Below are positions 1 to 64,000 of a DNA stretch of 64,000 bases, one piece after another. The stretch covers positions 234,974-298,973 of the forward strand of contig JAAEQC010000102.1 in NCBI GenBank assembly GCA_024231905.1, given 5' to 3'. The notes beneath the pieces are model-generated. The model was not told the origin of the DNA and did not search any database. It saw only the letters and a program-made list of their open reading frames with translations. Both the position numbers and the translations under genes were made by a program. Position 1 is the first letter of the stretch, and each line of letters begins with the position of its first letter. Source of the DNA: a bacterium (GTDB lineage Bacteria; Krumholzibacteriota; Krumholzibacteriia; LZORAL124-64-63).

Positions 1-917
1 CGGACTCCCCGGCGGGAGCGGACGATGACGAGGCGGCCTCGGTTCTCGATGCGGCCGGCCGGCGGCAAGCACGGCGTCCCATCCCCGAGCCGCCGCTGCT
101 GGGCGAGGTGGACCGGGTGCGCGACGTGGTCCTGGAACAGGGGGTGGACCTGGTGGTCCTGACCCTGCCCTTCGACCAGCTGTCCCTGGTGCGGAAGGTG
201 GCCGCGGACCTGGCCAACCTCAATGTCGACCTGCAGTTCGTGCCGGACCTGTTTTCCCTCCACACCAGCCGCATGCGCCTGGAGGAGATTGCCGGCCTGC
301 CTTTCATCTCCGTGCGGGAGGAGGCCCTGGGCGGGGTCGACCGCGTGGTGAAGCGCACCTTCGACCTGGTGGCCACGGGTCTGGGACTGCTGCTGCTCTC
401 GCCGGCCCTGGCGGTGCTGGCCATGTTGGTGAAACTGTCCTCGCCAGGACCCGTCTTCTATCGCCAGGAGCGCATCGGGCGGGACGGTCACGAGTTCGCC
501 ATGGTCAAGTTCCGCACCATGCGCAGCGATGCCGAGGCGACCAGCGGTCCCGTGTGGACTGCCGAGGCCGACCCGCGTGTAACGGCGGTGGGGCGCGTGC
601 TGCGCCGGTACAGCCTGGACGAATTACCGCAGCTGTGGAACGTGCTGCGGGGGGACATGAGCCTGGTTGGGCCCCGGCCGGAGCGGCGGATCTTCGTGGA
701 GAAGTTCGCCCAGGAGATGCCGCGCTATTTCGAGCGCCACCGGGTACAGTCGGGCCTGACGGGCTGGGCGCAGGTCCACGGGTTGCGGGGCAACACCAGC
801 ATTGCCGAACGCACGTTGTACGACCTGCACTACATCGAGAACTGGTCATTGCTGCTGGACGTGAGGATCCTACTCATGACCATCCACCACGTGCTACGCG
901 GGGAGAACGCCTACTGA
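1..917 (+). CDS. Polyprenyl glycosylphosphotransferase (bacterial sugar transferase, WcaJ/Bac_transf family), 5'-truncated by window edge
   Basis: Frame is open from position 3 to the stop at 915-917. The translation contains a CoA-binding-like linker ([10 protein letters not shown]...), a TM helix ([14 protein letters not shown]), and the catalytic C-terminal domain with [10 protein letters not shown]..., FAMVKFRTM and [22 protein letters not shown]. The stop overlaps the next start (TGATG). Confidence 0.8.
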
Positions 918-1813
918 TGCCGACGCTGCGCGCATTCCTGGAGAACTTGCGTCCGCGCCAGTGGACCAAGAACCTGCTGCTCTTCGCGGGGGTCATCTTC
1001 GGCCAGCGGCTGGGGGAGGCCGGCTGCGTGGCGCGGGCGGCTGTGGGCGCGTTGGTCTTCTGCCTGGCCTCGGGCGCCATCTACGTCTTCAACGACATCG
1101 CCGACCGCGATCTGGACGCCCGGCATCCCTACAAGAAGCTGCGGCCGATCCCGTCGGGCCGTCTGCCCGTGGCCACGGCCGTACGGGCGGGGACGGCGCT
1201 GGTGGCGGTGGTGCTGGCGGCGGCCTTCTTGCTGGGCCCGCGCTTCGGCATGGTGGTGGCGGTCTTCTTCGCCTGGAACTGGCTGTACACTCAAGTGCTC
1301 AAGGGCATACCGATCCTGGACGTGACCGGCATCGGCATGAGCTTCGTGATCCGGGCCGTGGCCGGCGTCCTGGTGCTCGAGCCCACCTGTCCGGACGTGA
1401 CCATCTCGCCCTGGCTGTTGCTCTGCACCCTCTTCCTCAGTTTCTTTCTGGGGTTCGCCAAGCGCCGGGACGAGTTCCTGAAGATCCTGCCCGAAGGCGG
1501 CGATACGCGACCGGTCCTGCGCGGCTACACCGAGGCTATGCTGAACGCCCTGATCGGTATCAGTTTCGGTCTGACCTCCATGGCCTACGCCCTGTACACG
1601 GTCTGGCCCGACACGGTGGCCCACTTCGGCACCCGGGACCTGGTCTACACCCTACCCTTCGTGCTGGCGGGCATGGGCCGCTACCTGTACCTGGTCTACC
1701 ACGAGGGCCGGGGCGGGCGCCCCCACGAGATTCTCCTCAACGACTCGGTCCTGCAGGTGATCGTCCTCGGTTGGATCATCGCCGCGGTCCGCATCATCGG
1801 AGCCACGCCGTGA
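917..1813 (+). CDS. UbiA-family prenyltransferase, decaprenyl-phosphate phosphoribosyltransferase-like (Rv3806c-like)
   Basis: ATG at 917 overlaps the upstream stop. The protein is polytopic, with the UbiA Asp-rich motif NDIADRDLD (NDxxDxxxD) and a second motif KRRDEF. The long ORF 554..1813 begins in the upstream gene, so 917 is taken as the start. Confidence 0.75.
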   Translation: MPTLRAFLENLRPRQWTKNLLLFAGVIFGQRLGEAGCVARAAVGALVFCLASGAIYVFNDIADRDLDARHPYKKLRPIPSGRLPVATAVRAGTALVAVVLAAAFLLGPRFGMVVAVFFAWNWLYTQVLKGIPILDVTGIGMSFVIRAVAGVLVLEPTCPDVTISPWLLLCTLFLSFFLGFAKRRDEFLKILPEGGDTRPVLRGYTEAMLNALIGISFGLTSMAYALYTVWPDTVAHFGTRDLVYTLPFVLAGMGRYLYLVYHEGRGGRPHEILLNDSVLQVIVLGWIIAAVRIIGATP

Positions 1814-2811
1814 ATTCCCTGCGCAGCACAGTCGCCGTCGTCGAAGCCCGTCCCGAAACCGTCGCCGAGGATTATCGGCGCCTGCTGAAGTTGGCGGGCC
1901 TTGCCGCTGCTTCTCCGGACCGGAGGCTGGTGGCCGACGGGGCGCGCCCGGCGGGTTCCCGGGGCATCCCGGTCTCTCCGTCCCGGCAACTGTCGGCTGT
2001 CCTGGCCGGGGGCCAAGGTTGCGGCCCGGTCTTCGCCCTGGACGGATCCGGCCGCCCGGCGGGAACACCCGCCCCCTGGCGCGATGCCCTGGCGGCGGCG
2101 GGGACGGCCCTGGCCGACCCGGCGGCCTGGCAGTTGCGCCGCGCGGACGCGGGCGGATTGCGGGCCCTGACCGAAGCCCTGAAGGACGGACCACAATTGC
2201 CGCGGGACCTGGCCGGCGGACCGGTGCTGGTGACGGCCGGGCTCGGCGTCGGGGGCGGCTGGCCCGTCCTGGCGGGTGTGGAATTGCTGGCCCGCCTGGT
2301 GGCGCCGCCCCGGCTGCGCCGTCGCCGCTGCCGGGCCACCGGGGCGGAGGTAGTGGCGGAGTCCCTGGCTTTGGTGGCCCGTGAATGCCACATTGAGGGC
2401 ACGGTCATCGACGGTGTCCATTGGCACGTGCGCGCTGGCCGCTGGAAGCGCCGGACCCTGTTGGGCAACATCCTGCTGGCCGGCCGTGACCCGGTGGCCG
2501 TGGATGCAGTGGCCTGCCGGCTCGCCGGCGTGGACCCGCAACGGGTGCCCTGGCTCCGGTTCTGCGCCGAGCGCGGCCTGGGCCGGATCGATCCCGGACG
2601 CGTGGACGTGGTGGGTCGCTCGGACCTGCTCGAACCGGGCCTGGAACTGCCGCCGCGGCTGCTGGTGCCGGCGGGGGAGGGCCCCTGGCCAGGCGCCGGC
2701 GAGGGCGGCGGGTGGTGGCAACGGTTGCGGGTCCGGAGCGCCGCGCCGCGGGCTTCCGCCTGGGACGGCCTGGAGGTCGCTTCCGCTGCGGGCCGCAAGG
2801 AGGAACCATGA
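1810..2811 (+). CDS. DUF362 domain-containing protein
   Basis: GTG at 1810 overlaps the UbiA stop (GTGA). The N-terminus VNSLRSTVAVVEARPETVAEDYRRLLKLAGL is typical of DUF362. The stop at 2809-2811 overlaps the ispE ATG (ATGA). The upstream part of ORF 961..2811 is rejected as an alternate-frame overlap of UbiA. Confidence 0.55.
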   Translation: MNSLRSTVAVVEARPETVAEDYRRLLKLAGLAAASPDRRLVADGARPAGSRGIPVSPSRQLSAVLAGGQGCGPVFALDGSGRPAGTPAPWRDALAAAGTALADPAAWQLRRADAGGLRALTEALKDGPQLPRDLAGGPVLVTAGLGVGGGWPVLAGVELLARLVAPPRLRRRRCRATGAEVVAESLALVARECHIEGTVIDGVHWHVRAGRWKRRTLLGNILLAGRDPVAVDAVACRLAGVDPQRVPWLRFCAERGLGRIDPGRVDVVGRSDLLEPGLELPPRLLVPAGEGPWPGAGEGGGWWQRLRVRSAAPRASAWDGLEVASAAGRKEEP

Positions 2812-3746
2812 GCGACAAGAACTTCGTCAAGGGCCGTCGCCCCGCCGGGCGCCGGGTGACCCTGCGGGCCCCGGCCAAGGTGAACCTCCACCTGGAGGTG
2901 CTGCGGCAGCGCCACGACGGCTACCATGATATCGAGACCATCCTTCAGGCGGTGGGTCTTTTCGACCGGGTCACGGTCGAACTGGCCGAGGAGTACCAGG
3001 GCGGGGAGCCGGATCTGGCCCTCACGGTCTCCGGCGCCCGCGGTTCCGTGCCCACCGACGAGACCAACCTGGCCTGGCAAGCGGCCCGGCTTTTCTGCCG
3101 CGAGACGGGAGTTTCGGGCGCCCTGACCATCCACCTGGAGAAGGCGATTCCCGCCGCGGCGGGCCTGGGCGGAGGCAGCAGCGACGCGGCGGCGGTCCTG
3201 GTGGCGTGCGATCGCCTCTTCGGGACGGGACTCGAGGCGGACCGTCTGGAGCGCCTGGGGGCGGAGATCGGCTCGGACGTGCCATTCTTCGTCAAGGGCG
3301 GGACCGCCCTGGGTCGTGGACGCGGCACCATGCTGACCCAGCTGCCGTCGGTACGAACGGGACAATTCCTTATCGTTAAACCCGACTTGCAGTTGCAGAC
3401 TTCGGACGTATACGGCGCCCTGAAAATGGGATTGACAGTGAACAGCGCCACGGCTAACATCCAGGTGATCAGGCCGATGCTGTCCAGGTTCCCGCAGAAG
3501 ACGTGGCCCGGATTCAATCGGTTGGAGGATGTCGTGCTCCCGGCGCAGCCTGCCTTGCAGCGCCTGGTACTGGGATTACGCCAATTGGCACCGGTTGCCA
3601 TGCTGTCGGGGAGCGGAGCGGCGGTATTCGGCGTGTTTCCAGAGGGACGCGACCTCGCCGATCAAGCGGGGGAATTTGAGCAGACGGGGCTGTTCGTCCG
3701 AACAGTCGCGCCGCATCCGGGGGGAGTCGAGGTCCTGCAGGACTGA
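2808..3746 (+). CDS. ispE: 4-(cytidine 5'-diphospho)-2-C-methyl-D-erythritol kinase
   Basis: GHMP-kinase motifs: KVNLHLEV near the N-terminus and PAAAGLGGGSSDAAA as the ATP-binding loop. ATG at 2808 overlaps the upstream stop. Confidence 0.85.
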   Translation: MSDKNFVKGRRPAGRRVTLRAPAKVNLHLEVLRQRHDGYHDIETILQAVGLFDRVTVELAEEYQGGEPDLALTVSGARGSVPTDETNLAWQAARLFCRETGVSGALTIHLEKAIPAAAGLGGGSSDAAAVLVACDRLFGTGLEADRLERLGAEIGSDVPFFVKGGTALGRGRGTMLTQLPSVRTGQFLIVKPDLQLQTSDVYGALKMGLTVNSATANIQVIRPMLSRFPQKTWPGFNRLEDVVLPAQPALQRLVLGLRQLAPVAMLSGSGAAVFGVFPEGRDLADQAGEFEQTGLFVRTVAPHPGGVEVLQD

Positions 3747-3797
3747 GGCGGGCCCCATCGCGGCAGCCGTGTCCGGCTCGCAGCGAGAGGGAGAACC

Positions 3798-4133
3798 TTG
3801 GAACTCACCGAGATCAGGATCACGTTGCGTGACGACAACAAGCTGAAGGGGTTCGCCAGTATCACGCTCGAGAATGCGTTCGTGATCAGGGGACTCAAGA
3901 TCATCGAGGGCGCCTCCGGACTGTTCATCGCCATGCCGAGCCGCAAGCGACGGGACGGGACGTTCCAGGACATCGCCCACCCGATCAACATGGAGACCCG
4001 GGAGTGGATGGAAAGCCAAGTCATCACCGCCTACCGGCGGGAACTCCAGCGGGTCGAGAACGGGGAGATACCCGCCCCGTCCAACTCTCTTCCCGGAGAC
4101 AACGAGGGCTCCGTGATGGAGGAGAGCTACTAG
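3798..4133 (+). CDS. spoVG: Septation protein SpoVG
   Basis: MELTEIRITL...KGFASITLENAFVIRGLKIIEG...FIAMPSRKRRDGTFQDIAHPIN is a canonical SpoVG. TTG start, with a GGGAGAA RBS 7 nt upstream. Confidence 0.9.
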   Translation: MELTEIRITLRDDNKLKGFASITLENAFVIRGLKIIEGASGLFIAMPSRKRRDGTFQDIAHPINMETREWMESQVITAYRRELQRVENGEIPAPSNSLPGDNEGSVMEESY

Positions 4134-4141
4134 AAGTTGTT

Positions 4142-4218
4142 TGGGGCGTAGTCAAGTGGTCTAAGACACAAGGTTTTGGTCCTTGCATCCGCAGGTTCGA
4201 ATCCTGCCGCCCCAGCCA
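4142..4218 (+). tRNA. tRNA-Gln (anticodon TTG)
   Basis: Manual cloverleaf: acceptor tggggcg/cgcccca, 3-bp D stem gtc/gac, anticodon stem caagg/ccttg with loop ttTTGgt, T arm gcagg-ttcgaat-cctgc, discriminator G, encoded CCA. It lies between spoVG and prs, as in many genomes. Confidence 0.85.
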
Positions 4219-4340
4219 CGTTGCCATGAACCCCCAGCCCGGACCAGCCCGCCCCATGACCACCTTCGCCAGCGCAGTCGCTTTCCGTTCGCATGGCCGT
4301 ACGTCTCCTTGTACCACCGTCTCCGCGGAGGATTGACCCG

Positions 4341-5279
4341 ATGTACAATGCACTCGTGGTGATCGCCGGCACTGCCCACCCGACCATGGCCGAGGCCATC
4401 GCCCGGAACCTGGACATGGAACTGCTGGACGTGGAGGCGAGCCGTTTCTCCGACGGCGAGATCCAGATCAAGATCAAGGAGAACATCCGCGGCACAGACG
4501 TCTTCATCGTGCAGCCGACCATGCCGCCGGCGGAGCACATGATGGAGCTGCTGTTGCTGCTGGATGCGGTGCGGCGGGCGTCCTGTCGGCGGGTCACGGC
4601 GGTCATCCCGTACTTCGGTTACGCGCGGCAGGACCGCAAGGACCAGCCCCGGGTTCCCATCGGTGCGCGACTCATGGCCAATCTCATCACCAAGGCCGGC
4701 GCCGACCGCGTGCTGACCATCGACCTGCACGCGGCCCAGATCCAGGGCTTCTTCGACATCCCCCTGGACCACCTCTACTCGGCGCCCGTGCTGCTGAAGC
4801 ACTTCGAGGACCGTCCGCGGGAGAACCTGGCCGTGGTCGCCCCGGACGTGGGTTCCATCAAGATGACGCGCGCCTTCGCCAAGCGCCTGGACGCCAGCCT
4901 GGCCATCATCGACAAGAGGCGGCCCCGTCCCAACGAGGCGGTGGTCATGAACTTCATCGGCGACGTGGCCGGCAAGGACGTCATCATCTTCGACGACATG
5001 ATCGACACCGCCGGCACCTTGACCGATGCGGCCCGCGTCTGCGTCGAGGAACAGGGCGCCAACTCGGTGACCGCCTGCTGCACTCACCCGATTCTCTCGG
5101 GGCGGGCCCTGGAGAGGCTCAACGCCTCGCCCATCCAGGAAGTCGCCGTCAGTAACACGATTCCCTTCGATCGCTTCGACGAATGTCCGAAAATCACAGT
5201 CCTGGACATGGCGCCGCTGCTGGCCGAGGCCATCGAGCGGATCCACCTGGAGAAGACAGTCAGCGAGCTCTTCCGGTAG
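4341..5279 (+). CDS. prs: Ribose-phosphate pyrophosphokinase (PRPP synthetase)
   Basis: MYNALVVIAG...FSDGEIQIKI... is a canonical Prs, with the PRPP-binding loop DDMIDTAGT. GGAGGA RBS 10 nt upstream of ATG 4341. Confidence 0.9.
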   Translation: MYNALVVIAGTAHPTMAEAIARNLDMELLDVEASRFSDGEIQIKIKENIRGTDVFIVQPTMPPAEHMMELLLLLDAVRRASCRRVTAVIPYFGYARQDRKDQPRVPIGARLMANLITKAGADRVLTIDLHAAQIQGFFDIPLDHLYSAPVLLKHFEDRPRENLAVVAPDVGSIKMTRAFAKRLDASLAIIDKRRPRPNEAVVMNFIGDVAGKDVIIFDDMIDTAGTLTDAARVCVEEQGANSVTACCTHPILSGRALERLNASPIQEVAVSNTIPFDRFDECPKITVLDMAPLLAEAIERIHLEKTVSELFR

Positions 5280-5300
5280 CCGTCGCCCGCCCGCCCGCCT

Positions 5301-5329
5301 TGACACGGCGGTGGCCCGGTGCTTATTTG
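5301..5329 (+). promoter_or_regulatory. Putative sigma70-type promoter upstream of rplY (TTGACA-N17-TTATTT)
   Basis: TTGACA at 5301-5306, a 17-nt spacer, and an AT-rich -10-like hexamer at 5324-5329 inside otherwise GC-rich DNA. This is a sequence match only. Confidence 0.3.
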
Positions 5330-5495
5330 AGCCCTCAATTTGCGGAGTCCGCAGGTTCCCGCCCGGAGTAGCTCTCCCGTGTGGCGGCGGTGCCTCGCGC
5401 TCCATCAGGCCGTTGTGCCAGAAGGTTCCTTGCCACGGCGACGTGGCGAGCCCTTGCCCGGGCCGCTGGGCCCCTCGAAAGTGCGGAGGACAGTC

Positions 5496-6251
5496 ATGGG
5501 TCTCGTGAATCTGAACATCCATCCCCGGTCGACCACCGGCAAGAACGCCAATCGCCGCACCCGCGCCGCGGGTCGCGTGCCGGCCATCGTCTACGGCAAG
5601 GACCGTGAGACGGCCATGGTCGAGCTAGACACCCAGTCCTTCACGGTGGCGCTCAGCCACCTGGGTGGCCGCGCAGCCATCTTCAATCTCGAGCAGGAAG
5701 GCGTCGATGAAGAGCACATCGCCCTGATGCGCGAGGTCCAGCGGAACCCGGTGACCGACGAGATCCTCCACGTGGATCTGATGGAGATTCCCCGCGGCGT
5801 CGACGTTACCGTGGCCGTCTCGGTCGAGGTCGTCGGTGAGCCGCCGGCCGCCGTGAAGAACGGCGAGGGCTCGGTGGCCCTGTCCCTGGACGCCATCGAG
5901 ATCAGCTGCCGCCCCAGCCAGCTGCCCGAGTGCATCGAGGTCGACATCAGCGAACTCGAGCTCAACGACAAGATCTTCGTGCGTGACGTGACCACCCCCG
6001 TGGGTGAGATCATCACCGACGAGGACATGCTCGTGCTGAACATCAAGCCGGCAATCATCTACGTCGAGGAAGAGGAAGAGGAAGAGGGCATCGAGGGCGA
6101 AGAGGGTGCCGAGGGCGAGGAAGGTGCCGAGGGTACCGAGGGCGAAGACGGCGACGCCGCCAAGGGCGAGGACAAGGACAAGGACAAGAGCAAGGACAAG
6201 AGCAAGGACAAGAGCAAGGACAAGAGCAAGGACAAGAAGTCCGGCGACTGA
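5496..6251 (+). CDS. rplY: 50S ribosomal protein L25 / general stress protein Ctc, with a long acidic then KDKS-repeat C-terminal tail
   Basis: MGLVNLNIHPRSTTGKNANRRTRAAGRVPAIVYG... is an L25/Ctc fold. GGAGGA RBS 9 nt upstream of ATG 5496. About 60 C-terminal residues are low-complexity (EEEEEEEGIEGEEGAEG..., then KDKSKDKSKDKSKDK). Confidence 0.85.
   Translation: MGLVNLNIHPRSTTGKNANRRTRAAGRVPAIVYGKDRETAMVELDTQSFTVALSHLGGRAAIFNLEQEGVDEEHIALMREVQRNPVTDEILHVDLMEIPRGVDVTVAVSVEVVGEPPAAVKNGEGSVALSLDAIEISCRPSQLPECIEVDISELELNDKIFVRDVTTPVGEIITDEDMLVLNIKPAIIYVEEEEEEEGIEGEEGAEGEEGAEGTEGEDGDAAKGEDKDKDKSKDKSKDKSKDKSKDKKSGD
6171..6239 (+). repeat. In-frame tandem repeat: 12-nt unit AGCAAGGACAAG x4 flanked by GACAAG hexamers, encoding (KDKS)n
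   Basis: Direct perfect tandem copies are visible in the sequence, inside the rplY 3' end. Confidence 0.8.
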
Positions 6252-6336
6252 TCCTCGCACCCATGGCATGCCATCCGGACAGCCGGCCGCGCTCCGTGGC
6301 CGGCTGTCTGCGTAGGTGACGGAGAAGGCGAACGTG

Positions 6337-6993
6337 ATGACGCAGCTGAGGCTCGTGGTTGGACTGGGCAACCCGGGGGCGGAGTACGCCGCCCACCGCC
6401 ACAACGTGGGCTTCGGCGTGGTTGGCGAGGTCGCTCGCCGCCTGGGAGTGGACTTCACGGTCGGCGGCAGCGGGACCTGGGCCGTGGCGGCGGCCGAACC
6501 GCTGGTCCTGGTCAAACCCCTGACGTACATGAACCGCAGCGGCGAGGCGCTGACGGCCTGGGCCCGGGCGGCCGGGGTTCGGCTGGACGCTCGCCCGGAA
6601 ACACCTCCGGCAGATCCCCTGGACGAAGTCCCGCCGCCGGAGCCCGGTTTGCGTCCCCTGGTAGTGTGCGACGACCTGGCTCTGCCTCTGGGTTCGCTCC
6701 GCTTGCGGCCCCGCGGCAGCAGCGGCGGCCAGAACGGTCTGGGCGACATAATCGACGAACTGGGGGGCGAGGAATTCCCGCGCCTGAGACTGGGCATTGC
6801 TCCTCTTGCAGGTGACTTGGACCCGGCCGTATGGCCGGATTTCGTCCTGGAATCCTTCGCCCCGGAGGAACGGGAGGAAGCCGCGGACCTGGTAGTCCGG
6901 GCGGCCGACGCGGTGGAGAACTGGGCGGTCCAGGGCCTCTCCGACACGGTGAATCGCTACAACCGCCGGGTCCGCCGCCCGGCGGAAGACTGA
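6337..6993 (+). CDS. pth: Peptidyl-tRNA hydrolase
   Basis: MTQLRLVVGLGNPGAEYAAHRHNVGF and ...YMNRSGEA... are canonical Pth. GGAGAAGG RBS upstream of ATG 6337 (an alternative GTG lies at 6316). A Pro-rich insertion PETPPADPLDEVPPPEPGLRP is present relative to typical Pth. Confidence 0.85.
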   Translation: MTQLRLVVGLGNPGAEYAAHRHNVGFGVVGEVARRLGVDFTVGGSGTWAVAAAEPLVLVKPLTYMNRSGEALTAWARAAGVRLDARPETPPADPLDEVPPPEPGLRPLVVCDDLALPLGSLRLRPRGSSGGQNGLGDIIDELGGEEFPRLRLGIAPLAGDLDPAVWPDFVLESFAPEEREEAADLVVRAADAVENWAVQGLSDTVNRYNRRVRRPAED

Positions 6994-7002
6994 CGAATCG
7001 CC

Positions 7003-7031
7003 TTGCGCGGCCCCGTCCTGGGCGGTATATT
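7003..7031 (+). promoter_or_regulatory. Putative sigma70-type promoter of the rpsF-rpsR operon (TTGCGC-N17-TATATT)
   Basis: TTGCGC at 7003-7008, a 17-nt spacer, and TATATT at 7026-7031, about 200 nt upstream of rpsF. Confidence 0.35.
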
Positions 7032-7229
7032 GCCCCGTCGCAAGAGGAACGGCCGGCACCGGGCCCCGCGCCCTGTCCGACCGTCTAAAAAAAACGCCAT
7101 AAACCAGCGCAAGCTGGCGGCATACCATCCCTACCCGGGCTGACGCCGCGCACGGTTCCCCGCTCAGCGGAGCGAATCGTGACGACGAATAGGGACCCGG
7201 GTCGTTCTGTCCGGAGGGAGGTGTTACCA

Positions 7230-7586
7230 GTGAAGAAGTACGAACTTACCTTCATCCTCAAGGCCGACCGGTCCGAGGACGACATGGCGGCGCGCGTGGA
7301 GCGCGTCAAGGAGATCCTCGCCGCCCACGAGGGCGAGATCACCCTGGAGAACCACTGGGGCGTGCGTCGTCTCGCCTACGAGATCGATCACGAGTCCAAG
7401 GGCAACTACATGTTCCTGAAGTTCCGGAGCAAGGGTGCGGCCTGCAACGAACTCGACCGGTTCCTGCGTCTCGACGACCAGGTCCTGCGCCACCTCGTGG
7501 TGGTCGACGAGGAGTGGGACGAGCGCAATCGCGCGGCCATGGCCAAGCGCCGGGAGAAACAGTCCGAGAGCGCGGCACGCGACTAG
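7230..7586 (+). CDS. rpsF: 30S ribosomal protein S6
   Basis: KKYELTFILKAD...ENHWGVRRLAYEI is a canonical S6. GTG at 7230 is preceded by GGAGGGAGG; the ORF is also open from ATG 7179, so the start is uncertain. The C-terminus is acidic. Confidence 0.8.
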   Translation: MKKYELTFILKADRSEDDMAARVERVKEILAAHEGEITLENHWGVRRLAYEIDHESKGNYMFLKFRSKGAACNELDRFLRLDDQVLRHLVVVDEEWDERNRAAMAKRREKQSESAARD

Positions 7587-7655
7587 CATCGCAGGAACAT
7601 CGCCGGTGATGCGGCCGCTACGAGCGGCCCCCGGTGGACTCGAAAGGAAGACGAC

Positions 7656-7922
7656 ATGGCCCGCAAGAACATGCGGATCAAGAAGAAGAAGAAGAAGAGG
7701 CGGCACGGTAAACAGAAGGTCTGTTACTTCTCCAAGACCGGCATGATCACCGTGGATTACAAGGACGACGAGTTCCTGCGCCGTTTCGTGACCGAGCGAG
7801 GCAAGATCGCTCCGCGTCGCAACACGGGCACGAGCCCCAAGTACCAACGGCCGCTGGCGGTGGCGATCAAACGAGCACGCCACCTGGCCCTGCTGCCGTT
7901 CGTGAAGGAATACTACCGGTAG
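7656..7922 (+). CDS. rpsR: 30S ribosomal protein S18 (with an N-terminal poly-Lys tract)
   Basis: CYFSK...DYKD...[15 protein letters not shown]...K.QR.LA.AIKRAR is canonical S18. An (AAG)6 run encodes KKKKKK near the N-terminus. Confidence 0.9.
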
Positions 7923-7928
7923 GATGCC

Positions 7929-8936
7929 GTGACCAGGCCCTGGCCCGGATACCTGCCGCCCCTGGTGGCGGCTACGGCGACGCTGGCGATCTGCCTGCTC
8001 TTCGACGTGGTTTCCCGGGCGGCGACCGACTCGGGTGCGGTCGGTCTGGCGGCGGTCGTGCTATTGCCGCTGCCCTTGCTGGTGTCGGTTCTGTGGTGCG
8101 CCGTGGTAGTCGCGGCCCGTCCCCACTGGCTGGTTTTTCCGGCCCTGGGCGGCTGGCTGGCGGCTGGTTTGGTTCTGTCGTCCGGCGAGACGGTGTGGCC
8201 CCTGGCCTCCCACGCGGCGGCCGGCATGGTCGCGGGTTTTGCCCTGGGGGTGCGCTGGCGGCTGGACGCGGCCCTGGGCGGCATCGTCGTCATGCTCCTG
8301 CCGCTGATCCTGTGGAGCGTGCAGGAACTGCCGGTGGGTGAACAGTTGGACATGCTGGAGGCGGAATTGCTGCCCCAGCTGGAAAGCGCCCTGCCGGAAG
8401 CGGCGAATCCGGAACAGCGGCGGCGCGCTCTCGCCACGGAGCGGGAACGGCTGGGCAGCCTGCTCGACCTGGCGGGCCGGATCTACCCGTTCGTCCTGGC
8501 GGCGGGATTGCTCGGCCAGGCCTTGCTGGTGCTGGTGCTGGGCTGGGTGTCGGTGAGGATCTTCGGCTGGCGGTTGCCCCCGTGGCGGCCCCCGCCCTTC
8601 GCCCGCTGGCGTCTGCCTTTCTACCTTGTGTGGCTGTTGGCCGCGGGGGTAGGGCTGATGATCACGCGGCAGCCCACGGCCGCCGCGGTGGGACTGAACC
8701 TGGCACTGCTGGCGGCGACGGTACTGAGCATCCAGGGCATCGCCGTGCAGTTCCACATGACGGCGCGGTTCCTGTCGCCTCTGGGACGCGTGGTTTTCTG
8801 GACACTGGCCGGAGTGTTCGTGGCACCGATGATCATGGCCGGCGGAGTCCTGCTGGGACTGGCCGACCAGTGGTTGGATCTGCGGAACCTGGATCGCCCT
8901 CCGGGTGGCCCGGACAGCGCCGGGGAAAGCAAATAG
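7929..8936 (+). CDS. DUF2232/YybS-like polytopic membrane protein
   Basis: Multi-pass hydrophobic protein located between rpsR and rplI, where yybS sits in Firmicutes-type arrangements. GTG start, 6 nt after the rpsR stop. Confidence 0.5.
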   Translation: MTRPWPGYLPPLVAATATLAICLLFDVVSRAATDSGAVGLAAVVLLPLPLLVSVLWCAVVVAARPHWLVFPALGGWLAAGLVLSSGETVWPLASHAAAGMVAGFALGVRWRLDAALGGIVVMLLPLILWSVQELPVGEQLDMLEAELLPQLESALPEAANPEQRRRALATERERLGSLLDLAGRIYPFVLAAGLLGQALLVLVLGWVSVRIFGWRLPPWRPPPFARWRLPFYLVWLLAAGVGLMITRQPTAAAVGLNLALLAATVLSIQGIAVQFHMTARFLSPLGRVVFWTLAGVFVAPMIMAGGVLLGLADQWLDLRNLDRPPGGPDSAGESK

Positions 8937-9007
8937 TGAGCTGAGAGGGAGCGACGGGCTGCTCCCACCGCCCGCGGGCGGGAACCATAAAAAGGTGGTT
9001 GATCGAG

Positions 9008-9451
9008 ATGGACGTCATCCTGATGCAGAGCGTGGACAACCTGGGCGCCATGGGCGAGACCGTGGCCGTGGCCCGGGGCTACGCACGGAATTACCTGATC
9101 CCCCAGGGGCTGGCCGTGGAGGCCAGCGAGGGCTCCAAGAAGGTCGTCGAGGAGCACATGCGCCTCGAGGCCAAGCGCGACGGCGTGCGCAAGGCCGGCG
9201 CCGAGGTCCTGGCAGCCGGCATGGGCGAGCTCTCCTGCACCATCACCGTGCAGGCGGACGAAGAGGACAAGCTCTTCGGTTCCGTCACCGCCCGGGACAT
9301 CGCCGAGAACCTGAGCACCGACGCCGCGACCATCGAGCACCGCCAGGTGGAACTCGAGGAGCCCATCAAGCAGTTGGGCGTCTACACCGTGGACATCCGC
9401 CTGCACGCCGAGGTGGCCGTCCCGGCCAAGGTCTGGGTCGTCAAGACTTGA
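9008..9451 (+). CDS. rplI: 50S ribosomal protein L9
   Basis: MDVILMQSVDNLG..G..V.VA.GYARNYLIPQGLA is canonical L9. AAAAGGTGG RBS lies upstream; ATG 9008 is preferred over TTG 8999. Confidence 0.9.
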   Translation: MDVILMQSVDNLGAMGETVAVARGYARNYLIPQGLAVEASEGSKKVVEEHMRLEAKRDGVRKAGAEVLAAGMGELSCTITVQADEEDKLFGSVTARDIAENLSTDAATIEHRQVELEEPIKQLGVYTVDIRLHAEVAVPAKVWVVKT

Positions 9452-9464
9452 GCGGGGTGACGTC

Positions 9465-10565
9465 GTGACGTCCCCCACCGATTCTGTGTCCGCCCGTGTG
9501 CCCGGCGTGTGCGTCATCATGGCCGGTGGCCGTGGCACGCGCTTCTGGCCCCTGAGCCGTGCGGCCCTGCCCAAGCAGTTGCTGCCCCTGGCGACCGGGG
9601 CCAGCCTACTGCGGGACACCTACGACCGTGTGGCGCCCCTGGTGGGCCCCGACCGTATCCTCGTGATCACGGGCGCTGCCCTGGCCGACGACGTGCGCCG
9701 CGAGCTACCCGACCTGCCTGCTGCCCACGTCATCGGCGAACCGGTCGGACGCAACACCGCTCCCTGCGCCGTACTCGGTGCGGGCCTGGCCGGCAGGCTG
9801 GCGCCCGGCGAGCCGGTGGCCCTCTTGCCCGCTGACCACCTCATCCCCGAAAGCGAAATCTTCGCCTCCGAACTGGGTGCCGCCCTGGACCGGGCCGCCG
9901 GCCGGGAGACCGTGGTCACCCTGGGTATCCGCCCGGACCGGCCCGAGACGGGCTACGGCTACCTCCTGGCGGGGACCGAGCCCGACGCCGGCGGTTTCCT
10001 GCCGGGGGAGGCCTTCGTGGAGAAGCCGGACCGGGCCACGGCCGAGACCTACCTGGCCGGTGGCCGCCACTACTGGAACGGCGGCATTTTCGTCTGGAAC
10101 GCCTCCTGGTTCGCTGAGCAGGCGGCCGCGCATCTGCCGGCGGTCACCGACCGCATGGCCCCGGCGGTGGCGGCCTTCGGAACCGACGGCTTCCCTGCGG
10201 CGTTGGAGGATGCCTACGCCGACTGCCCGGCCGACTCCCTGGACTACGCGGTCATGGAGAAGCTCGCGGGCTTCGAGGTGCTGCCGGCCGGCTTCGGCTG
10301 GTCGGACCTGGGCAGCTGGGATGCCTGGGGCGATCTGGCGCCGGAGCTCACGGGAGGCAACCGTGGCCGGGCCCCGCTCGTAGCGGTCGACGCCACCGGC
10401 AACGTGGTGCGGACAGACGGAAAACTGGTGGCGCTGGTGGGCGTGGACGACCTGGTCGTGGTCGATACGCCGGACGCGCTGCTGGTCTGCCGCAAGGAGG
10501 ATGCCCAACGCATCAAGGCGGTCATCGAACACCTGGAAAAAGACAAGCGGCAGGATCTGCTCTGA
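9465..10565 (+). CDS. manC: Mannose-1-phosphate guanylyltransferase (GDP-mannose pyrophosphorylase, short form without a PMI domain)
   Basis: VIMAGGRGTRFWPLSRAALPKQLLPL and ...GEPVGRNTAPC... are nucleotidyltransferase motifs typical of ManC. GTG start. Confidence 0.75.
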   Translation: MTSPTDSVSARVPGVCVIMAGGRGTRFWPLSRAALPKQLLPLATGASLLRDTYDRVAPLVGPDRILVITGAALADDVRRELPDLPAAHVIGEPVGRNTAPCAVLGAGLAGRLAPGEPVALLPADHLIPESEIFASELGAALDRAAGRETVVTLGIRPDRPETGYGYLLAGTEPDAGGFLPGEAFVEKPDRATAETYLAGGRHYWNGGIFVWNASWFAEQAAAHLPAVTDRMAPAVAAFGTDGFPAALEDAYADCPADSLDYAVMEKLAGFEVLPAGFGWSDLGSWDAWGDLAPELTGGNRGRAPLVAVDATGNVVRTDGKLVALVGVDDLVVVDTPDALLVCRKEDAQRIKAVIEHLEKDKRQDLL

Positions 10566-10594
10566 GCCGGCCGCGCAACGTGAAGGAGAGATTC

Positions 10595-11815
10595 ATGTCC
10601 CGGATCCGTTCCATCCTCATCATCCTGGTTCTGCTGGCGAGCTCGCTGGCCCTGGTCGCCTGCCAGGGAGGCGGGTCGGACACGTTCGAATGGCAGCCGA
10701 TCTACGGCGACGGCGGTCAGGACGGAACCGAGGTCCTGGCACGGGTCGGAGACTTGGAGATCACCCAGAAGGATCTCGACCTGCGGTACGACGAACTGCC
10801 GACCCAGGCCCGGTCCCGCTACGATGGCGAGGAGGGGCAGCGCCTGCTGTTGCAGGAGATGACCAACGAGACGCTGCTGGTCCTGGGCGCGGTGGAGCAG
10901 GAGCTCTTCAATACGCGCGAGGTCCAGCGCACGCTCATCACCACCCGGCGCACGACTCTCGAGCGCGCCATGCGCGGCCTCCACATCGTCGGCGACAAGC
11001 AGCCCTCCGACGAGGAGGTCAAGGAGTTCTTCAACCTGAACCGTGCCGACTACCAGGTCATGGGACGGGTGAACCTGCGCCACATCGAGTGCCTGACGCG
11101 CGAAGATGCCGAGGCTGCCTACGAGCGCCTGCAGTCCACGGCCTGGGAAGACAACTTCGCCCACGTGTCCAACGACTTCAACGTCAACAAGCAGACGCGC
11201 GAGAACGAAGGTATCCTCGGCTGGGTGAACAAGGGTTCCTACGTGCCTTTCATCCCCGATTCGGTCGAGTTCACGACCAAGGCCTACGACCTGCCCATGG
11301 GTATCAACCCCCCCATCAGCGTCGGGGACCGCTGGCACGTCGTCCAGGTGGAGACTCGGGAAGAGGACCGCTCCATGACCTTCCAGGAGGCGCGGGACAC
11401 GGCGCGCGAGCACATGCGGGCCGGCTGGCAGGACCAGCTGGGCGCCGTGTGGCTGGACGAGGCCCGCGTGCGGACGGGCGTCACTTTCCACGGCCGTTTC
11501 GCCCCGGGTGGCGGCTTGACCGTCGACCAGATCTTCGCCCGTGCCATGCTGGTGCCGGACCACAAGCAGAAGTACGATCTCTTCCTGATGATCACCAAGG
11601 AGTTCCCCGATTCGGACCGGGCCGACGACGCCTATTATTGGGGCGCCCAGGCCGCCATGGACGCCTGGCAGGATCGGGTGATGGCCGTCGGCCTCCTGTC
11701 CGAGCTCGTCCAGAAATATCCGGACAGCGAATTCATTGAAGATGCGCGCTACATCGTCGACAATGCCTACGACGAAGCTGTCTGGAATCCGCCGGTTCCC
11801 GGGGGCGGCGAATAG
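10595..11815 (+). CDS. Parvulin-type peptidyl-prolyl cis-trans isomerase lipoprotein (SurA/PrsA-like)
   Basis: Signal peptide plus lipobox (LALVAC). PpiC rotamase signature GILGWVNKGSYVPFIPDSVEF...GDRWHVVQV. AAGGAGAG RBS before ATG 10595. Confidence 0.75.
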   Translation: MSRIRSILIILVLLASSLALVACQGGGSDTFEWQPIYGDGGQDGTEVLARVGDLEITQKDLDLRYDELPTQARSRYDGEEGQRLLLQEMTNETLLVLGAVEQELFNTREVQRTLITTRRTTLERAMRGLHIVGDKQPSDEEVKEFFNLNRADYQVMGRVNLRHIECLTREDAEAAYERLQSTAWEDNFAHVSNDFNVNKQTRENEGILGWVNKGSYVPFIPDSVEFTTKAYDLPMGINPPISVGDRWHVVQVETREEDRSMTFQEARDTAREHMRAGWQDQLGAVWLDEARVRTGVTFHGRFAPGGGLTVDQIFARAMLVPDHKQKYDLFLMITKEFPDSDRADDAYYWGAQAAMDAWQDRVMAVGLLSELVQKYPDSEFIEDARYIVDNAYDEAVWNPPVPGGGE

Positions 11816-11852
11816 CCCTCCCCCCGGGCGACCGGGACGAGGAGGGTAATCG

Positions 11853-12260
11853 ATGAGGAAGCCATTCTTGATGTGTGCCCTGGCGGTGCTCCTGGCGGCT
11901 CTCCCCTGCGGGAGCGCCGGGGCCGCCGAGGCGGACAGCGTGCGCGTGGACCTGGTCTTCGGCACGGACGTGGACCGCGAGACCCGCGACATCGTCGGCG
12001 AGGCTGTGTTCTTCGCCCCCGACGTGGAGCGGGTCTTCTGCATGACACGGGTGTGGGGTCTGGCGGGCGATACCAGCGTGACCCACGCCTGGTACCACGA
12101 AGGCGAGACCAAGGCCCGGGTGGATCTGCCCGTGTTCGGCGGGCACTGGCGGACTTGGTCGTCCAAGCTCATCCTGCCGGCCTGGACCGGGGCCTGGGAG
12201 GTCAAGGTGCTGGACGCCGACGGCTCGGTGCTCGCTTCCGCATCTTTCGAGATTCGCTGA
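11853..12260 (+). CDS. Small secreted hypothetical protein (signal peptide; possibly DUF2914-like)
   Basis: N-terminal MRKPFLMCALAVLLAALPCGSAGA signal, GGAGGG RBS, 135 aa, compact coding. Confidence 0.5.
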   Translation: MRKPFLMCALAVLLAALPCGSAGAAEADSVRVDLVFGTDVDRETRDIVGEAVFFAPDVERVFCMTRVWGLAGDTSVTHAWYHEGETKARVDLPVFGGHWRTWSSKLILPAWTGAWEVKVLDADGSVLASASFEIR

Positions 12261-12295
12261 ACCGACGGAATTCGTTGAACGAACCGGGAGACCAC

Positions 12296-14167
12296 ATGAC
12301 GAGGCGCGGGACGGGTCCCATGACGCGGTTTCTGCCGGCCATGCTGGCCGGCCTGGCGGTGTTTCTGGCCGCCGGTTGCGGCGGTACGGGCGGGACCGGG
12401 GCAGGGGGATCCACGACCGGCGCGGGACAGGCCGGGCGCCTGCACTCGCGGGTCGAGACCGCCTACTCTCTCCAACGTGACGGCGAGGTCCTCGACCTCA
12501 TCCGCACCCTGGCCGGACGCTATCCCGGCTACTCCCGCTGCGACGAGGTGCTGGTCATGGGCGTGGGCGCCGCCCGGCGCCTGGACGATACGGACGCGGC
12601 CCTGGCCCTGACCGACCGGCTGCTCCAGCGCCATCCCCACAGTTCGCTCGTGGACCCGGCCCTCCTGCAAGGCGCCGAATTGGCCGTGGCCGCCGGCGAC
12701 ACCCTGCGCGCCTGCAGCTTTCTGCTCGCCTACCATGACCGGGCGCCGAACGGCGGGACCGCTCCGCCGCGCCAGACGTCCTTTTTTCACGGCCTGGGCG
12801 CCGACGACTTGGCCGAACTCGGGACGCACCACGCGAACAGCGAACTCGCTCCCTGGCTGGGTTACCTACGGACCCGCGCCCTGCTCGTGCAGGCCCGTTA
12901 CCCGGCGGCTACGGACCAGGTGGCACGGTTGGAGGCTTCGGCGCCGGAGGCGGACTGGACCGTCCGTGCCCGCGCCCTGCTTTCGGCCCCGACCACGGCC
13001 CTGCGGCGTCCCCTGCCCACCGGTGGCGGCGCCGTGAGCGCCGGCCGCATCGGTGTCTTGGCTCCCCTGACCGGCCGCTATGCCCTCCTGGGCAATGCCT
13101 ACGTGGACGCCTGCATGCTGGCGGTGGTGGCGGCCAACGCCGAGGCCGACAGCGTCTTCGAGCTCCAGGTGGAGGACACGGCCGGTGATCCGGTGGTGGC
13201 GGCTCTGGCCGCACGCCGGCTCTGTGCCGAAGGGGGCAGCATCGCCCTGGTGGGGGCCATGCTGAGTTCCACCACCGCCACGGCCGCCGTGGTGGCCGAC
13301 CAGTGGCAGGTGCCGGTGGTCTCGCCCACGGCTACCAACGACCGGGTGTGGGAACTGGGCGGCGGTATCTACCAGCCGAACCTGACCAGCGTCTACGAGA
13401 TCCGGTTGCTGGCGGAACTGCTGGTGCCGGTTTTGCTGAAAGAGCGCGTGGCGATCCTCCATCCGGACGACCCGGAAGGCCGCCGGCACGCGGAGGTCTT
13501 CCGCACGGAGATCGAATCCGTCGGCGGCGAGATCGTCCACGTGGCCGCCTTCGCTCCCCGCTCGACCGATTTCCGGGCGCCGATCCTGGCCGTGCGCGAA
13601 ACGCGGCCGGAGGTCATCTTCGTGCCGGCCTCCGTGGACCAGATGGCCCTGGTAGCGCCCCAGCTCGACTTCTATCGCTGCGGCTCCCTGGTGGTGGGGT
13701 TGAGCGGCTTCAATAGCCCACGCCTGCTGGAACGGGCCGGCACGGTCCTGGAGGGACTCGTCTTCCCGGACGATCTGGCCCTCTTCCCGGCCAGCTGGAC
13801 CGCCGAATTCAACACGGTCTGGGCCGCGGACGAGCACCCGCAGGAGGCCACGGCCTTGGCCCTGAAGGTGTATCAGGCCACGCGTATGCTGCTGGATACC
13901 CTGCAGCGGAGCGGCGCCGCCGAGCGCTCCCAGTTGACGGCCGCCCTGGGCCTGCGCCTGGCCAACCGGGACGTGGACGCAGCGGGCCCGGAATCCTTCG
14001 CCGAGACCGTGCGCCTGGTGCGCAAGGGTGAGATCGCGCGCTTCCCGGCCGAGGTGTACCGAGAGAGCTGGGAACTCACCGAGGGTGCCCTGGCCGATTC
14101 CCTGGCGGCGGCCGCCGCCGATACGGTCGGGTCCGGATACGACGAGGATCTGTTCGAGGAGGAATGA
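12296..14167 (+). CDS. Lipoprotein with an N-terminal helical TPR-like domain and a C-terminal LivK-type periplasmic-binding fold (LpoA-like architecture)
   Basis: Lipobox LAAGC after the signal peptide, a Gly-rich linker, an alpha-helical repeat region, then a Peripla_BP_6-like domain (GRIGVLAPLTGRYA...VVSPTATNDRV...). The start is placed at ATG 12296; the upstream part of ORF 11873.. overlaps the previous gene. Confidence 0.6.
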   Translation: MTRRGTGPMTRFLPAMLAGLAVFLAAGCGGTGGTGAGGSTTGAGQAGRLHSRVETAYSLQRDGEVLDLIRTLAGRYPGYSRCDEVLVMGVGAARRLDDTDAALALTDRLLQRHPHSSLVDPALLQGAELAVAAGDTLRACSFLLAYHDRAPNGGTAPPRQTSFFHGLGADDLAELGTHHANSELAPWLGYLRTRALLVQARYPAATDQVARLEASAPEADWTVRARALLSAPTTALRRPLPTGGGAVSAGRIGVLAPLTGRYALLGNAYVDACMLAVVAANAEADSVFELQVEDTAGDPVVAALAARRLCAEGGSIALVGAMLSSTTATAAVVADQWQVPVVSPTATNDRVWELGGGIYQPNLTSVYEIRLLAELLVPVLLKERVAILHPDDPEGRRHAEVFRTEIESVGGEIVHVAAFAPRSTDFRAPILAVRETRPEVIFVPASVDQMALVAPQLDFYRCGSLVVGLSGFNSPRLLERAGTVLEGLVFPDDLALFPASWTAEFNTVWAADEHPQEATALALKVYQATRMLLDTLQRSGAAERSQLTAALGLRLANRDVDAAGPESFAETVRLVRKGEIARFPAEVYRESWELTEGALADSLAAAAADTVGSGYDEDLFEEE

Positions 14168-14173
14168 CGTCCG

Positions 14174-14890
14174 TCAGCGTTCGTAATAGGGGCTGCGAAA
14201 ATTCCAGGTCATCTCGATCCAACGCCCGGCCCCGGGATCTACTCGCCAGCCGAAAACCCACTGCCCGATGGCTTCCAGAACCGCCTGGCCGAAGACTTCG
14301 CTGCCGGTGGTGTTGGTGATCATGGCTTCCTGCACCTGGCCGTCGGGCCCCACGAAGACCGCCGCCCGCACCACGATGACCGGCTGGCGCCGCTCGAAGT
14401 CGCTGATGCCGAGGGGATACTCCGGTCGCACCTGGTGGAGGATGAACCAATCGGGATTGGACTGCCGGGGCAGGGCGAGTTCCACCTGGGTGCGCTCGGA
14501 GGTTTCGCCCTCGGCGTAGGTCTCCGAGGGATCGGATTCGCGGCTCTCGTCGGCGCGCTCGGGTGTGGGCTCGGTGGCGTCGGGGGATAGGTCCTCGGGC
14601 TCGATCTCCACCTCGGCCGGCGGCGGCGGAGCCTGCAGGGACTGGGGGAGCTGGTGGATCGCGTCGGAGCCGTCCTCGATGGAGATCTCCGGCATGATGC
14701 GCAGCTCGTCCGGGGCGCCGTAGTATTCGAAGCGCTTCTTGATTTCGTTCTCGTCCGGACCGAGCAGCACCAATCCCACCAGGGCCAGGATCGCTACGGC
14801 CACGGCGGCCAGCAGACGCTTGCCCCCGCCGCTCTTGAAGGCGGCCTGGGCCCGGGTGGTGAAGCTGCGGGGGTGCGACGAAGGGTCCAT
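14174..14890 (-). CDS. TonB-family energy transducer-like protein
   Basis: N-terminal TM anchor, Pro/Glu-rich spacer (PPPPAEVEIEPEDLSPD...), and a C-terminal TonB_C-like domain (VIVVRAAVFVGPDGQV...). The start is placed at MDPSS (ATG complement at 14888-14890). Upstream ORF extensions were rejected. Confidence 0.55.
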   Translation of the reverse strand: MDPSSHPRSFTTRAQAAFKSGGGKRLLAAVAVAILALVGLVLLGPDENEIKKRFEYYGAPDELRIMPEISIEDGSDAIHQLPQSLQAPPPPAEVEIEPEDLSPDATEPTPERADESRESDPSETYAEGETSERTQVELALPRQSNPDWFILHQVRPEYPLGISDFERRQPVIVVRAAVFVGPDGQVQEAMITNTTGSEVFGQAVLEAIGQWVFGWRVDPGAGRWIEMTWNFRSPYYER

Positions 14891-14898
14891 GGTTCCGA

Positions 14899-17265
14899 TC
14901 ACCTGCGCCGCGCCGGGCGTTTCCGGATTTCCACGTAGTCCCATGCGCTTCCGCTTCGTTGCAGTCGTCCCATGCTCCAGCCGTGTCCATCGTGGTATTC
15001 GAGGACGTGTCCGTCCCCGCCCAAGGGAAGTCCGGGCTCTCCCCATGAAACTAGGGCTTCGCCGGGACCGGGACCAACCGGCGCCAGGGGATACCAGGGC
15101 AATTGCCCGTCGATGGTGCCCCAGGTGCGGCCAGGATCGCCGCCATTTCGGGCAGTTAGGCGGTCCAGGACCGCGCTCTCGTAGTGCTTCAGGAGATCCG
15201 GAGTGACCGCGCCGACGATGCCGCGTAACAGGGCGCGGGCCTCGGCCGCCTGCCACGCCGGTCCAGCCAGGCGCAGGCCGTCTGACATGGTCGTTGCATG
15301 GGGCAGGTGGACCTCCAGGGCCGGGCAGGACGTGTGGCGCAGGAGATAGGCCCAGGACGGGCCGACGGTGGTCCGCACGCCGGCGGTCCACAGCAGGCTT
15401 AGGGCGCTGTCGGTGGCCGCGGCCCAGGGCTGGCCCATCCGGCTGCCCGGGTGGTGGAAGAGCCGGGCAGTGTCCGGGTGGGCGCTGCGTCCGATGGTGA
15501 GGAAGAAATCGGCTTCCACGCGCTCGGCCAGGGAGATCTTGGCGGTCCCGCCCAGGACTGCGCTCCCGTCCCTGGTCAGGACGGCCGTGGCCCCGAGCCC
15601 CTGGAGCAGGCGGACCAGCTGACGCGCCGTACCCAGATTCACTTCCGCTCCGCGCAGGCCGCCCGGTCCGGTCCGGTCGGCGTCAGCACCGCCGCCCGCC
15701 GGGTCGATCACGAAGGTGAGCCGTTCGAGGGACGGAGCCAGGGCGATCGTGACCGGAGGATCCGTACGGGAACCATCCCCGGCGGGTCCCCGGGCCAGGG
15801 CCTTGCGGCCTGCCGCGGTCCACAGGGCCGTTCCGCCGTCCCGGCGGGGTATGGCCACGCGGCCGGCCGGTGGCGATGGAGGCTGATCGTTCACGAGCCG
15901 GGCCCGCCAGGGCTCCGCCGGGGGCGGCCCGGCCACCGCGGTCCACTGCCAGCCGGCGGGCAGGGCCGCCGTGGCGATCTCGATGCTCACCGCCGTGCTG
16001 TCGGCGGCCAGGAACGCGGGCGCACCGGACAGGTCGTCGGCGGACAGGAGGGCTTCCGGCACGCCGTGGGGGTGCGCGGCCACGGTCGCTCCGCCGGGCC
16101 AGGTGATCCTGCCGGCCGGCGGCGGTGCGCCGGTGGGCGTCAGCCAGCTGACCAGGGCGAGGGATCCGTCCGTGCCGGGACCGTCGAGAGTCACCGTCAT
16201 TTGGAGCACGGTGGCGGCGGCGGGACGTAGCCAGGTGCGCTGTACGGGGGCCGCCCGGCCGGCCAGGTTGCTGCCGCGCAGGACGAGTTCGGCAGCGACG
16301 CCTCCCGCCTGGGGTGGCGCCGTCCACTGGACCGTGCCGCCGTCGAGGGACCGCCGGTGCGCCACCGTCCGGCCATCCAGTTCCAGGGAGAACGAGGCCG
16401 GGTCGCCGGCGGGAGAACCCTCGGCGCCGGCGCCCGGCCGCCGCTCCGGCGCGAATACCCACTTCAGGTCCGATCCGGCAGGCCCCACGGTCAGCGTGTC
16501 CGGCTGGAGCGCCTGCCAGCCCGGATCGCCGGCGGCGAAGTACTCCAGCAGGCCCAGGAAGTAGGCTTCGGCCTCCAGGCGCTGTTTGGCCGCCCGGGAG
16601 AGCAGGTCGGCAACGCCCGGGTGGGAGATCATGGCCGGTTCGCCCAGGACTGCCGGTACGGTGGCGTCCCGCAGCACCCGGAAATTGCCGGGCAGAATCC
16701 GGGCCGGAGCGATCTCCAGGTTCTTGACCAGGTGGCGGTGGATGGCCCGGGCCAGGTCCAGGGACGCTCCGTCCGCGCCCAGGGGGTGGTAGGTCTGGGT
16801 CTCGTTGATGGTGGGGTCGTACGAGGCATTGCTGTTGTGGTGAATCGAAAGAAAGACATCGGGTTGTATGGAGTCGGTGAAGGAAACCCTGAAGGCGAGG
16901 TCGCCGGCCAGAGTCGAGTCGGCCGGGGTCAGGAAGTCCCGATCGGCCGTGCGGGTGAGGTGGACGCCGGCGCCCGCCCACTCGAGCAGGCCGCGCAGGT
17001 GGAGGGCCACGCCCAGGTTCACCTCTGCTTCCGTCAGGCCGTTGGGACCCAGGGCGCCGCGGAAATGGCCGCCGTGGCCGGGATCCAGCACCACGATGCG
17101 CCCCTGGAGGGGGCCGAAGTCGGCGGGGCCGAAGGTCTCGCGCAGAGCTTCGTAACCCGGGGGAGCGCCCGGGGGGAGGTCCGGGGCGGGTGGTCCGCCG
17201 CAGCCGCCGCCCAGGGCGGCGAGGGCCAGGAGGCAGGTGGTGGCGGGGGCCATGCGTCGCGTCAT
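14899..17265 (-). CDS. Lipoprotein N-acetylmuramoyl-L-alanine amidase (Amidase_3) with a second, degenerate Amidase_3-like domain
   Basis: Start MTRRMAPATT... with lipobox LGGGCGG. Domain 1 is intact (RIVVLDPGHGG, FLSIHHNS, LGEPAMISHPG). The C-terminal domain is IDPAGGG / TIGRSAH and lacks the His ligands. The 1545-aa ORF 14899..19536 is truncated here because its upstream portion is antisense to selA. Confidence 0.8.
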   Translation of the reverse strand: MTRRMAPATTCLLALAALGGGCGGPPAPDLPPGAPPGYEALRETFGPADFGPLQGRIVVLDPGHGGHFRGALGPNGLTEAEVNLGVALHLRGLLEWAGAGVHLTRTADRDFLTPADSTLAGDLAFRVSFTDSIQPDVFLSIHHNSNASYDPTINETQTYHPLGADGASLDLARAIHRHLVKNLEIAPARILPGNFRVLRDATVPAVLGEPAMISHPGVADLLSRAAKQRLEAEAYFLGLLEYFAAGDPGWQALQPDTLTVGPAGSDLKWVFAPERRPGAGAEGSPAGDPASFSLELDGRTVAHRRSLDGGTVQWTAPPQAGGVAAELVLRGSNLAGRAAPVQRTWLRPAAATVLQMTVTLDGPGTDGSLALVSWLTPTGAPPPAGRITWPGGATVAAHPHGVPEALLSADDLSGAPAFLAADSTAVSIEIATAALPAGWQWTAVAGPPPAEPWRARLVNDQPPSPPAGRVAIPRRDGGTALWTAAGRKALARGPAGDGSRTDPPVTIALAPSLERLTFVIDPAGGGADADRTGPGGLRGAEVNLGTARQLVRLLQGLGATAVLTRDGSAVLGGTAKISLAERVEADFFLTIGRSAHPDTARLFHHPGSRMGQPWAAATDSALSLLWTAGVRTTVGPSWAYLLRHTSCPALEVHLPHATTMSDGLRLAGPAWQAAEARALLRGIVGAVTPDLLKHYESAVLDRLTARNGGDPGRTWGTIDGQLPWYPLAPVGPGPGEALVSWGEPGLPLGGDGHVLEYHDGHGWSMGRLQRSGSAWDYVEIRKRPARRR

Positions 17266-17496
17266 GTTCCATCCTTTCGCGGCGTTGGGTCGTGGACCGA
17301 TCCTAGCGCAGGTCCGGGCCGCTGGAAACCGTCTTCCGCACAGGGCTCCCGCCCGGGGCTGGTGCCTGGACAACCCGTGTCCCGTCTGGTAACTTGGGCC
17401 CTTCGCGGAGGCTCGGCGACCGGGTGCTCCCTGGCCGCTGCGGCGGCCGTTTGTCGTAGGGGTCTGATCGCTCTGTCCGGCGACTCCGCTCGACCG

Positions 17497-17519
17497 TTCT
17501 GTCCGATCATTCTGTCCGA
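17497..17519 (+). promoter_or_regulatory. Direct repeat TTCTGTCCGA x2 (13-nt spacing; a third TCTGTCCG copy at 17472) upstream of selA
   Basis: Seen directly in the 276-bp divergent intergenic region between the amidase and selA. Function is unknown. Confidence 0.2.
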
Positions 17520-17541
17520 CCACTGGGGGCCAACCGGTTTC

Positions 17542-18966
17542 ATGAACGACCCTTCGTCCCGTCTGCGGGAGATCCCGCAGGTCAGCGCCCTGCTCGAGCA
17601 TCCGCGCCTGGCGGTCCTCCTGGAGGGTCGACGGCGTTCCTGGCTGCAGCGCGTGATCCAGGACGCCCTGTCGGATCTGCGCCGCGAATTGCTGGAGGAC
17701 GGCGGTACGGTCCGGAAGCGCGACGCCCTCGTGGACCAGGTCGTCGCCCGGGTGGAGGACTCCTACCGCGAACTCACGAATCCCGCCTGGACCCGGGTCC
17801 TGAACGGTACCGGCGTGGTGGTCCACACGAACCTGGGCCGGGCGAACCTGGCGCCGGACGCCGTGGCGGCCATGGCGGCAGTGGCCGGCCACAACACGGA
17901 CCTGGAGTACGATCTGGCGGCCGGGGCCCGCGGACACCGGGGTCGTCAGGTGGAGGCCAAGGCGGCCCTGTTGGCCGGGGCCGAGGACGCCCTGGTCATC
18001 AACAACAACGCCGCGGCCGTCTGGCTCGCCGTGCGCTTCACGGCCGGCGGCGGGCGGGTGGTCATCTCCCGGGGGGAGATCGTGGCCATCGGCGGTTCGT
18101 TCCGCATGAATGAGATCCTGGCCGAGGCGGGTTGCGAACTGGTGGAGGTCGGCACCACCAACCGCACGAGCCTGGCCGACTACGCCGCCGAGCTGGACGT
18201 GCCGGGCACCGCGGTCATCAAGGTGCATCGGAGCAATTTCTCGGTGGAAGGTTTCACCGAGGACGTGTCCCTGGCGGATCTGGCGCAGCTGTGCAGTGAG
18301 CGCGGCCGCCCGCTGGTGTACGACGCCGGCAGCGGTGCCCTCTTTCCCATGGCGGAACTGGGCTTGCCCGCCGGCGAGTTGACCCTGGACCAGGACGTGG
18401 CCTGCGGTCCGGACCTGGTGACCTGCAGCGGAGACAAGCTGCTCGGGGGGTGCCAGGCGGGTATCATCCTGGGCCGGGCCGACCTCATCGCGGGTTTGCG
18501 GAAGCACCCCATGCGCCGGGCCTTCCGCGTGGACAAGACGACCCTGGCAGCCCTGGACGCGGTGCTGAGCGCCTACCTGCGCGCGGTGGATCGTCCCCCG
18601 GTGCCGACCCTGGAGCAACTGGGCGCCGACCTGGAGTCGCTCCAGGACCGGGCCGAGAAACTGCTGGCCGGACTCGCCCCTCTGGCGCCCGCCGGTTGGC
18701 GGGGGGAAGTCGTGCCCGGGGTCTCGAGCGTGGGCGGCGGCTCCTTCAGCACCGCCGCCATCGAATCGCGCCTGGTCCTGTGGCAGGCGGAGAAGACGGA
18801 TCTCGAGGACGTTCACAGGCGATTGCGGACGGGTGACCCGGCCCTGGTGGGCCGGATGAACAACGATGGTTTGGCGGTGGACGTGCGGACCCTCGGGGAC
18901 GACGAATTGCCGCTGGTGATCGCGGCCTTCAGCGCAGCCTGGACCCAGGCCGCTAGGTCGGCATAA
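17542..18966 (+). CDS. selA: L-seryl-tRNA(Sec) selenium transferase
   Basis: SelA signature including the PLP-lysine region SGDKLLGG.QAGIILGR and VHRSNFSVEGFT. ATG at 17542. Confidence 0.8.
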   Translation: MNDPSSRLREIPQVSALLEHPRLAVLLEGRRRSWLQRVIQDALSDLRRELLEDGGTVRKRDALVDQVVARVEDSYRELTNPAWTRVLNGTGVVVHTNLGRANLAPDAVAAMAAVAGHNTDLEYDLAAGARGHRGRQVEAKAALLAGAEDALVINNNAAAVWLAVRFTAGGGRVVISRGEIVAIGGSFRMNEILAEAGCELVEVGTTNRTSLADYAAELDVPGTAVIKVHRSNFSVEGFTEDVSLADLAQLCSERGRPLVYDAGSGALFPMAELGLPAGELTLDQDVACGPDLVTCSGDKLLGGCQAGIILGRADLIAGLRKHPMRRAFRVDKTTLAALDAVLSAYLRAVDRPPVPTLEQLGADLESLQDRAEKLLAGLAPLAPAGWRGEVVPGVSSVGGGSFSTAAIESRLVLWQAEKTDLEDVHRRLRTGDPALVGRMNNDGLAVDVRTLGDDELPLVIAAFSAAWTQAARSA

Positions 18967-18990
18967 CGAAGGAAACGGGAGCGACCGCAC

Positions 18991-20619
18991 ATGAATGATC
19001 AACCCCGTGATCTGCCCGTCTTCATCGCCGGCCTGGAGGCTGCGGAGGCGAGTCTGCAGGGTGGCGAGGGATTCTGGCCCGACGTGGAACGCCTCACCGG
19101 CGGCGACCTTGCCCGTAGCCTGGACGACGCCCTGGCCGGGGCAGCCGCGCCCCGCGTGTGGCTCTTCGTGCACGAGCCCGGCCAGCCCCAACTCGGGGTC
19201 GTGGCGGCCCTGACCTACGCCCGCGTCCTCGGCGGACGGGACCAGGCGGCCATCGTGCTCGACGGGGACGACAGCACCACGGTCCTGTCCCGCTGGTCGG
19301 GGCGGGAGGATGCCGAAGGATGGATCGACATGGTGCGTTACGGCACCTCGGTGCTGACCTCCGGGGTCGCGTTGCCCTTCGCCGGGCGGACCGCCTATCT
19401 GCTGGGCGTAGGCTCCTATGCGCCCACGGACATCACCGCCGGCGAGGTGGACGAGTTCCTGGGACGCCTGCGTCGCCAGGCAGACGACGTGCTCATCGTG
19501 TGCCCGGTGCCGGTGGCCGGCCTGTGGGGCAAGCACGCGGACATCACGCTCATGTGCGTGGACCGCCAGGGGCGGTCCGCGGCGCGGATCGCCGAACTGG
19601 GTGACGAAATGGCTGCCGTCGGCGCGGCGCCGGACGGTCTGGTCGCTTATGGCGAGCCCATGGCAGAGCCTGTGATCGAACCCATGGCCGAGACCGAGGA
19701 CGAGTCGGCCGACGCCCCTGCGGAGGAGACCGTACTACCCCCGGTGGACGACCTCTTCGCCGAAGTGGATGCGGTCGTGGACGAGGAACCGGTGGACGAG
19801 CCGGCGGATGAGCCCGGTAACGAAGCGGAGAGCGAAACGGCCGGTACGGTCGCCGCTGCTCTCGACGCCGCCGAACCGGACGAGCCCTCCGACAGCTTCC
19901 AGGTGGAGGCTCCCACCCGGCGCAGCACCTCGGGCGTGTTCTGGCTCGCGGCCGCCGTCTCGGTGGCGCTTATCGCAGTAGTGTCCATCTACTATTTCAA
20001 GTTCGTGCGCACGGGCGACGACGGCCTGGGCGCTTCGCCTCCGGTGGTGGCCGAGGCGCCTTCGACCGTCGTGCCGGCGGGCGGCCAGGCGGAAGAAACC
20101 GGCGTCGTCCAGGATCAGGGGATCCCTGCGACCGCTGATTCCCAGGCCGTGCTTCCGGTCGGGGATGACCAGGGCACGACGGCGACGGAAGGGGAAACCG
20201 AGGTGCCGGTCCAGGAGACGGACTTGCCGCCGGCGGATCCCACGGCGACCGCGGGCACCGATCCGGCAGCCGGCCCGGCCGACACGACTCCGGAACCGGT
20301 TGCCGATTCCCTGGTGGAGGATCCGGTCTCGTCCGGCGATCCATTCACCGAGCCGGTCGGCCGCGACGGCTGGGCCCTGTGGGTGTACTCGTTCCCCGAG
20401 AGCGAAGACGCCGACCGCCAGGTGTCCGTCCTGCAACGACGGGGCGTCACCGCCACCGTGCGCACGGTCGAGATCGCCGACAAGGGACGCTGGCACCGGA
20501 TCTACATGGGCAACTTCGCATCCCGCGCCGACGCCCGCGACGCCATGCCGGCCCTGCTTGAGCGCCTGCGGACCGACTGGGCCCAGCCCGTGCGGTTCTA
20601 CGCCGCGACCGACGACTGA
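18991..20619 (+). CDS. SPOR-domain membrane protein with an N-terminal cytoplasmic domain and a long acidic/Pro-rich linker (cell-division-associated)
   Basis: One TM segment (VFWLAAAVSVALIAVVSIYYF). C-terminal SPOR-like domain (WALWVYSFPESEDADRQVSVLQRRGVTATVRTVEI...RIYMGNFASRADA). The N-terminal roughly 200 aa resembles a P-loop-less ParA/MinD-like fold. Confidence 0.7.
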   Translation: MNDQPRDLPVFIAGLEAAEASLQGGEGFWPDVERLTGGDLARSLDDALAGAAAPRVWLFVHEPGQPQLGVVAALTYARVLGGRDQAAIVLDGDDSTTVLSRWSGREDAEGWIDMVRYGTSVLTSGVALPFAGRTAYLLGVGSYAPTDITAGEVDEFLGRLRRQADDVLIVCPVPVAGLWGKHADITLMCVDRQGRSAARIAELGDEMAAVGAAPDGLVAYGEPMAEPVIEPMAETEDESADAPAEETVLPPVDDLFAEVDAVVDEEPVDEPADEPGNEAESETAGTVAAALDAAEPDEPSDSFQVEAPTRRSTSGVFWLAAAVSVALIAVVSIYYFKFVRTGDDGLGASPPVVAEAPSTVVPAGGQAEETGVVQDQGIPATADSQAVLPVGDDQGTTATEGETEVPVQETDLPPADPTATAGTDPAAGPADTTPEPVADSLVEDPVSSGDPFTEPVGRDGWALWVYSFPESEDADRQVSVLQRRGVTATVRTVEIADKGRWHRIYMGNFASRADARDAMPALLERLRTDWAQPVRFYAATDD

Positions 20620-20690
20620 ACGACCTGGCGCCCGGCGCCTGGACGGACCTGACACGACAGCATCGAATCACGCAGCGGAAGGTTCCTGGT

Positions 20691-23600
20691 TTGCGTCTGA
20701 AATCCATTGAACTGCAGGGCTTCAAGTCCTTCGTCGAGCGCACGCGCCTCGATTTCGACCACGGCATCACCGCCATTCTCGGCCCCAACGGCTGCGGCAA
20801 GTCCAACGTGGTGGACGCCGTGCGCTGGGTCCTGGGCGAGCAGTCGGCCAAGCAGCTCCGCGGCGGCAAGATGGACGACATCATCTTCAAGGGTTCGACC
20901 AAGCGCCGCCCCGTGGGCATGGCCGAGGTCACCCTGGTCTTCGACAACGAGGACCGGGGGCTGCCCATCGAGTTCTCCGAGGTGGCCATCAAGCGACGGG
21001 TCACCCGCGACGGGGGCAGCGACTACTTCCTCAACGGCTCCCCCTGCCGGCTCAAGGATCTGCGCGACCTCTTCTACGACAGCGGCGTGAACAACACGTC
21101 CTACTCGATCATCGAGGAATCGATGATCAAGCAGATCCTCAACGAGAACAACACGGAGCTGCGCAACCTCCTGGAAGAGGGCTCGGGCATCACCAAGTAC
21201 AAGGCCCGGCGCAAGGAGACCCAGCGCAAGCTCGACCGCACCCGCGCCGACCTGACGCGTCTCTACGACATCGTCGAGGAGATCGGGCGGGAGGTGCGCT
21301 CCCTTCAGCGCCAGGTGGGCAAGGCCCGCCGGCACCAGAAGCTCTTCAAGGAGATCCGTGCCCTGGACCTGCTCCTGGCCGGCCGCAGACGCGGCGAACT
21401 GGACCGGGAAGAAACGGCTGCCCGCGAACGCCTCGAGGAATTCCGCACCCAGGCCGAGGCCGGGGTGGGCGAGCTTGCCGAGTTGCAGGCCAATACCGCC
21501 GCCGCCCGTCCCCAGGTGGACGAGCGCGAGGCCGAGAGACGTCAGCTGGAGGAAGCGCTGCAGGCCTTCGAGGAGGAGCTTCAGGAGACCGAGCGCCAGG
21601 TCCTCCTGCTGCAGACGCGCAGCGAGGAACATGCCCGGCGGGTTCAGGACAACGAGAGCTCGGCCGAGGAAACTCTCACGCGACAGCAGGAGCTGGAAGG
21701 CCGCATCCGGCGCCTGGACGAGCATCTGCTTCAGGTGGGCCAGGAAAAGGACGCGGCCGAGCGGCAGTTGGCCGAGCGCAGCGAGAGTCTGCGGGTCCTG
21801 GAGGACCGTCTCGAGCACGACCGGGCCGCCCTGGACGAGGCCACGCGCCTGAACCTGGAAGTCATCGAGAGCGACGCCTCCAGCCGCAGCCAGCTCCGGG
21901 AGCTGCAGGTCAAGCAGGAGAATCGCCGCGAACGCATCTCGATCCTGGAGACCGAACGCGAAGAGTTGCTGCAAGCCGGTCGCGAAGCCGACGAGCAGGC
22001 GACCACCCTGCGCGCCGAACGCGAGGAGTCCCTGGTCCGGCGGCGCGGCATGCTGGAAGCCCTGGCCGGCCACGAGCGCGAGGAGACCGAGCTGGAGGCG
22101 TCGTCGGTGGCGCTCCAGGACGATCTGGCCGGCGCCCGGGCCAAGGCCGAAGCGGCCCGTTCCACCCGCGACCTGCTGCGGGGCCTGCAGGAGGATTACG
22201 AAGGCTACGGCCAGGGTCCACGCGAGATGCTCAAGCGCCATGGCGGCGAGGACCGGATTACCGGCGGCGTGGTCGACCAGATCAACGTTCCCGCCGCGGA
22301 CCGGGTCGCCCTGGAGGCCCTGCTGGCGGACCTGCTGGACGCGGTGGTGGTGGACGGCCCCGATACGGCGTTGCAACTGGTGGACGAGCTCCGCGGCGAA
22401 CGGCTGGGCCAGGCGAGTTTCCTCTGTGGCGATGGTTTCGCCGCCGCCGGCGAGATTCCCGATCTGGCGGCGACCGGCGGCCGGCCGGCGGACGAAGTCA
22501 TCACCGGGCCGGGCGCCCGGTTGCCGGCCCTGCGCCGCCTGCTGGTGGGTACGGTCATCTTCGAAGACGACACAGCCGCGGTGGCCGCCGCCCGCGGCTG
22601 GAACGGCGCCGGCGTGTTGACCTGTGTCAGCCGCGGTGGCCTGCTCGTACGCAGCGACGGCACCATGCGCGGCGGCGCGGCCGACGCCGGAGAGAATGGC
22701 GACAGCGGCCTGCTGGGCCGCAAGGAACAGCTCGAACGGCTGGAGCAGGAGATCTCCGGCCTGGAGCGGCGGGAGACCACCGCCCAGGAGAAGCTGGTGG
22801 CCAACCGTGACCGGCGTGAGACCGTACGCGAGGCCCTCATCGCCGGCCGCGGCGACCTGTCCACCCTGGACGAGGAACTGGGCCGCCAGGAGGTCGTCCT
22901 GGCCCGGGCCGAGCACACCCGCGGCACCGCTGCCCAGCGGGCCGGCCAGATGGAGGAGGAGCGCACGCGCCTGACGGCCGAGGTCCAGACCCTGGCGGTC
23001 GAGGAGGAGACCCTCACGGACGTGCTCTCGGCCAGCGGCCGAGAACGGCAGGACACGACCACCCGCCGGGACGACCTGCGCAAGCAGGTCCAGGAGGCGG
23101 AACTGGTCCGGGACGAGGCGCGGGCCGGCGTGGAGGAACTGCGCCTGACCGAGCAGAAGAAACAGAGCGAGCAGCGGGAGGGCGACGCGGCACTCCAGCA
23201 CCTGCGCGACAACGTGGCCGAGCTCTTCGCCCGCCGGGAACGGCTGGCCGAGGAGAGCGAGATGGCCCGGGAGTCCATCACGGTGCTCGAGGAGGAGCTC
23301 GCGGCCAAGCGCGAGATCCTCGGCAAGGCCATGGAGGAGCGGACCCGGCGCCGGCAGGTGGTGCACGCGGCGGCCGAGGGCATTCACACCCTCCACGACC
23401 AGATGAACGGCTGGAACGATCGCATCCAGCTCATCGAGAAGCAGCGCGGCGGCTTCCGCGACCAGGCCCACGAGATGGAGACCCTGCTGGCGACCCTGGA
23501 CGTGCGCCGTAACAACCTGGAGGAACGGGTCGAGGAGCAGCACAAGGGCAGCTTCCAGGACCTGATCGACTCGGTGAAGGAAGAGGACCTGCCCCGGGAA

Positions 23601-24539
23601 CTGGAGATGGACGAAGGCGTCTTCCAGACCGACCAGGCGGAGAACCTGCTCGAGCTGAAACGCGGCAAGCTGGGCTCCCTCGGTCCCATCAATCACCTGG
23701 CCCTCGAGGAATTCGAGACCAAGAAGGAGCGCCTGGATTTCCTGGAGCAGCAGCGGGACGACGTGGAGAAGGCCCGGGACGACCTGGAAAAGGCCATCAC
23801 CGAGATCAACCGCACCGCCCGCAAGCGCTTCGTCCAGACCTTCGAGGAGGTCAGGAGGAACTACGTGGCGGTCTTCCAGACCCTCTTCAAGGGCGGACGC
23901 GCGGACCTGGAACTCATCCGCACCGACGACCCCCTGGAGAGCCACATCCACGTAAAGGCCCAGCCCACGGGCAAGGTCGTCGACCACGTGTCGCTGCTGT
24001 CGGGCGGCGAGCGCTGCCTGACGGCCCTGTCGCTGCTGTTCGCCGTGTACCTGGTGAAGCCCTCACCCTTCTGCATGCTGGACGAGGCCGACGCGCCCCT
24101 GGACGACGCCAACATCCAGCGCTTCGTCAACATGCTCCGGGAGTTCAGCCGTAACACCCAGTTCCTGGTCATCACCCACAACAAGCTGACCATGGAGACG
24201 GCGAATCACCTGTACGGCGTGACCATGATGGAGCCCGGGTGCTCGTCCATCGTGTCGGTGAGCTTCCACGACGTGGCCGAAACCCAGTCCGATACGGAAC
24301 TGGCCGGGGCCATCGCAGCCCGGCGCCGGAAGATCGACAAGCGGGAGGAGACCCGCGCTCTGGACCTGGCCCTGGAGGTGAAGGAGGAGGTCGTCGAGAC
24401 GGTGGACGCCGACGACCCAGCTGCCGCCGATGACCCCGCCGCTGATGACCCCGCCGACGGTCAGGACGCCGATGCGGACGACACCAGCGCCGACGACGCC
24501 GACCGGGCCACCGCCGGCGAACTGGAGGCCAGCGAATGA
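20691..24539 (+). CDS. smc: Chromosome segregation protein SMC
   Basis: N-terminal Walker A (GPNGCGKSNVVDAVRWVLGEQS), long coiled coils, C-terminal signature LSGGERCLTALSLLFA and Walker B CMLDEADAPLDD. TTG start with a GGAAGG RBS. Acidic D/A-rich tail. Confidence 0.9.
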   Translation: MRLKSIELQGFKSFVERTRLDFDHGITAILGPNGCGKSNVVDAVRWVLGEQSAKQLRGGKMDDIIFKGSTKRRPVGMAEVTLVFDNEDRGLPIEFSEVAIKRRVTRDGGSDYFLNGSPCRLKDLRDLFYDSGVNNTSYSIIEESMIKQILNENNTELRNLLEEGSGITKYKARRKETQRKLDRTRADLTRLYDIVEEIGREVRSLQRQVGKARRHQKLFKEIRALDLLLAGRRRGELDREETAARERLEEFRTQAEAGVGELAELQANTAAARPQVDEREAERRQLEEALQAFEEELQETERQVLLLQTRSEEHARRVQDNESSAEETLTRQQELEGRIRRLDEHLLQVGQEKDAAERQLAERSESLRVLEDRLEHDRAALDEATRLNLEVIESDASSRSQLRELQVKQENRRERISILETEREELLQAGREADEQATTLRAEREESLVRRRGMLEALAGHEREETELEASSVALQDDLAGARAKAEAARSTRDLLRGLQEDYEGYGQGPREMLKRHGGEDRITGGVVDQINVPAADRVALEALLADLLDAVVVDGPDTALQLVDELRGERLGQASFLCGDGFAAAGEIPDLAATGGRPADEVITGPGARLPALRRLLVGTVIFEDDTAAVAAARGWNGAGVLTCVSRGGLLVRSDGTMRGGAADAGENGDSGLLGRKEQLERLEQEISGLERRETTAQEKLVANRDRRETVREALIAGRGDLSTLDEELGRQEVVLARAEHTRGTAAQRAGQMEEERTRLTAEVQTLAVEEETLTDVLSASGRERQDTTTRRDDLRKQVQEAELVRDEARAGVEELRLTEQKKQSEQREGDAALQHLRDNVAELFARRERLAEESEMARESITVLEEELAAKREILGKAMEERTRRRQVVHAAAEGIHTLHDQMNGWNDRIQLIEKQRGGFRDQAHEMETLLATLDVRRNNLEERVEEQHKGSFQDLIDSVKEEDLPRELEMDEGVFQTDQAENLLELKRGKLGSLGPINHLALEEFETKKERLDFLEQQRDDVEKARDDLEKAITEINRTARKRFVQTFEEVRRNYVAVFQTLFKGGRADLELIRTDDPLESHIHVKAQPTGKVVDHVSLLSGGERCLTALSLLFAVYLVKPSPFCMLDEADAPLDDANIQRFVNMLREFSRNTQFLVITHNKLTMETANHLYGVTMMEPGCSSIVSVSFHDVAETQSDTELAGAIAARRRKIDKREETRALDLALEVKEEVVETVDADDPAAADDPAADDPADGQDADADDTSADDADRATAGELEASE

Positions 24540-25576
24540 TCCGCGGCGCCCTGGCGAATCTGCGGCGCGGCCTGAGCCGGACGCGCGAGAGCGTGGTCGG
24601 CAGCCTGCGCGGCATCCTGGGCCGGCGCGTGCGTCTGGACCAGGACACTCTCGACCGCATCGAGGAACTCCTCATCTCCGCGGACATGGGCGTCCAATCG
24701 GCGGTGGCCATTACCGGCAGCATCGAGAAGCGGCTCAAGGAGGAGGGCGGCGAGGCCTCCCTCGAGTCGGTCCTCGAGGTCATCCGCGGCGACGTCACCG
24801 AAATCCTCACCAGCGCCACGCCCCGGGTCCGGCCCCTGACCTGGGACGAGGAGGACGGCGGCCGGAAGAAGAAAAAGAAGAAGAAGGGGAAGCCTGCTCC
24901 GGAGCCGGAGACCGCCGAGGCGACAACCGCCGGTCCCCGGGTGATCTTCGTGGTGGGGGTCAACGGGACGGGCAAGACCACGACCATCGCCAAGCTCGCG
25001 CACCTGTTCAAGGCCGAGGGCGAACAGGTCCTCCTGGCCGCCGGCGACACCTTCCGCGCCGCGGCCGTGGCCCAGCTCAGCGTGTGGGCCGAGCGCGTCG
25101 AAGTGGACTGCGTGCAGCAGGGCCAGGGCGCCGACCCGGCGGCGGTGGTCTTCGACGCCCTGCAGGCGGCGGCGGCCCGCGAGTCCGACGTGGTCATCGT
25201 CGATACGGCCGGCCGCCTCCACACCAGATCCAACCTCATGGACGAACTGGGCAAGGTGGCGCGGGTGATCCGCAAGCAGACCGGGCGCGACCCGGAGACC
25301 TTGTTGGTGGTGGACGCCAACACGGGCCAGAACGGCCTGGCCCAGGCCAAGGTCTTCGCTGAGACCATCCCCGTGGAGGGCCTCGTGCTCACCAAACTCG
25401 ACGGCACGGCCAAGGGCGGCATCGTCGTGGCCATCGCTGAAACCCTGGGCCTGCCCGTGCGCTACGTGGGCACGGGCGAACAGGTGGAGGACCTGGCAAT
25501 CTTCGATCCCCTGACCTTCGTGGACGCCCTCTTCGCCGATTGGACCGATGGTGCCGAAGCGCAAGAGGGGGACTAG
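24536..25576 (+). CDS. ftsY: Signal recognition particle receptor FtsY
   Basis: SRP-GTPase motifs: GVNGTGKTTTIAKLA, DTAGR and TKLDGTAKGG. ATG overlaps the smc stop (ATGA). Contains a KKKKKKK insertion. Confidence 0.9.
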   Translation: MIRGALANLRRGLSRTRESVVGSLRGILGRRVRLDQDTLDRIEELLISADMGVQSAVAITGSIEKRLKEEGGEASLESVLEVIRGDVTEILTSATPRVRPLTWDEEDGGRKKKKKKKGKPAPEPETAEATTAGPRVIFVVGVNGTGKTTTIAKLAHLFKAEGEQVLLAAGDTFRAAAVAQLSVWAERVEVDCVQQGQGADPAAVVFDALQAAAARESDVVIVDTAGRLHTRSNLMDELGKVARVIRKQTGRDPETLLVVDANTGQNGLAQAKVFAETIPVEGLVLTKLDGTAKGGIVVAIAETLGLPVRYVGTGEQVEDLAIFDPLTFVDALFADWTDGAEAQEGD

Positions 25577-26933
25577 GCGCCCCGCAGCCCGACCGGGCCC
25601 GCGGCGGGGTTCCACGCGACCCCGTAATCGCCGCGGCCGCCGCCGCGCTGCCGCCGACCGGGTGCAGGCCCTCCTGTCCAGTTCCCAGGGTCGGTCCGAC
25701 GACTCCCGCGACCACCGACGTCCCGAACAGCGCTGGGCCGGTTTCCGCTCCCTCGACGTGCAACGGGACCGCGAACTCTTCGCCGGCCTGGTGGCCCTGG
25801 ACTTCGACTACCTCCTGGGACTGCGCTTCGCCGCCGGTCCGCGCACCCTCATGGACCTGCTGCCCCAGTCGGTGGTGGGCCGGGCCCAGAACGGCCACGG
25901 CTGGTTCAGCGACGAGTACGGCACGGCCCTCCGCTTTCCCGACGCCACCTTCGAGCGCGTGCTGTCGGTCCTGGAGAAATCCGATCCCAATCTGCGCCCC
26001 GCCGCGGTCCGCAAGCGCCGCACGTCCATGCTCCACAACTTCGGCGCCTGGCTGTTCGAGCGTCTGGAGGCGCCGGAACTGGACCTGGTCTTTGCCGACG
26101 GTCCCCTGCTGGGCGTGGACTTCCTGGCCGACCGGACCTGGGACACGCGGGCCTTCCTGAAGGGCATGGTGCTGGCTGGCCACATGGACGACTGGTCCTT
26201 CCGCGCCACCTCCATGCTCCAGTACAAGCGAACCTTCGGCGGCTTCCCCTACCAGATCGGCGGGGGGGAGATCATGGTGGTGGACCCGGATCGCCTGGCG
26301 CTTCTCGGCCTGGGGGACACGGGGCAGTCGGTCTTCACGGACGACCACCTGCGGCAACTGCGCGACTTGGGCGCCATCGTCGATGACCCCGCCGGCGAAC
26401 ACCGCTTCCCGGACCGGGACCAGGCCTTCTTCCGTCGCCGCCTGGGCGACGGCGTGTGCGACGACATGGCCATGGTCCTGGTGGGGGCGCGCCACGGTCT
26501 GGACGCCATGATGGGCGCCTTCGTCATGGACGCGGCCGACACCTACGACAAGTACCTGCTGGAGATGACCTGGGGCGGCTACGACGGCTGGCTGGCCGGC
26601 GGTATCCAGTCGCGGATCCTCGAGCGGGAGGGCAGCCCCCTGGTGGGCGACGAGGAGATTCTCGATCTCATCCACTTCGCGGCCAAGCGCAACGACCCGC
26701 CCGTTCCCTTCAGTTCGTCCCACCGGCGGCTCATCCAGTACGAAAAGAACGCGACCACGCCCACGTTCCTGAACCACTGGCGTTTCCTGCAGGGGGACCC
26801 CCTGGACGACATCAAGCTCGGTTTCAACCGCGTGCCCGCCCGGGATTTCTACACAGCGGCGCGGGACCGGCTCGCGGCGGTGGGTATCAACGTACCCGTC
26901 CCGACCTACCTGGCGCTCCGCCGCGGGCGTTGA
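25548..26933 (+). CDS. Hypothetical protein with an Arg/Lys-rich N-terminus (start uncertain)
   Basis: 461-codon ORF with coding-like codon usage and no motifs I recognise. ATG 25548 overlaps the ftsY 3' end by 29 nt; in-frame GTGs at 25656 and 25746 are alternative starts. The 3' end is convergent with the histidine kinase gene. Confidence 0.45.
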   Translation: MVPKRKRGTRRPAARPGPRRGSTRPRNRRGRRRAAADRVQALLSSSQGRSDDSRDHRRPEQRWAGFRSLDVQRDRELFAGLVALDFDYLLGLRFAAGPRTLMDLLPQSVVGRAQNGHGWFSDEYGTALRFPDATFERVLSVLEKSDPNLRPAAVRKRRTSMLHNFGAWLFERLEAPELDLVFADGPLLGVDFLADRTWDTRAFLKGMVLAGHMDDWSFRATSMLQYKRTFGGFPYQIGGGEIMVVDPDRLALLGLGDTGQSVFTDDHLRQLRDLGAIVDDPAGEHRFPDRDQAFFRRRLGDGVCDDMAMVLVGARHGLDAMMGAFVMDAADTYDKYLLEMTWGGYDGWLAGGIQSRILEREGSPLVGDEEILDLIHFAAKRNDPPVPFSSSHRRLIQYEKNATTPTFLNHWRFLQGDPLDDIKLGFNRVPARDFYTAARDRLAAVGINVPVPTYLALRRGR

Positions 26934-26939
26934 ATCTTC

Positions 26940-29900
26940 TTAGCTGAGGACATGATCCAGGGTGGCCAGGAGCTGGGCGCCGGTGAAGGGCTTCCGGACC
27001 GCCGCGGCGAAGCCGTGGGCGCCGGGATCGCTCAGGTGCGGTCCGTCGCTGTAGCCGCTGATCACGACGGCGCGCACGTCCGGATCGATGGTGCGCAGGT
27101 GGGCCAGGGTGTCGGCACCGCCCATGCCGCCGGGCACGATCAGGTCCAGGAGCACCGCGTCGAAGGGTTCGCCGCGGTCGCGGGCGCCGGTGAAGGACTC
27201 GACGGCGGTCCGGCCGTCCGCCACGCATTCGCACACATAGCCCCGGTCCACGAGCACACGTTCGATGATCTCGCGTACCCCGGCCTCGTCGTCGAGGACG
27301 AGGATTCGTCCCGACCGGCGGCGGGGCGGACGCGGCGCCGCCGCCACGGGCACGGCCTGGCGTTCGCTGGCCGGGAGCAGGACCGTGAAACGGGCGCCGC
27401 CGCCGGGCGCCTCGTCCACAGTCAGGCGTCCATCGTGACGGTGGATCACCGAATGGGCCACGGCCAGCCCCAAACCCGTGCGGGCGTCCTTGGTGCTGTA
27501 GTAGGGTTCGAAAACGCGCTCCCGGTCCTCCACGGGTACGCCGGGGCCTTCGTCGCCGATCTCGATGGCCAGATCGTCGGCTACGGGTGTTTGCCGGTGG
27601 GTGACGCGCACGGTGACCAAACCGCCGCGGGGCATGGCCTGGCGCGCATTGATCAGGATGTTGCTCAGGACCTGTTCGATCTGTCCTACATCGATCTCCG
27701 TGTGGGGCAGGTCCGCCGGCAGGTGCAGGTCCGCCGAGACGTTGGTACCGCTGAGCACGAGATTCGTAACGCTGCGCACCAGGGCACCCAGGTCGGATAG
27801 TTCCTTCCGGGGGGCGCCGCCGCGGGCGAAAGTGAGGAGTTGGTCCGTGAGGTTGCGCGCCCGGACGGAAGCCTCGTTGATGGCCACCAGGTAGTGCTCG
27901 GCGTCCGGACCGTCACGGTCGTCGGCGGCGAGGGAGGCATTGCCCATGATGATCATCAGCAGGTTGTTGAAGTCGTGGGCGATTCCGCCGGCGAGCAGGC
28001 CCAGGGACTCGAGACGCTGGGCGCGGCGTCTTTCCTCGGCCAGTTCGTTGCGGTCGGTCACGTCGTCGAACACCAGGAAACGAGCGCCGGTCGTCATACC
28101 AGGCGCTTCGTAGGTGGCGGTCCGGACTTCCAGGCAGCGGCGGGCCCCGTTGCCGTCGGCGGACCGGTCGATGACGAGTTCGTGGGGTTGGGGGGAGTCG
28201 TGCTCCGCCGGAACGAATTCGGGGAGGATATCCGGGAGCGAGCGCCCTTCGAGCCGGGTCCGGCCCGTGCCCAGGACCCGTGATGCGCCGGGATTCGCCT
28301 GCAGGATGCACCCGTTGCCGTCCACGACGAGCACGCCGTCGGTGATGCCGTCGAGGACCGCCGTCAAGCGGGCGGACTCGGTCCGGTACCGCAACTCGGA
28401 GGCGCGCAACTCCGCCGTCCGGTCGGCCACCTCGCGGCCGAGCCGTTCGGCGAAACGGCGGTTGGCCACGGCGAAGACGAGCAGGGCCAGCAGGGCGAGC
28501 ACAGCCAGGACCACGCCGGCGACGAACCAGGGGGTCCGCCACACCGGTGGGCGGAGGCGCAGGTCGGGTGAGACCAACACTTCGCTCACGTTGCCCTCCA
28601 CGTCCACCGCCTGCAGGTGCAGCCGGTGCAGGCCCGGCGGCAGGTTGGTGTAGCGGAGGGAATGGTCCGGGATGATCCGGGCCGGGGTCCAAGCGGACTG
28701 CAGGGGTTCGAACCGGGTGCGGAAGCGCAGGTGTTGCTCGTCCCGGAAGGCGTAGGCGGTGAAGCGGAAGACGACCTCGTGGGTGTTGGCGGGCAACTCC
28801 AGGAGGCCGGCGGGGGGGACCTCGCGGCCGTCCACCTCGACGCTCGTGAAACGGACAGGCAGGTCCACGGTCGGCTGCGCGTCGTGGAGGGGATCGAAGA
28901 CCGACACGCCGCGGTCAGTGCCGATCCAGATCCGGCCCGAGGCATCCTCGGCCAGGGCGTCCCGGTTGGTCTCGTTGCCGGCCAAACCGTCCGTGGTCCG
29001 CCAGGCGCGCAGCTTGCCGTCCTGCCAGCAGCGCACGCCGCGATCGGTGCCGAACCAGACACGGCCTGCCCGGTCGGCCAGCATGCCGAAGATCATGTCG
29101 TTGATGCGGGGGGCCGTCTCTGCGACCAGGCTGTCCCCCTCGATCCGGGCCAGTCCTCCGGCGGTTCCCACCCACACGCGGTCGTCCCGTTCGAGGACCG
29201 CGTAGGCCTGGCCGAGACGGGAGGACGACGGACCGCCGTACCATTCCTGCTCGTCGCCGCGTATGCGCAGCACCCCCAACCGGGGGGTGGTCACCCAGAT
29301 GCCTCCCCCGACTGCCGGTTCGATGCGGCGTACCGAGATTTTCTCGACCACGAGTTCGAAGGTGGCCGTGCCGGCCACGATGGCGTCGCGATCGACCCGG
29401 AAAAGGCCCCGCACCGTGCCCACCCAGAGTTTGCCCGCGTCGTCGGCGTGGAGGGCGAAGATGGGTAAGGGGGGAGTGCTCGGATTACCGTGCCAGGTGA
29501 GGCGGCCGTTGTTCTGGTAGCGGGCGATGCCCACGCGCTCGGCGGCCACCCAGTACCCGCCCTCCGGGTCAGGAGCGATATCCATGGTCCGGCACCGTCC
29601 GGTGCCGACATCCGTGTCGATAACCTGCTGGACTTCGTCGCCCACGAAGCGGGTCAGTCCATGGGGGTGGCCCAGCAGAACTCCGCCGTCCGGCAGGGGT
29701 TGCACCGCGCAGACCTCGTCGTCGGGGAAGCCGCTGTCGGCGTCGAAGTTGGTGAAACGGCGGGACACGATCTTGGTGACCCCGCGTAGGCCGGCGATCC
29801 ACACCAGCCCCTCACGATCGACGAGGATGTCGTAGGCGCCGGGGGCGGCGAAGTCCCGGGTGTCCAGGATTTCCCAGCCACGCCGGGGGTGCCGGTAGCG

Positions 29901-30773
29901 AATGCCGTCGGCGTCGCCGAGGTAGATGCCGCCCACGTGATCGGTGGCCACGGTCACCTCGTGGGACAGCTGTTTGACGCGGATCATCTCGTCGCGCTCC
30001 AGCACCTGGCAACCGGTCCGGTCGAGGCGACTCAGCCAGTGCTCGCCGGCCACGAGCACGGCGCCGTCGGTCCCGTCGGGCACCATGCCGTAGGCCGGTC
30101 CCGGCGGCATTCCCGGGACGGCCGCTACCGTCGGCAGAGGGGTTCCGGTCCTGATGCGCAGGAGGCCGGCCGAGGTGGCCACCAGGAAGCCGTCCGCCAG
30201 CGGGTGGGCAGAGTAGATGATGAAGCGTTGCCCGGCCGTAGCGACCAATTGCCAGCGTTCTTCGTCGAAGAGGTACAGGTGGTTGGCCGGAGTCCAGGCC
30301 AGGACCGCGGGAGCACCCTCGGAACCGCCCACGGCGAAACCGCGGGCCGTCCAATCCGCGCCGGATTGCCGGCACGGCGGGAGCAGGCGCCAGGCGCCGT
30401 CCACGCGGACCGAAACGCTGAGCGGGGTCTTGCCGTGCAGAATCCACAGACGCCCGTCCGCGCCCACCTCCACGTCGGCCACTCCCGGCAGCATGGTCGC
30501 GGGTACGGCCTCGGGCAGCCAACGGAATCCGTCATACCGGACCAGTCCATTGCGGGTGGCCATCCAGATGGCGCCGTCGCCGTCCTGGGCGATCCCGCTG
30601 ACGGAGCTGCTGGGCAACCCGTCGGTTTCGTCGTAGGTATGGAAGTGGTAGGATTGCCCGCGGACCGCCCCGGCGACCAGGGTGGCCAAGAGCAGAGTTC
30701 CCAGGAAGGCTGACCTCACGCGACGCGCCCCCGGATTCCTGGCACCCGATGCAGTTGTTTGAGCCGGGTCCAT
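26940..30773 (-). CDS. Hybrid sensor histidine kinase/response regulator with a periplasmic two-component-regulator-propeller (Reg_prop/Y_Y_Y) sensor
   Basis: Signal peptide, roughly 700 aa of beta-propeller repeats (GLPSSSV..I.QD.DG.IW..T..GL..), TM helix, PAS-like region, HisKA (GGIAHDFNNLLMII), HATPase_c (GLGLAVAHSVIHRHDG), and a C-terminal REC domain (ILVLDDE...LLDLIVPGGMGG). Start placed at MDPAQ (30771-30773). Confidence 0.8.
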   Translation of the reverse strand: MDPAQTTASGARNPGARRVRSAFLGTLLLATLVAGAVRGQSYHFHTYDETDGLPSSSVSGIAQDGDGAIWMATRNGLVRYDGFRWLPEAVPATMLPGVADVEVGADGRLWILHGKTPLSVSVRVDGAWRLLPPCRQSGADWTARGFAVGGSEGAPAVLAWTPANHLYLFDEERWQLVATAGQRFIIYSAHPLADGFLVATSAGLLRIRTGTPLPTVAAVPGMPPGPAYGMVPDGTDGAVLVAGEHWLSRLDRTGCQVLERDEMIRVKQLSHEVTVATDHVGGIYLGDADGIRYRHPRRGWEILDTRDFAAPGAYDILVDREGLVWIAGLRGVTKIVSRRFTNFDADSGFPDDEVCAVQPLPDGGVLLGHPHGLTRFVGDEVQQVIDTDVGTGRCRTMDIAPDPEGGYWVAAERVGIARYQNNGRLTWHGNPSTPPLPIFALHADDAGKLWVGTVRGLFRVDRDAIVAGTATFELVVEKISVRRIEPAVGGGIWVTTPRLGVLRIRGDEQEWYGGPSSSRLGQAYAVLERDDRVWVGTAGGLARIEGDSLVAETAPRINDMIFGMLADRAGRVWFGTDRGVRCWQDGKLRAWRTTDGLAGNETNRDALAEDASGRIWIGTDRGVSVFDPLHDAQPTVDLPVRFTSVEVDGREVPPAGLLELPANTHEVVFRFTAYAFRDEQHLRFRTRFEPLQSAWTPARIIPDHSLRYTNLPPGLHRLHLQAVDVEGNVSEVLVSPDLRLRPPVWRTPWFVAGVVLAVLALLALLVFAVANRRFAERLGREVADRTAELRASELRYRTESARLTAVLDGITDGVLVVDGNGCILQANPGASRVLGTGRTRLEGRSLPDILPEFVPAEHDSPQPHELVIDRSADGNGARRCLEVRTATYEAPGMTTGARFLVFDDVTDRNELAEERRRAQRLESLGLLAGGIAHDFNNLLMIIMGNASLAADDRDGPDAEHYLVAINEASVRARNLTDQLLTFARGGAPRKELSDLGALVRSVTNLVLSGTNVSADLHLPADLPHTEIDVGQIEQVLSNILINARQAMPRGGLVTVRVTHRQTPVADDLAIEIGDEGPGVPVEDRERVFEPYYSTKDARTGLGLAVAHSVIHRHDGRLTVDEAPGGGARFTVLLPASERQAVPVAAAPRPPRRRSGRILVLDDEAGVREIIERVLVDRGYVCECVADGRTAVESFTGARDRGEPFDAVLLDLIVPGGMGGADTLAHLRTIDPDVRAVVISGYSDGPHLSDPGAHGFAAAVRKPFTGAQLLATLDHVLS

Positions 30774-30846
30774 TATGCGTGACCGCGGGCCGTGCGGCAA
30801 GACGGTTTCGCGGACCGGCAAGCCGGAATCGGAAGGATGCAAGATC

Positions 30847-31188
30847 ATGTCCAGGATGACGATCCCCGAGTTCCTGAAAGCGAATCCCGAGATCGACCTG
30901 CCCCTGCCGGGCGTGACCGGCTGGCTGCTCCAGGGTGAACGGCAGCAAGCGGTGGTCGTGGAATTCAACGAGACGGTGGAGGTGGCCGAGCACGATCACG
31001 CCGACCAATGGGAGATTGCGTTGTCCGGCCAGGTGGAATTGCATCGGGCGGGCGGCACCGAGGTCTACGAGGCGGGCGAGAACTTCCACATCCCGGCTGG
31101 ACAGCCCCACGGCGCCACGGTCCACGCCGGCTACAAGGCGCTCATCTTCTTTGACGAACCGGATCGATATCAGCCCAAGAAGGGTTGA
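30847..31188 (+). CDS. Cupin domain protein
   Basis: Small beta-barrel cupin motif (EHDHADQWEIALSGQVEL...GENFHIPAGQPHG). GGAAGGA RBS before ATG 30847. Confidence 0.6.
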   Translation: MSRMTIPEFLKANPEIDLPLPGVTGWLLQGERQQAVVVEFNETVEVAEHDHADQWEIALSGQVELHRAGGTEVYEAGENFHIPAGQPHGATVHAGYKALIFFDEPDRYQPKKG

Positions 31189-31219
31189 TAACGGCCATCC
31201 CCGACCCCGGAGGTGGACC

Positions 31220-31624
31220 ATGGCCCGCGTACTGGGTCTCGGCGGCGTATTCTTCAAGGTGGCGGATCCCGAGGCCCTGGGCGCCTGGTATCGCCGGTGG
31301 CTCGACGTGCCGGTCCAAGTGCCCTACGGCGCCAGTTTCCTGCCCATGGGCATGCCTCCCGGCGGTTACCAGATCTGGTCGCCCTTCGCGGCCGACACGG
31401 ACTACTTCGCCCCGTCCGGGAGCGATTTCATGTTCAACCTGGTGGTGGACGATCTGGAAGGCTGCCTGGCCCGGGTGGCCGAGGGTGGGGCGGAGATCCT
31501 GCCCGACCGGCAGGACGGTGACTACGGCCGCTTCGGGTGGTTCCTGGACCCGGCCGGCCACAAGGTCGAGCTGTGGCAGCCGCCGGCCGTATTGCCCTCC
31601 GACGTGGCTCCGGAAGGCTCCTGA
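31220..31624 (+). CDS. VOC/glyoxalase-family protein
   Basis: MARVLGLGGVFFKVADPEALGAWY...GHKVELWQ is a VOC-fold signature. GGAGGTGG RBS. Confidence 0.6.
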   Translation: MARVLGLGGVFFKVADPEALGAWYRRWLDVPVQVPYGASFLPMGMPPGGYQIWSPFAADTDYFAPSGSDFMFNLVVDDLEGCLARVAEGGAEILPDRQDGDYGRFGWFLDPAGHKVELWQPPAVLPSDVAPEGS

Positions 31625-31834
31625 AACGTTTTTAACGACCGTTTTCATCTTTTATGTGTCTCGGTGCCAACGGCTTGATGCAGCACCCGGTCCAAGGGGG
31701 TCCTGCGGGCTGGCGCGGGGGTAGGGCGTTCCGTACCGTTCACGCGGATGACGTGTCGGGTGGAGACGGAGAGAGCCCTGTCACGTCCGCGCCTACCGGG
31801 CGGTGCGGATGCGCCATATGCCCAAGGATTCCTC

Positions 31835-32179
31835 ATGAAGCGTTTTCTGATCCTCCTGTTGATGTTGGCTGCCGGCGACCTCGCGGCCCAGACCCTGCCT
31901 CCCCAGCGATTCGCCTGGACCCGGCCCACCGCGGGCGAGCCGGCGGTGAGTTATGTGGTGCAGACCCGTGAGAACAGTGGCCCCTGGGTCACGGCTGGCG
32001 CCGCGACCGACACCTTCTATGTCTTCGACGACCTGCTGGCCGCCAGTTCCTGGGAGATCCGGGTGGCGGGCGTCGACGGCCAGGGACGCCAGGGCGTCTA
32101 CTCCTTGCCGTCCCTGCCTATCGTGGGCGACGAGGGACCTCCGGGACCGCCGGGCGTGCCCGAACTCCAGACCCCTTAA
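31835..32179 (+). CDS. Small secreted protein with an FN3-like domain and a collagen-like GPPGPPG tail
   Basis: Signal peptide MKRFLILLLMLAAGDLAAQ, FN3-like core (VSYVVQTRENSGPW...SWEIRVAGVDGQG), AAGGA RBS. Confidence 0.5.
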   Translation: MKRFLILLLMLAAGDLAAQTLPPQRFAWTRPTAGEPAVSYVVQTRENSGPWVTAGAATDTFYVFDDLLAASSWEIRVAGVDGQGRQGVYSLPSLPIVGDEGPPGPPGVPELQTP

Positions 32180-32271
32180 GACAGCACGCGTGGGGGCCGT
32201 CCTTGACCGGTACGGCGCCACCGGCTAACTTTGGCGGGACATTCCAACGGGTCCGGCTCGGCCGGACCCGC

Positions 32272-32414
32272 GACCTCAACTTCAGGGCGGGGTGAAATTC
32301 CCCACCGGCGGTGAAAGCCCGCGAGCTACCGCCACCGACGGCCCGGCCGTCCGGCGGATGCTGACCCGGTGAAATTCCGGGGCCGACGGTGAAAGTCCGG
32401 ATGGGAGAAGTTGG
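32272..32414 (+). ncRNA. FMN riboswitch (RFN element) upstream of the rib operon
   Basis: Conserved RFN core TTCAGGGCGGGGTGAAATTCCCCACCGGCGGTGAAAGCCCGCGAGC ... GGTGAAATTCCGGGGCCGACGGTGAAAGTCCGGATGGGAGAAG immediately 5' of ribD. The boundaries are approximate. Confidence 0.8.
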
Positions 32415-32420
32415 CGGTTC

Positions 32421-33644
32421 ATGCCGCGGTGTCCGCATGCCCGTTCGGGTGCGGCGGACCGTTCTTCTCCCTATGACATGCCCTGCCGGGATTCCATGGC
32501 CGACCCGTTCGCCAGCGACACCCGCGACGAAGCCCCCATGGCCGAGGCCCTTGCTCTGGCCCGGGCCACCGCGCGCCGTACGTGGCCCAACCCGCCGGTG
32601 GGCGCGGTGGTCGTGCGCGACGGGGAAGTAGTCGGCCGGGGCGCCCACGCCGGAGCCGGTTCGCCCCATGCCGAACCCTTGGCCCTGGCCGACGCCGGCG
32701 CGGCCGCTCGCGGCGCCACCCTCTACGTCACCCTCGAGCCCTGCAACCACCAGGGGCGCACGCCGCCCTGTGCCGCGGCCGTCTATGAAGCGGGCATAGC
32801 CCGCGTGGTCGTGGCCATGCGGGATCCGAATCCCCAGGTGACCGGCGGCGGTTGCCGTTGGCTGCGGGACCGAGGCCTGGCCGTGGACGTGGGCGTGGGA
32901 GCCGCCGAAGCACTCGAACTGGTGTGGCCTTTCGCCGCCGGCGGAGGATTCCCGCGGCCCTGGATCGAACTCAAGACGGCCACGACCCTGGACGGGCGCT
33001 TCGCCCCGCCGGACACGACCCGGGACGCGGCGGCGCCCTTCTTCCTCACCGGCCCCGACGCACGCCGCGACGTGCACCGGCGCCGGCGCCGGGTGGATGT
33101 GGTGCTGGTGGGCGAGGGCACCGTCCGCGCCGACCGGCCCCGGCTGGATGGCCGTGGCGCCGCCGGCCAGAACGACGTGCCGCAAGCAGAACCGCTGGCC
33201 GCCTACTGCGATACGGACCTCAGCTGGACCGGCGGTTTCGCCCGGGAGACATACCTGGTCCTGGCCGGGGAACAAGCCGCCGCGGATGCCGCCCGGGTGG
33301 CGGCCATCACCGCCGACGGCGGCAAAGTCGTGGCCTGCCGCACCTCCGACGGGCGCCTGGACCTGCCGGACGTGCTACGGAAATTCGCGGCGCGGGACCT
33401 GGTGACGGTCATGGTCGAGGGCGGGCCGCGCCTGGCCGCGTCCTTCCTGGGGGCCGGGCTGGTGGACCGCTGGCTGCGCTACGAGGCGCCGCGGGTCCTG
33501 GGTGCGGGTATCGGCTGGCCGGCGGATCTGGCGCCGGGTGCGGAGGACTTCCACGTCACCCGCATCGAACGCCACGGCGATGACCTTCTGACGATCCTGG
33601 ACCGCCGGGACTTCCGGTCCCTGCTGACGGAGGTGACGGCCTGA
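32421..33644 (+). CDS. ribD: Bifunctional diaminohydroxyphosphoribosylaminopyrimidine deaminase / 5-amino-6-(5-phosphoribosylamino)uracil reductase
   Basis: CMP/dCMP deaminase zinc motifs (HAEPLAL...LEPCNHQGRTPPC) plus a RibD_C reductase domain. ATG 32421 sits 9 nt after GGGAGAAG of the riboswitch 3' end. ATG 32496 (MADPF...) is an alternative start that would remove a 25-aa extension. Confidence 0.8.
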   Translation: MPRCPHARSGAADRSSPYDMPCRDSMADPFASDTRDEAPMAEALALARATARRTWPNPPVGAVVVRDGEVVGRGAHAGAGSPHAEPLALADAGAAARGATLYVTLEPCNHQGRTPPCAAAVYEAGIARVVVAMRDPNPQVTGGGCRWLRDRGLAVDVGVGAAEALELVWPFAAGGGFPRPWIELKTATTLDGRFAPPDTTRDAAAPFFLTGPDARRDVHRRRRRVDVVLVGEGTVRADRPRLDGRGAAGQNDVPQAEPLAAYCDTDLSWTGGFARETYLVLAGEQAAADAARVAAITADGGKVVACRTSDGRLDLPDVLRKFAARDLVTVMVEGGPRLAASFLGAGLVDRWLRYEAPRVLGAGIGWPADLAPGAEDFHVTRIERHGDDLLTILDRRDFRSLLTEVTA

Positions 33645-34342
33645 TGTTTACCGGCATGATCAAGGAGATCGGACGCCTCAGGGGCCTGGTCCCAGCCGGC
33701 GGTGTGGTGCGCGTGGATATCGACGGTCCGCAGACCGCCCGGGCCGCGTCCCTCGGGGACAGCATCGCCGTGGACGGCATCTGCCTCACGGTGACCGCGG
33801 TCCGGGGACGGTCCTTCTCGGCGGAAGCCGCCACCGAAACCCGCCGCCTGACCACCTTGCGCGATTGGCGCCCGGGCCGCCGCCTGCACCTGGAGCCCGC
33901 CCTGCGCGCGGGTGATCCCCTGGACGGCCACCTGGTGCAGGGTCATGTGGACGGCGTGGGCCGCGTGGTCAAGGTGGCCCGCGCGGGCCGCGACCTGCTG
34001 GTGACCGTGGGCCTGGACCGTAAAATGGCCCGCTACCTCACGCCCAAGGGCTCGGTGGCCGTGGACGGCGTGAGCCTCACGGTGGACCAGGGACCCCACA
34101 CCGACCGCTTCACCGTCAACTTCATTCCCCACACCCTGGCCTGGACCCACTTCGACGGCATCCGTTCCGGACGCCGCGTGAACCTGGAGATGGACGTGCT
34201 GGTGAAAGCCGCCCGGGCCGGCGGTTTCGCCGACCTGCCTGCGGTGGACGCCGCGCCGGCGCCGGACGCCGGGACACCCCTCACCCTGGAGCGTCTGCTG
34301 GGGGCGGGCTTCCGCCGCCGCGGCACGAAAGGATCGACATGA
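33644..34342 (+). CDS. ribE: Riboflavin synthase (alpha subunit)
   Basis: MFTGMIKEIG...GDSIAVDGICLTV... and the duplicated lumazine-binding half GSVAVDGVSLTV. ATG overlaps the ribD stop. Confidence 0.9.
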   Translation: MFTGMIKEIGRLRGLVPAGGVVRVDIDGPQTARAASLGDSIAVDGICLTVTAVRGRSFSAEAATETRRLTTLRDWRPGRRLHLEPALRAGDPLDGHLVQGHVDGVGRVVKVARAGRDLLVTVGLDRKMARYLTPKGSVAVDGVSLTVDQGPHTDRFTVNFIPHTLAWTHFDGIRSGRRVNLEMDVLVKAARAGGFADLPAVDAAPAPDAGTPLTLERLLGAGFRRRGTKGST

Positions 34343-35553
34343 GCGAGCAACCCCGCATCGACACCATCGACGAGGCCCTGGACGCTCTGCGCGCCGGGGA
34401 GATCGTCGTCGTCGTGGACGACGAGGACCGGGAAAACGAGGGCGACTTCATCGTCGCCGCCGAGAAGGTCACGCCCCAGATCGTGAACTTCATCGCCAAG
34501 CACGGCCGCGGCCTCATCTGCCTCTCGGCCACGGGCGAGCGTCTGCAGGAACTGGACATCGAGCCCATGGTGGCCCGCAACACCGCCAGTCTGGGCACGG
34601 CCTTCACCGTGAGCATCGACGCCGCCACCGGCGTCACCACGGGCATCTCGGCCGCCGACCGGTCCCGCACGGTCGAGGTCTTCATCGATCCGAAGACCCG
34701 GCCCCGCGACCTCTCCCGGCCCGGTCACATCTTCCCCCTGGAAGCCATGCCCGGCGGCGTGCTCAAGCGGGCCGGCCACACGGAAGCCGTGGTGGACATG
34801 TGCGAGGCCGCCGGCCTGTACCCGGCAGGCCTGCTCTGCGAGATCATGGACGAGGACGGGGAAATGGCGCGGTTGCCCCGCCTCGGGGAAATCGCTCGGG
34901 AGCACGGACTCAAGCTGGTGACCATCGCCGACCTCATCAAGTGGCGCCGCGGCCACGAGCGCCTGGTGGACCGGGAGGCCGAAGTGCCCCTGCCCACGTC
35001 CTTCGGCGAGTTCCGCATGGTGGCCTACTCCACCAAGGTGGACGCGGCCACCCACGTGGCCCTGATCAAGGGCGACATCAGCCCCGACGAGCCCACCCTG
35101 GTGCGCGTCCACAGCGAGTGCATGACCGGCGACCTCTTCCACAGCATGCGCTGCGACTGCGGCCAGCAGATGGAGGCCGCCCTGTCCATAATCGAGGCCG
35201 AGGGCAAGGGTGTCTTCCTGTACATGCGCCAGGAGGGACGCGGCATCGGCCTGGTGAACAAGATGAAGGCCTACGTGCTCCAGGATGAGGGCGCCGACAC
35301 GGTGGAGGCCAACGAGAAGCTGGGCTTCCCGCCGGACCTCAGGGAGTACGGCATCGGCGCGCAGATCCTCAGGGATTTGGGCGTCAAGCGCATGCGCCTG
35401 ATGACGAACAACCCCCGCAAGATCGTGGGGTTGGAGAGCTACAAGCTGGAGATCGTCGACCGGGTGGCGGTCGAGGTCGAACCGAACGTGAAGAACGCCA
35501 GATACCTGCAGACCAAGAAGGCCCGCATGGGGCACCTGCTCGACCACCTCTAG
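34339..35553 (+). CDS. ribBA: Bifunctional 3,4-dihydroxy-2-butanone-4-phosphate synthase / GTP cyclohydrolase II
   Basis: DHBP synthase motifs (DDEDRENEGDF, RGHTEA) and GTP cyclohydrolase II zinc Cys motif (CMTGDLFHSMRCDCG). ATGA overlap with ribE. Confidence 0.9.
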   Translation: MSEQPRIDTIDEALDALRAGEIVVVVDDEDRENEGDFIVAAEKVTPQIVNFIAKHGRGLICLSATGERLQELDIEPMVARNTASLGTAFTVSIDAATGVTTGISAADRSRTVEVFIDPKTRPRDLSRPGHIFPLEAMPGGVLKRAGHTEAVVDMCEAAGLYPAGLLCEIMDEDGEMARLPRLGEIAREHGLKLVTIADLIKWRRGHERLVDREAEVPLPTSFGEFRMVAYSTKVDAATHVALIKGDISPDEPTLVRVHSECMTGDLFHSMRCDCGQQMEAALSIIEAEGKGVFLYMRQEGRGIGLVNKMKAYVLQDEGADTVEANEKLGFPPDLREYGIGAQILRDLGVKRMRLMTNNPRKIVGLESYKLEIVDRVAVEVEPNVKNARYLQTKKARMGHLLDHL

Positions 35554-35565
35554 GAGGAACGTACG

Positions 35566-36039
35566 ATGGGTAAGAAATTCGAGGGCAAGTTCGACGCGCG
35601 GGGCAAGCGGATCGCCGTCGTCGGCAGCCGCTTCAACGACTTCTTCACCAGCGAGCTCATGGACGGGGCCCTGGACTGCCTGGCCCGCCACGGCGTGGAG
35701 GATGACCAGATCGACACGGCCTGGGTCCCCGGCGGTTTCGAGATCCCCATCGCCGCCAAGCGCTTCGTGGCCACCGGCCGTTACGCCGCCGTCATCTGTG
35801 TGGGCTGCATCATCCAGGGCGACACGCCCCACTTCCACTACGTGTCCAGCGAGGTCACCAAGGGCATCGCCCAGGTTTCCCTGGACTCGGACATTCCCGT
35901 GGTGTACGGCATCGTCACCGCTGAGACCCTGGACCAGGCCATCGAACGGTCCGGCACCAAGGCCGGCAACAAGGGCTTCGACGCGGCGCTCACTGCGCTG
36001 GAGATGATCGACCTCTGCGCCGAGATCGACGCGGGCTGA
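35566..36039 (+). CDS. ribH: 6,7-dimethyl-8-ribityllumazine synthase
   Basis: GKRIAVVGSRFNDF...WVPGGFEIP...GCIIQGDTPHFHYV is a canonical lumazine synthase. Confidence 0.9.
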   Translation: MGKKFEGKFDARGKRIAVVGSRFNDFFTSELMDGALDCLARHGVEDDQIDTAWVPGGFEIPIAAKRFVATGRYAAVICVGCIIQGDTPHFHYVSSEVTKGIAQVSLDSDIPVVYGIVTAETLDQAIERSGTKAGNKGFDAALTALEMIDLCAEIDAG

Positions 36040-36062
36040 CGACACCGCCGAGGAGGACAACC

Positions 36063-36593
36063 ATGACCGAGTTCGCGCGTCCGGCGCCGGACGAGTATGC
36101 GCCCTACTTCCAGACCTACCTGGACAAGGTGCCCTCCGGCGTGACCGACATCCTGGGCCACCTGAAGAGCCAGGGGTTGATCTGGCTGAACCTGCTGCGC
36201 ACCCTGGACGATGCCGGAGCCGAGTACCGGTACGCCGAGGGCAAGTGGTCGGTGAAGGAAATGGTCGGGCATCTCATAGACACCGAGCGCACCTTCACCT
36301 TCCGCGCCCTGTGGATCGGCCGTGGGGCGCCCGAGGACCAGCCGGGCATGGACCAGGATCTGTGGGTCGAGAGAGCAGGCTCCCACGACCGGCCCCTGGC
36401 CGCCCTCTGGCGGGAGCAGCACGTGTGCCGCACGGACCACGTCTACCTCTTCCGCAGCCTGGACCAGACGGCGATCGAACGCCGGGGCACGGCCGACAAC
36501 AAGGCCCTCAGCGTGCGCGCCATCCCCTGGGTCATCGCCGGGCACGAGAAGCACCATCTGGACGTGCTGAAGGAGCGGTACGGGCTCGGCTGA
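36063..36593 (+). CDS. DinB/YfiT-family (DinB_2) metal-dependent hydrolase-like protein
   Basis: 176 aa with a DinB_2-type His pattern (MVGHLIDTER...AGHEKHHLDVL). GAGGAGGA RBS before ATG 36063. Confidence 0.6.
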   Translation: MTEFARPAPDEYAPYFQTYLDKVPSGVTDILGHLKSQGLIWLNLLRTLDDAGAEYRYAEGKWSVKEMVGHLIDTERTFTFRALWIGRGAPEDQPGMDQDLWVERAGSHDRPLAALWREQHVCRTDHVYLFRSLDQTAIERRGTADNKALSVRAIPWVIAGHEKHHLDVLKERYGLG

Positions 36594-36624
36594 GCCCGCG
36601 GTTTTTCGTATGGTAGTTCGTAGA

Positions 36625-36648
36625 CCGGCGGCCCATTGCGGCCGCCGG
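36625..36648 (+). terminator. GC-rich hairpin (CCGGCGGCC-cattgc-GGCCGCCGG) downstream of the DinB-family gene; weak intrinsic-terminator or attenuator candidate
   Basis: A perfect 9-bp inverted repeat is visible. Only TT follows, so the rho-independent call is weak. Confidence 0.25.
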
Positions 36649-36767
36649 TTGCCTTCCATCCCCGGGTGGTTTACAATTGTGTCCGGGGTACGGCACTGCC
36701 GTCCCCCTTTGTGCAAACGCGCCGCGCGCACCCCGCGCCGGCCTCGTTCTTTGACAGGAGCATAGAC

Positions 36768-37202
36768 GTGGGCAAACGCAGAAAGGGCCGTGAGATCGTT
36801 CTCCAGTCCCTGTACGCCTCGCTGATCAACGGCGGGCCGCTGAGGGACGTGCTGGACGACCAGCTCCGGCAGCGTGAATCCGCCACCGACACGGTGGAAT
36901 TCGCCCGCGATCTGGCCCTGAAGATCTCCACCCACAAGACGGAACTCGAGACCTGGCTGGGGCAGCTCGTCAGCGGCGGCTGGAGCCCCGAGCGCGTGGG
37001 CATGGTCGAGAAGATCGTCATCACCATGGGGCTGGCGGAACTCCGATACAGCCCGGACGTTCCCTGGCGCGCGGTCATCAACGAAGCCCTCGAACTGGCT
37101 CGCCGTTTCTGCGACGAGGACGCGGTGGGGTTCGTCAACGGCGTCCTGGACAAGGCCGCCGCCCAGACCTACCCCGAGATCCGCGGCAAGGAGACCACGT
37201 GA
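36768..37202 (+). CDS. nusB: Transcription antitermination factor NusB
   Basis: GKRRKGREIVLQSLYA... is a NusB fold. GTG at 36768 with an AGGAG RBS 7 nt upstream. Sits downstream of ribH, as is common. Confidence 0.85.
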   Translation: MGKRRKGREIVLQSLYASLINGGPLRDVLDDQLRQRESATDTVEFARDLALKISTHKTELETWLGQLVSGGWSPERVGMVEKIVITMGLAELRYSPDVPWRAVINEALELARRFCDEDAVGFVNGVLDKAAAQTYPEIRGKETT

Positions 37203-37987
37203 GGGCCTCGACCCCCGGGCACTGGCAGCGCTTCTGGGAGCAGGCCGACGGCCTGGAACTGGAGGACGTCTACGGGACCGACGGCCGCATGGTACGCGAG
37301 GTCCTGAATCTGGGCGACCCGGCGGGCAAGCGCATCCTCGAGGTGGGGGCGGGCACGGGCCGCGACGCGGTGACCCTGGCCGCAGCCGGGGCCGAGGTCC
37401 TGACCCTGGACTACGTGGCCGGTTCGCTCCACCTGACCGCCAAGGCCGCCGCGGGCGCCGGCGTCACCGTGGCCACGGTCTGCGGCGACGCCCTGGATTC
37501 GCCTTTCGCCGACGGCACCTTCGACGTGGTCTTCCACCAGGGGCTCCTGGAACATTTTCGGGACACGACACCCTTGCTGACGGACAACGCCCGCCTGCTG
37601 GCGGCCGGTGGCCACCTCATCGTGGACGTACCCCAGACCTTCCACTACTACACCGTGGGCAAGAAGCTGCTCATCGCTCTGGACCGCTGGTTCGCCGGCT
37701 GGGAGACCCAGTTCACCATGGCCCAACTCGAGCAGCTGGCCGAGGCGCGCGGTCTGGAAGTCGTCCGCAGCTACGGCGACTGGATGGTGCCGGGCCTCTG
37801 GTACCGCGCCCTGCGCAAGCTCCTGCTGACCCGCCTGGGCTGGAAGCTGCCCATGCACCCGGAACCCGTGCCCGCCCTGGCGCGCCTGGGTGAACGGTGG
37901 CGCCGGTTGTTCGCCACCAAGAGACTCTCGCTGTACACCATGCCGACCATCGGGGTGGTGGCTCGCAAACCGGAGGCGAAGTCCTGA
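37199..37987 (+). CDS. Class I SAM-dependent methyltransferase
   Basis: SAM-binding motif I ILEVGAGTGRD and an acidic loop. GTG overlaps the nusB stop (GTGA). Confidence 0.7.
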   Translation: MRASTPGHWQRFWEQADGLELEDVYGTDGRMVREVLNLGDPAGKRILEVGAGTGRDAVTLAAAGAEVLTLDYVAGSLHLTAKAAAGAGVTVATVCGDALDSPFADGTFDVVFHQGLLEHFRDTTPLLTDNARLLAAGGHLIVDVPQTFHYYTVGKKLLIALDRWFAGWETQFTMAQLEQLAEARGLEVVRSYGDWMVPGLWYRALRKLLLTRLGWKLPMHPEPVPALARLGERWRRLFATKRLSLYTMPTIGVVARKPEAKS

Positions 37988-39108
37988 GACTGCTGGCCCT
38001 CAACTGGCGGGACATCAACGACCCCCTCGGCGGCGGGGCCGAGTTGCACCTGCACAAGATCCTCGCGGGGGCTGTCCAGGCGGGCTGGCACGTGGACCAG
38101 GTCTGCTGCACCTACGAAGGGGCGGAAGCGGCCGAGACGGTGGATGGGATCCACATCCACCGCCGGGGCCACTGGTCCGTGGCCAACTTCGTTCTGCCCG
38201 GGGTGGTGCGCGGCCTGCTCAAGGAGCACCGCTACGACCTGCTCCTGGAGGACATCAACAAGCTGCCCTTCTACACCCCCCTGTACAGTGGCGGCGTGCC
38301 CGTGCTGGCGGTGGTCCCGCACCTCTTCGGCACCACCGTGTACCGGGAGGCCAACGCGGTGCTGGCGTCCTACGTCTGGCTGGCCGAGCAGCTCATTCCA
38401 CCGGTCTACCGGAACGTGGACTTCGAGGTCATCAGTCCCTCCACCCGGGACGACCTGATCGCCCGCGGCCTGGACGGCGATCGCATCCGCACCGTCTACT
38501 GCGGCCTGGAGCACGAACGTTTCGCACTGGCGGACCCGCCGCCGCGTTCGGCGACGCCCCTCGTGGTTTGCTGGAGCCGCCTGCGCCGCTACAAGAGCAC
38601 CGACGTGGCCATCCGGGCCTTCGCGCGCATCCACCGGGAACTGGCCGACGCCCGTATGCTGGTCATGGGACGGGGGCCGGACGAGGAACGTTTGCGCAAG
38701 CTGGTGACCAAGCTCGGCCTGGACGACGTGGTGGACTTCCATGGCTTCATGCCCTGGGAAGAGCTCGTGGGCCATCTGCACCGGGCCCACGTCTTCCTCA
38801 ACCCGAGTCCCAAGGAGGGCTGGGGCCTGACCGTGGTCGAAGCCAACGCCTGCGGTCTGCCCGTGGTGGCCAGCGACCGGCCGGGGCTGAAGGACTCGGT
38901 GCGCGACGGGGAGACCGGCGACCTGGTGCCCTACGCCGACGACGCAGCCTTCGCCGCCAAGGCCCTCGAACTGCTGCGCGATCCGGAGCTGTGGCGGCGC
39001 CGCAGCGAGGCAGCCCGCGCCTGGGCCCGCACCTTCAGCTGGGAGCGTTGTGCCCAGGAATCCCTGGAGATCTTCGACCAGGTGGCAACCCGGGGGGCGC
39101 AGTCGTGA
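37897..39108 (+). CDS. Glycosyltransferase family 4 (retaining, GT-B)
   Basis: C-terminal EX7E-type motif (EGWGLTVVEANACGLPVVASD...GETG). The only canonical in-frame start is GTG 37897, which overlaps the methyltransferase 3' end by 91 nt, so the start is uncertain. Confidence 0.7.
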   Translation: MAPVVRHQETLAVHHADHRGGGSQTGGEVLRLLALNWRDINDPLGGGAELHLHKILAGAVQAGWHVDQVCCTYEGAEAAETVDGIHIHRRGHWSVANFVLPGVVRGLLKEHRYDLLLEDINKLPFYTPLYSGGVPVLAVVPHLFGTTVYREANAVLASYVWLAEQLIPPVYRNVDFEVISPSTRDDLIARGLDGDRIRTVYCGLEHERFALADPPPRSATPLVVCWSRLRRYKSTDVAIRAFARIHRELADARMLVMGRGPDEERLRKLVTKLGLDDVVDFHGFMPWEELVGHLHRAHVFLNPSPKEGWGLTVVEANACGLPVVASDRPGLKDSVRDGETGDLVPYADDAAFAAKALELLRDPELWRRRSEAARAWARTFSWERCAQESLEIFDQVATRGAQS

Positions 39109-40100
39109 AGCGGATCCTGGGCTTCCTGGCCAAGAGCGTGGTGAGCGGCGGTCTCATCTGGTACCTGCTCGCGCAAAGGCTCTCCCTCGACGACGTCACC
39201 GACGCGGTGGCCTCTCCCCGCTGGGGTTGGCTGGTGGCAGCCATGGTGGTCTACGGCCTGTCGGCCTTCGGGGGCGCCCTGCAGTGGTCCTGGCTGCTGC
39301 GGACGGCGGGGATCCGCGCCGCCGGCAGCGAGATCCGCCGTCTCTACTTCATCGGGCTCTTCATCAATAATTTCCTGCCGGCCAACGTGGGCGGGGACGC
39401 CTGGAAGATTGTCGATCTGGGCCGCCAGGAACAGCGCTCCTTGGGGGTCTTCTGCGCCACGCTCCTGGACCGCCTGCTCGGGTTGACGGCCCTGACCCTG
39501 CTGGCGGTGCTGGTCCTGCTGGGCGCCAGCGGCATCGGCGTACCCTTGCCGCGGACCGCCCTGTGGCTCGTGGCGGCATTGGGATTGTTGGGGGGCGGAC
39601 TGGCATTCCTGCTGTCCCGGCGTCTGGGACGCCTGTTGCCGGCCACCGCCCTGCGCTTCGGCTGGCAGAAGGGCGCGGCACGGCTGGCCCGGATCACGGG
39701 CGAATTCTCCCGCTATCGGGAGCGGGTCGCCTGGCTGAACGGCATCCTGGCCTTCAGCGTCGGCGTCCAGTTCATGCGCATGGCCACCCACGTGCTGGTG
39801 GCCTGGGGACTGGGTTTCGAACTGACCTTCGAGCAGGTGGTGCAGCTCTTCGTGCTGGTCCCGTTGCTGGCCATCAGCCTCACCCTGCCCATCGCCATCA
39901 ACGGCATCGGCCTGCGCGAATCCGTGTCGGCGAACCTGCTCACCTGGGCGGGCCTGGCCGCGCCCCAGGCCGTGGCCATGGAAGTGGCCGCCTTCCTGGT
40001 CCAGGTGATCTTCAGCCTGCAGGGCGGCGTGTTGCTCTGGCTGGGCCGGTGGCGTCGTCGAGACCCCGTAGCAGAGGAGTCGCGGAACTCCGCCGGGTGA
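39105..40100 (+). CDS. Flippase-like / lysylphosphatidylglycerol-synthase-TM-region-like membrane protein (UPF0104)
   Basis: Polytopic, roughly 8 TM helices, with motif FINNFLPANVGGDAWKI. GTG overlaps the GT4 stop (GTGA). The upstream part of ORF 37890..40100 is rejected as an alternate-frame run-on. Confidence 0.6.
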   Translation: MKRILGFLAKSVVSGGLIWYLLAQRLSLDDVTDAVASPRWGWLVAAMVVYGLSAFGGALQWSWLLRTAGIRAAGSEIRRLYFIGLFINNFLPANVGGDAWKIVDLGRQEQRSLGVFCATLLDRLLGLTALTLLAVLVLLGASGIGVPLPRTALWLVAALGLLGGGLAFLLSRRLGRLLPATALRFGWQKGAARLARITGEFSRYRERVAWLNGILAFSVGVQFMRMATHVLVAWGLGFELTFEQVVQLFVLVPLLAISLTLPIAINGIGLRESVSANLLTWAGLAAPQAVAMEVAAFLVQVIFSLQGGVLLWLGRWRRRDPVAEESRNSAG

Positions 40101-40181
40101 TTGTTGTTGCCCGGGAGGCCGTGTGTTAGCTTGGGCCGGTCCGAGGCCCTTTGGAGTCATCAGAGAGACGATCCGGGTACC

Positions 40182-42932
40182 ATGGAACCGCTGTTGAACC
40201 GGCTGCGCCGGCCCCACATCCTCATCGCCGCCGGCGTCTTCGCCCTCACCTTGGGCGTGTACGTCACCACTCTCGGACCCACCATGGAGTTCTGGGACTG
40301 TGGCGAATTCATCACCACCAGCCACATCGTCGGCATCCCGCACCAGCCGGGTACGCCCATGTACGTGCTCATGGGGCGCGTCTTCGACGTGATCTTCGGC
40401 AGTCCACAGATCGACGAACCCGCCTTCCGCACCGCCTGGGCCCTGAACTTCATGTCGGCCTTCTTCAGCGCGTTGGCGGTGACCTTCGTCTTCCTGCTCA
40501 TCCGCGACCTGGCCCGGCGGGCCGACCCGGACGTCAAGTGGCTGCCCGAACTGGGCGGCGTGGTGGGCGCCCTTTTTCTGGCCTTCAGCCAGACCTACTG
40601 GAACAACGCCATCGAGGCGGAGGTGTACGGCCTGTCGGCCTTCATGCTGGCGGTGCTCTCCTGGCTGGCCGTGCGCTGGTACGACCACCGAGACCACGAT
40701 TCCAGCAACCACCTGCTCTTCCTTATGATCTACTTGCTGGGCCTGGGCGTGGGCTTCCACCTGGGCAGCGTGCTGGTCTATCCCGGCGTCTTCCTCATGG
40801 TGCTGCTGGCCAGCCGCCGCCAGTTGCCGGTCCTGGACCTCTTCCTCATGAGCGCCGGCCTGTTCGTTTTCCTGCTCTCGACCACGACCCGGGACAACGG
40901 CCTGGTCCTGCTGCTGCTCCTGGCGTACGCGGTGGTCGTGGGCGTGCGCGCCATGCAGGGCCATCGCTTCGCCCTGGTGGGCAGCGCCCTGTTCTTCGTG
41001 GGTCTGACCGTGCACGTCATGATGCTCGTGCGCGCTGGCGCCAACCCGGAGCCCCTGATCAACCAGACCGATCCGGACAACTTCGCCGCTCTCATGACCG
41101 TGATCCGGCGCGAGCAGTACCCGCCCCTGAACCCTTTCCAGCGGCAGGCGGACCTGGGCTGGCAGTACGGCTACTACTACGGCTTCCTGTTCAAGCAATT
41201 CTACTTCCTGGGCCCGGGCCACGGCCTGCTGACCGTGGTGACGACGGTGCTGGGTCCCATCTTCCTGGCCCTGGTGGGGCTCTTCCACGGGGTGCGGCGT
41301 CTCTTCCCGCTGGTGCTGATCCCCCTGGCCGGCTACCTCTTCAACGGCGAGATCCTCACCCTCTACCTGAATTTCACAGACCACGAAGTGCGCGAGCGCG
41401 ACTACTTCTATTTCGCGGCTTTCCTGTTCATGGCGGTCTTCATCGGACTGGGTGCCGCGGCGCTCATGCGCTACGCCCAGGGCGGGGAGGGCAAGAGCGC
41501 GGACCAGGTTGAGCGGGACGACGCCGACTGGCGCCGGGTGGTGCGCGCGACTCCCAGGTGGTCCGTATGGCTGGTTGCCGGAGTGCTGTTGGTAGCGGCG
41601 TTGCTACCCATAGCGCCGGGTAGCGTCAAGTACTGGGAGCACGACCGCTCCGAGAACCATCTGGCCTACGACTACGCCTGGAACATCCTGGCCGGGCTGG
41701 ACGAGAACGCCATCATCTTCACCAACGGGGACAACGACACCTTCCCCATCTGGTATCTGCAGATGGTGGAGAAATTCCGTACGGACGTGACGGTGGTGAA
41801 CCTCTCCCTGGTGAACCTGCCCTGGTACATCAAACAGCTCCGCTACCATCACGGCCTCGAGTTTTCCCGCACGGACGAAGAGGTGGACCGCCTGCGCCAC
41901 CGCATGTTCGAGGACCCGGAAACCGGGCAACGCGAACTGGTCATGATCAAGGACTACGTCGTACACGACATCATCACCACCAACCTGAGCCAGGTCGGAC
42001 GGCCCCTCTTCTTCGCTGTGACCATCCCGCAGGACAACATGAAGCGCTACTTCGCCAACCTGCGCATGGAGGGCATGGCCTACCGGCTGGTGCGGGAGAC
42101 CGCCCCGGACAACCTGCCCACCACCAACGCCGATAAGGTCATGGAGAACATGCTGGGCGTGTACCGGCTGGATTCGGTGCAGTCCGGCGATTCCGAAGAG
42201 CGCCAGCGCCGCTACGCCGCCATGGCCGGCCGTGCCTCCGACGACGGCACGATCATTCTGGGCCGGCCGGGCAAGCGGCTGAGCGCCGCGGACATGGCCG
42301 ACCTGGCCGCCGGTCTGGGCCAGCGCCGCCGGGACACCTTCCGCAGCATCAACGCCCGCCACCTGCTGGGCAACTATCCCACGGCATTCAACCGGGCGGG
42401 CTTCGACTTCATCCAGCAGTCCGAGCTGGTGGCCGAGACCGACTCGGTGGCCTACCGGGAATTGCTGGCCAAGGCGGCGACGGCCTTCGAGGCGAGTCTG
42501 GCCTTGGAGCCGTTCAACGACCACGCCATGGACTTCTACCCCCTGTTGCTGGTGCAGCTCTATCGGGACGACGACGCCCGCGACTTCCTGATCTCCCTGC
42601 GCGGCAACGTGGACGAGGCGCTGGAGGAGCAGATCATCTTCCGCACCTTCCAGGGACTGATCCAGGGCGGGTTGTCGCCCATCGCCCTGGGCTGGGCCCG
42701 CCAGTGGCGGCAGGACGATCCCGGGCGGGGTTTCTATTACATGCTCGAGTTCCGTCTCTACGAAGCCATGGACGAGCTGGCGGCCGCCAGTGCTATCGCC
42801 GACGAGTGGGCGACCGTGGACGGCGCACGCAACGCAGAGATGGACCGGTCCCTGGCCGAGATGCAGCAGCGGGCTCGGGCGCGGGATCTGGAGAACGTAC
42901 CGGCAACCGGCGGAGGCACTGATGGACAGTAG
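40182..42932 (+). CDS. DUF2723-family GT-C fold membrane glycosyltransferase (protein-O-mannosyltransferase-like / TMEM260-like) with a C-terminal helical repeat domain
   Basis: N-terminal polytopic region with the conserved FWDCGEFITTSHIVGIPHQPGTPMY segment and about 11 TM helices, followed by a large soluble C-terminal domain. Start placed at MEPLL (40182). Confidence 0.65.
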   Translation: MEPLLNRLRRPHILIAAGVFALTLGVYVTTLGPTMEFWDCGEFITTSHIVGIPHQPGTPMYVLMGRVFDVIFGSPQIDEPAFRTAWALNFMSAFFSALAVTFVFLLIRDLARRADPDVKWLPELGGVVGALFLAFSQTYWNNAIEAEVYGLSAFMLAVLSWLAVRWYDHRDHDSSNHLLFLMIYLLGLGVGFHLGSVLVYPGVFLMVLLASRRQLPVLDLFLMSAGLFVFLLSTTTRDNGLVLLLLLAYAVVVGVRAMQGHRFALVGSALFFVGLTVHVMMLVRAGANPEPLINQTDPDNFAALMTVIRREQYPPLNPFQRQADLGWQYGYYYGFLFKQFYFLGPGHGLLTVVTTVLGPIFLALVGLFHGVRRLFPLVLIPLAGYLFNGEILTLYLNFTDHEVRERDYFYFAAFLFMAVFIGLGAAALMRYAQGGEGKSADQVERDDADWRRVVRATPRWSVWLVAGVLLVAALLPIAPGSVKYWEHDRSENHLAYDYAWNILAGLDENAIIFTNGDNDTFPIWYLQMVEKFRTDVTVVNLSLVNLPWYIKQLRYHHGLEFSRTDEEVDRLRHRMFEDPETGQRELVMIKDYVVHDIITTNLSQVGRPLFFAVTIPQDNMKRYFANLRMEGMAYRLVRETAPDNLPTTNADKVMENMLGVYRLDSVQSGDSEERQRRYAAMAGRASDDGTIILGRPGKRLSAADMADLAAGLGQRRRDTFRSINARHLLGNYPTAFNRAGFDFIQQSELVAETDSVAYRELLAKAATAFEASLALEPFNDHAMDFYPLLLVQLYRDDDARDFLISLRGNVDEALEEQIIFRTFQGLIQGGLSPIALGWARQWRQDDPGRGFYYMLEFRLYEAMDELAAASAIADEWATVDGARNAEMDRSLAEMQQRARARDLENVPATGGGTDGQ

Positions 42933-43968
42933 GGAACGGACGGAGATCGTCGCTGGGCTGCCCGACACGGTGCGGCGGATCCTGGCCCCGGGGACGCCGG
43001 TGGTGGTCACCGGTTGCGCCGGCTTCATCGGCAGTTCCCTGACCGAGGTCCTGCTGGAGGCGGGTTGTGCGGTCACGGGGGTCGACTGCCTCACCGACTA
43101 CTACGACCCGGCCCAGAAACTCGAGCACATGGCCGGTTTCGCCGACCATCCGGACTTTACCTTCGTGCGCAAGGACCTGAACGACCTGGATGCCGAGGAA
43201 CTCCTGCGCGGCAAACGCGCCGTCTTCCACCTGGCCGCCCAGGCCGGGGTGCGCGCCAGCTGGGGCCGGACCTTCGACGACTACGTGGCCTTCAACATCA
43301 CCGCCACCCAGCGCCTGCTCGAGGCCTGCAAGGCACCGGATGTGGCCGCCGACCTGGTGCGCTTCGTCTACTCGAGCAGCAGCTCCGTCTACGGCGATCA
43401 GCCGGAATTGCCGGTCACGGAGAAGGCGCTGCCCCAGCCGCGCTCCCCCTACGGCGTGACCAAGATGGCCGCCGAGCACCTGAGCGTGCTCTACGCCATG
43501 AACTACGGCGTGCCCACCAGCAGCCTGCGCTACTTCACGGTCTACGGTCCCCGCCAGAGGCCGGACATGGCCTTCCGCAAGTACATCGAGGCGGCCCTGG
43601 ACGGCCGCGTCTTCCAGGTGTACGGCGACGGTGGCCAGACCCGCGACTTCACCTACGTGGGCGACGCCGTGCGCTCCAACCTCCTGGCCGTGGCCTGCGA
43701 CGAGCCTTGGGGGGTCTTCAACACCGGCGGCGGCAGCCGGGTGGCCTTCGGCGAAACCCTGGACCTGCTGCAGGAGATCCTGCGCGAGCGCGTGCCGGGT
43801 CTGGAAGCTACCGTCGAATACACCGAGACCGCCCGTGGCGACGTCCGCGACACCTTCGCCGACCGGGCCCACGTGGAAGCGGCCATCGGCTACAAGCCCA
43901 CCGTGGGTATGGCCGAGGGTCTGGCCCGCGAAGTGGACTGGGCCATGGCCAGGAGGCGTCAGGCATGA
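42922..43968 (+). CDS. NAD-dependent nucleotide-sugar epimerase/dehydratase (SDR family)
   Basis: Rossmann motif VVVTGCAGFIGSSL and catalytic YGVTK (YxxxK). Overlaps the upstream stop by 11 nt. Confidence 0.8.
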   Translation: MDSRERTEIVAGLPDTVRRILAPGTPVVVTGCAGFIGSSLTEVLLEAGCAVTGVDCLTDYYDPAQKLEHMAGFADHPDFTFVRKDLNDLDAEELLRGKRAVFHLAAQAGVRASWGRTFDDYVAFNITATQRLLEACKAPDVAADLVRFVYSSSSSVYGDQPELPVTEKALPQPRSPYGVTKMAAEHLSVLYAMNYGVPTSSLRYFTVYGPRQRPDMAFRKYIEAALDGRVFQVYGDGGQTRDFTYVGDAVRSNLLAVACDEPWGVFNTGGGSRVAFGETLDLLQEILRERVPGLEATVEYTETARGDVRDTFADRAHVEAAIGYKPTVGMAEGLAREVDWAMARRRQA

Positions 43969-44915
43969 GCGAGGGCGCAGGAAACACCGTACGCAGCGAC
44001 ATCGCCGTGGTGGTGCCCGCCTTCGACGAAGCCGAGTCCCTGCCCGAACTGGTGGAGCGCATCGCCGCGGCCATCGACGCCATGGGCCGGACCTGGGAGG
44101 TGTGGATCGTCGACGACGGTTCCGCTGACGGGACCTTCGCCGTGGTGGAGCGCTTGGCCCAGGATCGTCCGCAGGTCCACGGCCTCAGCTTCGGTCGCAA
44201 CTTCGGCAAGGCGGCGGCCCTGGCCGCGGGCTTCGAGGCCGCGTCGGCTGAACTCGTCGTCACCATGGACGCCGACCTCCAGGACGACCCGGCGGAGATC
44301 CCCCACCTGGTGGCCAAGCTGGAGGAGGGCTGGGACCTGGTCTCCGGCTGGAAGCAGGACCGCCAGGACAGTTTCATCAAGAACAACACCAGCAAGATCT
44401 TCAACTGGTTCACCAGCCGCATGTGCGGGCTCAAGCTCCACGACTTCAACTGCGGCCTGAAGATCTATCGCCGCCAGGTGACTGAACGGGTCAAGCTGTA
44501 CGGCGAGATGCACCGCTACGTGCCGGCCCTGGCCCACCTGGACGGCTTCCGGGTAGCCGAACTGCCGGTGAGGCACGCGGCCCGCAAGTACGGCTCCACC
44601 AAGTACGGCATGGCCCGCTTCATTAACGGTTTCCTGGATCTGCTGACGGTGTATTTCCTGCACGCGCGCCGCACCTCGCCCCTGCATTTCTTCGGGCGCG
44701 GAGGCATGACCTTCCTGGGTGCCGGCGGGGCGATCAGTCTCTATTTCCTGGCCTGGTGGCTCATGGGCCACGGCCTGCGCGTGCGTCCGGTCCTCGTGCT
44801 CGGACTGGTGTTCATCATCGTGGGTTTCCAGTTCATCAGCCTGGGCCTCATCGCCGAACTGGTGGTATCCGGGCGCCATCCCGAAACCGCCTACCGCATA
44901 GCCCGGCGTGTCTGA
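43965..44915 (+). CDS. GT2 polyprenol-phosphate glycosyltransferase (GtrB/ArnC/CsbB-like, membrane-anchored)
   Basis: VVVPAFDEAESL...VDDGSADGT...DADLQDDP are DXD motifs. Two C-terminal TM helices. ATGA overlap with the epimerase; AGGAGG RBS. Confidence 0.8.
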   Translation: MSEGAGNTVRSDIAVVVPAFDEAESLPELVERIAAAIDAMGRTWEVWIVDDGSADGTFAVVERLAQDRPQVHGLSFGRNFGKAAALAAGFEAASAELVVTMDADLQDDPAEIPHLVAKLEEGWDLVSGWKQDRQDSFIKNNTSKIFNWFTSRMCGLKLHDFNCGLKIYRRQVTERVKLYGEMHRYVPALAHLDGFRVAELPVRHAARKYGSTKYGMARFINGFLDLLTVYFLHARRTSPLHFFGRGGMTFLGAGGAISLYFLAWWLMGHGLRVRPVLVLGLVFIIVGFQFISLGLIAELVVSGRHPETAYRIARRV

Positions 44916-45840
44916 ACGGCGCTGCATCCCCGACCGCCGCCAGGGTTTGCCCCCCCTGGTGGCCCTGGTCGTCAACTGGAATGGACGCGACGTCCTGCCC
45001 GAATGCCTGGCCTCCCTCCAGGACGGAGGCTATCCCGGTCTCAGGGTGCTGGTGGTGGACAACGGCTCCGTCGACGACTCGGTGGCCTGGACCCGCGAAC
45101 ACCACCCGGAATGCGAGATTCTCGAGACCGGCCGCAACCTGCGCTGGGCCGGCGGCAACAACGCGGGACTCCGTTACCTGGCTGATGGGGGATACGAGGG
45201 CCACGTCCTGCTCCTGAACAATGACACGGTAGTCCCCGAGGGTAGCCTGCGGCGCCTGGTGGTGGCCCTGGACGCCAACGAGGAGGCCTGGGCGGCCACA
45301 CCACGCATCTGCTACGCCCACGACCCGGCCAGGGCCTGGTACGACGGCGGCACTGTGGGCCGGTGGAGCGGCTGGGTGCGCCATGCGGGGATCCGCAAAT
45401 TGACGGGCAAGCTGCGCATGGAAGAACGCTACGTGGACTGGGGGACCGGCTGCGCCCTGCTGCTGTCCCCGGGGGCCCTGGACGCAGTGGGCGAGTTGGA
45501 CGAGGAGTTCCACTTCTACGGCGAGGACACGGACTACTCCCTGCGCATCACCGCGGCCGGGGGCCGCATCCTGCACGTGCCGCGCTCCCTGGTCCTGCAC
45601 AAGGTGAGCGCCTCGGTGGGCGGGACCACTCCCCTGAAGCTGTGGCTGCGTAGCCGCAGCCATTTGCGCCTGCTGCGCAAGCACTGGCCCGCGCGCAGTT
45701 GGCCCGTGCTGATTCCCCTGCAGGTGGGCTACCTGGCGGGCCACGCGGGCTGGCAATTGTGGCACGGCCGGCCCGAGGCGGCCTGGGCTGTGTGGCAGGG
45801 GGTCCTGGACGAATTGAGGGGCCGGCCCTACGTGGGCTGA
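44908..45840 (+). CDS. Glycosyltransferase family 2
   Basis: LVALVVNWNGRDVL...VVDNGSVDDS...FYGEDTDYSLR is a GT2 rhamnosyltransferase-like fold. GTG start overlaps the upstream stop. Confidence 0.7.
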   Translation: MSERRCIPDRRQGLPPLVALVVNWNGRDVLPECLASLQDGGYPGLRVLVVDNGSVDDSVAWTREHHPECEILETGRNLRWAGGNNAGLRYLADGGYEGHVLLLNNDTVVPEGSLRRLVVALDANEEAWAATPRICYAHDPARAWYDGGTVGRWSGWVRHAGIRKLTGKLRMEERYVDWGTGCALLLSPGALDAVGELDEEFHFYGEDTDYSLRITAAGGRILHVPRSLVLHKVSASVGGTTPLKLWLRSRSHLRLLRKHWPARSWPVLIPLQVGYLAGHAGWQLWHGRPEAAWAVWQGVLDELRGRPYVG

Positions 45841-45895
45841 GGTTTACAGGTGCGCGCCGTCAGTGGTATCATGGTAGCTGAACAACGACAATGAC

Positions 45896-48532
45896 TTGAG
45901 CGCAATGGCGGCGCCTTCCGGGCGGCGTCCGTCGCGCCGTTGCGGATTCTGCCCGGGGGTGGATCCGGAACTTGCCCGCCGGGAGATCTCTTTGGCCAAA
46001 CGCCGCACGGACCAGGAGCGCAGCACCGCCGCGAAACCGGCGGTGCCAGCGTCCCAGTCGCCCAGGCTCCGTACCTGGCTCCTGGTGACGGGCGCCCTCC
46101 TGCTGACCCTGCTCCTGCTCTATCCCGGGGCCGCGTTCCGCGGCGAGATCTTTGGCAGCAGCGACGCGGCCAACTCCGACGCCTTCCGCCTGGCCGGCGA
46201 CCGGTCCCTGGCCGAGGGCTCATACCCCTTGTGGAATCCCTACCTCTTCGCGGGCATGCCCACCTTCGGCTCCCTGTCCTACGTACGATTCCTGTATCCG
46301 CCTTCCATCCTGCTGATGCTCCTGCAGGAAAGCCTGGGATTCCCGCCGTTGACCTGGCTGCTGGCCCACCTGCTCTTTGGCGGCCTGGGCATGGCCTGGT
46401 TCCTGTCCCGCTGGCGGTTGCCGGTGGCTACCCTCGTTCTGGGCGGCGTACTGTGGCTGTTGCTGCCCAAGGTCGTGGCTTGGGGCGTCCACGGTCACGG
46501 CACCAAACTCGGCGCTGCCATGTACCTGCCCTGGATCGTGGGCTGGGCCTGGCGGGTCCTGGACGGTGGCGGCGCCCGGGCGGTGGGCATGACGGGGCTC
46601 CTGCTGGGCCTGCAACTGCTACGGGGCCACGTGCAAATCACCTACTACACCCTGCTGCTGGTGGGGTGGCTGGCCGTGTGGAACGGCCTGTGGCCCCTGG
46701 AGGCGGCGGTCCGCGCCAGGATGGCCGTCCGCTGGCGGCGCTGCGCCATGCTGGGGGGCGGTCTGGCTCTGGGCTTCCTGGTGGGCGCCCTGCTGCTGGT
46801 GCCCGTCCACGGCTACGCGGACCTGTCCATCCGCGGCCAGGATACCTCCGGCGGCGGGGGTGTGGGCATGGACTACGCCACGGGCTGGTCCCTGGCCCCG
46901 GCGGAACTGGGCACCTTCGTGCTGCCGGCGGCGGCGGGCTTCGGGCAGGCCACCTACATGGGCCTCATGCCGTTCACCGACTACCCCAACTATCTTGGCA
47001 TCCTGTTGCTCGCATTGGCGGCCGCCGGTTGGTGGCGCGGCGACCGCAGCCTGACCGTGGCCCTGGCCGTGGCGGCGCTGCTGGCGGTGTTCGTTTCCTT
47101 CGGACGGTACGGCTTCGGTTTCTATGAACTGCTCTACCGCCTGTTGCCCTACTTCAACAAGTTCCGCATCCCGTCGATGATCCTGGTGCTCACGGGATTC
47201 GTGGCCATCGTGCTGGCGGCGCGCGGGGTCGCGGCCTGGCGCGAGGGGACGACGCCCTGGAACCGTCCAGTGGTGCTGCCGGCGGTCCTGGGCCTGGCGG
47301 GGGTGGCCCTGCTCCTGGCGGGAGCTGCGGAATTGGCCAAGGGGACCTACGCCTCCGGTCTGGAGTCCCTGGCCGCCAGGGCTGGCCGTACGGCGGTCCC
47401 GGTGCTTCTGGACACGGCGTGGGATCTGCACAAGGCCAGCCTGGTACGCATCGGCCTGATTCTCATGGCCGCCGCCTCGGCCTTGTTCTACTCCACGCGC
47501 TCGGAGGCCTTCCGCCGCGGCGGTCTGGCCTGGGTGCTGCTCGGATTGCTGGCGGTGGATCTGGCGGGCGTCGATCGCCTCGTGATCCACCCGGAAAAGG
47601 GACTGTCCACGGTGGTCGCCGACGGCTCCGGCGGCGGGCGCCTGGTATCCGCGACCAAGCTCACGGGGCTGCCGACGCGCCAGTCCGCTGAGAGTTCCCC
47701 CTTGGCCCGGACCCTGCTCGCCGAGACGGGCCACGACCGCGTGTGGCCCCTGGGACGGCAGAGCGGCATGAACACCTGGATGGCCGACGGCGTGCATTCC
47801 CTGGGCGGCTACCACCCGGCCAAGCTTGCGGGCTACGAGCAGATCCGCCGCCGCCTCTTCGGCGCCGAGCCCGCCGGCCGCCTGGCCAACTGGCTGGGGG
47901 CACGCGTGGTGGCCTGGGAGGGGACCCTCTCCCCGGCGGACCTGGACTTTCTGGACGCCACGGGCCTGGACCTGGAACGCGCCTCCCGCGGCGACGGCCG
48001 CACAGCCTTGCACCGCAACCGCGCCGCCCTGCCGCGGGCGCGTCTCGTGACCGCCTGGCGCAGGGCATCCGCGTTGCCGGAAGGGGACGCCCTGGAGCCG
48101 TTCCTGGACGCGATCCAGGCCGGCCGCCTGGACGTGACATCCACCGTGACCCTGGACCGGGAGCCCGTGCCGGCCCCCGGCGAGACCGCGAATCCCTTGC
48201 CGGCGGTGGAGTTCCTGACCGACGGCCTCAACGAGGTCGTCCTGGAAACGACGGCCCCGGTCCCGGCCCTGCTCTTGCTTGCGGACATGATGGCTCCTGG
48301 TTGGCGCGTCGAGGTGGACGGCCGCCCGGCCGAGCTGCTGACGGCCGACCTGGTGCTGCGGGCGGTGGCCCTGGAGGCCGGCCGCCACACGGTGCGCTTC
48401 CATTACAGCGACCCGTCGGTGCGGACGGGCCTCCTGCTCAGTCTGACCGGACTCCTGGGAGTCGCGGTCCTGATCCTGTTCCCCTTCCTGCGCCGCCGGC
48501 TGGCGGCGTCCCCGGGTGGCGACCATGAGTGA
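45896..48532 (+). CDS. YfhO-family GT-C membrane glycosyltransferase
   Basis: About 13 TM helices followed by a large extracytoplasmic C-terminal domain, consistent with YfhO. TTG 45896; ATG 45905 is an alternative start. Confidence 0.65.
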   Translation: MSAMAAPSGRRPSRRCGFCPGVDPELARREISLAKRRTDQERSTAAKPAVPASQSPRLRTWLLVTGALLLTLLLLYPGAAFRGEIFGSSDAANSDAFRLAGDRSLAEGSYPLWNPYLFAGMPTFGSLSYVRFLYPPSILLMLLQESLGFPPLTWLLAHLLFGGLGMAWFLSRWRLPVATLVLGGVLWLLLPKVVAWGVHGHGTKLGAAMYLPWIVGWAWRVLDGGGARAVGMTGLLLGLQLLRGHVQITYYTLLLVGWLAVWNGLWPLEAAVRARMAVRWRRCAMLGGGLALGFLVGALLLVPVHGYADLSIRGQDTSGGGGVGMDYATGWSLAPAELGTFVLPAAAGFGQATYMGLMPFTDYPNYLGILLLALAAAGWWRGDRSLTVALAVAALLAVFVSFGRYGFGFYELLYRLLPYFNKFRIPSMILVLTGFVAIVLAARGVAAWREGTTPWNRPVVLPAVLGLAGVALLLAGAAELAKGTYASGLESLAARAGRTAVPVLLDTAWDLHKASLVRIGLILMAAASALFYSTRSEAFRRGGLAWVLLGLLAVDLAGVDRLVIHPEKGLSTVVADGSGGGRLVSATKLTGLPTRQSAESSPLARTLLAETGHDRVWPLGRQSGMNTWMADGVHSLGGYHPAKLAGYEQIRRRLFGAEPAGRLANWLGARVVAWEGTLSPADLDFLDATGLDLERASRGDGRTALHRNRAALPRARLVTAWRRASALPEGDALEPFLDAIQAGRLDVTSTVTLDREPVPAPGETANPLPAVEFLTDGLNEVVLETTAPVPALLLLADMMAPGWRVEVDGRPAELLTADLVLRAVALEAGRHTVRFHYSDPSVRTGLLLSLTGLLGVAVLILFPFLRRRLAASPGGDHE

Positions 48533-49250
48533 GCGTGTGGTGAACAAGGCCGTGGTGATCGTTCCGACCTACAACGAGGCGGAGAACGTGGGCCGCCTGC
48601 TGCCGGCCATCCTCGAGCGGGACGAGCGGCTGTCGGTGCTCGTGGTGGACGACAACTCCCCGGACGGCACGGCGGACGTGGTCAAGGCCCTGCCCGGGTT
48701 CGGCGACCGGATCATGATCCTCGAACGGCCCTGCAAGGCGGGCCTGGGCGCCGCCTACATCGCCGGCTTCCAGTGGGTGCTGGCCAATACGGAGGCCGAC
48801 GCCGTCTTCGAGATGGACGCGGACTTCAGCCACGCCCCCGACGCCCTGGACGAGTTTCTGGTGGAGATCGAAACCCACGACCTGGTCCTGGGCAGCCGCT
48901 ATCTGGGCGGCATCACCGTGGTGAACTGGCCCCTGTCCCGCCTCTTCCTCTCGGTGGGTGCGAACCTCTACGCCCGCGTCGTCACCGGCATGCCCATCCG
49001 CGATTGCACCGGCGGCTTCAAATGTTTCCGCCGCACGACCCTCGAACAACTCCCCCTGGGGGAGATCAAGAGCGACGGCTATTCCTTCCAGATCGAACTC
49101 AATTACCACTGCTGGCGCCGGGGGCTGACCATCAAGGAGATCCCCATCATCTTCACGGACCGTGTGGTGGGCGTCTCCAAGATGTCGCGCCGCATCATCG
49201 CCGAGGCCATGTGGATGGTGTGGGCCCTGCGCCTGAGGCGAATCCCTTGA
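48525..49250 (+). CDS. Polyprenol-monophosphomannose synthase-like GT2 (Ppm1/DPM1-like, soluble)
   Basis: VVIVPTYNEAENV...VVDDNSPDGT...EMDADFSHAP...GSRY is a DPM1-like catalytic domain without a TM anchor. Overlaps the YfhO stop by 8 nt. Confidence 0.8.
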   Translation: MSERVVNKAVVIVPTYNEAENVGRLLPAILERDERLSVLVVDDNSPDGTADVVKALPGFGDRIMILERPCKAGLGAAYIAGFQWVLANTEADAVFEMDADFSHAPDALDEFLVEIETHDLVLGSRYLGGITVVNWPLSRLFLSVGANLYARVVTGMPIRDCTGGFKCFRRTTLEQLPLGEIKSDGYSFQIELNYHCWRRGLTIKEIPIIFTDRVVGVSKMSRRIIAEAMWMVWALRLRRIP

Positions 49251-49270
49251 CCGGGGGCAACCTGTTTCCG

Positions 49271-51382
49271 GTGAAGCTGGCCGTGGTCATCGTCCACTAC
49301 AACACGAGCGACGACCTGGCCCGCTGTCTGGAATCCCTGAACGCCTACGGGCCGCCGGACGACTTCCGGATCGTGGTGGTGGACAACGCCTCCCGCGACG
49401 AGGGCCTGGCCGAGGTGCACCGCCGCTTCCCCGACTGTGAGTGGATCTTCAACGCGGACAACCAGGGCTACTCCCGCGGCTGCAACCGGGGCCTCGCCGC
49501 AGTGGAGGCCGAGTACTACCTGCTGCTCAACCCGGACGTGGTGGTCAAGCCCGGGGCCCTGGCCCGCCTGCTGGAATTCGCCGACGCCCACCCGCGGGCG
49601 GGCATCATCGGTCCCCAGTTGTTGAACGAGGACGGCACCATCCAGCATTCGTGCCGGCGCTTCTACACCTTCTGGACCCTGGTCCTGCGCCGCACCTTCC
49701 TGGGCAGGCTCTTCCCGGACAGCCGGCCGGTCCGGCGCCATCTCATGCAGGACTTCGACCACCGCTCGGCCCGTCCGGTGGACTGGCTCCTGGGCGGCTG
49801 CCTGCTTGTGCGCCGCAGCGCCGTCGATCGTACCGGCCCCATGGACGAGCGTTTCTTCCTCTACTTCGAGGACGTGGACTGGTGCTACCGCATGTGGCGC
49901 GCGGGCTGCGAGGTTCTCTACACCCCCGACGCGCGCTTCGTCCACCGACACAGGCGTTCCAGCGCCCAGGGCGCCACGAGCCGTTCCTTCTGGTTGCATC
50001 TGGGCTCCCTCATCTCCTTCTACGAGAAGTGGGGCGCGCTGGTGTGGCTGTTCAAGAAGTGGCGGGATCCCCTGCTGCTGTTCGTCATGTGGCTGCTGGA
50101 CATGACCGGCCTGGCGGCAGCCTTCGGACTGGCCTACGGGCTGCGAAATCTGGGGCACGACCTCTTCCCCGAGCAACTCTACCCCTTCGCCGAGTACCGG
50201 CCCCTGCTCCTGTTCGGGCTACTGCTGGCGACCCTCACCTTCGTCCTGGCGGGACGCTACCGCGGCGAGCATCTGCGCCGGCGGCGATCCGTGGTTGAAC
50301 ACCTGCAACAGACGGGCATCGTGGCGGTGCTCATGCTGGCCAGCACGTACCTGGGACACCTGGAGGTGGTCAGCCGGGCGGTGCTCCTGATGTTCGTGCC
50401 GCTGCTGGTGGTTTTCACGGCCCTGGGGGACGGTCTGGTGCGGCGCGTGCTGCGGCGGCTGGAACGCGGACACCTCTCCCTGGAACGCACGCTGCTGGTG
50501 GGACCGGCAGCGGTCTGGCGCACCTGGCTCGACCGGGCCGGGGACCTGGCGGCCCAGGGGGTCGACGTGGCCGGCTTCGTGGACGATCCGGGCGCCCTGG
50601 AATCGTTGCCGCCCCTGGCGGGTGGCACGGTGCCCTGGCTGGGCCGCCCGGCCGAGGCCGCGGACGTGGCCGAGCGGTACCGCATATCCCAGGTAGTGTT
50701 CCGGGATCTGCCGCCGCCGGGCGATCCCCTGTGGACGGCCGTGGGTGCCCTGCGCCGCATGCGAGTCCGCCTGCGCTGGCAGGGGGACGGCGTGTGGCTC
50801 CTGGCGGCTGCCACGCGCATGGAAGTCTTCGGAGGCGGGCTGAGCGCAGTTCAGGGCCAGGCGGGACGGCGAGCGGCCGGAGCCCTGGGGCGCCGTTTGT
50901 GCGGCGCGGTGGCGGGACTGCTGCTGGGCGTGGCGGCAGCGCTGCCCTGGGCCTGGTTGCGGCTGGTGGATGTTCGGCAAGGGCGTGCGCGGATCGACCG
51001 TGTGACCGCCTGGGACCGCTGGCGCGGGGGCACGCCCCTGGTACTCGCCTTGGCCACCGACGGCCAGGTGAAAGGTCTGGTCTGGCAGTGGCCGCTGGCC
51101 TGGTCCCTCCTGACCGGACGGGTGGCCATGTGGGGCGAACAAGCCCGGGCGGACGGGCCGCCGCCTCCGCCGCCGACCACCGGGGACCTCATGGATTTCT
51201 GGCGCGCCGAACCGGCGCCGCCGGGTTTGACGGGCGCCTGGGCGGCAGCCGGGGGAGGCGGCCGGCTGCGGGCGATCTGCGCTCGCCTGTGGCGCGATCC
51301 GGGCGGATTCGGTAACGTCGCGGAAACAGTACGAGCTAGGGAAGTCGTCGAGAAGGACCCTCCGGGCACCGAGGTGGAATGA
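49271..51382 (+). CDS. Fusion protein: N-terminal GT2 glycosyltransferase plus C-terminal multi-TM and CoA-binding-like module resembling the non-catalytic N-terminal half of WcaJ-type sugar transferases
   Basis: GT2 motifs (VVIVHYNTSDD, VVVDNASRDEG, FYFEDVDWCYR). Then 4-5 TM helices and LLVGPAAVWRTWLDRAGDLAAQGVDVAGFVDD...RISQVVF. No Bac_transf catalytic domain. GTG 49271; TTG 49247 is an alternative start. Confidence 0.65.
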   Translation: MKLAVVIVHYNTSDDLARCLESLNAYGPPDDFRIVVVDNASRDEGLAEVHRRFPDCEWIFNADNQGYSRGCNRGLAAVEAEYYLLLNPDVVVKPGALARLLEFADAHPRAGIIGPQLLNEDGTIQHSCRRFYTFWTLVLRRTFLGRLFPDSRPVRRHLMQDFDHRSARPVDWLLGGCLLVRRSAVDRTGPMDERFFLYFEDVDWCYRMWRAGCEVLYTPDARFVHRHRRSSAQGATSRSFWLHLGSLISFYEKWGALVWLFKKWRDPLLLFVMWLLDMTGLAAAFGLAYGLRNLGHDLFPEQLYPFAEYRPLLLFGLLLATLTFVLAGRYRGEHLRRRRSVVEHLQQTGIVAVLMLASTYLGHLEVVSRAVLLMFVPLLVVFTALGDGLVRRVLRRLERGHLSLERTLLVGPAAVWRTWLDRAGDLAAQGVDVAGFVDDPGALESLPPLAGGTVPWLGRPAEAADVAERYRISQVVFRDLPPPGDPLWTAVGALRRMRVRLRWQGDGVWLLAAATRMEVFGGGLSAVQGQAGRRAAGALGRRLCGAVAGLLLGVAAALPWAWLRLVDVRQGRARIDRVTAWDRWRGGTPLVLALATDGQVKGLVWQWPLAWSLLTGRVAMWGEQARADGPPPPPPTTGDLMDFWRAEPAPPGLTGAWAAAGGGGRLRAICARLWRDPGGFGNVAETVRAREVVEKDPPGTEVE

Positions 51383-53787
51383 GCATGCGGCACACAGGAA
51401 GCGGAAGACTCATGACGGCCTGCGCCCTGGCGTTGCTGGCGGTGGCGGCCGCCACGGCGGCAGCGGCGCCCGTATTCGAGCCCCTGACCCGGGCCCGCGA
51501 AGTAAGCACCCTGCTCGAACTGGACGGAAAGGTCTTCGGGGGCACGGGCGACGGCGGCGTGTTCGTATGGGACGCCGACGATCCCGGGCAGTTCGAACGC
51601 TGGACCGCCGGCACCCAACTGGGCAGCGCCCGGGTAGTGGATCTGGCCTGGACCGGACGCTACCTGTGGGTCGCCACCGACGACGGCGGCCTGACCCGGG
51701 TGGAGGACCCGGCCTCGGACGCACCGTCTTTCCGGCAGATCGGCTCGACCATGTCCACCTTCGCCACCACCGCCGTGGCCGGTCTATTGCGGGGCGACCA
51801 GGAACGGGTCTGGTACGGTCTGGGTGACGGCGGTCTGGGGGAGATCACCGACGGCTTCGACGGTTCGGTTTATACCACCAGCGACGGTCTGGTCAGCGAC
51901 ACGATCCGGGCGCTCCACATCCACGACGGTGAACTGTGGATCGGAACGCCCGCCGGCATCTCCCGTTTCGCCGACGGGGTCTTCCACGACGCCACCGCCG
52001 GCCTGGCCGGCCTGAACACCCGCGTCTTCGTCACCGACACCGCCGGCGATCTCTTCGCCGCCGGCAGCGGCGGTGTCCATCGCTGGGACTCCTCCGGGGA
52101 GGCCTGGGTATCCCTGGGCGGTATCGGCCGTACAGTGGTCGGCCTGGCGGTGGTGGCCGACGATCTCTACGCGCTGGGCGCCTACGCCGGCGGAACGGCG
52201 ACCCTGCACCGGTGGAACGGCACCGGATTCGACGACCTGGCTCTGCCCGAGCCCCGGACCCTGGCCACCGGCGGCGGCACGGCGGTCTGGCTGGGCGGCC
52301 GGATCGACGAACCCGGCATGCAGGTGAACCGTTCGGGACTGGCCTTCTACGCACGTCTGGACGCGGGCGGCGCGACCACGGTCTGGCAGCCGGCCCTGAC
52401 CCTGCCCGCCAACTGCGCGGGGGTGACTTTCGGCGCCGACGGCCGCCCGTGGCTCGGCTCCCGCTGGGGCGAGGCCTTCTCCGGTCGCCGGGATGACGGT
52501 ACCTGGGAAAACATCTACGAGATAGCCACGGTGGCCAACGACTCCTCCGGTCTCATCAACCAGATCGCACCCATTCTGGCCATGGCCACCGGCGCCGATG
52601 GCGTGGTCTGGGTGCCCCAGACCGGCTCCGGCGTGCTACGCCACGATCCGGCCACGGGCCGAACCGACCAGATCCGCCCCTTCAACAGCGGCCTGTCAGG
52701 GAATTCGCTGATCGGCGCCGTGGGGCATCCGGACGGCCCGGTTCTTTTCCTGCACGACTGGCTGGACACGGACGACAAGGTGGACGTGCTGGTGGACCCG
52801 GTCCACTGGCGCAATCCGGCGAACTGGCTCAGCCTGCCCCTGGGATCGGGCGGCCTGGGCGACGGTCCCAACGTATGGGACGCCCACGTGGCGCGGCGCG
52901 ACCAGATCTGGTTCGCTGTGGAGGGCACGGGTCTGGTGCGCTGGGACGTCAACGGCCTGAGCGCCGGACCCGACGATCCGCTGACCTGGCTCGATCAGTC
53001 CGACGACCACTGGACCGCACCCGTGAACGACTTCCCGAATACCTTCCTCGACCCGACCCAGGCGCGAGGCATCGACGACGGCCCAGGCGGTTCCCTGTGG
53101 GTGGGCGGCAACGGCGTGGTGCGCTTCCGCTACGACGGCGGCCTGATCACCACCCTGGACGACCTGGGCACGGCCGCCGGCGACGAGGGCGGCCTGAGCA
53201 ACAGCCGCGTGTACGACGTGGCCACCGACCGCCACGGGTACCTGTGGGTGGCGAACGCCTCGGGTCTGGACCGGGTCCGGCTCGGAGCGGGCGACCCTGT
53301 GGTGGACTCGTGGTTCGACGCCCTGACCTATGCCACGGACGGCGGCATCAACGGCCGCTACCTGTCCACCGCCATCGCCGACATGCCTGGCTCGAACTAC
53401 GACTTCGCGCGCCTGGCCCTGGATTCCGACCGCGGGCGCCTCCTGCACAGCGGCGACCGGGGTGTGTCCCTGGTCGACGTGGGCGGGCCGGTGGGTGCGG
53501 CGAGCGGCTCCGCATCGGCGCAACTCTATCCGAATCCCTGGCGCCCGGAACTGGGCGACGGTCTGCTCAGGATCGGCGGTCTGGGCGTGGAACCGGGGGA
53601 GACGGTCGAGGTGGGCATCTACACCGTCGAAGGCCAGCTGGTCTACCAGGATCCGACAGTGGCGCCGGACACGGGCTTCTGGCGAGGCGTCAACCGGGTG
53701 GGCAACCCGGTGGCGACGGGCCTGTACGTGGTGAAGGTGTCCTGGCGCGGAGAACACCTGATGCGGACCCTGGCGGTGGTCAGGTGA
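51379..53787 (+). CDS. Secreted beta-propeller (Reg_prop-like repeat) protein with a C-terminal T9SS-type / FlgD-Ig-like sorting domain
   Basis: Signal peptide (LALLAVAAATAAAAP). Repeated GG..R.D..G.LW.G. propeller-blade motifs. C-terminal roughly 90 aa LYPNPWRPELGDG...GLYVVKVSWRGEHLMRTLAVVR matches the Por/T9SS C-terminal-domain pattern. ATGA overlap upstream. Confidence 0.65.
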   Translation: MSMRHTGSGRLMTACALALLAVAAATAAAAPVFEPLTRAREVSTLLELDGKVFGGTGDGGVFVWDADDPGQFERWTAGTQLGSARVVDLAWTGRYLWVATDDGGLTRVEDPASDAPSFRQIGSTMSTFATTAVAGLLRGDQERVWYGLGDGGLGEITDGFDGSVYTTSDGLVSDTIRALHIHDGELWIGTPAGISRFADGVFHDATAGLAGLNTRVFVTDTAGDLFAAGSGGVHRWDSSGEAWVSLGGIGRTVVGLAVVADDLYALGAYAGGTATLHRWNGTGFDDLALPEPRTLATGGGTAVWLGGRIDEPGMQVNRSGLAFYARLDAGGATTVWQPALTLPANCAGVTFGADGRPWLGSRWGEAFSGRRDDGTWENIYEIATVANDSSGLINQIAPILAMATGADGVVWVPQTGSGVLRHDPATGRTDQIRPFNSGLSGNSLIGAVGHPDGPVLFLHDWLDTDDKVDVLVDPVHWRNPANWLSLPLGSGGLGDGPNVWDAHVARRDQIWFAVEGTGLVRWDVNGLSAGPDDPLTWLDQSDDHWTAPVNDFPNTFLDPTQARGIDDGPGGSLWVGGNGVVRFRYDGGLITTLDDLGTAAGDEGGLSNSRVYDVATDRHGYLWVANASGLDRVRLGAGDPVVDSWFDALTYATDGGINGRYLSTAIADMPGSNYDFARLALDSDRGRLLHSGDRGVSLVDVGGPVGAASGSASAQLYPNPWRPELGDGLLRIGGLGVEPGETVEVGIYTVEGQLVYQDPTVAPDTGFWRGVNRVGNPVATGLYVVKVSWRGEHLMRTLAVVR

Positions 53788-55226
53788 TGCCCCCGTCCCG
53801 CCTGCTCGTGGTCGGGGCGGGAGTGGCCGGCCAGACCCTGGTGCGCGAGATCCTGCGGGACCGCTTGCCCGCCGAACCGGTGGCTTTCCTGGACGACGAC
53901 GAAAGCCTGGCCGGACAGACCGTCTGCGGGTTGCCGGTGCTGGGCACCTCCGAGGACCTGGAGCGCGTGGCCAGCGAAGTGGACGCCCAGGAGGTCCTGC
54001 TGGCGATTCCCTCGTCGGGCGGACGCCTCGTTCGGCGCCTGGTCATCCTCTGCAAGCGTGCCGGACTGCCCTTCCGCATCGTGCCCGGCCTACGCGACAT
54101 CATTCTCGGCGACGTGAGCTTCGCCCAGGTGAGCCACGTGGAGCCGGAGCATCTGCTTGGCCGGGAGTCTGTGGACTTCAAGGACGAGGAGGCCAGCCGG
54201 GTGGTGGCTGGAAGGCGGGTCCTGGTGACCGGCGCCGGCGGTTCCATCGGCTCCGAACTGTGTCGGCACCTGCTGGACCTCGAACCGGCGGAGCTGATCC
54301 TGCTGGGCCGGGGGGAGAACAGCCTCTTCGACATCGGCACCGAGTTGGAGTCGCAGCGCGGCGAAACGCGCTTGCAGACGGTCATCGCCGACGTGCGGGA
54401 CCGGGCGCGGCTGAGGGTTCTCGCCGGCCGCCTGCAACCGGATCTCATCCTGCACGCGGCCGCCCACAAGCACGTTCCCTTCATGGAGGACAACCCGGAG
54501 GAGGCGGTGGCCGTCAATGTGGGGGGCACGGCCAACCTCATCGAGTTCGCCAGGACCGTGGGGGCAGAGCGCTTCGTGCTGATCAGCACCGACAAGGCGG
54601 TCATGCCCTCGAGCATCATGGGCGCCACCAAGAAGCTCGCCGAACAACTGGTGCGGCAGGCGGCGGCCGATGGCGATGGCACGCGCTTCATGACCGTGCG
54701 CTTCGGCAACGTCCTGGGCAGCCGCGGTTCGGTGGTCCCCTTCTTCATGAAGCGGATCGCCGCGGGTCAGCCCCTGCCCATCACCGACCCCCAGATGACC
54801 CGCTACTTCATGACCATCAAGGAGGCGGCGCTGCTGGTCATCGAGGCCATGGTGCTGGGGGAACGGGGTGCCACCTACATCCTGGAGATGGGCAACGCGG
54901 TCTCGATTCTGGAGCTCGCCCGGAACCTGCTCGTGCTGTCGGGCTACGATCCGGCGGGCGGCGACGACGGCCCCGGCATCGAGATCACCGGTCTCCGGCC
55001 CGGAGAACGCCTGCACGAAGTGCTCCACGAACCCGACGAGCAACTCCTGCCCAGCGAGAATCCCCTGATCCGGCGCGCGGTGGCCGGCGACACGGATCCG
55101 GCCCGGGTGGCCGCGGCCGTGGACGACCTGCTGGCCCTGGCCGTGGCCGGGGATACGGGCGGACTACGCCGCCTACTGGCCGATCTCACCGGGCGCGCCG
55201 TCCTCGTGGCGCCGCCACTCGAGTAG
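53787..55226 (+). CDS. Polysaccharide biosynthesis protein CapD / UDP-GlcNAc 4,6-dehydratase (PglF/WbpM-like, soluble form)
   Basis: Two Rossmann-like regions (LLVVGAGVAGQ, VLVTGAGGSIGSEL) and a catalytic region (FVLISTDKAV...MGATKKLAE). Start at ATG 53787 or GTG 53784, overlapping the upstream stop. Confidence 0.8.
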   Translation: MPPSRLLVVGAGVAGQTLVREILRDRLPAEPVAFLDDDESLAGQTVCGLPVLGTSEDLERVASEVDAQEVLLAIPSSGGRLVRRLVILCKRAGLPFRIVPGLRDIILGDVSFAQVSHVEPEHLLGRESVDFKDEEASRVVAGRRVLVTGAGGSIGSELCRHLLDLEPAELILLGRGENSLFDIGTELESQRGETRLQTVIADVRDRARLRVLAGRLQPDLILHAAAHKHVPFMEDNPEEAVAVNVGGTANLIEFARTVGAERFVLISTDKAVMPSSIMGATKKLAEQLVRQAAADGDGTRFMTVRFGNVLGSRGSVVPFFMKRIAAGQPLPITDPQMTRYFMTIKEAALLVIEAMVLGERGATYILEMGNAVSILELARNLLVLSGYDPAGGDDGPGIEITGLRPGERLHEVLHEPDEQLLPSENPLIRRAVAGDTDPARVAAAVDDLLALAVAGDTGGLRRLLADLTGRAVLVAPPLE

Positions 55227-55236
55227 GGGCGCGGCG

Positions 55237-56301
55237 GTGGAGGTCGGCATCCAGGCGACAACGCCCGCGGATTGGCCCGCCCTGGTGGCGGCCGATCCGG
55301 CGGCCGACTACTTCCATACCGCTGCCTGGAGTTCCATCGTCGCCCGTCACGTGCCCGGCGCCCGCGCCCTGTGGATCACCGTGCGCGACGCCGGCGAACT
55401 CGTGGGCGGCCTGGCTGCCGTTGCCCTGGGCGGTACGGTGCGACGCTGCCACTCGGGAGCCTTCGGTTGTGCCGGCGGACCCCTGGTGGCCGACGGCGAC
55501 GCCCGCCGCGGCCCGGTCATCGCCGGCCATCTCCTGGACGAACTGGTCGGTCGGCGGGGCGGTCTCCTGGCATCGGTCGGCGTCTCCCTCAATCCGGACC
55601 ACGAAGAACGCTGGGGCGGACGCCTCGCTGCCGACGCCCGTTTCCGGCGGGTCGACACTCCCGCGGCCGTGGTCTCCCTGGACGGCGGACCTGACGCCGT
55701 CGCCGCCCGCATGCGCAAGAGCAAGCGCAACGAACGCAACCGCGGCCTGCGGCGCGGTGCCGAATTCCTGGTGACCCGGGACCCGGATCACCTGGCGGCC
55801 TACCATCGCATCCACGTGCAGGCAGCCGGCGCCTGGGGCCAACCGGCGGTCCCTTTGGCCATGCTGCAGGACCTGCTCGACCAGGGGGCGGGCCCCGAGG
55901 GGGGCGAAGCCTACTTCGTAGCCGTGCGCTGCGAGGGACGGATCGTGGGCGGGCACCTGAACTTCCACCTGGGCGGGTCGGTCACCGCCTGGCATGGCGT
56001 CACCGATCCGGTCCTGGCCCGCACCCACTTCCCGTCCACCGTGGCCGTGTGGGGGGACGCGGTGGAGGCCTGCCGCCGCGGTGCGACCAGCCTGGATCTG
56101 GGGGGCAGCGGCGGCATCCCCTCCCTGGAGTCCTTCAAGCGGGGCTTCGGCGCCGAACGCCGGGAGCGTGGCTGGTACGTGGCGGAAACGGCGCCGCTGC
56201 GGCTGCTGCGGAGCCTGCGCGGCCTGGTCCGGCGCAAGGAAGGCAACGGGCGACGCTGGCACGACGGCGCCACCGGCGCGTCCGGTGGAGGTACGCCGTG
56301 A
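55237..56301 (+). CDS. FemAB-like / GNAT-fold (Acetyltransf_6) acyl- or aminoacyl-transferase
   Basis: Duplicated GNAT-like halves (YFHTAAWSSIV...; VTAWHGVTDP...LDLGGSG...SLESFKRGFGA), as in FemAB-family proteins. GTG start. Confidence 0.55.
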   Translation: MEVGIQATTPADWPALVAADPAADYFHTAAWSSIVARHVPGARALWITVRDAGELVGGLAAVALGGTVRRCHSGAFGCAGGPLVADGDARRGPVIAGHLLDELVGRRGGLLASVGVSLNPDHEERWGGRLAADARFRRVDTPAAVVSLDGGPDAVAARMRKSKRNERNRGLRRGAEFLVTRDPDHLAAYHRIHVQAAGAWGQPAVPLAMLQDLLDQGAGPEGGEAYFVAVRCEGRIVGGHLNFHLGGSVTAWHGVTDPVLARTHFPSTVAVWGDAVEACRRGATSLDLGGSGGIPSLESFKRGFGAERRERGWYVAETAPLRLLRSLRGLVRRKEGNGRRWHDGATGASGGGTP

Positions 56302-57611
56302 GACTCCTGGCCGCGGGCGCCCGCATCCTGTCCGGCCGCGTGGCCCAGATCCTGGCCAACGCCGCAGTGGTTTTCTGGGTGGCCAAGACCCTGGGACCCA
56401 CGGGGCAGGGCCACTACAGTCTCACCGTGGCCGTGGCCCAGCTCGCGGCTGCCCTCCTGGCCGGCGGCATGGGCCTGGCGGCGGTGCCACCCCTGCGCCG
56501 GGACCGCATCCCGGCGGCCCGCATGGTCTCGGTCCAGGCCGGCTGGGCCGGCGCTACGGGGCTGGTGCTGCTGGGCGTGGCCGCCCTGGCCGGCGGTGGG
56601 GCGGTGGGCGCCTTCTTCGCCCGGCATCTGGGCTGGTCGCCGGGGCTGGCCTTCGCCGTGGCCATCGGCGCCACCGGATTGCTCACCTTCGAGATCTTCT
56701 CCTACGACCTGCTGGCCCGTGGCAGGCTGGTCATCGGTTCGGCCATCAACGGCTGGCGCGCCGCCGGCCACCTGGTGATCGTCGGCACCGCGGGCCTGGC
56801 CGGGATGCTCGGCTTCGCCCAGGCGGTGGGGGCCTTCGCCCTGGCCCAGTGTGCGGGCGCGGCGGTCCTGGTGGGGGTCGTCCTGCGGGAGATCCGCCGG
56901 CCTTGGCCCCGGCCCGGCGCCAAGCCCGGTCCGCCCGCGCCCCTGCGCGACAAGGAGCTCCCGGCGGACCTGGCGTCCTACTCCCGCCTGCGGTTGGTCC
57001 TGTTCAACCTTCAGCGGGGTTGGCTGGGACAGCTCTCGGCCGTGGCCTACTTTCTGCTGCTGCGCCTGGACCAGGGACTGCTGGCCCGCTACCACGGTGC
57101 AGCGGAGGTGGGGGTGTACTCGGTGGCGGTGCATCTGGGCGAGATGCTGTGGTTGTTGCCCGGGGCCATGACGCCTCTGCTGGTCCATACCTCGGCGGCC
57201 GACGCCGGCGATCCGGACCGTAACCGCACGGCCGTGCGGGCCGTGGGCATCGGCATGGTCGTGACCCTGGCCGCGGCGGTACCCCTGGCCCTGGTGGCGG
57301 GTCCCCTGCTGTCCCTGTTGGCCGGCGGCGCCTATGCCGGCGCGGTTCCGGCCCTGCGGGCCCTGCTGCCCGGCATCGTGGCCTTCGCCCCGGGGGCGGT
57401 CCTGGCCGGCGACTTCATCGGTCGCGGTAAACCCCATTGGAACACCCAGGCCAGCCTGTTGACCGTGGTGGTGAACCTGGCAGCGGGCCTGTGGCTCATC
57501 CCCGAGCACGGGGCCGTGGGCGCGGCCTGGTCCAGCACGGTGGCCTATGCCTGCGGGTCGGCTCTGATGCTGATTCGCTTCCGGCAAGCGATCCGCCGCG
57601 ACCAGGCCTGA
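56298..57611 (+). CDS. MOP-superfamily polysaccharide flippase (Wzx-like)
   Basis: About 12-14 TM helices with Wzx-like topology. GTG overlaps the upstream stop (GTGA). Confidence 0.65.
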   Translation: MRLLAAGARILSGRVAQILANAAVVFWVAKTLGPTGQGHYSLTVAVAQLAAALLAGGMGLAAVPPLRRDRIPAARMVSVQAGWAGATGLVLLGVAALAGGGAVGAFFARHLGWSPGLAFAVAIGATGLLTFEIFSYDLLARGRLVIGSAINGWRAAGHLVIVGTAGLAGMLGFAQAVGAFALAQCAGAAVLVGVVLREIRRPWPRPGAKPGPPAPLRDKELPADLASYSRLRLVLFNLQRGWLGQLSAVAYFLLLRLDQGLLARYHGAAEVGVYSVAVHLGEMLWLLPGAMTPLLVHTSAADAGDPDRNRTAVRAVGIGMVVTLAAAVPLALVAGPLLSLLAGGAYAGAVPALRALLPGIVAFAPGAVLAGDFIGRGKPHWNTQASLLTVVVNLAAGLWLIPEHGAVGAAWSSTVAYACGSALMLIRFRQAIRRDQA

Positions 57612-57653
57612 TAGGCCTCTAATTCCCCTTTTTCGCACCTGCCTGTTTTTTTT
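57604..57653 (+). terminator. Palindromic hairpin AGGCCT-gat-AGGCCT followed 27 nt later by a T8 run; weak terminator candidate after the glycosylation operon
   Basis: The inverted repeat and the T tract are seen directly. Their geometry is non-canonical, so confidence is low. Confidence 0.2.
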
Positions 57654-57674
57654 CGACTTTCCTGGAAAAGGAGG

Positions 57675-57703
57675 TTGACACTCCTGTGGTGGCGTCCTAC
57701 AGT
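57675..57703 (+). promoter_or_regulatory. P_mra-like sigma70 promoter (TTGACA-N17-TACAGT), followed by GTGG-containing direct repeats that are candidate MraZ boxes
   Basis: Perfect -35 at 57675-57680, a 17-nt spacer, and a -10-like TACAGT at 57698-57703, about 125 nt upstream of mraZ. GTGG motifs at 57717, 57737 and 57746. Confidence 0.5.
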
Positions 57704-57827
57704 GCGGAGGTGATCAGTGGGGAAAAAGGGTTAGATGTGGTGAAAGTGGCGGGAGGCCGAAGGAGCGGCATAAAACTCAAAGGATTGAGCGTAACTCCCG
57801 CCACTAAAACCACTTGAACGGATTGAG

Positions 57828-58304
57828 ATGACCGACCAAACCCACAGCACGGACCAGGGCGCGGCCTTCACCTTTCATGGCTCCTACACGCGAGCGGTGG
57901 ATGTGAAAGGCCGTTTCAACCTGCCCTTCCGGTTCCGGCACCAGGGCGCCGACGACGAGAAATACGTGGTCTCCAAGGGACCTGACGGCAATCTGGCCGT
58001 CCATCCCCACAGCGCCTGGATTGCCGCCTACAACCGGATGATGAATGGTGCGCCCGGACCCGAGCTGCGGAGGAACCTGCGGCGCATGAGCCGGGACAGC
58101 TCCCCGGTCCAGCCCGACGCCCAGGGGCGGATCGCTGTGCCGGCGGAACTGCTGGCGGGCGTGGGGATCGGTCGCAAGGTGACCGTCATCGGAGTCGGCG
58201 CCTACATGGAACTCTGGGATCCGGAAGCCCTCGATACGGGCGACGCCGTGGCCGGCGAACCGGATACCGCGTTCAACGACCTCTTCTTCGGGGGAGGGAG
58301 CTGA
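57828..58304 (+). CDS. mraZ: Transcriptional regulator MraZ
   Basis: Duplicated MraZ halves (VDVKGRFNLP...; AQGRIAVPAELL...), first gene of the dcw cluster. Confidence 0.85.
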   Translation: MTDQTHSTDQGAAFTFHGSYTRAVDVKGRFNLPFRFRHQGADDEKYVVSKGPDGNLAVHPHSAWIAAYNRMMNGAPGPELRRNLRRMSRDSSPVQPDAQGRIAVPAELLAGVGIGRKVTVIGVGAYMELWDPEALDTGDAVAGEPDTAFNDLFFGGGS

Positions 58305-58450
58305 CGCACCACGATGTCCGGCGGCAAGGATGCCAAGCCGGGATCGGCCGGGCGGTGAACGCTGATGGAGCGGCGACCGCCCGGCCCGGGCAAACCAACG
58401 AGCAACGACATCCGCCCACGGAAGGGCGACACTTGGGAAGGAGCCCGCAA

Positions 58451-58864
58451 ATGCCGAGAGAGACGACCCGTCAGGCCGCGAGGCAGGAGGCCGCACGCAG
58501 CACGATGGAGATTCAGGTCCAGCACCAGGAACGGACTGTGCGGGTCTCTCTCTCGGGAATCCTCGATCGCGAAGGGGTCGCCGCACTGGCCGCCCGGGTG
58601 GCTCCCGGGCTGGCCGGCCGCGGTTGTCACGTCGTGCTCGATGGAACGGGCTTGACCCACATGGACTACCGTGCTACCCGCCCGTTCATAACCTGGCACC
58701 GCCGCCTGCGCACCTACGGCCACGAACTCTTCCTGCAGGGCTGGAGTGATTACCTCAAAGCCATCCTGGTCATGGAAGACTGGGACGTGGCTCCAGGCGA
58801 TCCGCCGGCCGGCTTGCCCACCCTCCGTCACCTGGGGAGCATCGCCGCCGTACGGATGCCATGA
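58451..58864 (+). CDS. STAS-domain protein (anti-sigma-factor-antagonist-like) inserted between mraZ and rsmH
   Basis: MEIQVQHQERTVRVSLSGILDREGVAALAARV...VVLDGTGLTHMDYRATRPFITW is a SpoIIAA-like STAS fold. GGAAGGA RBS 9 nt before ATG 58451; the stop overlaps the rsmH ATG (ATGA). The ORF is open from 58355, so the start is uncertain. Confidence 0.5.
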   Translation: MPRETTRQAARQEAARSTMEIQVQHQERTVRVSLSGILDREGVAALAARVAPGLAGRGCHVVLDGTGLTHMDYRATRPFITWHRRLRTYGHELFLQGWSDYLKAILVMEDWDVAPGDPPAGLPTLRHLGSIAAVRMP

Positions 58865-59781
58865 CCTCCGCGCCCCACGTCCCGGTGCTGCTGGAGGAGA
58901 CCATCGAGCTGCTCCAGCCCCGACCGGGCCGGCGCTACGTGGACGGTACTTTCGGATTCGGCGGCCACGCGACCGCCCTGCTGGACGCCGGAGCCGAGGT
59001 CCTGGGTCTCGACCTGGACGACCGGGCCCTGGCCACCTGCCGCGATCTGGCCGCCGCACGGCCGGAATGTCACTGCCACTACGGATCCTTCCGCGACCTG
59101 TCCGGGGCGCTGGCCGCCTGCGGCTGGCGCCGGGTGGACGGTGTCCTGCTCGATCTGGGCGTGAACTCCCTCCAGCTGGACGATCCGGAACTGGGCTTCA
59201 GCTATCGGGCCGACGGTCCCCTGGATCTACGATTCGACCGGGAGCAGGGGCGGCCCGCCGCCGCCCTGGTGGCCGAACTCGACGAGACGGCTCTGGCGGA
59301 CATCTTCTGGAAATGGGGCGAGGAAAGGGCCAGTCGGCGGTTGGCCAGGGCCGTGGTCCGGGCGCGGGCGGAGGAGCCAGTGGACACCACCGGCCGCCTG
59401 GCCGCGGTGATCACGGACACCCTGCCCCGGGGTGTGAAGCCCATGCCGACCCTGAGCCGGGTTTTCCAGGCCCTGCGCATCGCCGTCAACGAGGAACTGG
59501 AAGCGCTGGACGAGGCCGTCGAGAGTCTGCCTGGAGTGCTGAACGCCGGCGGGCGCTTCGTCGTCATCGCCTACCACTCCCTGGAGGACCGCCTGGTCAA
59601 GCGCTTCATCGACCGCGAGCGGAAGGACTGCCTGTGTCCGACCGAGCTTCCGGTGTGCGCCTGCAAACACGCCCGGAGCCTGCGCCGCCTGACCCGGGGC
59701 GCGGTGAAGGCCGGTCCCGACGAGGCCGCCCGCAATCCCCGTTCCCGCAGCGCGCGGCTGCGCGCCGCGGAACGTCTTTGA
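58861..59781 (+). CDS. rsmH: 16S rRNA (cytosine1402-N4)-methyltransferase
   Basis: HVPVLLEE...YVDGTFGFGGH...DLGVNSLQLDDPELGFS...ALRIAVNEEL is a canonical RsmH/MraW. Confidence 0.9.
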   Translation: MTSAPHVPVLLEETIELLQPRPGRRYVDGTFGFGGHATALLDAGAEVLGLDLDDRALATCRDLAAARPECHCHYGSFRDLSGALAACGWRRVDGVLLDLGVNSLQLDDPELGFSYRADGPLDLRFDREQGRPAAALVAELDETALADIFWKWGEERASRRLARAVVRARAEEPVDTTGRLAAVITDTLPRGVKPMPTLSRVFQALRIAVNEELEALDEAVESLPGVLNAGGRFVVIAYHSLEDRLVKRFIDRERKDCLCPTELPVCACKHARSLRRLTRGAVKAGPDEAARNPRSRSARLRAAERL

Positions 59782-59802
59782 CCGATTGCCCGAGGAGGGA
59801 CG

Positions 59803-60318
59803 ATGCACCGCCAAGACGCCAACGGCTGGACCATGGGTCCGGCGAACGTCCAGCGGGTAGGGGCCGCCATGGCCCACCGCCGCGGATTGCGCCACAGCCG
59901 CATCCTGCGCTGGCTGCTGGGAGGCAGCGCCCTGGCTTCGTCGCTGGCCGTGGCCCTGGTGGTGACCGTGCAGGTGACGGATCTGCGCGAGTCCGTGGCC
60001 ATCCTCACCGACCGCCAGGCCTGCCTGGCCGCTCGCAATGCGGGGCTCCAGGCCGACTGGGCCTGCTCCACTCGGCCAGAGGTGGTGCGTGAGCGCGCCT
60101 CGCGCGAGCTGGGCCTGATCGTACCCGCCGAACCGGAATTCGTACTCGTGGCCCGCCGTAGCGTCCCGGAAGCCGGACCGCGCCTGTGGCGGCGGGTCCT
60201 GGAAGGGTTAGGCGGCGGCACGTCGGCCCATGCGGCCACGGCGGTAGCTACGCCCCTGCGCACCGGCATGATCTCCGTCCTGCCCCTGGCCGCTCCGCGG
60301 GCCGGGAGCGGATCGTGA
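59803..60318 (+). CDS. ftsL: Cell division protein FtsL-like (single TM)
   Basis: Position between rsmH and ftsI, one TM helix (LASSLAVALVVTVQV), GGAGGGA RBS. There is essentially no sequence conservation, as is usual for FtsL. Confidence 0.55.
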   Translation: MHRQDANGWTMGPANVQRVGAAMAHRRGLRHSRILRWLLGGSALASSLAVALVVTVQVTDLRESVAILTDRQACLAARNAGLQADWACSTRPEVVRERASRELGLIVPAEPEFVLVARRSVPEAGPRLWRRVLEGLGGGTSAHAATAVATPLRTGMISVLPLAAPRAGSGS

Positions 60319-62423
60319 CGGCCGACGGCGGACGTTGGCGCTTCGCGGTCCTGCGGCTCGGCGTGGCGGTGCTGGCGGTGGTCCTGGCCGTGCGCGTGCT
60401 GCATATCCAGGTCTTCCGTCACGACGAATTCCACGCCATCGGACAGGGACAATGGTGGCAGGAAAGCGCCATTCCCGCCGTCCGCGGTGACCTGCTCGAC
60501 CGCCGGGGCCGGCCCCAGGCCATCTCGGTGATCACCTGGAGCGTGGGGGTGGCGGGCTCGTTGGTGGAGGACGCCGGTGAACTGGCCAGCACCCTCGGAC
60601 CGATCCTCGACTGCGACACGGGCCGCCTCGAACGGCGCCTGGTCCAGGCCGGTGACGCCCACGTGGTCCTGGACCGCGAAGTGGTACTCACCCGGGAACA
60701 GAAAACCACCCTGCGGCGCTTCAAGGCCGTGACCGTGGACACGGTGCGCTCGCGGGTCTACCCGGCCAACGGCGTGGGCGCGTCCTACATCGGTTTCTGC
60801 CGGCAGGGACCGGACACGACCATCTCTACCGGACTGGAACACAGCCTGCGCCACGTGCTGGCCGGCAAGCCGGGACGGTCCCAGGCAGTGGCCACGGCAA
60901 TTCCGGGCCGGGACCTGGGCCACGTGGTGGTCCGCGAGGCCGTCCATGGCCACGACGTGGTGCTCACCCTGGACGGGGAACTGCAGGCCATCGCCGAGCG
61001 CCGCCTGGCCGAAGCGGTGGAACGGTACGGGGCCAAAGGCGGCTCGGTGCTCGTCATGACACCCACCGGCGGCGACGTGCTCGCCGCCGCCAGCTGGCCG
61101 CTGGTGGCCGACCGGGACGCGCGCCAGGAGGACGGGGCGGTCTGGCAGAATCGCAACTTCAACTGGATGTTCGAGCCGGGCTCGGTGGCGAAGATCTTCA
61201 CCACCGCCTCGCTGCTCAGACACGCCGCCATCGACACGGGCTCGATCTTCGACTGCAGCGACCCCTGGATCGACGGCGTGAAGATCACCAATGACGGCGA
61301 TCACCAGTACGGCGACCTGGCCCTGCTGCCGGCTTTTGCCAAGTCCAGCAACATCTACTTCGCACGGGCCGTGGCCAACCTGGGAACCGAGGAATTCCAC
61401 CGGGACCTGCTGGACTTCGGCTTCGGCCAGCTCACGGGGGCGCCCTATCCAGGCCAACCCCGGGGTCTGTTGCGGGAGCCGTCCCGGTGGTCGGGACGCT
61501 CCAAGCCCACCCTGGCCATCGGCCAGGAACTGGCGGTCACGCCGCTGCAGTTGGGGTTGGCCGTGTGCGCCGTGGCCAACGGCGGCACGCTCTATGCGCC
61601 GCGCCTGGTACGCGAGATGCGCGACCCGGTTACCGGTCGGCTCGAACGGTGTCCCGAAGTGGCCTTGCGGCGGGTCATGGCCGAACCCCTGGCCGCCCTG
61701 CTCAGGCAGGCCATGGGCCGCGTCGTGGAGCAGGGGACCGGCATCGGCACGCGCCTGGACTGGATCGACATCGGCGGCAAGACCGGCACGGCCCAGAAGA
61801 GCTGCGACGGCCGGGGCTACACCCGGGGCGCCTACGTATCGAGCTTCGCGGCCATCGTGCCCTGGCAGGATCCGCGGCTGGTGGTGCTGACGGTGCTCGA
61901 CGAACCCCGTGGCGTCCACCATTACGCGGCCGAGAGCACCGTGCCCCTGTGCCGGGACATCCTGGAGGACGTGCGCCGCAGCACCGACTGGCTCACCGAC
62001 GCCCCCGGCGGCCGCACCATCATCAGGACCGACGACAGGTGGGCCCGGGCGGGCCGAGTGCCCGATGTGCTGCATCTCTCGTCGGCCCGGGCGGTCCAGC
62101 GGTTGGCCGCCGCCGGGCTGGCGGCCACCGGCGCCGAGCGCGAAGGAGTGGTCGTGGACCAGGTTCCGGCGGCGGGCACCCGTTGCTCCGAGGGCTCGTC
62201 CGTGGAGCTCGTGGTGGCCGGCCGTTCCGACCCGGGTACGGGCAACGCCCTGTGCCCCGACTTTTCCGGACTCAGCAACCGCCAGGTTCGCGGTCTCGCC
62301 GCGCGCCTGGGTATCCCGGTACGCATCGCGGGTGCCGGTTATGTCAAGAACCAGACCCCGCGCCCGGGGACCGTCCTGGACCGGGCTCCGGTGATCCTGC
62401 GGATGGAAGCGCCATGGCGGTGA
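60315..62423 (+). CDS. ftsI: Peptidoglycan D,D-transpeptidase FtsI (class B PBP) with a C-terminal PASTA domain
   Basis: N-terminal TM helix, dimerisation domain, transpeptidase motifs SVAK (SxxK), SSN and KTGTA, and a C-terminal PASTA-like segment (VPDVLHLSSARAVQRLAAAGL...VVDQVPAAG). GTG overlaps the ftsL stop. Confidence 0.85.
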   Translation: MTADGGRWRFAVLRLGVAVLAVVLAVRVLHIQVFRHDEFHAIGQGQWWQESAIPAVRGDLLDRRGRPQAISVITWSVGVAGSLVEDAGELASTLGPILDCDTGRLERRLVQAGDAHVVLDREVVLTREQKTTLRRFKAVTVDTVRSRVYPANGVGASYIGFCRQGPDTTISTGLEHSLRHVLAGKPGRSQAVATAIPGRDLGHVVVREAVHGHDVVLTLDGELQAIAERRLAEAVERYGAKGGSVLVMTPTGGDVLAAASWPLVADRDARQEDGAVWQNRNFNWMFEPGSVAKIFTTASLLRHAAIDTGSIFDCSDPWIDGVKITNDGDHQYGDLALLPAFAKSSNIYFARAVANLGTEEFHRDLLDFGFGQLTGAPYPGQPRGLLREPSRWSGRSKPTLAIGQELAVTPLQLGLAVCAVANGGTLYAPRLVREMRDPVTGRLERCPEVALRRVMAEPLAALLRQAMGRVVEQGTGIGTRLDWIDIGGKTGTAQKSCDGRGYTRGAYVSSFAAIVPWQDPRLVVLTVLDEPRGVHHYAAESTVPLCRDILEDVRRSTDWLTDAPGGRTIIRTDDRWARAGRVPDVLHLSSARAVQRLAAAGLAATGAEREGVVVDQVPAAGTRCSEGSSVELVVAGRSDPGTGNALCPDFSGLSNRQVRGLAARLGIPVRIAGAGYVKNQTPRPGTVLDRAPVILRMEAPWR

Positions 62424-63907
62424 GCCTCGCCGACCTGGCCGCCGTGTTTCCCGGGGCGAAGCTCCTGGGCGACGGCAAGGAGATCGTGACGGCGGTGACC
62501 GCCGATTCGCGGGAGGCCGGTCCCGGCGTACTCTTCGTGGCCGTGCGCGGCACCGGCGGCGACGGCCACGGTTTCCTGGACGCCGCCGTGGCTGCTGGAT
62601 GCGCCGCGGTGGCGGTCATGGACCCGCAGGCGGCGGACGGAATCCAGGACCGGGTGAACTGTCTGCTCCTGGACGATACGCGGCCGGCACCGGCTCTGGC
62701 GGCCCGCCGGCTCCACGGGGAGCCCGATACGAAACTGCGCACGGCGGCCGTGACCGGCACCAACGGCAAGACCACCGTGTCCTACCTTCTGCAGGCCATG
62801 CTGGGCATCCTGGACGGTCCTTGTGGTTTGCTGGGGACAATTCGTTACGACGACGGCGAGGTATGCGAGACCGCGCCGTTGACCACCCCGGGCGGGCCTG
62901 TCCTGCACGCCTGGCTCGCCCGGATGGTGGATACCGGCTGCCGCAGCGTGGCCATGGAACTGTCGTCCCACGCCCTGGCTCAGGACCGGGCCGCGGGGCT
63001 CGGCCTGGACGTGGCGATCATGACCAATCTGGGGCGGGACCACCTGGACTACCACGCCACTGCGGACGGATACCTGGCCGCCAAGGCGCGCATCCTGGAA
63101 CTGCTGCGGCCGGGCGGCGTCCTGGTGTTGAACGCCGCGGACCCGGTTCTGTCGACCCTGGCGACCGGCGACCACCCAGTTGTGCGGTTCGCTGCGGAGC
63201 GCGCTGCCGGTCCGGTGGACCTGCAGGTGACGGACGCCCGGCTAGGGCTGACGGGGACTCGTCTGGAACTGGATTGGCGCGACACGGCTTTGGAACTGGA
63301 CAGCCCCCTGGTGGGCCGCTTCAACGTGGAGAACCTGACGGCGGCCCTGGCGGCGGGGCTCGCCCTGGGCCACGACGCGGAGGCCTGTCTGCAGGCTTTG
63401 TCGCGACTGGACCAGGTGCCCGGGCGGCTGGAACGTTTCGACCTGCCGCGGGGCGGTCTGGCGGTGGTGGACTACGCCCACACCCATGACGCTCTGGGTG
63501 CGGTTCTCGCCGCCTGCGACGAATTGACCGACGGCGTCCTGTTGGCCGTCTTCGGCTGCGGCGGCGATCGGGACCGGGGCAAGCGGCCCCTCATGGGCCA
63601 GGTGGCCGCCCTCGGCGCCGATCGCGTGTGGATCACCAACGATAATCCCCGCGGGGAGGATCCGGAGGTCATCGCCGCCGCCGTTCTGGCCGGGCACGAT
63701 GGTGTGGCCTCGCCGCGCTCGACCGGTTGCCGCGTGGTGCTGGACCGGCCCGCGGCCATCGGTCAGGCCCTGGCTGCCGCGGGAAACGGCGACCTCGTGG
63801 TCGTCGCCGGCAAGGGACATGAGGACTATCAACTCGTAGGCGACGAGGTGCTCCACCTGGACGACCGCGAGATCATCCGCCATTGGATCGAGGAGAACGC
63901 CCCGTGA
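62414..63907 (+). CDS. murE: UDP-N-acetylmuramoyl-L-alanyl-D-glutamate--2,6-diaminopimelate ligase
   Basis: Mur ligase motifs: TGTNGKTTV, DNPR and GKGHEDYQ. Overlaps the ftsI stop by 10 nt. Confidence 0.9.
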   Translation: MAVSLADLAAVFPGAKLLGDGKEIVTAVTADSREAGPGVLFVAVRGTGGDGHGFLDAAVAAGCAAVAVMDPQAADGIQDRVNCLLLDDTRPAPALAARRLHGEPDTKLRTAAVTGTNGKTTVSYLLQAMLGILDGPCGLLGTIRYDDGEVCETAPLTTPGGPVLHAWLARMVDTGCRSVAMELSSHALAQDRAAGLGLDVAIMTNLGRDHLDYHATADGYLAAKARILELLRPGGVLVLNAADPVLSTLATGDHPVVRFAAERAAGPVDLQVTDARLGLTGTRLELDWRDTALELDSPLVGRFNVENLTAALAAGLALGHDAEACLQALSRLDQVPGRLERFDLPRGGLAVVDYAHTHDALGAVLAACDELTDGVLLAVFGCGGDRDRGKRPLMGQVAALGADRVWITNDNPRGEDPEVIAAAVLAGHDGVASPRSTGCRVVLDRPAAIGQALAAAGNGDLVVVAGKGHEDYQLVGDEVLHLDDREIIRHWIEENAP

Positions 63908-64000
63908 GCGCCGCCAGCTATCCGGCAGCCACCGCCGCGGTCGACATCCTCGGCGCCGGCCTGGACTGCACGGTCCTGGCCGCAGCCGGGGATCGCCTCG
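63904..64000 (+). CDS. murF: UDP-N-acetylmuramoyl-tripeptide--D-alanyl-D-alanine ligase, 5' fragment (3'-truncated by window edge)
   Basis: GTG at 63904 overlaps the murE stop (GTGA). The assignment rests on conserved dcw order; only 32 codons are visible. Confidence 0.4.
   Translation, partial: MSAASYPAATAAVDILGAGLDCTVLAAAGDRL

Follow-up and report, generated by a model that had tools for sequence, protein, structure and literature searches.

The gene at positions 49271-51382 of the window (the whole 64,000-nucleotide stretch of DNA that was analysed) encodes a GT2 glycosyltransferase fused, in one reading frame, to the body of a large phosphoglycosyltransferase (LgPGT). This GT2-LgPGT fusion is genuine and conserved, and the PGT domain is, from its sequence, best read as an inactive pseudoenzyme. 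It is likely that the protein represents an active GT2 for which a catalytically dead LgPGT body provides anchoring and regulation, and that it belongs to an envelope-glycosylation cluster. The features of the gene and of its surroundings are compiled in Table 1.

Table 1. Features of the fusion gene, in the order of the encoded domains, and of related genes in the window.
Feature	Position	Strand	Basis or remark
Fusion gene (GT2 and putative pseudo-PGT)	49271-51382	+	uninterrupted 703-codon ORF, stop at end
GT2 (GT-A fold) domain, aa 1-233	49271..49969	+	profile matches PF00535, PF13641
Linker / interface helices, amphipathic, aa 234-265	49970..50065	+	conservation 0.86; SFWLHLGSLISFYEKWG..VWL.KKWRDP
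Four TM helices, homologous to the LgPGT 4-TMH bundle, aa 266-400	50066..50470	+	TIGR03025/TIGR03023, AF2
PF13727 and beta-hairpin (aa 516-528), aa 401-530	50471..50860	+	PF13727 profile
Predicted re-entrant membrane helix remnant, aa 531-568	50861..50974	+	GRRLCGAVAGLLLGVAAALP / WAWLRLV; AF2 and hhalign
Vestigial Bac_transf core, aa 569-660	50975..51250	+	hhalign; motif table
W605-Q606 codons, at the position of the monoPGT Asp-Glu dyad	51083..51088	+	ungapped register from GPRP block
Divergent C-terminal tail and stop, aa 661-703	51251..51382	+	conservation 0.38, lowest
Dpm1/AglJ/PpgS-like GT2 (polyprenyl-phosphate sugar synthase type), 244 aa	48516..49250	+	PF00535 1.7e-26
YfhO-like GT-C membrane glycosyltransferase, 878 aa	45896..48532	+	PF09586 5e-6, below cut-off
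Canonical LgPGT C-terminus, 304 aa, cut by window edge	3..917	+	Bac_transf 5.9e-70, 235 bits

Integrity of the fusion gene

The translation of the gene contains LLVGPAAVWRTW, GVDVAGFVDD and RISQVVF, as quoted in the first-pass annotation, which had also raised the possibility of a frameshift artefact. The probability that a frameshift or a chimera merged a GT2 gene of the usual kind with a shortened PGT gene is negligible; nothing was found in favour of such an event, and it is ruled out here by continuous GC3 and by an architecture of about 700 aa that is conserved across clusters and genomes. Along the frame of the fusion gene, from about 49240 to about 51220, GC3 remains steady at 0.82-0.95 without any switch of frame. 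Since the fusion is kept at full length in more than 190 independent protein clusters from MAGs of Krumholzibacteriota, Eisenbacteria and Latescibacteria, the ORF is not a frameshift artefact. Among the 120 listed cluster representatives, which include the query's own deposited protein, the identity to the query is 51-84% and the length is at least 670 aa in 116. About 70 complete fusion genes of 660-730 aa were, in addition, found in genomes of other species originating from different studies and assemblers, some of them on a 4.7-Mb contig and a 6.45-Mb chromosome. The 579 genome matches are not a count of fusions, because the search was seeded on GT2 motifs and the best 80 of the 579 were inspected. 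All fusion sequences are from uncultured MAGs. As for the start site, an alternative TTG codon at 49247 overlaps, within TTGA, the stop codon TGA of the preceding gene, and translation from this codon yields the 711-aa protein deposited at NCBI as MCP4572416.1.

N-terminal GT2 domain and linker

The N-terminal domain has the GT-A fold and is matched by both Glycos_transf_2 (PF00535; aa 5-123, 3e-21, 76.4 bits against a cut-off of 23.3) and Glyco_tranf_2_3 (PF13641; aa 3-233, 2e-18, 67.7 bits against a cut-off of 27). Every invariant acidic and basic residue of the GT2 is retained. Residues D38, D89 (in NPD), E200, D201 and D203, invariant in 117 sequences, would by analogy serve in nucleotide/metal binding (DxD-type) and as the catalytic acid, and the GT2 is probably the sole catalytic domain of the fusion protein. 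The linker that follows is the most conserved segment of all, with 20 of its 32 positions conserved at 90% or more; helices were predicted by AF2 at 238-248 and 252-263, with a pLDDT of just 52-57.

Accessory domains of the LgPGT body

A WcaJ-type N-terminal module behind the GT2, recognised by eye in the first-pass annotation, was borne out by profile searches as four TM helices and PF13727. CoA_binding_3 (PF13727) was matched at aa 327-475 with 34.1 bits, above the Pfam cut-off of 25. The profile TIGR03025 (EPS polyprenyl glycosylphosphotransferase) aligned its positions 2-240 of 445 with aa 276-523 (1.3e-15), thus covering only the N-terminal half of the profile, and TIGR03023 (WcaJ) did likewise, also from position 2. 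The TM helices were modelled by AF2 at 265-294, 306-326, 341-361 and 369-399 with a pLDDT of about 85-98. Within the PF13727 region, residues G411, D432, G435, R471 and Q474 are invariant, and the beta-hairpin, with E518, F520 and V527 conserved at 90% or more, is located where WbaP has its dimer-swap hairpin. WbaP dimerises via its DUF and hairpin, and the DUF binds UMP/UDP (PMC10942596). The top Foldseek match of the C-terminal model was 3nkl (E 8.6e-3, TMt 0.59), the N-terminal domain of a WbpM/PglF-type enzyme.

Remnant of the Bac_transf domain

The Bac_transf domain was originally described as absent and replaced by the GT2. Its absence holds as far as Pfam is concerned, PF02397 giving no match at E<=10 on the whole protein, on aa 261-703 or on aa 501-703, and a home-built Bac_transf HMM likewise gave no match in 27 target-clade orthologues; hhalign and the motifs, however, reveal a degenerate and shortened remnant at aa ~531-660. 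The notion of a replacement has to be given up, a complete LgPGT having instead acquired the GT2 at its N-terminus, with the remnant still present. Pfam is blank on the isolated tail, and this remnant is demonstrable only through the family alignment and profile-profile comparison. In the family consensus the Bac_transf motifs occur in the order KRxxD, helix-break-helix, GPRP and PGLTG, and hhalign aligned aa 531-568 with the KRxxD motif and the re-entrant helix of canonical Bac_transf. The fusion tail matched a distant fusion clade with E 1.2e-9 (prob 96%) and this clade matched canonical Bac_transf with E 1e-34, the direct comparison of the tail with canonical Bac_transf giving E 1.6e-4. The distant relatives of about 700 aa score 29-90 bits on PF02397, as compared with 235 bits for the canonical PGT of the window, and tblastn with the latter picked up Eisenbacteria fusions by their C-termini, with an identity of 25-35%. 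Descent of the C-terminal ~170 aa from Bac_transf is thereby shown at the level of sequence and profile comparison.

The predicted re-entrant helix has a KRxxD-like start at R542 and a break at P556, flanked in the AF2 model by helices 533-555 and 557-567 (pLDDT 95-97). The break in the re-entrant helix of PglC is Ser-Pro. In the model, the helix-break-helix at aa 533-567 has the form that characterises the re-entrant helix of monoPGTs, and re-entry into the membrane is predicted. The core remnant has kept LLxGRxxLxGPR (the GPRP block) and PGLTG, has lost KFRTM and has a deletion of about 20 aa between KFRTM and the dyad. The tail stands in place of the canonical D..YI.NWS..lD..Il helix region; it carries a conserved LW.DPGGFG, in which P677, G678 and G679 are conserved. 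The pLDDT is 85-97 across aa 541-680 and below 50 in the final ~10 residues. Foldseek matched the C-terminal model weakly to PglC 8g1n (E 0.14 and 0.34, probability 0.72 and 0.63), the alignments spanning 194-210 columns of 193 residues, and WbaP was not among the matches of this model; the family profile compared with PDB sequences gave GT2 matches only, with neither WbaP nor PglC. Comparison of the predicted model with known structures thus gives no independent confirmation of the PGT fold.

Loss of the catalytic residues

In monoPGTs the conserved catalytic motif is an Asp-Glu dyad (PMC10942596, PMC10519829). Both this dyad and KFRTM are gone from every fusion protein examined: the dyad is present in 39 of 39 unfused LgPGT relatives versus none of 194 aligned fusion proteins, including none of the 77 in the Eisenbacteria-type fusion clade, and no residues of the target clade align to the KFRTM motif. 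At the dyad columns the target clade has tryptophan in 103 and glutamine in all of 117 sequences; the placement of W605-Q606 opposite the dyad follows an ungapped register counted back from GPRP, and the hhalign alignments, which have gaps there, do not bring WQW exactly opposite DE. Some Eisenbacteria-type members retain the Asp of the dyad (DR, DG, DA). In PglC, Arg88, Arg145 and Lys179 bind UndP (PMC10519829), and the columns equivalent to Arg88 hold valine or leucine in the fusion family. No active GT2-LgPGT intermediate was found among the 120 listed relatives of the Eisenbacteria-type C-terminus, and the nearest dyad-bearing proteins among the matches listed for it are unfused. The literature covered, outside which the SSN survey of O'Toole 2021 lies, yielded no relevant report of a pseudo- or inactive PGT.

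The conservation of the domains is inverted with respect to real LgPGTs. In the fusion it is highest in the GT2 (0.81) and the linker (0.86), followed by the 4TM region (0.70) and the DUF (0.65), and lowest in the PGT remnant (0.51-0.55), whereas 53 canonical LgPGTs show 0.34 in the N-terminal half and 0.57 in Bac_transf. At the former active site itself, however, conservation is strong for WQW and complete for Q606; selection therefore still acts on this site, which could bind a ligand or have an unusual catalytic role.

A rival reading takes the C-terminal domain as an active PGT with non-canonical residues, the GT2 adding a second sugar as in a BiPGT. A class of BiPGTs with fused glycosyltransferases is established (PMC11626204), the Eisenbacteria-type relatives exceed the PF02397 threshold and go by the name 'sugar transferase' in databases, and the invariant Q606 would fit, as would RHG, conserved in the sister clade, and the Asp kept by a minority. 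Moreover, in the 80 loci inspected (best of 579) the 10 kb on either side of the conserved cluster contain no further PGT. Such an activity is nevertheless very improbable in view of a dyad that all the unfused relatives have and all the aligned fusions lack, of the lost KFRTM and the deletion next to it, of a target clade without the canonical C-terminal helix motif and without any Pfam match for the PGT domain, and of a PGT domain that is the least conserved part of the protein, opposite to real LgPGTs.

Gene neighbourhood

The Dpm1-like GT2 has partial NCBIfam matches to AglJ, PpgS, dolichyl-phosphate hexose transferase and ArnC. Its stop codon and the alternative start codon of the fusion gene overlap. 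The Dpm1-like gene is found directly upstream of the fusion gene in 74, and the YfhO-like gene at about -3200 nt in 62, of the 80 related loci (best 80 of 579). The conserved cluster consists of TMEM260-like and YfhO-like GT-C genes, the Dpm1-like synthase, a second GT2, a sugar dehydratase/aminotransferase, a FemAB-like acyltransferase and an MOP flippase, and adjoins the dcw operon; the FemAB-like gene, the flippase and dcw are downstream of the fusion gene, as is, at 2.5 kb, a PglF-like gene with PF13727. A PorZ-like gene is also among the neighbours. The full WcaJ-type enzyme that had been placed at the start of the window is indeed a separate canonical PGT, with intact KFRTM and SLDELPQ dyad and the end of PF13727, but only its 304-aa C-terminus is inside the window.

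With respect to this cluster, the fused GT2 might itself be a polyprenyl-phosphate sugar synthase (ArnC/GtrB/DPMS), the dead PGT presenting polyprenyl-phosphate and the product supplying one of the GT-C enzymes. Two GT-C genes (TMEM260-like and YfhO-like) accompany one obvious Dpm1-like synthase, the topology of a GT2 followed by interface helices and TM helices resembles that of DPMS and ArnC, both among the fold matches, and the re-entrant helix and the R542 anchor have been kept. The Pren-P glycosyltransferases (DPMS/GtrB/ArnC) are not the nearest sequence or fold relatives of the fusion GT2, and this function is regarded as unlikely.

Proposed role

Monotopic PGTs initiate most bacterial surface-glycan pathways. 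In the preferred reading of an active GT2 on a dead LgPGT body, the GT2 would be the only catalyst, working on the cytoplasmic side of the membrane, where its acceptor would be an anionic glycan, probably polyprenyl-(di)phosphate-linked. The dead body would serve as membrane anchor and dimerisation module positioning the GT2, possibly also as a uridine-nucleotide-sensing module, and it may dock the translationally coupled Dpm1-like synthase and/or a separate active PGT. The protein would thus work inside the conserved envelope-glycosylation cluster next to the dcw operon. The role of scaffold or chain-length regulator suggested in the first-pass annotation is compatible with a dead PGT body. 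As a more tentative extension, which we hold to be possible though doubtful, the dead body may, beyond anchoring, act as a module that carries lipid or docks partners; it would heterodimerise with the active LgPGT of its genome by a swap of the conserved PF13727 hairpin and/or dock the Dpm1-like synthase, forming a membrane metabolon in which polyprenyl-linked intermediates would pass from the initiating enzyme straight to the fused GT2.

What the accessory 4-TM and PF13727 domains do in LgPGTs is acknowledged as an open question (PMC10942596). As judged from the missing residues, PGT catalysis would have disappeared from whole candidate phyla (Krumholzibacteriota, Eisenbacteria and Latescibacteria), which makes the family a natural experiment; that the accessory domains have been retained, with a conservation above that of the PGT remnant, argues for a role independent of phosphoglycosyl transfer, and the fusion is a tractable construct for testing it. 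If the metabolon exists, the 4TM and DUF of LgPGTs and PglF-type dehydratases would be an autonomous platform for assembly and regulation that outlives PGT catalysis. Relatives are automatically annotated as 'sugar transferase' or as bifunctional GT2/PGT, names that would mislead pathway reconstruction because the cluster is without an active initiating enzyme of its own.

Comparison with known systems

The nearest sequence and fold relatives of the fusion GT2 include the WbbL-type/cd04186-like GT2s, which extend lipid-PP-linked sugars, and the glycan-modifying GT2s K4CP, TarP, TarS and WrtF. Unlike the fusion protein, these are without an LgPGT body, and the fusion GT2 stays below every family threshold (TIGR01556, 56 bits against a cut-off of 200). 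The automatic JGI name of many family members is 'N-acetylglucosaminyl-diphospho-decaprenol L-rhamnosyltransferase'.

Behind the GT2, the fusion shares the body plan of LgPGTs (WbaP, WcaJ, CpsE; TIGR03025/TIGR03023; PF13727 and PF02397), that is, the 4-TM bundle, nucleotide-binding PF13727 DUF, hairpin, KRxxD-like re-entrant helix, GPRP and PGxTG, in the same cytoplasmic orientation. It differs from them in having W605-Q606 for the Asp-Glu dyad, no KFRTM, about 20 aa fewer, a replaced C-terminal helix motif, a PF02397 domain undetectable by Pfam and the additional N-terminal GT2; the PGT part is moreover the least conserved in the fusion and the most conserved in LgPGTs. PglF/WbpM/CapD-type UDP-sugar dehydratases carry 4TM and PF13727 before a different catalytic domain (PMC10942596), whereas in the fusion this module comes after the GT2. 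Since the module is followed by a PGT remnant, it descends from an LgPGT, and an origin from the N-terminus of a PglF-type dehydratase is ruled out by the Bac_transf remnant standing behind it.

Like BiPGTs (Neisseria PglB and the GT-PGT fusions of Imperiali/Allen), the fusion combines a second carbohydrate-active domain with a monoPGT-derived one (PMC11626204, PMC12776464), here a GT2 and a Bac_transf-derived domain in one ORF. BiPGTs have been described with two active domains and with the partner on a small core, whereas the fusion GT2 is on a full LgPGT body and the PGT half, with neither dyad nor KFRTM in any of the 194 aligned fusion relatives, appears not to be competent. The fusion family is therefore classed here as a variant, a previously unrecognised pseudo-PGT, within the known bifunctional/large PGT class.

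The fusion gene and its domains

The fusion gene encodes 703 residues followed by a stop codon, without interruption, and the strings quoted in the first-pass annotation are present in this translation. Between the end of the upstream gene and position ~51220, GC3 in its frame is 0.82–0.95, and no rival frame takes over. The protein matches NCBI MCP4572416.1 (711 aa, on a 395-kb MAG contig) at 100%. This deposited protein is one of 120 cluster representatives listed from the protein collection; the others are 51–84% identical to the query, with at least 670 aa in 116. GT2 domains are found in all 120, PF13727 is recorded for most and PF02397 for none. Complete fusion genes (663–728 aa) also occur in about 70 of 80 loci, the best 80 of 579 matches seeded on GT2 motifs in species-representative genomes, including a 4.7-Mb contig and a 6.45-Mb chromosome. 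The genomes, all MAGs, are labelled Krumholzibacteriota, Eisenbacteria/Eiseniibacteriota, Latescibacteria or unclassified bacteria; the labels Burkholderiaceae, Patescibacteria and Gemmatimonas on a few loci are probably binning errors. The frameshift artefact considered in the first-pass annotation was thus not found and, given the unbroken frame, the GC3 signal and the full-length relatives in many genomes, an assembly or sequencing origin of the fusion is extremely improbable.

Pfam placed a GT2 domain at aa 3–233 and PF13727 (CoA_binding_3) at aa 327–475, above the gathering score. The NCBIfam models of EPS-type and WcaJ-type polyprenyl glycosylphosphotransferases matched aa 276–523 with profile positions 2–240 of about 450, which by this alignment is exactly the non-catalytic N-terminal half of these enzymes. 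The WcaJ-likeness recognized by eye is therefore correct, as is the presence of a separate PGT at the window start, there as a canonical C-terminal fragment. The claim that Bac_transf is absent stood in part: Pfam gave no match in the whole protein, nor at E ≤ 10 when the last 203 or 443 residues were searched by themselves, but profile–profile comparison identifies the tail as a vestigial Bac_transf.

Origin of the C-terminal tail

The tail consensus of 30 family members, G.RL..GL.L.....LPWLWLRL.....GR.R...V...D.WG..P.L.LA....GRVLPL.WQW.LA..LL.GR..L.GPR...(~20)...L.FWR.EP..PGLTG.W, follows the order of five landmarks of Bac_transf, namely KRxxD, the proline-containing re-entrant helix, the GPV.f...R.G strands, the [21 protein letters not shown] block and PGiTG. 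A full phmmer pass of aa 261–703 against 1.84 billion representatives returned only 110 matches in three groups, namely close relatives, proteins of about 700 aa (27–31% identity) whose match reaches into the tail, and ordinary LgPGTs of about 460 aa that match only the 4TM and DUF part. The relatives of about 700 aa combine GT2 and PF13727 with a weak Bac_transf (29–90 bits). In local hhalign comparisons the target-clade tail aligned with this distant, Eisenbacteria-type fusion clade over 127 columns (E 1.2e-9, probability 96%) and that clade with canonical Bac_transf (E 1e-34, 99.9%); directly, the tail matched canonical Bac_transf with E 1.6e-4 (50%). The window's canonical PGT likewise matched the C-termini of Eisenbacteria-type fusions in tblastn (25–35% identity). 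Judged by this chain, the tail is a vestigial PGT domain.

In an AF2 prediction of the complete protein (mean pLDDT 86.4, pTM 0.81) the tail is folded with confidence (pLDDT 85–97 over aa 541–680): helices 533–555 and 557–567, separated by a break at P556, are followed by two β-strands, one short helix, a third strand and more helices, which is the order that the motifs predict. With a separate model of aa 262–703, the top Foldseek match was the PglF/WbpM N-domain (3nkl, E 8.6e-3); PglC was matched weakly (E 0.14–0.34), though over its full length, and WbaP not at all. A sequence-profile search of PDB sequences gave GT2s only and no PGT. Since independent fold support is weak, the homology claim rests on the profile chain and not on structure. 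The even number of TM helices puts GT2, DUF and remnant all on the cytoplasmic side, as in LgPGT topology.

Loss of catalytic residues and pattern of conservation

MonoPGTs catalyse with an Asp-Glu dyad that is conserved among them, and in PglC undecaprenyl phosphate is bound by Arg88 and other basic residues (PMC10942596, PMC10519829). The dyad columns of the target clade (117 sequences) hold W605 in 103 and Q606 in all, when counted without gaps from the GPRP block backwards; the hhalign alignments have gaps in this stretch. The Eisenbacteria-type sister clade (77 aligned) has SR, DR, SA, SV and others, never DE, and none of about 70 genome-derived fusion proteins has DE or KFRTM, whereas all 39 aligned unfused LgPGTs from the same searches have DE and keep KFR(S/T)M or a close variant. 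Counted on the sequences, the stretch between KRxxD and GPRP has about 86 residues here and about 108 in the canonical PGT of the window, and the target clade has LW.DPGGFG in place of the canonical C-terminal D..YI.NWS...D..Il motif. The remnant is predicted to be catalytically dead.

In the C-terminal ~200 aa of sister-clade members (L046, L047, L051, L054, L067 and L070), a conserved RHGL(S/D/A)xFP motif occupies the place of the canonical RxxS(L/I)DELPQ; a minority of Eisenbacteria-type fusions keep the dyad Asp, none the Glu. These fusions may stand at an earlier point in the decay, or their C-termini may retain some other function.

Conservation, expressed as the mean share of the most frequent residue in each column, is 0.81 in the GT2 and 0.86 in the linker of the fusion family, parts that canonical LgPGTs (53 sequences) do not have, 0.70 in the four TM helices and 0.65 in the DUF (0.34 for the whole N-terminal half of canonical LgPGTs), 0.51–0.55 in the remnant (0.57 in canonical Bac_transf) and 0.38 at the C-terminal end. 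Selection on the fusion protein thus appears inverted relative to canonical LgPGTs, and with the lost motifs and shortened span this makes an active, non-canonical PGT domain very unlikely. Because R542, G549, L603, Q606, G622, F643/W644, G652-L653-G655-W657 and P677-G679 are at least 90% conserved, some structural or binding role of the remnant persists. In the GT2 the typical acidic residues are all invariant (D38, D89 in NPD, E200/D201/D203 in FEDVD), as are two arginine-rich stretches (C128-R129-R130-F131-Y132...R140-R141-T142 and H225-x-H227-R228-R229), candidate binders of a phosphate-bearing acceptor.

Gene neighbourhood

Gene order around the fusion gene is remarkably fixed across the 80 loci, and none of them has a canonical PGT within ±10 kb.

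Features of the window, with neighbour counts from tblastn of the window's neighbours against the 80 loci (best 80 of 579 matches)
Feature	Position (strand)	Remarks	Place relative to fusion gene	Loci
Canonical PGT C-terminus (ORF fragment)	3-917	Bac_transf 235 bits	48 kb away	
Very long ORF	20562-24539 (+)	1325 aa; strong coding signal, GC3 0.86-0.89 (both long ORFs)		
Very long ORF	26940-30995 (-)	1351 aa		
Glycosylation cluster	40101-57611	TMEM260-like GT-C to flippase		
TMEM260-like protein O-mannosyltransferase-type GT-C	40101-42932 (+)	943 aa; PF11028, 2.5e-45	~-9 kb	36
NAD-dependent epimerase/dehydratase (mechanical ORF)	42661-43968 (+)	Pfam domain from aa 114	upstream	44
Second GT2			-4.3 kb	73 matched, many on the fusion's own GT2 domain; no separate count
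YfhO-like GT-C			-3.2 kb	62
Dpm1/AglJ/PpgS-like GT2			directly abutting	74
Fusion gene	49271-51382 (+)	703 aa		
Beta-propeller protein	51379-53787 (+)	802 aa	+2.1 kb	45
PglF/PseB-like UDP-GlcNAc 4,6-dehydratase (or DegT aminotransferase)	53790-55226 (+)		downstream	41
FemAB-like acyltransferase	55237-56301		downstream	51
MOP/MurJ-like flippase	56301-57611		downstream	27
mraZ-mraW-ftsL-ftsI	57795-62423	directly downstream of cluster	downstream	~27 (mraZ-mraW-ftsI)

The Dpm1-like gene ends in a TGA that shares bases with a TTG at which the fusion gene could alternatively start (TTGA, 49247–49250); NCBI uses this TTG, which gives 711 aa, whereas the GTG at 49271 gives 703. In L001, another fusion locus, the overlap of the two genes is a single base, and in nearly all related loci they either overlap or adjoin directly, an arrangement suggestive of translational coupling.

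The propeller protein is PorZ-like in appearance: its N-terminal part matches double beta-propellers of hybrid two-component sensors (3v9f, 3e-11) and its C-terminal ~110 aa P. gingivalis PorZ (5m11, 1.7e-7; NCBIfam T9SS_PorZ 2e-11, far below cut-off). Because of this neighbour, the cluster might make a type IX secretion-linked glycolipid. Linkage to the dcw operon is kept in about 27 loci, and the FemAB-like enzyme and MurJ-like flippase beside it could point to a cell-wall-linked product. The dehydratase apparently lacks the four TM helices that PglF usually has; it contains the C-terminal half of PF13727 (matched too by TIGR03025 positions 126–240), an accessory domain it has in common with the fusion protein 2.5 kb away. 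The epimerase ORF begins inside the last part of the TMEM260-like gene; its true start is probably about 300 nt downstream.

Proposed role and comparison with known systems

At the sequence level, the fusion combines an intact GT2 with an LgPGT body that is complete yet disabled in catalysis, and its gene belongs to a conserved cluster for envelope glycosylation. The GT2 would be the working enzyme, acting on a lipid-linked glycan at the inner face of the membrane; that it is a Pren-P sugar synthase with the remnant as its lipid-binding site is unlikely. The LgPGT-derived body of this GT2 enzyme would provide membrane insertion and possibly sense uridine nucleotides, with an active PGT or the Dpm1-like enzyme as possible partners. 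It probably dimerises through the PF13727 hairpin by analogy with WbaP (PMC10942596); the corresponding hairpin is aa 516–528, with E518, F520 and V527 conserved.

Among known kinds, the family comes closest to LgPGTs (WbaP/WcaJ) and to the bifunctional monoPGTs, whose PGT core carries a fused glycosyltransferase or acetyltransferase (PMC11626204, PMC12776464). No description of an inactive PGT paralogue or of the present clade was found in the literature, the 2021 SSN survey lying outside the scope. Sister-clade annotations as 'sugar transferase' or 'GT2 / lipopolysaccharide... glycosyltransferase' overstate function. The fusion family has the architecture of both known kinds but lacks PF02397 detection, the dyad and KFRTM, and for this reason should not be filed as a PGT; here the accessory module of LgPGTs occurs in nature apart from PGT catalysis.

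Follow-up and report, generated by a model that had tools for sequence, protein, structure and literature searches.

A propeller gene within a conserved glycan operon

We analysed a 64-kb stretch of DNA (the window) which has a GC content of 70% and whose nearest named relatives are Krumholzibacteriota, members of the FCB superphylum, rather than Bacteroidota. The Bacteroidota framing first given to the gene described here is therefore wrong. The gene, referred to as PorZ-like for the homology set out below, is an intact ORF at 51379..53787 on the + strand encoding 802 aa plus stop, and an in-frame third-position GC of 0.8-0.93 over its full length supports the original call that it is genuine. 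The protein is identical to the NCBI MAG protein GY838_08725, for which the NCBI start call is M12. Alternative starts lie at 51385 and 51412, and the longer N-terminus is favoured over M12 because orthologs open with 'MRxT'. Residues 1-29 (51379..51465, +) are predicted from sequence features to form a Sec-type signal peptide. The N-terminus, MSMRHTGSGRLMTACALALLAVAAATAAAA/PVF, shows a basic n-region, a hydrophobic core and an Ala-rich c-region, and residues 1-28 (pLDDT <50) are the sole long low-confidence stretch of the AlphaFold model. These features support the earlier proposal that the protein is secreted. A lipoprotein signal was rejected because the hydrophobic core comes after the only Cys, not before it.

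As the sequence-only reading had proposed, the gene lies inside, and is translationally coupled to, a glycan-biosynthesis operon, which comprises 12 genes. The upstream part of the operon (40101..49250), in which gene order is the same in related loci, encodes on the + strand a TMEM260-like GT-C (40101-42932), an epimerase/dehydratase (42922-43968), two GT2 enzymes (43965-44915 and 44908-45840), a YfhO-like GT-C (45896-48532) and a further GT2 (48525-49250). Directly upstream of the PorZ-like gene is a fusion (49271..51382, +) for which domain matches indicate a GT2, a CoA_binding_3 domain and a degenerate Bac_transf-like C-terminus; its start is either GTG 49271 or TTG 49247, and the Bac_transf domain is intact in the orthologs from three related loci (L063, L064 and L067).

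ATGA overlaps with glycosyltransferases had been claimed for both sides of the PorZ-like gene. This holds upstream, where its start ATG overlaps the stop of the GT2 fusion as ATGA, whereas the downstream neighbour is a dehydratase joined through a tight junction with no ATGA. The 3' junction is GTGATG, so that the dehydratase starts at either GTG 53784 (4-nt overlap) or ATG 53787 (1-nt overlap). This gene (53787..55226, +) encodes a CapD/PglF/PseB-like nucleotide-sugar 4,6-dehydratase (Polysacc_synt_2, 339 bits), which occurs in about half of related operons. It is followed by a FemAB-like GNAT of the Acetyltransf_6 type (55237..56301, +; PF13480, 62 bits vs a cutoff of 22), whose sole NCBIfam match is a weak one to TIGR03019 pepcterm_femAB (30 bits vs a cutoff of 260). 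The last gene of the operon has a GTGA overlap with the FemAB-like stop and encodes a MOP-superfamily flippase-like membrane protein (56298..57611, +), assigned from weak MurJ and Polysacc_synt matches.

The place of the PorZ-like gene in this operon is kept in about 55 species genomes, with the order GT2 fusion then PorZ-like gene present in 53 of the 54 distinct related loci that have upstream sequence, and the linkage extends to more divergent Latescibacterota-type orthologs. The FemAB-like gene lies one or two genes downstream of the PorZ-like gene in nearly all Krumholzibacteriia loci and is absent from the two Latescibacterota-type operons with enough downstream sequence (L064 and L067). 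The Krumholzibacteriia operon adjoins mraZ and the dcw cluster; this was rejected as a conserved feature because the module lies away from dcw in the closed Latescibacterota genome CP070677.1.

Two beta-propellers and a T9SS-type C-terminal domain

The AlphaFold model of the PorZ-like protein (pLDDT 85.4, pTM 0.81) consists of two propellers and a C-terminal beta-sandwich. Propeller 1 (aa 30-340; 51466..52398, +) contains ~29 DSSP strands in roughly seven blades and aligns with both HTCS and PorZ propellers. Propeller 2 (aa 341-700; 52399..53478, +), delimited using the model, Pfam and the family alignment, carries the family signature GLVRWDVNG...DDPLTW.D.SDD.W at aa 518-545 and a Reg_prop repeat at aa 605-626; Pfam Reg_prop (PF07494) scores 26.9 bits on the protein vs a cutoff of 20.4. 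A flexible Gly/Ser/Ala-rich linker, DVGGPVGAASGSAS (aa 701-714; 53479..53520, +), with pLDDT <50 at residues 706-712, leads into the C-terminal domain (CTD).

The propellers had been likened to those in the sensor of the hybrid kinase at 26940..30968 (-). The kinase does carry Reg_prop (84 bits), but direct BLASTP between the two proteins is weak (E 0.001), so they share a repeat family without being close paralogs. The strongest sequence matches for the propellers are the HTCS sensors of Bacteroides (BT4663, BT4673, BT3049; 4A2L, 3OTT, 3V9F), to which they are closer in sequence than to the PorZ propellers, and their PDB matches include 3v9f and 4a2l. HTCS sensors likewise have two Reg_prop propellers followed by an all-beta domain, and their periplasmic sensor domains bind glycans (PMC5121618). 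Unlike them, the window protein ends in a T9SS-type CTD and differs in overall domain arrangement (Foldseek TM only about 0.32); Pfam and sequence inspection found no Y_Y_Y domain, transmembrane helix, kinase or receiver domain.

The CTD (aa 715-802; 53521..53784, +) is of T9SS type-A / FlgD_ig-like type by profile matches, and is modelled as a 6-7-strand beta-sandwich at the extreme C-terminus, with the features YPNPW, W768, G781-x-Y783 and a C-terminal LAVVR. On its own the window protein scores 19.8 bits against TIGR04183, just under the cutoff of 23, and 15.1-19.1 bits against FlgD_ig (PF13860), under the cutoff of 27. Across the family, all 16 CTDs match both TIGR04183 and the PorZ CTD with E values no higher than 0.01 (the lowest being 1.5e-9 and 2.3e-12, respectively), and among T9SS-specific models PorZ is the best for these 16. 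The resemblance is thus T9SS-specific rather than that of a generic Ig fold, and both the earlier assignment of the domain and the profile comparison proposed for it find support at the level of the family. Matches to flagellar models are weak and confined to 7 of the 16, and a Pfam scan of the PorZ-like protein found no FlgD N-terminal domain. The TIGR04183 cutoff is passed by 9 of the 13 divergent relatives from the same type of operon that were scanned, and by the homolog from locus L041. Residues P718, P720, G752, W768, G781 and Y783 are invariant in the family, the intermediates and true PorZ.

Full-length homology to PorZ

PorZ (PG1604 / PGN_0509, PDB 5M11; NF052228, PF21544) belongs to the T9SS attachment complex of Porphyromonas gingivalis and is built from a signal peptide, two seven-bladed propellers and a CTD of about 85 aa, some 750-800 aa in all (PMC5121618). 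Structure and profile comparisons identify the gene product, as judged from its sequence, as a divergent full-length PorZ homolog. Foldseek against the PDB returned PorZ (5m11) as top match over the full length, with E 2.3e-26 and TM 0.59/0.63, and the PorZ model is the top NCBIfam match of the window protein. The equivalog NF052228 gave 42.9 bits vs its cutoff of 260, with only model positions 641-741 aligned, and PF21544 PorZ_N_b_propeller was not detected in the window protein among Pfam matches at E<=0.1. The family profile recovers 5m11 with E 5e-18, and the CTD stretch alone does so with an i-E of 3.6e-10; the motif YPNPxRPE..DG..I.GL ... W..G..VA[ST]G.Y.V is common to the family and 5m11.

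Alignment by hhalign of the family with six Bacteroidota-type proteins gave a probability of 99.9% and E 1.9e-34 over 716 co-linear columns (positions 7-808). Five of these six were scanned with NF052228, and four of the five pass its cutoff (283-409 bits) while one scores 256.9. In the control alignment against HTCS sensors only the propellers aligned, with 477 columns, E 7e-24 and an end at position 641. At twenty positions the target family, the intermediate orthologs and true PorZ share one residue without exception. A second tier of more distant full-length relatives matches the family at E 1e-50 to 1e-106; PorZ is the top match in all of them (40-109 bits), and most pass TIGR04183. By sequence, these relatives form a graded series between the family and PorZ. 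That they might instead be paralogs existing beside the operon gene was rejected, because they hold the same operon position in their own genomes.

The window protein thus resembles PorZ in length (about 780-800 aa), in its signal peptide, in its pair of seven-bladed propellers and in its type-A CTD of 85-90 aa, where the two share G-x-Y and other motifs. Unlike PorZ, its family occurs in Krumholzibacteriota/Latescibacterota-type MAGs and not in Bacteroidota, and identity between the two is about 16-21%. The genomic settings differ as well. Those true PorZ genes that were inspected follow ribH and have no glycan genes around them; as they lie outside glycan operons, the known system offers no precedent from which the operon context could be carried over.

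Candidate roles in handling the operon's glycan

PorZ is a subunit whose CTD is retained. In P. gingivalis it binds the anchor glycan, A-LPS, and makes this available to the PorU sortase, with which its interaction is A-LPS-dependent (PMC8545088). A tie to glycans is common to both proteins, PorZ through its binding of a surface glycan (A-LPS) and the window gene through its linkage to glycan synthesis. Because PorZ binds and presents A-LPS, its homolog here more likely handles the product of the pathway than receives it, and we regard a PorZ-like surface component as more likely than a glycosylation substrate. By analogy with PorZ, we propose with a probability of roughly 55% that the protein is a surface component of PorZ type which binds glycan and serves the product made by the operon. 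The signal peptide would take it over the inner membrane. Its CTD, of T9SS type by family profile matches, would then be recognised by type IX secretion and the protein exported across the outer membrane, after which it would stay at the cell surface with the two propellers binding the operon's glycan or glycolipid. Judging from gene content, this product would be made by sugar-nucleotide modifying enzymes, several GT2 enzymes, the GT2/phosphoglycosyl-transferase fusion, the flippase-like protein, two GT-C enzymes whose predicted site of action is extracytoplasmic, and a VimA-like transferase of the FemAB family. As with P. gingivalis PorZ, the glycan may be presented to a PorU-type sortase and other CTD proteins covalently anchored.

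The protein had also been put forward as a glycosylation substrate or acceptor, a reading which we do not favour because the whole protein, beyond the CTD, is homologous to PorZ. As ordinary T9SS cargo it would have its CTD cut at the Gly/Ser/Ala linker and would itself be the acceptor, either O-glycosylated or C-terminally attached. A T9SS-type CTD following a flexible small-residue linker fits this, as does the tight coupling to glycan genes including the TMEM260-like GT-C, which belongs to a Pfam family that takes its name from a protein O-mannosyltransferase. We nevertheless consider it quite unlikely, as the protein to which full-length homology extends is a machinery component and no substrate, and a dedicated functional partner would explain better than a passive acceptor why propeller residues and gene position are strictly kept in two phylum-level groups. 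The Bacteroidota O-glycosylation motif D[ST][AILVMT], which may not apply here, is not enriched either (2 sites vs 3.9 expected). Cargo and component roles are compatible and not exclusive, since PorZ is itself a CTD protein and is exported via the T9SS (PMC5121618).

Alternatively, the protein may act in the envelope independently of a T9SS, its propellers binding the growing polymer, either in the periplasm or on the cell surface, as a scaffold for assembly, export or chain-length control of a cell-envelope glycopolymer made beside division and cell-wall genes, with the Ig-like CTD only an anchor or spacer. Scanning the ~40 window ORFs and the neighbours in locus L041 with Pfam and NCBIfam for T9SS core components, we found no PorU, PorV, PorQ, Sov or PorKLMN in the 64-kb window or the 10-kb flanks of the relatives examined, and the literature searched yielded no report of a T9SS in Krumholzibacteriota, in Latescibacterota or in further candidate phyla of the FCB group. 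No further CTD protein was detected in the window or the first three loci with the family CTD HMM on six-frame translations; over all loci this HMM found other CTD proteins only in the related MAGs of L036 and L041, whose presence favours the PorZ-like reading. The CTD also appears rather family-specific in a large CTD-profile search, where the six matches comprised three ortholog fragments, two short Por_Secre_tail/FlgD_ig proteins outside the family and one unclassified short protein, and no PorU-like C25 protein was recovered. Propellers of the glycan-sensing HTCS type, the mraZ/dcw neighbourhood in Krumholzibacteriia, and MurJ-like and FemAB-like genes that recall the handling of cell-wall precursors point in the same direction. 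Against this, each of the 16 family CTDs is recognised by T9SS-specific models, the PorZ model foremost, divergent orthologs pass the TIGR04183 cutoff and carry the NCBI name of T9SS sorting-domain proteins, and the module is not beside dcw in the closed Latescibacterota genome; we judge a T9SS-independent role unlikely. An enzymatic role for the double propeller, as a GH74-like glycoside hydrolase or a lyase trimming or remodelling the operon polysaccharide, is very improbable, given that matches to such enzymes are far weaker than those to PorZ and generic to seven-bladed propellers, that neither Pfam nor NCBIfam indicates a catalytic family, and that PorZ and BT4663, the closest relatives to have been characterised, act as binders and not as enzymes.

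The surface-component role proposed for the PorZ homolog can be set beside known anchoring systems. VimA attaches Ser or Gly to the linking sugar of the T9SS and matches TIGR03019 (PMC7468200), and through its own sub-threshold match to this model (30 bits, cutoff 260) the FemAB-like gene may be regarded as VimA-like. The Wbp/Vim A-LPS pathway of P. gingivalis and T. forsythia (VimA, VimE, VimF, WbaP, Wbp), which is functionally tied to T9SS cargo anchoring (PMC7468200), has in common with the window operon a FemAB-family/TIGR03019-like transferase, a polyprenyl-phosphate sugar transferase and amino-sugar modifying enzymes. Unlike that pathway, window-type operons lack WbpA/B/D/E and carry a CapD/PglF-type 4,6-dehydratase, accompanied in some by a DegT aminotransferase, which implies a different sugar chemistry. 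They further differ in that no VimE-type deacetylase was seen, in having two GT-C enzymes (YfhO-like and TMEM260-like) and in uniting all genes, the PorZ-like gene included, in one operon. PEP-CTERM/exosortase EPS loci also place a FemAB-like gene in an EPS-type operon with a protein-sorting association, their pepcterm_femAB (TIGR03019) accompanying a sorting system which attaches proteins at the C-terminus (PMC7468200). In contrast to these loci, no exosortase or PEP-CTERM proteins were seen in the window operon, and the co-operonic sorting signal is a T9SS-type CTD.

A more tentative extension would make this a self-contained operon for an anchor glycan plus its PorZ, in which the VimA-like enzyme amino-acylates the first or linking sugar and the PorZ-like protein delivers the lipid-linked glycan to a PorU-type sortase. 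Were this so, a broad section of the FCB superphylum would have inherited both glycolipid anchoring of T9SS cargo and the PorZ shuttle from its common ancestor. In Bacteroidota genomes the PorZ gene and the anchor-glycan genes are dispersed; here the scattered pathway would be a single operon, transplantable and open to dissection. To our knowledge, the glycan-shuttle role of PorZ in the T9SS attachment complex is based on one organism, P. gingivalis. A full-length PorZ homolog fixed in a glycan operon in dozens of species of uncultured FCB lineages would, if the proposed function holds, provide independent comparative-genomic support for the connection between PorZ and glycans. It would also suggest that glycolipid anchoring of T9SS cargo reaches beyond Bacteroidota, and would single out a compact group of candidate anchor-glycan genes suited to heterologous expression and testing. 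The present annotation of family members as 'hypothetical', 'two-component regulator propeller domain' or 'T9SS type A sorting domain' proteins would be corrected as well.

Architecture of the PorZ-like gene and its protein

An intact ORF for an 802-residue protein lies at 51379..53787 (+), with a third-position GC of 0.8-0.93 across its whole length in its own frame; the GC content of the window is approximately 70 %. The sequence-only reading had the gene coupled by ATGA overlaps to glycosyltransferases on both sides. This holds upstream, where the start ATG lies on the stop codon of a GT2 + CoA_binding_3 fusion gene (~49271..51382), whereas the downstream gene (53787..55226) encodes a Polysacc_synt_2/PseB-like nucleotide-sugar 4,6-dehydratase and the junction reads GTGATG, so that its start is either GTG 53784 (4-nt overlap) or ATG 53787 (1-nt overlap). 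The protein has an identical NCBI MAG entry whose only label is 'bacterium'. Its full-length relatives are mostly labelled Candidatus Krumholzibacteriia or Krumholzibacteriota, the remainder carrying unassigned 'bacterium'-type labels and a few that are probably loose bin labels. The nearest named relatives and shared synteny suggest that the host is an uncultured lineage of the FCB superphylum and not a member of the Bacteroidota.

The N-terminus has Sec signal-peptide features, in agreement with the secreted protein originally proposed. The AlphaFold model, built on 19 orthologs, is confident (pLDDT 85.4, pTM 0.81). It begins with the signal peptide (residues 1-28), which is disordered, and continues with a pair of propellers, each of roughly seven blades (residues 30-340, ~29 strands, and 341-700, ~26 strands), a low-confidence Gly/Ser/Ala linker (706-712) and a beta-sandwich of 6-7 strands (715-802). 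For the C-terminus, Pfam gave matches to FlgD_ig and CHU_C that stay below threshold. The propeller repeats had been likened to those of the hybrid kinase at 26940..30968 (-), and Reg_prop is indeed matched in both proteins, above the Pfam cutoff in the PorZ-like protein and at 84 bits in the kinase; similarity between the two proteins is weak (E 0.001). The kinase combines Reg_prop propellers with PAS, HisKA, HATPase and receiver domains; unlike in typical hybrid two-component-system (HTCS) sensors, Pfam reported no Y_Y_Y domain. Between ftsY and the kinase lies a 461-aa ORF (25548..26933) whose N-terminus is extremely rich in Arg and whose coding bias is strong; it had no match in Pfam or NCBIfam. 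Elsewhere in the window a 911-aa ORF (16231..18966) matches SelA (selenocysteine synthase) only over aa 445-900, the N-terminal 444 aa having no family match, and may be over-extended or a fusion.

Full-length homology to PorZ

PorZ, the A-LPS-binding subunit of the Porphyromonas gingivalis T9SS attachment complex, is the top NCBIfam match of the protein, but the score is 42.9 bits (cutoff 260) and the match is confined to the C-terminal region. A profile of the target family matched the PorZ structure 5m11 with an E of 5e-18, including a stretch in the T9SS-type C-terminal domain (CTD; 41.9 bits, i-E 3.6e-10) where the family and 5m11 have in common the motif YPNPxRPE..DG..I.GL ... W..G..VA[ST]G.Y.V, which exceeds generic CTD features. 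All 16 of the family CTDs examined match both TIGR04183 and the PorZ model, in keeping with the Por-secretion-like C-terminal domain of the sequence-only reading.

When 1.8 billion representatives were searched exhaustively with a profile, two tiers of relatives emerged: orthologs at E below 1e-180 and more divergent tier-2 proteins (~760-820 aa) with single-stretch full-length matches at E 1e-50 to 1e-106. PorZ was the top NCBIfam match (40-95 bits) in each of ten tier-2 proteins tested, seven of which passed TIGR04183. Searching with the tier-2 protein P0241 retrieved Latescibacterota and Krumholzibacteria proteins named by NCBI as 'T9SS type A sorting domain-containing protein' and also, at full-length coverage, Bacteroidota-type proteins with Pfam PorZ_N_b_propeller; four of five of the latter tested passed the PorZ equivalog cutoff (283-409 bits), the fifth scoring 256.9. 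In profile-profile comparison the target family aligned with these Bacteroidota-type proteins all the way from its signal peptide through the last CTD strand, in 716 co-linear columns (99.9 % probability, E 1.9e-34), and with HTCS sensors over the propellers only (477 columns, E 7e-24). A joint alignment of target family, intermediates and true PorZ proteins contains 20 positions invariant in all three groups, among them the CTD residues P718, P720, G752, W768, G781 and Y783. The protein is, with very little room for doubt, a divergent full-length PorZ homolog, one of a PorZ-like superfamily that the curated Bacteroidota equivalog does not take in.

A conserved position within a glycan operon

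The PorZ-like gene is the eighth in a compact run of 12 genes, many of which overlap at their start and stop codons. It is preceded by a TMEM260-like GT-C (40101-42932), an epimerase/dehydratase (42922-43968), two GT2 genes (43965-44915 and 44908-45840), a YfhO-like GT-C (45896-48532), a further GT2 (48525-49250) and the GT2 + CoA_binding_3 fusion (49271-51382), which has a degenerate Bac_transf-like C-terminus. The dehydratase downstream (53787-55226), which is CapD-like, is followed by a FemAB-like Acetyltransf_6 gene (55237-56301), a MOP-type flippase-like gene (56298-57611) and then mraZ and the division/cell-wall (dcw) cluster. The last ~180 aa of the fusion (~50840..51382) align with the phosphoglycosyl-transferase (Bac_transf) domain of the orthologs in loci L063, L064 and L067, while PF02397 is no longer scored there in the window or in L001 and the motifs look degenerate; this clade may have lost its initiating transferase function or relocated it. 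The initiating activity that the fusion lacks could come from an intact Bac_transf sugar transferase gene (3..917, 235 bits), which is cut by the window start and lies ahead of a UbiA-family prenyltransferase (554..1813).

Taking one genome per GTDB species, the target family occurs in 59 loci, and the GT2 fusion lies directly 5′ of the PorZ-like gene in 53 of the 54 distinct loci with upstream sequence. FemAB-like and flippase-like genes lie downstream in related loci, CapD intervening before the FemAB-like gene in approximately half of the Krumholzibacteriia loci. Where genes were called, CapD is followed by a DegT aminotransferase in L001, L063, L064 and L067 but not in L002 or the window; this variable CapD/DegT content points to first or linking sugars that differ between operons sharing one conserved frame. 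Tier-2 proteins, more divergent and more PorZ-like, hold the same position in L063 and L064, as does an ortholog in a closed Latescibacterota genome (L067), whose module lies away from dcw. What is conserved is therefore the link to glycan synthesis. A FemAB-like gene is present in L063 and was not seen in L064 or L067. A divergent PorZ-like clade is fixed in a glycan operon outside the Bacteroidota. In contrast, both true PorZ genes examined come immediately downstream of ribH and have no glycan genes around them.

At the start of the dcw cluster, mraZ and rsmH are separated by a STAS_2-domain gene (58355..58864), as also in L001 (18607..19020) and most of L004-L062. An interruption of this gene pair, which is as a rule invariant, is unusual, yet nearly all Krumholzibacteriia loci share it.

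A proposed role in T9SS-linked glycan handling

Building on the observed architecture, PorZ homology and conserved operon linkage, we propose that the protein would cross the inner membrane by Sec export and the outer membrane by CTD-directed T9SS passage. It would then be kept at the cell surface, where its propellers would bind the glycan or glycolipid made by the operon and present it to a PorU-type sortase, anchoring other CTD proteins. The favoured reading (probability roughly 0.6) is a protein that binds or handles this glycan at the cell surface; the complete PorZ-like shuttle is put forward more tentatively. The first reading of the gene had left a choice between surface component and glycosylation substrate; a probable surface or T9SS-type component of the glycan pathway is retained, and full-length PorZ homology speaks against the substrate. 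As ordinary cargo the protein would itself be the glycan acceptor, which is compatible with its CTD and linker, but this explains the full-length homology less well, and the most likely role is that of the pathway's PorZ-like handler. A T9SS-independent envelope scaffold for a glycopolymer is a less probable alternative; a propeller enzyme is a weak one.

Predicted CTD proteins in two loci lend cargo-side support to a T9SS in this lineage. In a Krumholzibacteriia MAG (L036) a 1008-aa protein (17781..20804) has a CTD homologous to that of the target family (FlgD_ig 38 bits, above cutoff), its best NCBIfam match being the CTD end of the PorU model, and no other recognisable domain; its gene lies directly after the operon, in place of the mraZ/dcw neighbourhood. 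In L041 (1..12406) an FG-GAP protein and the PorZ-like protein both pass TIGR04183 (39.5 and 30.7 bits). This is the only locus with the PorZ-like gene outside the glycan operon, its neighbours being a sulfatase-family gene, an efflux-transporter-like gene and the FG-GAP protein, which is partial and has a strong T9SS CTD. Neither the window nor the flanks that were read contained a T9SS core gene, and a literature search on T9SS in these phyla gave only general statements of its occurrence in the FCB superphylum.

T9SS cargo and A-LPS are joined via a linking sugar, to which VimA adds Ser or Gly; VimA has been reported to match TIGR03019 pepcterm_femAB (PMC7468200). The FemAB-like gene in the window matches no NCBIfam family but TIGR03019, with a score (30 bits) far under the cutoff, while its Acetyltransf_6 match in Pfam is above cutoff; this is a parallel with VimA at family level and not demonstrated equivalence.

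The true PorZ genes (L065 9510..12346 and L066 9501..12280) have start and stop codons overlapping with ribH (DMRL synthase). A riboflavin operon (ribD, ribBA, ribH; 32421..36039) lies in the window ~15 kb upstream of the PorZ-like gene, which could be a coincidence or a remnant of an old ribH linkage.

Follow-up and report, generated by a model that had tools for sequence, protein, structure and literature searches.

The last three genes of a long envelope-glycan operon, g44, g45 and g46, are best explained as a cassette for a lipid-linked N-aminoacyl 4-amino sugar, made by the dehydratase g44, an unlinked C4 aminotransferase, a tRNA-dependent transferase g45 and the flippase g46; we put the probability of this reading at roughly 55%. 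The genes lie in a 64,000-nt stretch of bacterial DNA, hereafter the window. In the proposed pathway, g44 would form UDP-4-keto-6-deoxy-HexNAc, g45 would N-aminoacylate, from an aminoacyl-tRNA, the 4-amino group that the aminotransferase introduces, and g46 would flip the polyprenyl-linked glycan bearing the modified sugar. The predicted sugar, 4-N-aminoacyl-4-amino-4,6-dideoxy-HexNAc, would be bacillosamine with an amino acid in place of the PglD acetyl group. A sequence-only reading of the window had already suggested that an unusual sugar, acylated or aminoacylated, is flipped on a lipid carrier, and the aminoacylated form is the best-supported interpretation in view of the nearest structures of g45 and of the DegT aminotransferase gene that adjoins the g45 orthologue in 30 of 46 related loci.

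The operon and its soluble dehydratase

The three coupled genes occupy exactly positions 53787-57611 of the + strand, where the sequence-only reading had placed them, and are backed by codon-position G+C (the window is ~70% G+C). Their proposed identities as dehydratase, FemAB-like enzyme and Wzx flippase were upheld by domain, structure and fold comparison. The junctions are tight: g43 and g44 overlap by 1 nt, g44 and g45 are separated by 10 nt, and g45 and g46 overlap by 4 nt (GTGA). The cassette is the 3' end of an envelope-glycan operon spanning ~37897-57611; its position at the operon end, likewise anticipated, is borne out by the start of mraZ and the dcw cluster after a gap of 216 nt. 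Its conservation extends across the uncultured phylum Krumholzibacteriota, always with the dcw cluster adjoining. The cassette is more than a chance assembly, since 48 species-level genomes share its gene order. Upstream, the g40-g41 order is unchanged in loci L001, L002, L004, L006 and L056, and g42 is a conserved cassette partner found in nearly all related loci (Table 1).

Table 1 Genes discussed in the text, with positions counted from the first nucleotide of the window
Gene	Assignment	Position	Strand	Basis or remark
g37	SDR like UDP-glucuronate 4-epimerase	42922-43968	+	PDB 6ZL6 7e-68, MoeE5 6KV9 2e-60
g40	YfhO-like GT-C membrane protein	45959-48532	+	Domain matches; conserved upstream operon member
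g41	Small GT2	48516-49250	+	Domain matches; conserved upstream operon member
g42	GT2 glycosyltransferase fused to WbaP-like membrane and CoA_binding_3 region	49247-51382	+	Lacks the Bac_transf catalytic domain
g43	Secreted double beta-propeller, PorZ-like C-terminus	51412-53787	+	Reg_prop; directly upstream of g44 and overlapping it
g44	Predicted PglF/WbpM/CapD-type UDP-HexNAc 4,6-dehydratase, 479 aa	53787-55226	+	N-terminal Rossmann-like domain and SDR catalytic domain
g45	FemX-like tandem-GNAT transferase, 354 aa	55237-56301	+	Pfam Acetyltransf_6 (PF13480)
g46	Wzx-type (MOP superfamily) lipid-linked oligosaccharide flippase, 437 aa	56298-57611	+	Predicted fold
mraZ	Start of the dcw cell-division cluster	57828-58304	+	Downstream operon boundary, common to related loci

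Judged by its sequence, g44 is a cytoplasmic, TM-less PglF-type UDP-HexNAc 4,6-dehydratase. It belongs to Pfam Polysacc_synt_2 (PF02719; 339.5 bits, 2e-101, against a cut-off of 20.2) and also matches the C-terminal half of CoA_binding_3 in Pfam; PglF 5BJU is its best PDB match (2.7e-60), followed by CapD 6BWC, and residues 5-130 match PDB 3NKL. When g44 is aligned with 5BJU, ISTDKAV is identical in both, while IMGATK and VTGAGGSIGSE correspond to IMGCTK and VSGAGGTIGSE. The TGxxGxxG nucleotide loop is present, and in the Met-x3-Lys arrangement Met replaces the classical SDR Tyr. A Ser/Tyr/Lys triad, the lack of which had been proposed as grounds for rejecting the assignment, is therefore an unfit test for this family. 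In a structural study of PglF, catalysis was reportedly assigned to Thr395/Asp396/Lys397, with Met at the SDR Tyr position, and ISTDKAV and IMGATK of g44 align with the PglF catalytic motifs. No hydrophobic 19-mer or TM segment was found in g44 or in four orthologues, and g44 lacks the N-terminal four-helix membrane domain that full-length enzymes carry; catalysis does not require this domain, as its absence from the PglF crystal structure shows. The enzyme had been described as a soluble short form reduced to the catalytic core: soluble it is, by its lack of TM segments, but a Rossmann-like N-terminal domain is retained.

The Campylobacter jejuni PglF-PglE-PglD route to UDP-diNAc-bacillosamine provides a point of comparison. 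g44 is most like the PglF catalytic domain, with ISTDKAV and IMGxTK in common, and sister loci likewise encode a dehydratase, then a C4 aminotransferase, then an N-acyl-type transferase. The window differs in that g44 lacks the N-terminal TM domain, the aminotransferase is locally missing and a FemX-like tandem GNAT replaces the left-handed beta-helix acetyltransferase PglD.

The missing aminotransferase in related loci

The lack of an aminotransferase could reflect a peculiarity of this genome's chemistry or the history of the locus. The absence itself stands: no DegT or other sugar aminotransferase turned up in the 64 kb when essentially all genes supported by G+C3 were scanned against Pfam, and tblastn of the DegT proteins of two relatives against the window (E<=10) returned nothing credible. 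Among the best 120 orthologues of the relatives' DegT proteins, none was located on the window's contig or on the contigs of other loci with the dehydratase only, a weak result that covers close orthologues only. Two candidates were rejected. A remnant of a deleted DegT gene between g44 and g45 is impossible, since a gap of 10 nt leaves no room for it. The SDR g37 was considered as the missing 4-keto reductase of a QuiNAc/FucNAc route and ruled out by its best matches, 6ZL6 (PDB title 'Epimerase domain-containing protein' only) and MoeE5, both of which we take to be UDP-glucuronate 4-epimerases; g37 is not a 4-keto-sugar reductase and therefore does not substitute for the missing aminotransferase step.

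The FemX-like/Wzx pair lies just upstream of mraZ in all 46 resolved Krumholzibacteriota loci, which display four gene-content states: dehydratase and DegT (18 loci), DegT only (12), dehydratase only (10, including the window) and neither (6). In the 30 loci with a PseC/ArnB-like DegT gene, it is immediately upstream of the g45 orthologue; in sister clades it sits exactly between the dehydratase and FemX-like genes, and in L002 and L004 its stop overlaps the FemX-like start. PseC and ArnB, both of them UDP-4-keto-sugar C4 aminotransferases, are each matched by the relatives' DegT proteins at about 330-350 bits. The twelve loci with DegT only need an unlinked keto-sugar-forming enzyme, and pathway genes are therefore dispersed in Krumholzibacteriota. 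None of the seven loci in the window's clade has DegT, and three further loci lack it as well. On this gene-content evidence, the four states identify the missing aminotransferase as a lineage-specific loss or relocation, that is, as one of four clade-wise states of a conserved locus rather than a peculiarity of one genome; in the window's clade, the gene would have been lost or moved. For annotation, this is a warning that a locally missing aminotransferase should not be read as new chemistry, and the four states offer natural 'knock-outs' for comparative glycomics.

The same distribution allows a different interpretation, in which no amination occurs in the window's clade: 4-keto-6-deoxy-HexNAc would be incorporated as such or after the action of an unlinked reductase, and g45 would aminoacylate another acceptor, such as a de-N-acetylated sugar (the VimE/VimA route) or another lipid-linked glycan residue. 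This would agree with the loci that lack DegT and with the failure to find a same-contig DegT among the best 120 orthologues. Moreover, the six 'neither' loci and L056 keep the FemX-like gene without dehydratase and DegT, so these two enzymes need not supply its acceptor. 4-Keto-6-deoxy-HexNAc is a constituent of some polysaccharides, for example the pneumococcal type 5 capsule. We nevertheless consider a pathway without amination decidedly unlikely: the locus has no reductase or deacetylase, its sole other SDR being the epimerase-like g37, and wherever DegT occurs, its gene is translationally coupled to that of g45. Furthermore, no column of the g45 alignment splits DegT+ from DegT- loci, with 84 columns conserved in both groups. 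Because no sequence change tracks the presence or absence of DegT, g45 most likely does the same job in DegT- loci, where the aminotransferase would be encoded elsewhere in the genome.

The FemX-like transferase and the flippase

g45 probably attaches an amino acid to an amino sugar, as a predicted aminoacyl-tRNA-dependent N-aminoacyl transferase. It consists of two tandem GNAT domains and has the overall fold of FemX, and its nearest solved structures are Sbb17/Sba18, followed by FemX and FemA. The earlier 'FemAB-like' call is thus supported at the level of the fold, where the closest structures are aminoacyl-tRNA-dependent transferases. F300-K301 of g45 aligns with Phe304-Lys305 of FemX, and the Phe-Lys pair is invariant in 47/47 homologues; Lys305 is the catalytic residue of FemX_Wv (PMC12945691). 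Domain 2 opens with a near-invariant basic helix, K163-R-N-E-R-N-R-G-L-R-R-G174, a candidate counterpart of the FemX tRNA helix. The Sba18/Sbb17 structures contain the amino-sugar substrate streptothrisamine, which the related Orf11 glycylates from Gly-tRNA (reviewed in PMC12945691).

g45 is only 22-24% identical to Sba18 and its relatives Orf11 and Sbb17 and about 40-60 residues longer; these three enzymes belong to actinomycete clusters for streptothricin-type antibiotics, whereas g45 is part of an envelope-glycan operon with a flippase. Compared with FemX, FemA and MurM (FemABX), g45 shows 13-20% identity, lacks the FemA coiled-coil insertion and is accompanied in the genome by sugar-modifying enzymes and Wzx, not by Mur enzymes. 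Two of the nearest structures act on an amino sugar. The g45 protein is 100% identical to one NCBI MAG protein, and a homologue search found its subfamily in Krumholzibacteriota MAGs only.

The donor could also be a conventional one, with g45 acting as an ordinary acyl-CoA-dependent N-acyltransferase that places an acetyl or other acyl group on the amino sugar in an otherwise unchanged pathway. Pfam assigns g45 to the GNAT family Acetyltransf_6 (8e-17), which shares a clan with PF02388 and is the only one of these family models that g45 matches; the curated FemAB models fail (no PF02388 match; 30.1 bits for TIGR03019 'FemAB PEP-CTERM', cut-off 260.35). The homologues are named 'GNAT family N-acetyltransferase' or 'CelD/BcsL acetyltransferase', and no donor has been assigned to HfsK, which is FemX-like too. 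To our knowledge, PF13480 contains no enzyme with a biochemically defined donor, which counts against an aminoacyl-tRNA. We regard acyl-CoA as a rather unlikely donor.

FemAB-like enzymes near polysaccharide loci had been called rare, a view contradicted by Caulobacter HfsK, the TIGR03019 PEP-CTERM FemAB family (to which g45 scores 30 bits only) and C. difficile CDR20291_0244, all of them tandem-GNAT/FemAB-like genes within polysaccharide or glycan clusters, like g45. CDR20291_0244 is close to an FdtB-like aminotransferase in the glycan locus for type B flagellin, and a flippase and a FemAB/Acetyltransf_6 gene also occur as a pair in an unrelated locus. FemX-like tandem-GNAT genes thus recur in such loci, and HfsK, PEP-CTERM FemAB and the C. 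difficile enzyme are without a defined donor or acceptor. In the Krumholzibacteriota cassette, a 4,6-dehydratase and then a C4 aminotransferase directly precede the FemX-like enzyme and a dedicated Wzx directly follows it, and this order yields an unusually explicit prediction: tRNA-dependent aminoacylation of a nucleotide- or lipid-linked 4-amino sugar.

g46 falls below the Pfam gathering scores (MurJ, Polysacc_synt and Polysacc_synt_3 at 20-21 bits versus cut-offs of 23-28), and its profile had no match among PDB sequences; many orthologues match PF01943, PF03023 or PF13440 and bear the name 'O-antigen/teichoic acid export'. The protein has about 11-12 TM helices. Its structure was predicted with AF2 from an alignment of database homologues (pLDDT 87.5, about 12 helices), and the fold was searched with Foldseek. 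WzxE 9g9n/9g9p ranked first (E 4e-9, TMt 0.75-0.77), with MurJ and MATE behind; as modeled, g46 has the Wzx fold (MOP, 12 TM helices). The weak MurJ matches, the structural closeness of FemX and FemA to g45 and the position of the pair directly upstream of mraZ-rsmH-ftsL-ftsI-murE in every locus could also indicate a role in peptidoglycan synthesis, with a Fem-type branching enzyme, a MurJ-like lipid II flippase and the dehydratase as unrelated cargo. This is highly improbable: the g46 model fits WzxE better than MurJ and has ~12 helices in 437 aa versus 14 in MurJ, g45 matches the structures of the amino-sugar-acylating Sbb17/Sba18 better than that of FemX, and the pair overlaps or abuts the upstream glycan genes, with the 216-nt gap preceding mraZ.

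The PorZ-like neighbor and a possible link to type IX secretion

The PorZ-like g43 directly upstream suggests that the cassette may make an N-aminoacyl 'linking sugar' for the anchoring of type IX secretion (T9SS) cargo. In Porphyromonas gingivalis (PMC8545088), an N-seryl linking sugar of the Wbp/Vim pathway anchors T9SS cargo to A-LPS; the putative N-acyltransferase VimA selects the amino acid on the amino sugar, and the free amine accepts the cargo C-terminus. VimA appears in the literature as a 'putative N-acetyltransferase' or 'NAT_SF'. That pathway includes the DegT aminotransferase PorR, the Wzx-like PorS and the glycan-delivering double-propeller protein PorZ, an analogous logic to the cassette preceded directly by g43. 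However, the P. gingivalis sugar is a 2,3-diamino uronic acid rather than the 4-amino-6-deoxy-HexNAc predicted here, no VimE-like deacetylase is present here, and the P. gingivalis genes lie scattered, not in a single operon as here.

Applied to the cassette, the PglF-type dehydratase, the C4 aminotransferase and the tRNA-dependent FemX-like enzyme would produce N-aminoacyl-4-amino-4,6-dideoxy-HexNAc, Wzx would flip it, a PorU-type sortase would receive it from the co-encoded PorZ-like protein, and secreted cargo would be captured by its C-terminus on the free alpha-amine of the amino acid. A dedicated T9SS linking-sugar pathway of Krumholzibacteriota is attractive but unproven, and we regard it as possible, if doubtful. 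It would tie the cassette to the question of how N-aminoacyl linking sugars are made; in Prevotella intermedia, the biosynthesis of the N-aminoacyl deoxyhexose linking sugar is explicitly called unknown (PMC11969387). If true, such sugars would gain their first candidates for enzyme class and donor (aminoacyl-tRNA), and cargo-to-glycolipid anchoring would extend beyond Bacteroidota.

The architecture of g43 fits the PorZ pattern of a signal peptide, two beta-propellers and a C-terminal T9SS-type domain, and a hydrophobic segment lies at its N-terminus (residues 4-22). The NCBIfam T9SS_PorZ model gives 43 bits (E 2e-11), below its cut-off of 260 and covering the C-terminus only. In a profile search of the PDB, g43 matched PorZ 5M11 (9.4e-15 over 216 residues, chain 527-742) and HTCS double propellers, and its L002 orthologue passes the TIGR04183 T9SS sorting domain model (27.2 versus 23).

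Gene order and layout of the glycan locus

Raw ORF lists were uninformative because the window has a G+C content of ~ 70%; gene support was assessed by codon-position G+C. This measure backed three consecutive genes on the + strand (g44, g45 and g46) and matched exactly the interval 53787-57611, in which the sequence-only reading had placed a CapD-like dehydratase, a FemAB-like acyltransferase and a Wzx flippase. The three genes form the end of a glycan locus that begins at ~ 37897, 3' of a riboflavin/nusB block. The propeller gene g43, directly upstream, shares 1 nt with g44; 10 nt lie between g44 and g45, and 4 nt (GTGA, with GGAGG ahead of it) are common to g45 and g46. A 216-nt gap separates g46 from mraZ (57828), which is followed by rsmH, ftsL, ftsI and murE.

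Features of the window and of two related loci (L002, L058)
Feature	Coordinates	Strand	Remarks
Bac_transf phosphoglycosyltransferase	3-917	+	C-terminal half only, truncated by window start
UbiA-family prenyltransferase	917-1813	+	follows the Bac_transf gene
SelA selenocysteine synthase	17542-18966	+	unrelated to the g44-g46 finding
Hybrid histidine kinase with Reg_prop propellers	26940-30719	-	1259 aa; unrelated to the g44-g46 finding
Glycan locus, member 1: GT4			
Members 2-3: LPG_synthase_TM-like protein (MprF flippase-domain-like), then TMEM260-like GT-C (protein O-mannosyltransferase-like)	39105-42932	+	GT-C of 916 aa
Member 4: SDR (g37)			
Member 5: ArnC/GtrB-like GT2	43965-44915		
Member 6: GT2			
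Member 7: YfhO-like GT-C	45959-48532		857 aa
Member 8: small GT2			
Member 9: GT2 fused to membrane + CoA_binding_3 region (g42)	49247-51382	+	711 aa
Member 10: propeller protein (g43)	51412-53787	+	791 aa
Dehydratase (g44)	53787-55226	+	479 aa; codon-position G+C
FemX-like transferase (g45)	55237-56301	+	354 aa; codon-position G+C
Flippase (g46)	56298-57611	+	437 aa; codon-position G+C
STAS_2-domain gene	58451-58864	+	between mraZ and rsmH
L002: protein between flippase and mraZ	12679-15696	+	1005 aa
L058: Polysacc_synt flippase, FemAB/Acetyltransf_6 protein, GT4 in a row	706-4579		

The LPG_synthase_TM-like protein, both GT-C proteins and the ArnC/GtrB-like GT2 suggest periplasmic glycosylation from polyprenyl-phosphate sugars within the same operon. 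The locus has no initiating enzyme of its own, and the Bac_transf phosphoglycosyltransferase ~ 37 kb upstream is a candidate for this role. In g42, which is kept in nearly all related loci, an N-terminal GT2 domain is followed by ~ 4-5 TM helices and CoA_binding_3, a segment that matches positions 1-240 of WbaP/WcaJ-type phosphoglycosyltransferases but has no Bac_transf catalytic domain. The STAS_2 gene is an unusual insertion into an otherwise canonical dcw cluster; it is found in most related loci and shares 66-85% identity with the same-position genes of two of them (L001 and L007).

Assignment of the three enzymes

Both the dehydratase and the flippase belong to known families and are ordinary representatives of them. 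The g44 protein matched Pfam Polysacc_synt_2 at 339 bits, and its solved relatives were, in rank order, the C. jejuni PglF catalytic domain (5BJU, 2.7e-60), CapD, FnlA, FlaA1 and CapE. Its ISTDKAV and IMGATK motifs align with ISTDKAV and IMGCTK of PglF and hold the Thr-Asp-Lys catalytic residues, with Met replacing the classical SDR Tyr; the Ser/Tyr/Lys triad by which the sequence-only reading proposed to judge the enzyme is therefore misplaced, and the residues appropriate to the family are present. The same reading had described a soluble short form reduced to the catalytic core. Solubility agrees with the lack of any hydrophobic segment in g44 and four orthologues, but the protein is larger than the core, since residues 5-130 form a Rossmann-like domain (CoA_binding_3; 3NKL at 6e-11) that in full-length enzymes of the family follows the TM region.

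For g46, matches to the MOP clan were sub-threshold only, and a profile search of PDB sequences gave no match. Its orthologues match Polysacc_synt, MurJ or Polysacc_synt_3 and carry 'O-antigen/teichoic acid export' names. The AlphaFold model (pLDDT 87.5, ~ 12 helices) is closest to the lipid III flippase WzxE (E 4e-9, TMt 0.75-0.77), with MurJ and MATE transporters behind, and the Wzx-type assignment thus stands. A rival explanation, suggested by the dcw neighbourhood, gives g45 and g46 a role in peptidoglycan synthesis; among the fold matches of g46, however, WzxE ranks ahead of MurJ.

The g45 protein is identical to one from an NCBI MAG, and the 111 homologues retrieved all belong to PF13480. 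It scored 62 bits against Pfam Acetyltransf_6 and 30 bits against TIGR03019 (cut-off 260), and did not match Pfam FemAB (PF02388). An AlphaFold model built from a 40-sequence alignment (pLDDT 92) contains two GNAT domains, and the top Foldseek hits in the PDB were the aa-tRNA-dependent peptide synthases Sba18/Sbb17 (E 4e-19, TM 0.81, 22-24% identity), whose structures were solved with the amino sugar streptothrisamine; FemX and FemA ranked next. Structural comparison gave scores of 27.5 for Sbb17, 26.1 and 25.4 for FemX of S. aureus and W. viridescens, 25.0 for FemA and 17.7-19.7 for MprF aminoacyl-PG synthase domains. An acyl-CoA donor is the rival to aa-tRNA here, and the first acyl-CoA-dependent tandem GNAT appeared at 15.6. 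By sequence, the family profile recovered Sba18 (2e-10) and, weakly, FemX (0.02). Moreover, F300-K301 of g45 (SLESFKRGFGAE) aligned onto Phe304-Lys305 of FemX, in which Lys305 is catalytic, and DhpH-C needs the equivalent Phe328/Lys329 (PMC12945691). Both residues are invariant in 47/47 orthologues, among which the basic helix K163-G174 is also nearly invariant. The fold matches and the Phe-Lys pair therefore place g45, as modelled, in the FemABX structural family, in support of its 'FemAB-like' label, and make it probably tRNA-dependent. Its group is a phylum-restricted subfamily, structurally FemABX and below the curated sequence models.

The aminotransferase and the gene content of related loci

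That the window lacks an aminotransferase, as had been noted, was borne out across the 64 kb: Pfam scans of essentially all supported genes detected neither DegT nor any other sugar aminotransferase, the sole related PLP enzyme being SelA, and tblastn with the DegT proteins of two relatives returned nothing credible, even at E<=10. The one other SDR of the glycan locus, g37, was considered as a 4-keto reductase and ruled out because it resembles the UDP-glucuronate 4-epimerases 6ZL6 (7e-68) and MoeE5. As for an unlinked DegT, none of the best 120 orthologues could be placed in the window's genome, which is a weak test.

A survey of related loci, limited to one genome per species and with neighbouring genes scored by tblastn, yielded 48 loci, nearly all labelled Krumholzibacteriota and a few with looser labels. 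The order is constant: GT2+CoA_binding_3, propeller, optional dehydratase, optional DegT, FemX-like gene, Wzx and then, usually directly, mraZ; only the stretch between the propeller and FemX-like genes varies. Across 46 resolved loci, dehydratase and DegT occur together in 18, DegT only in 12, dehydratase only in 10 (among them the window and all members of its clade: L001, L006, L007, L009, L044 and L045) and neither in six, with L056 as an additional example. These states are distributed clade-wise on the tree of FemX-like proteins, with at least three independent losses of DegT. In loci that carry DegT, the stop codon of DegT and the start of the FemX-like gene overlap. The relatives' DegT proteins score ~ 330-350 bits, below both cut-offs, on the models of PseC and ArnB, which are UDP-4-keto-sugar C4 aminotransferases. 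At loci with DegT only, the keto-sugar must come from an unlinked gene, which means that scattered pathway genes are the norm in Krumholzibacteriota. According to another rival explanation, g45 acts on a different acceptor and no amination occurs in the window's clade, all of which lacks a linked DegT; no alignment column separates the FemX-like proteins of loci with and without DegT, and 84 columns are conserved in both.

The best-supported reading is a four-step pathway. As a member of its family, g44 would turn UDP-HexNAc into UDP-4-keto-6-deoxy-HexNAc; a C4 aminotransferase, whose gene lies in cis in sister clades and is presumably in trans in the window's genome, would follow; g45, given its fold and catalytic motif, may aminoacylate the 4-amine with aa-tRNA as donor; and the sugar would enter a polyprenyl-linked glycan flipped by g46, as its fold suggests. 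The pathway is similar to bacillosamine synthesis, with a Fem-type enzyme in the place of PglD.

The PorZ-like neighbour and precedents for the cassette

In g43, two Reg_prop propellers follow a hydrophobic, signal-like segment at the N-terminus. At the C-terminus, the protein matched NCBIfam T9SS_PorZ at 43 bits (E 2e-11), well under the 260 cut-off, and the family profile aligned with PorZ (5M11) at 9.4e-15 across 216 residues. In the related locus L002, the g43 orthologue scores above the cut-off of the T9SS type A sorting-domain model (27.2 versus 23). These two proteins suggest type IX secretion in Krumholzibacteriota, with the glycan operon tied to cargo anchoring. The C-terminus of the 1005-aa protein of L002 is similar to the PorU/T9SS sorting domain, with 34.7 bits on the PorU model and 21.1 on TIGR04183, just below the latter's cut-off of 23. 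Large inserts between flippase and mraZ occur in some relatives.

In Bacteroidota, cargo proteins are attached through their C-terminus to an N-aminoacyl 'linking sugar', at its free amine, and the DegT aminotransferase PorR and the Wzx-like PorS belong to the same system. PorZ hands A-LPS to the PorU sortase (PMC8545088). Prevotella intermedia, which lacks VimA, has an N-alanyl deoxyhexose as its linking sugar, and the pathway that transfers alanine to a deoxyhexose is called unknown by the authors (PMC11969387). The activities to be expected for such a sugar are exactly those encoded by the Krumholzibacteriota cassette, beside a PorZ-like gene. That it makes an N-aminoacyl linking sugar for anchoring type IX cargo is nevertheless a tentative and, on balance, unlikely proposal.

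FemAB-like enzymes beside polysaccharide loci had been called rare, which is unjustified because FemX-like genes in glycan loci are already known, although biochemically undefined (HfsK, TIGR03019, C. difficile), and a flippase/Fem-like pairing exists outside Krumholzibacteriota in the unrelated locus L058. New features are the explicit dehydratase/aminotransferase/Fem-like/Wzx arrangement, the retention of this arrangement beside dcw across a phylum, the four states of gene content that occur naturally and the neighbouring PorZ-like gene. L058 itself looks archaeal, with DUF7123, DUF7525, DUF8044 and DUF1616 neighbours.
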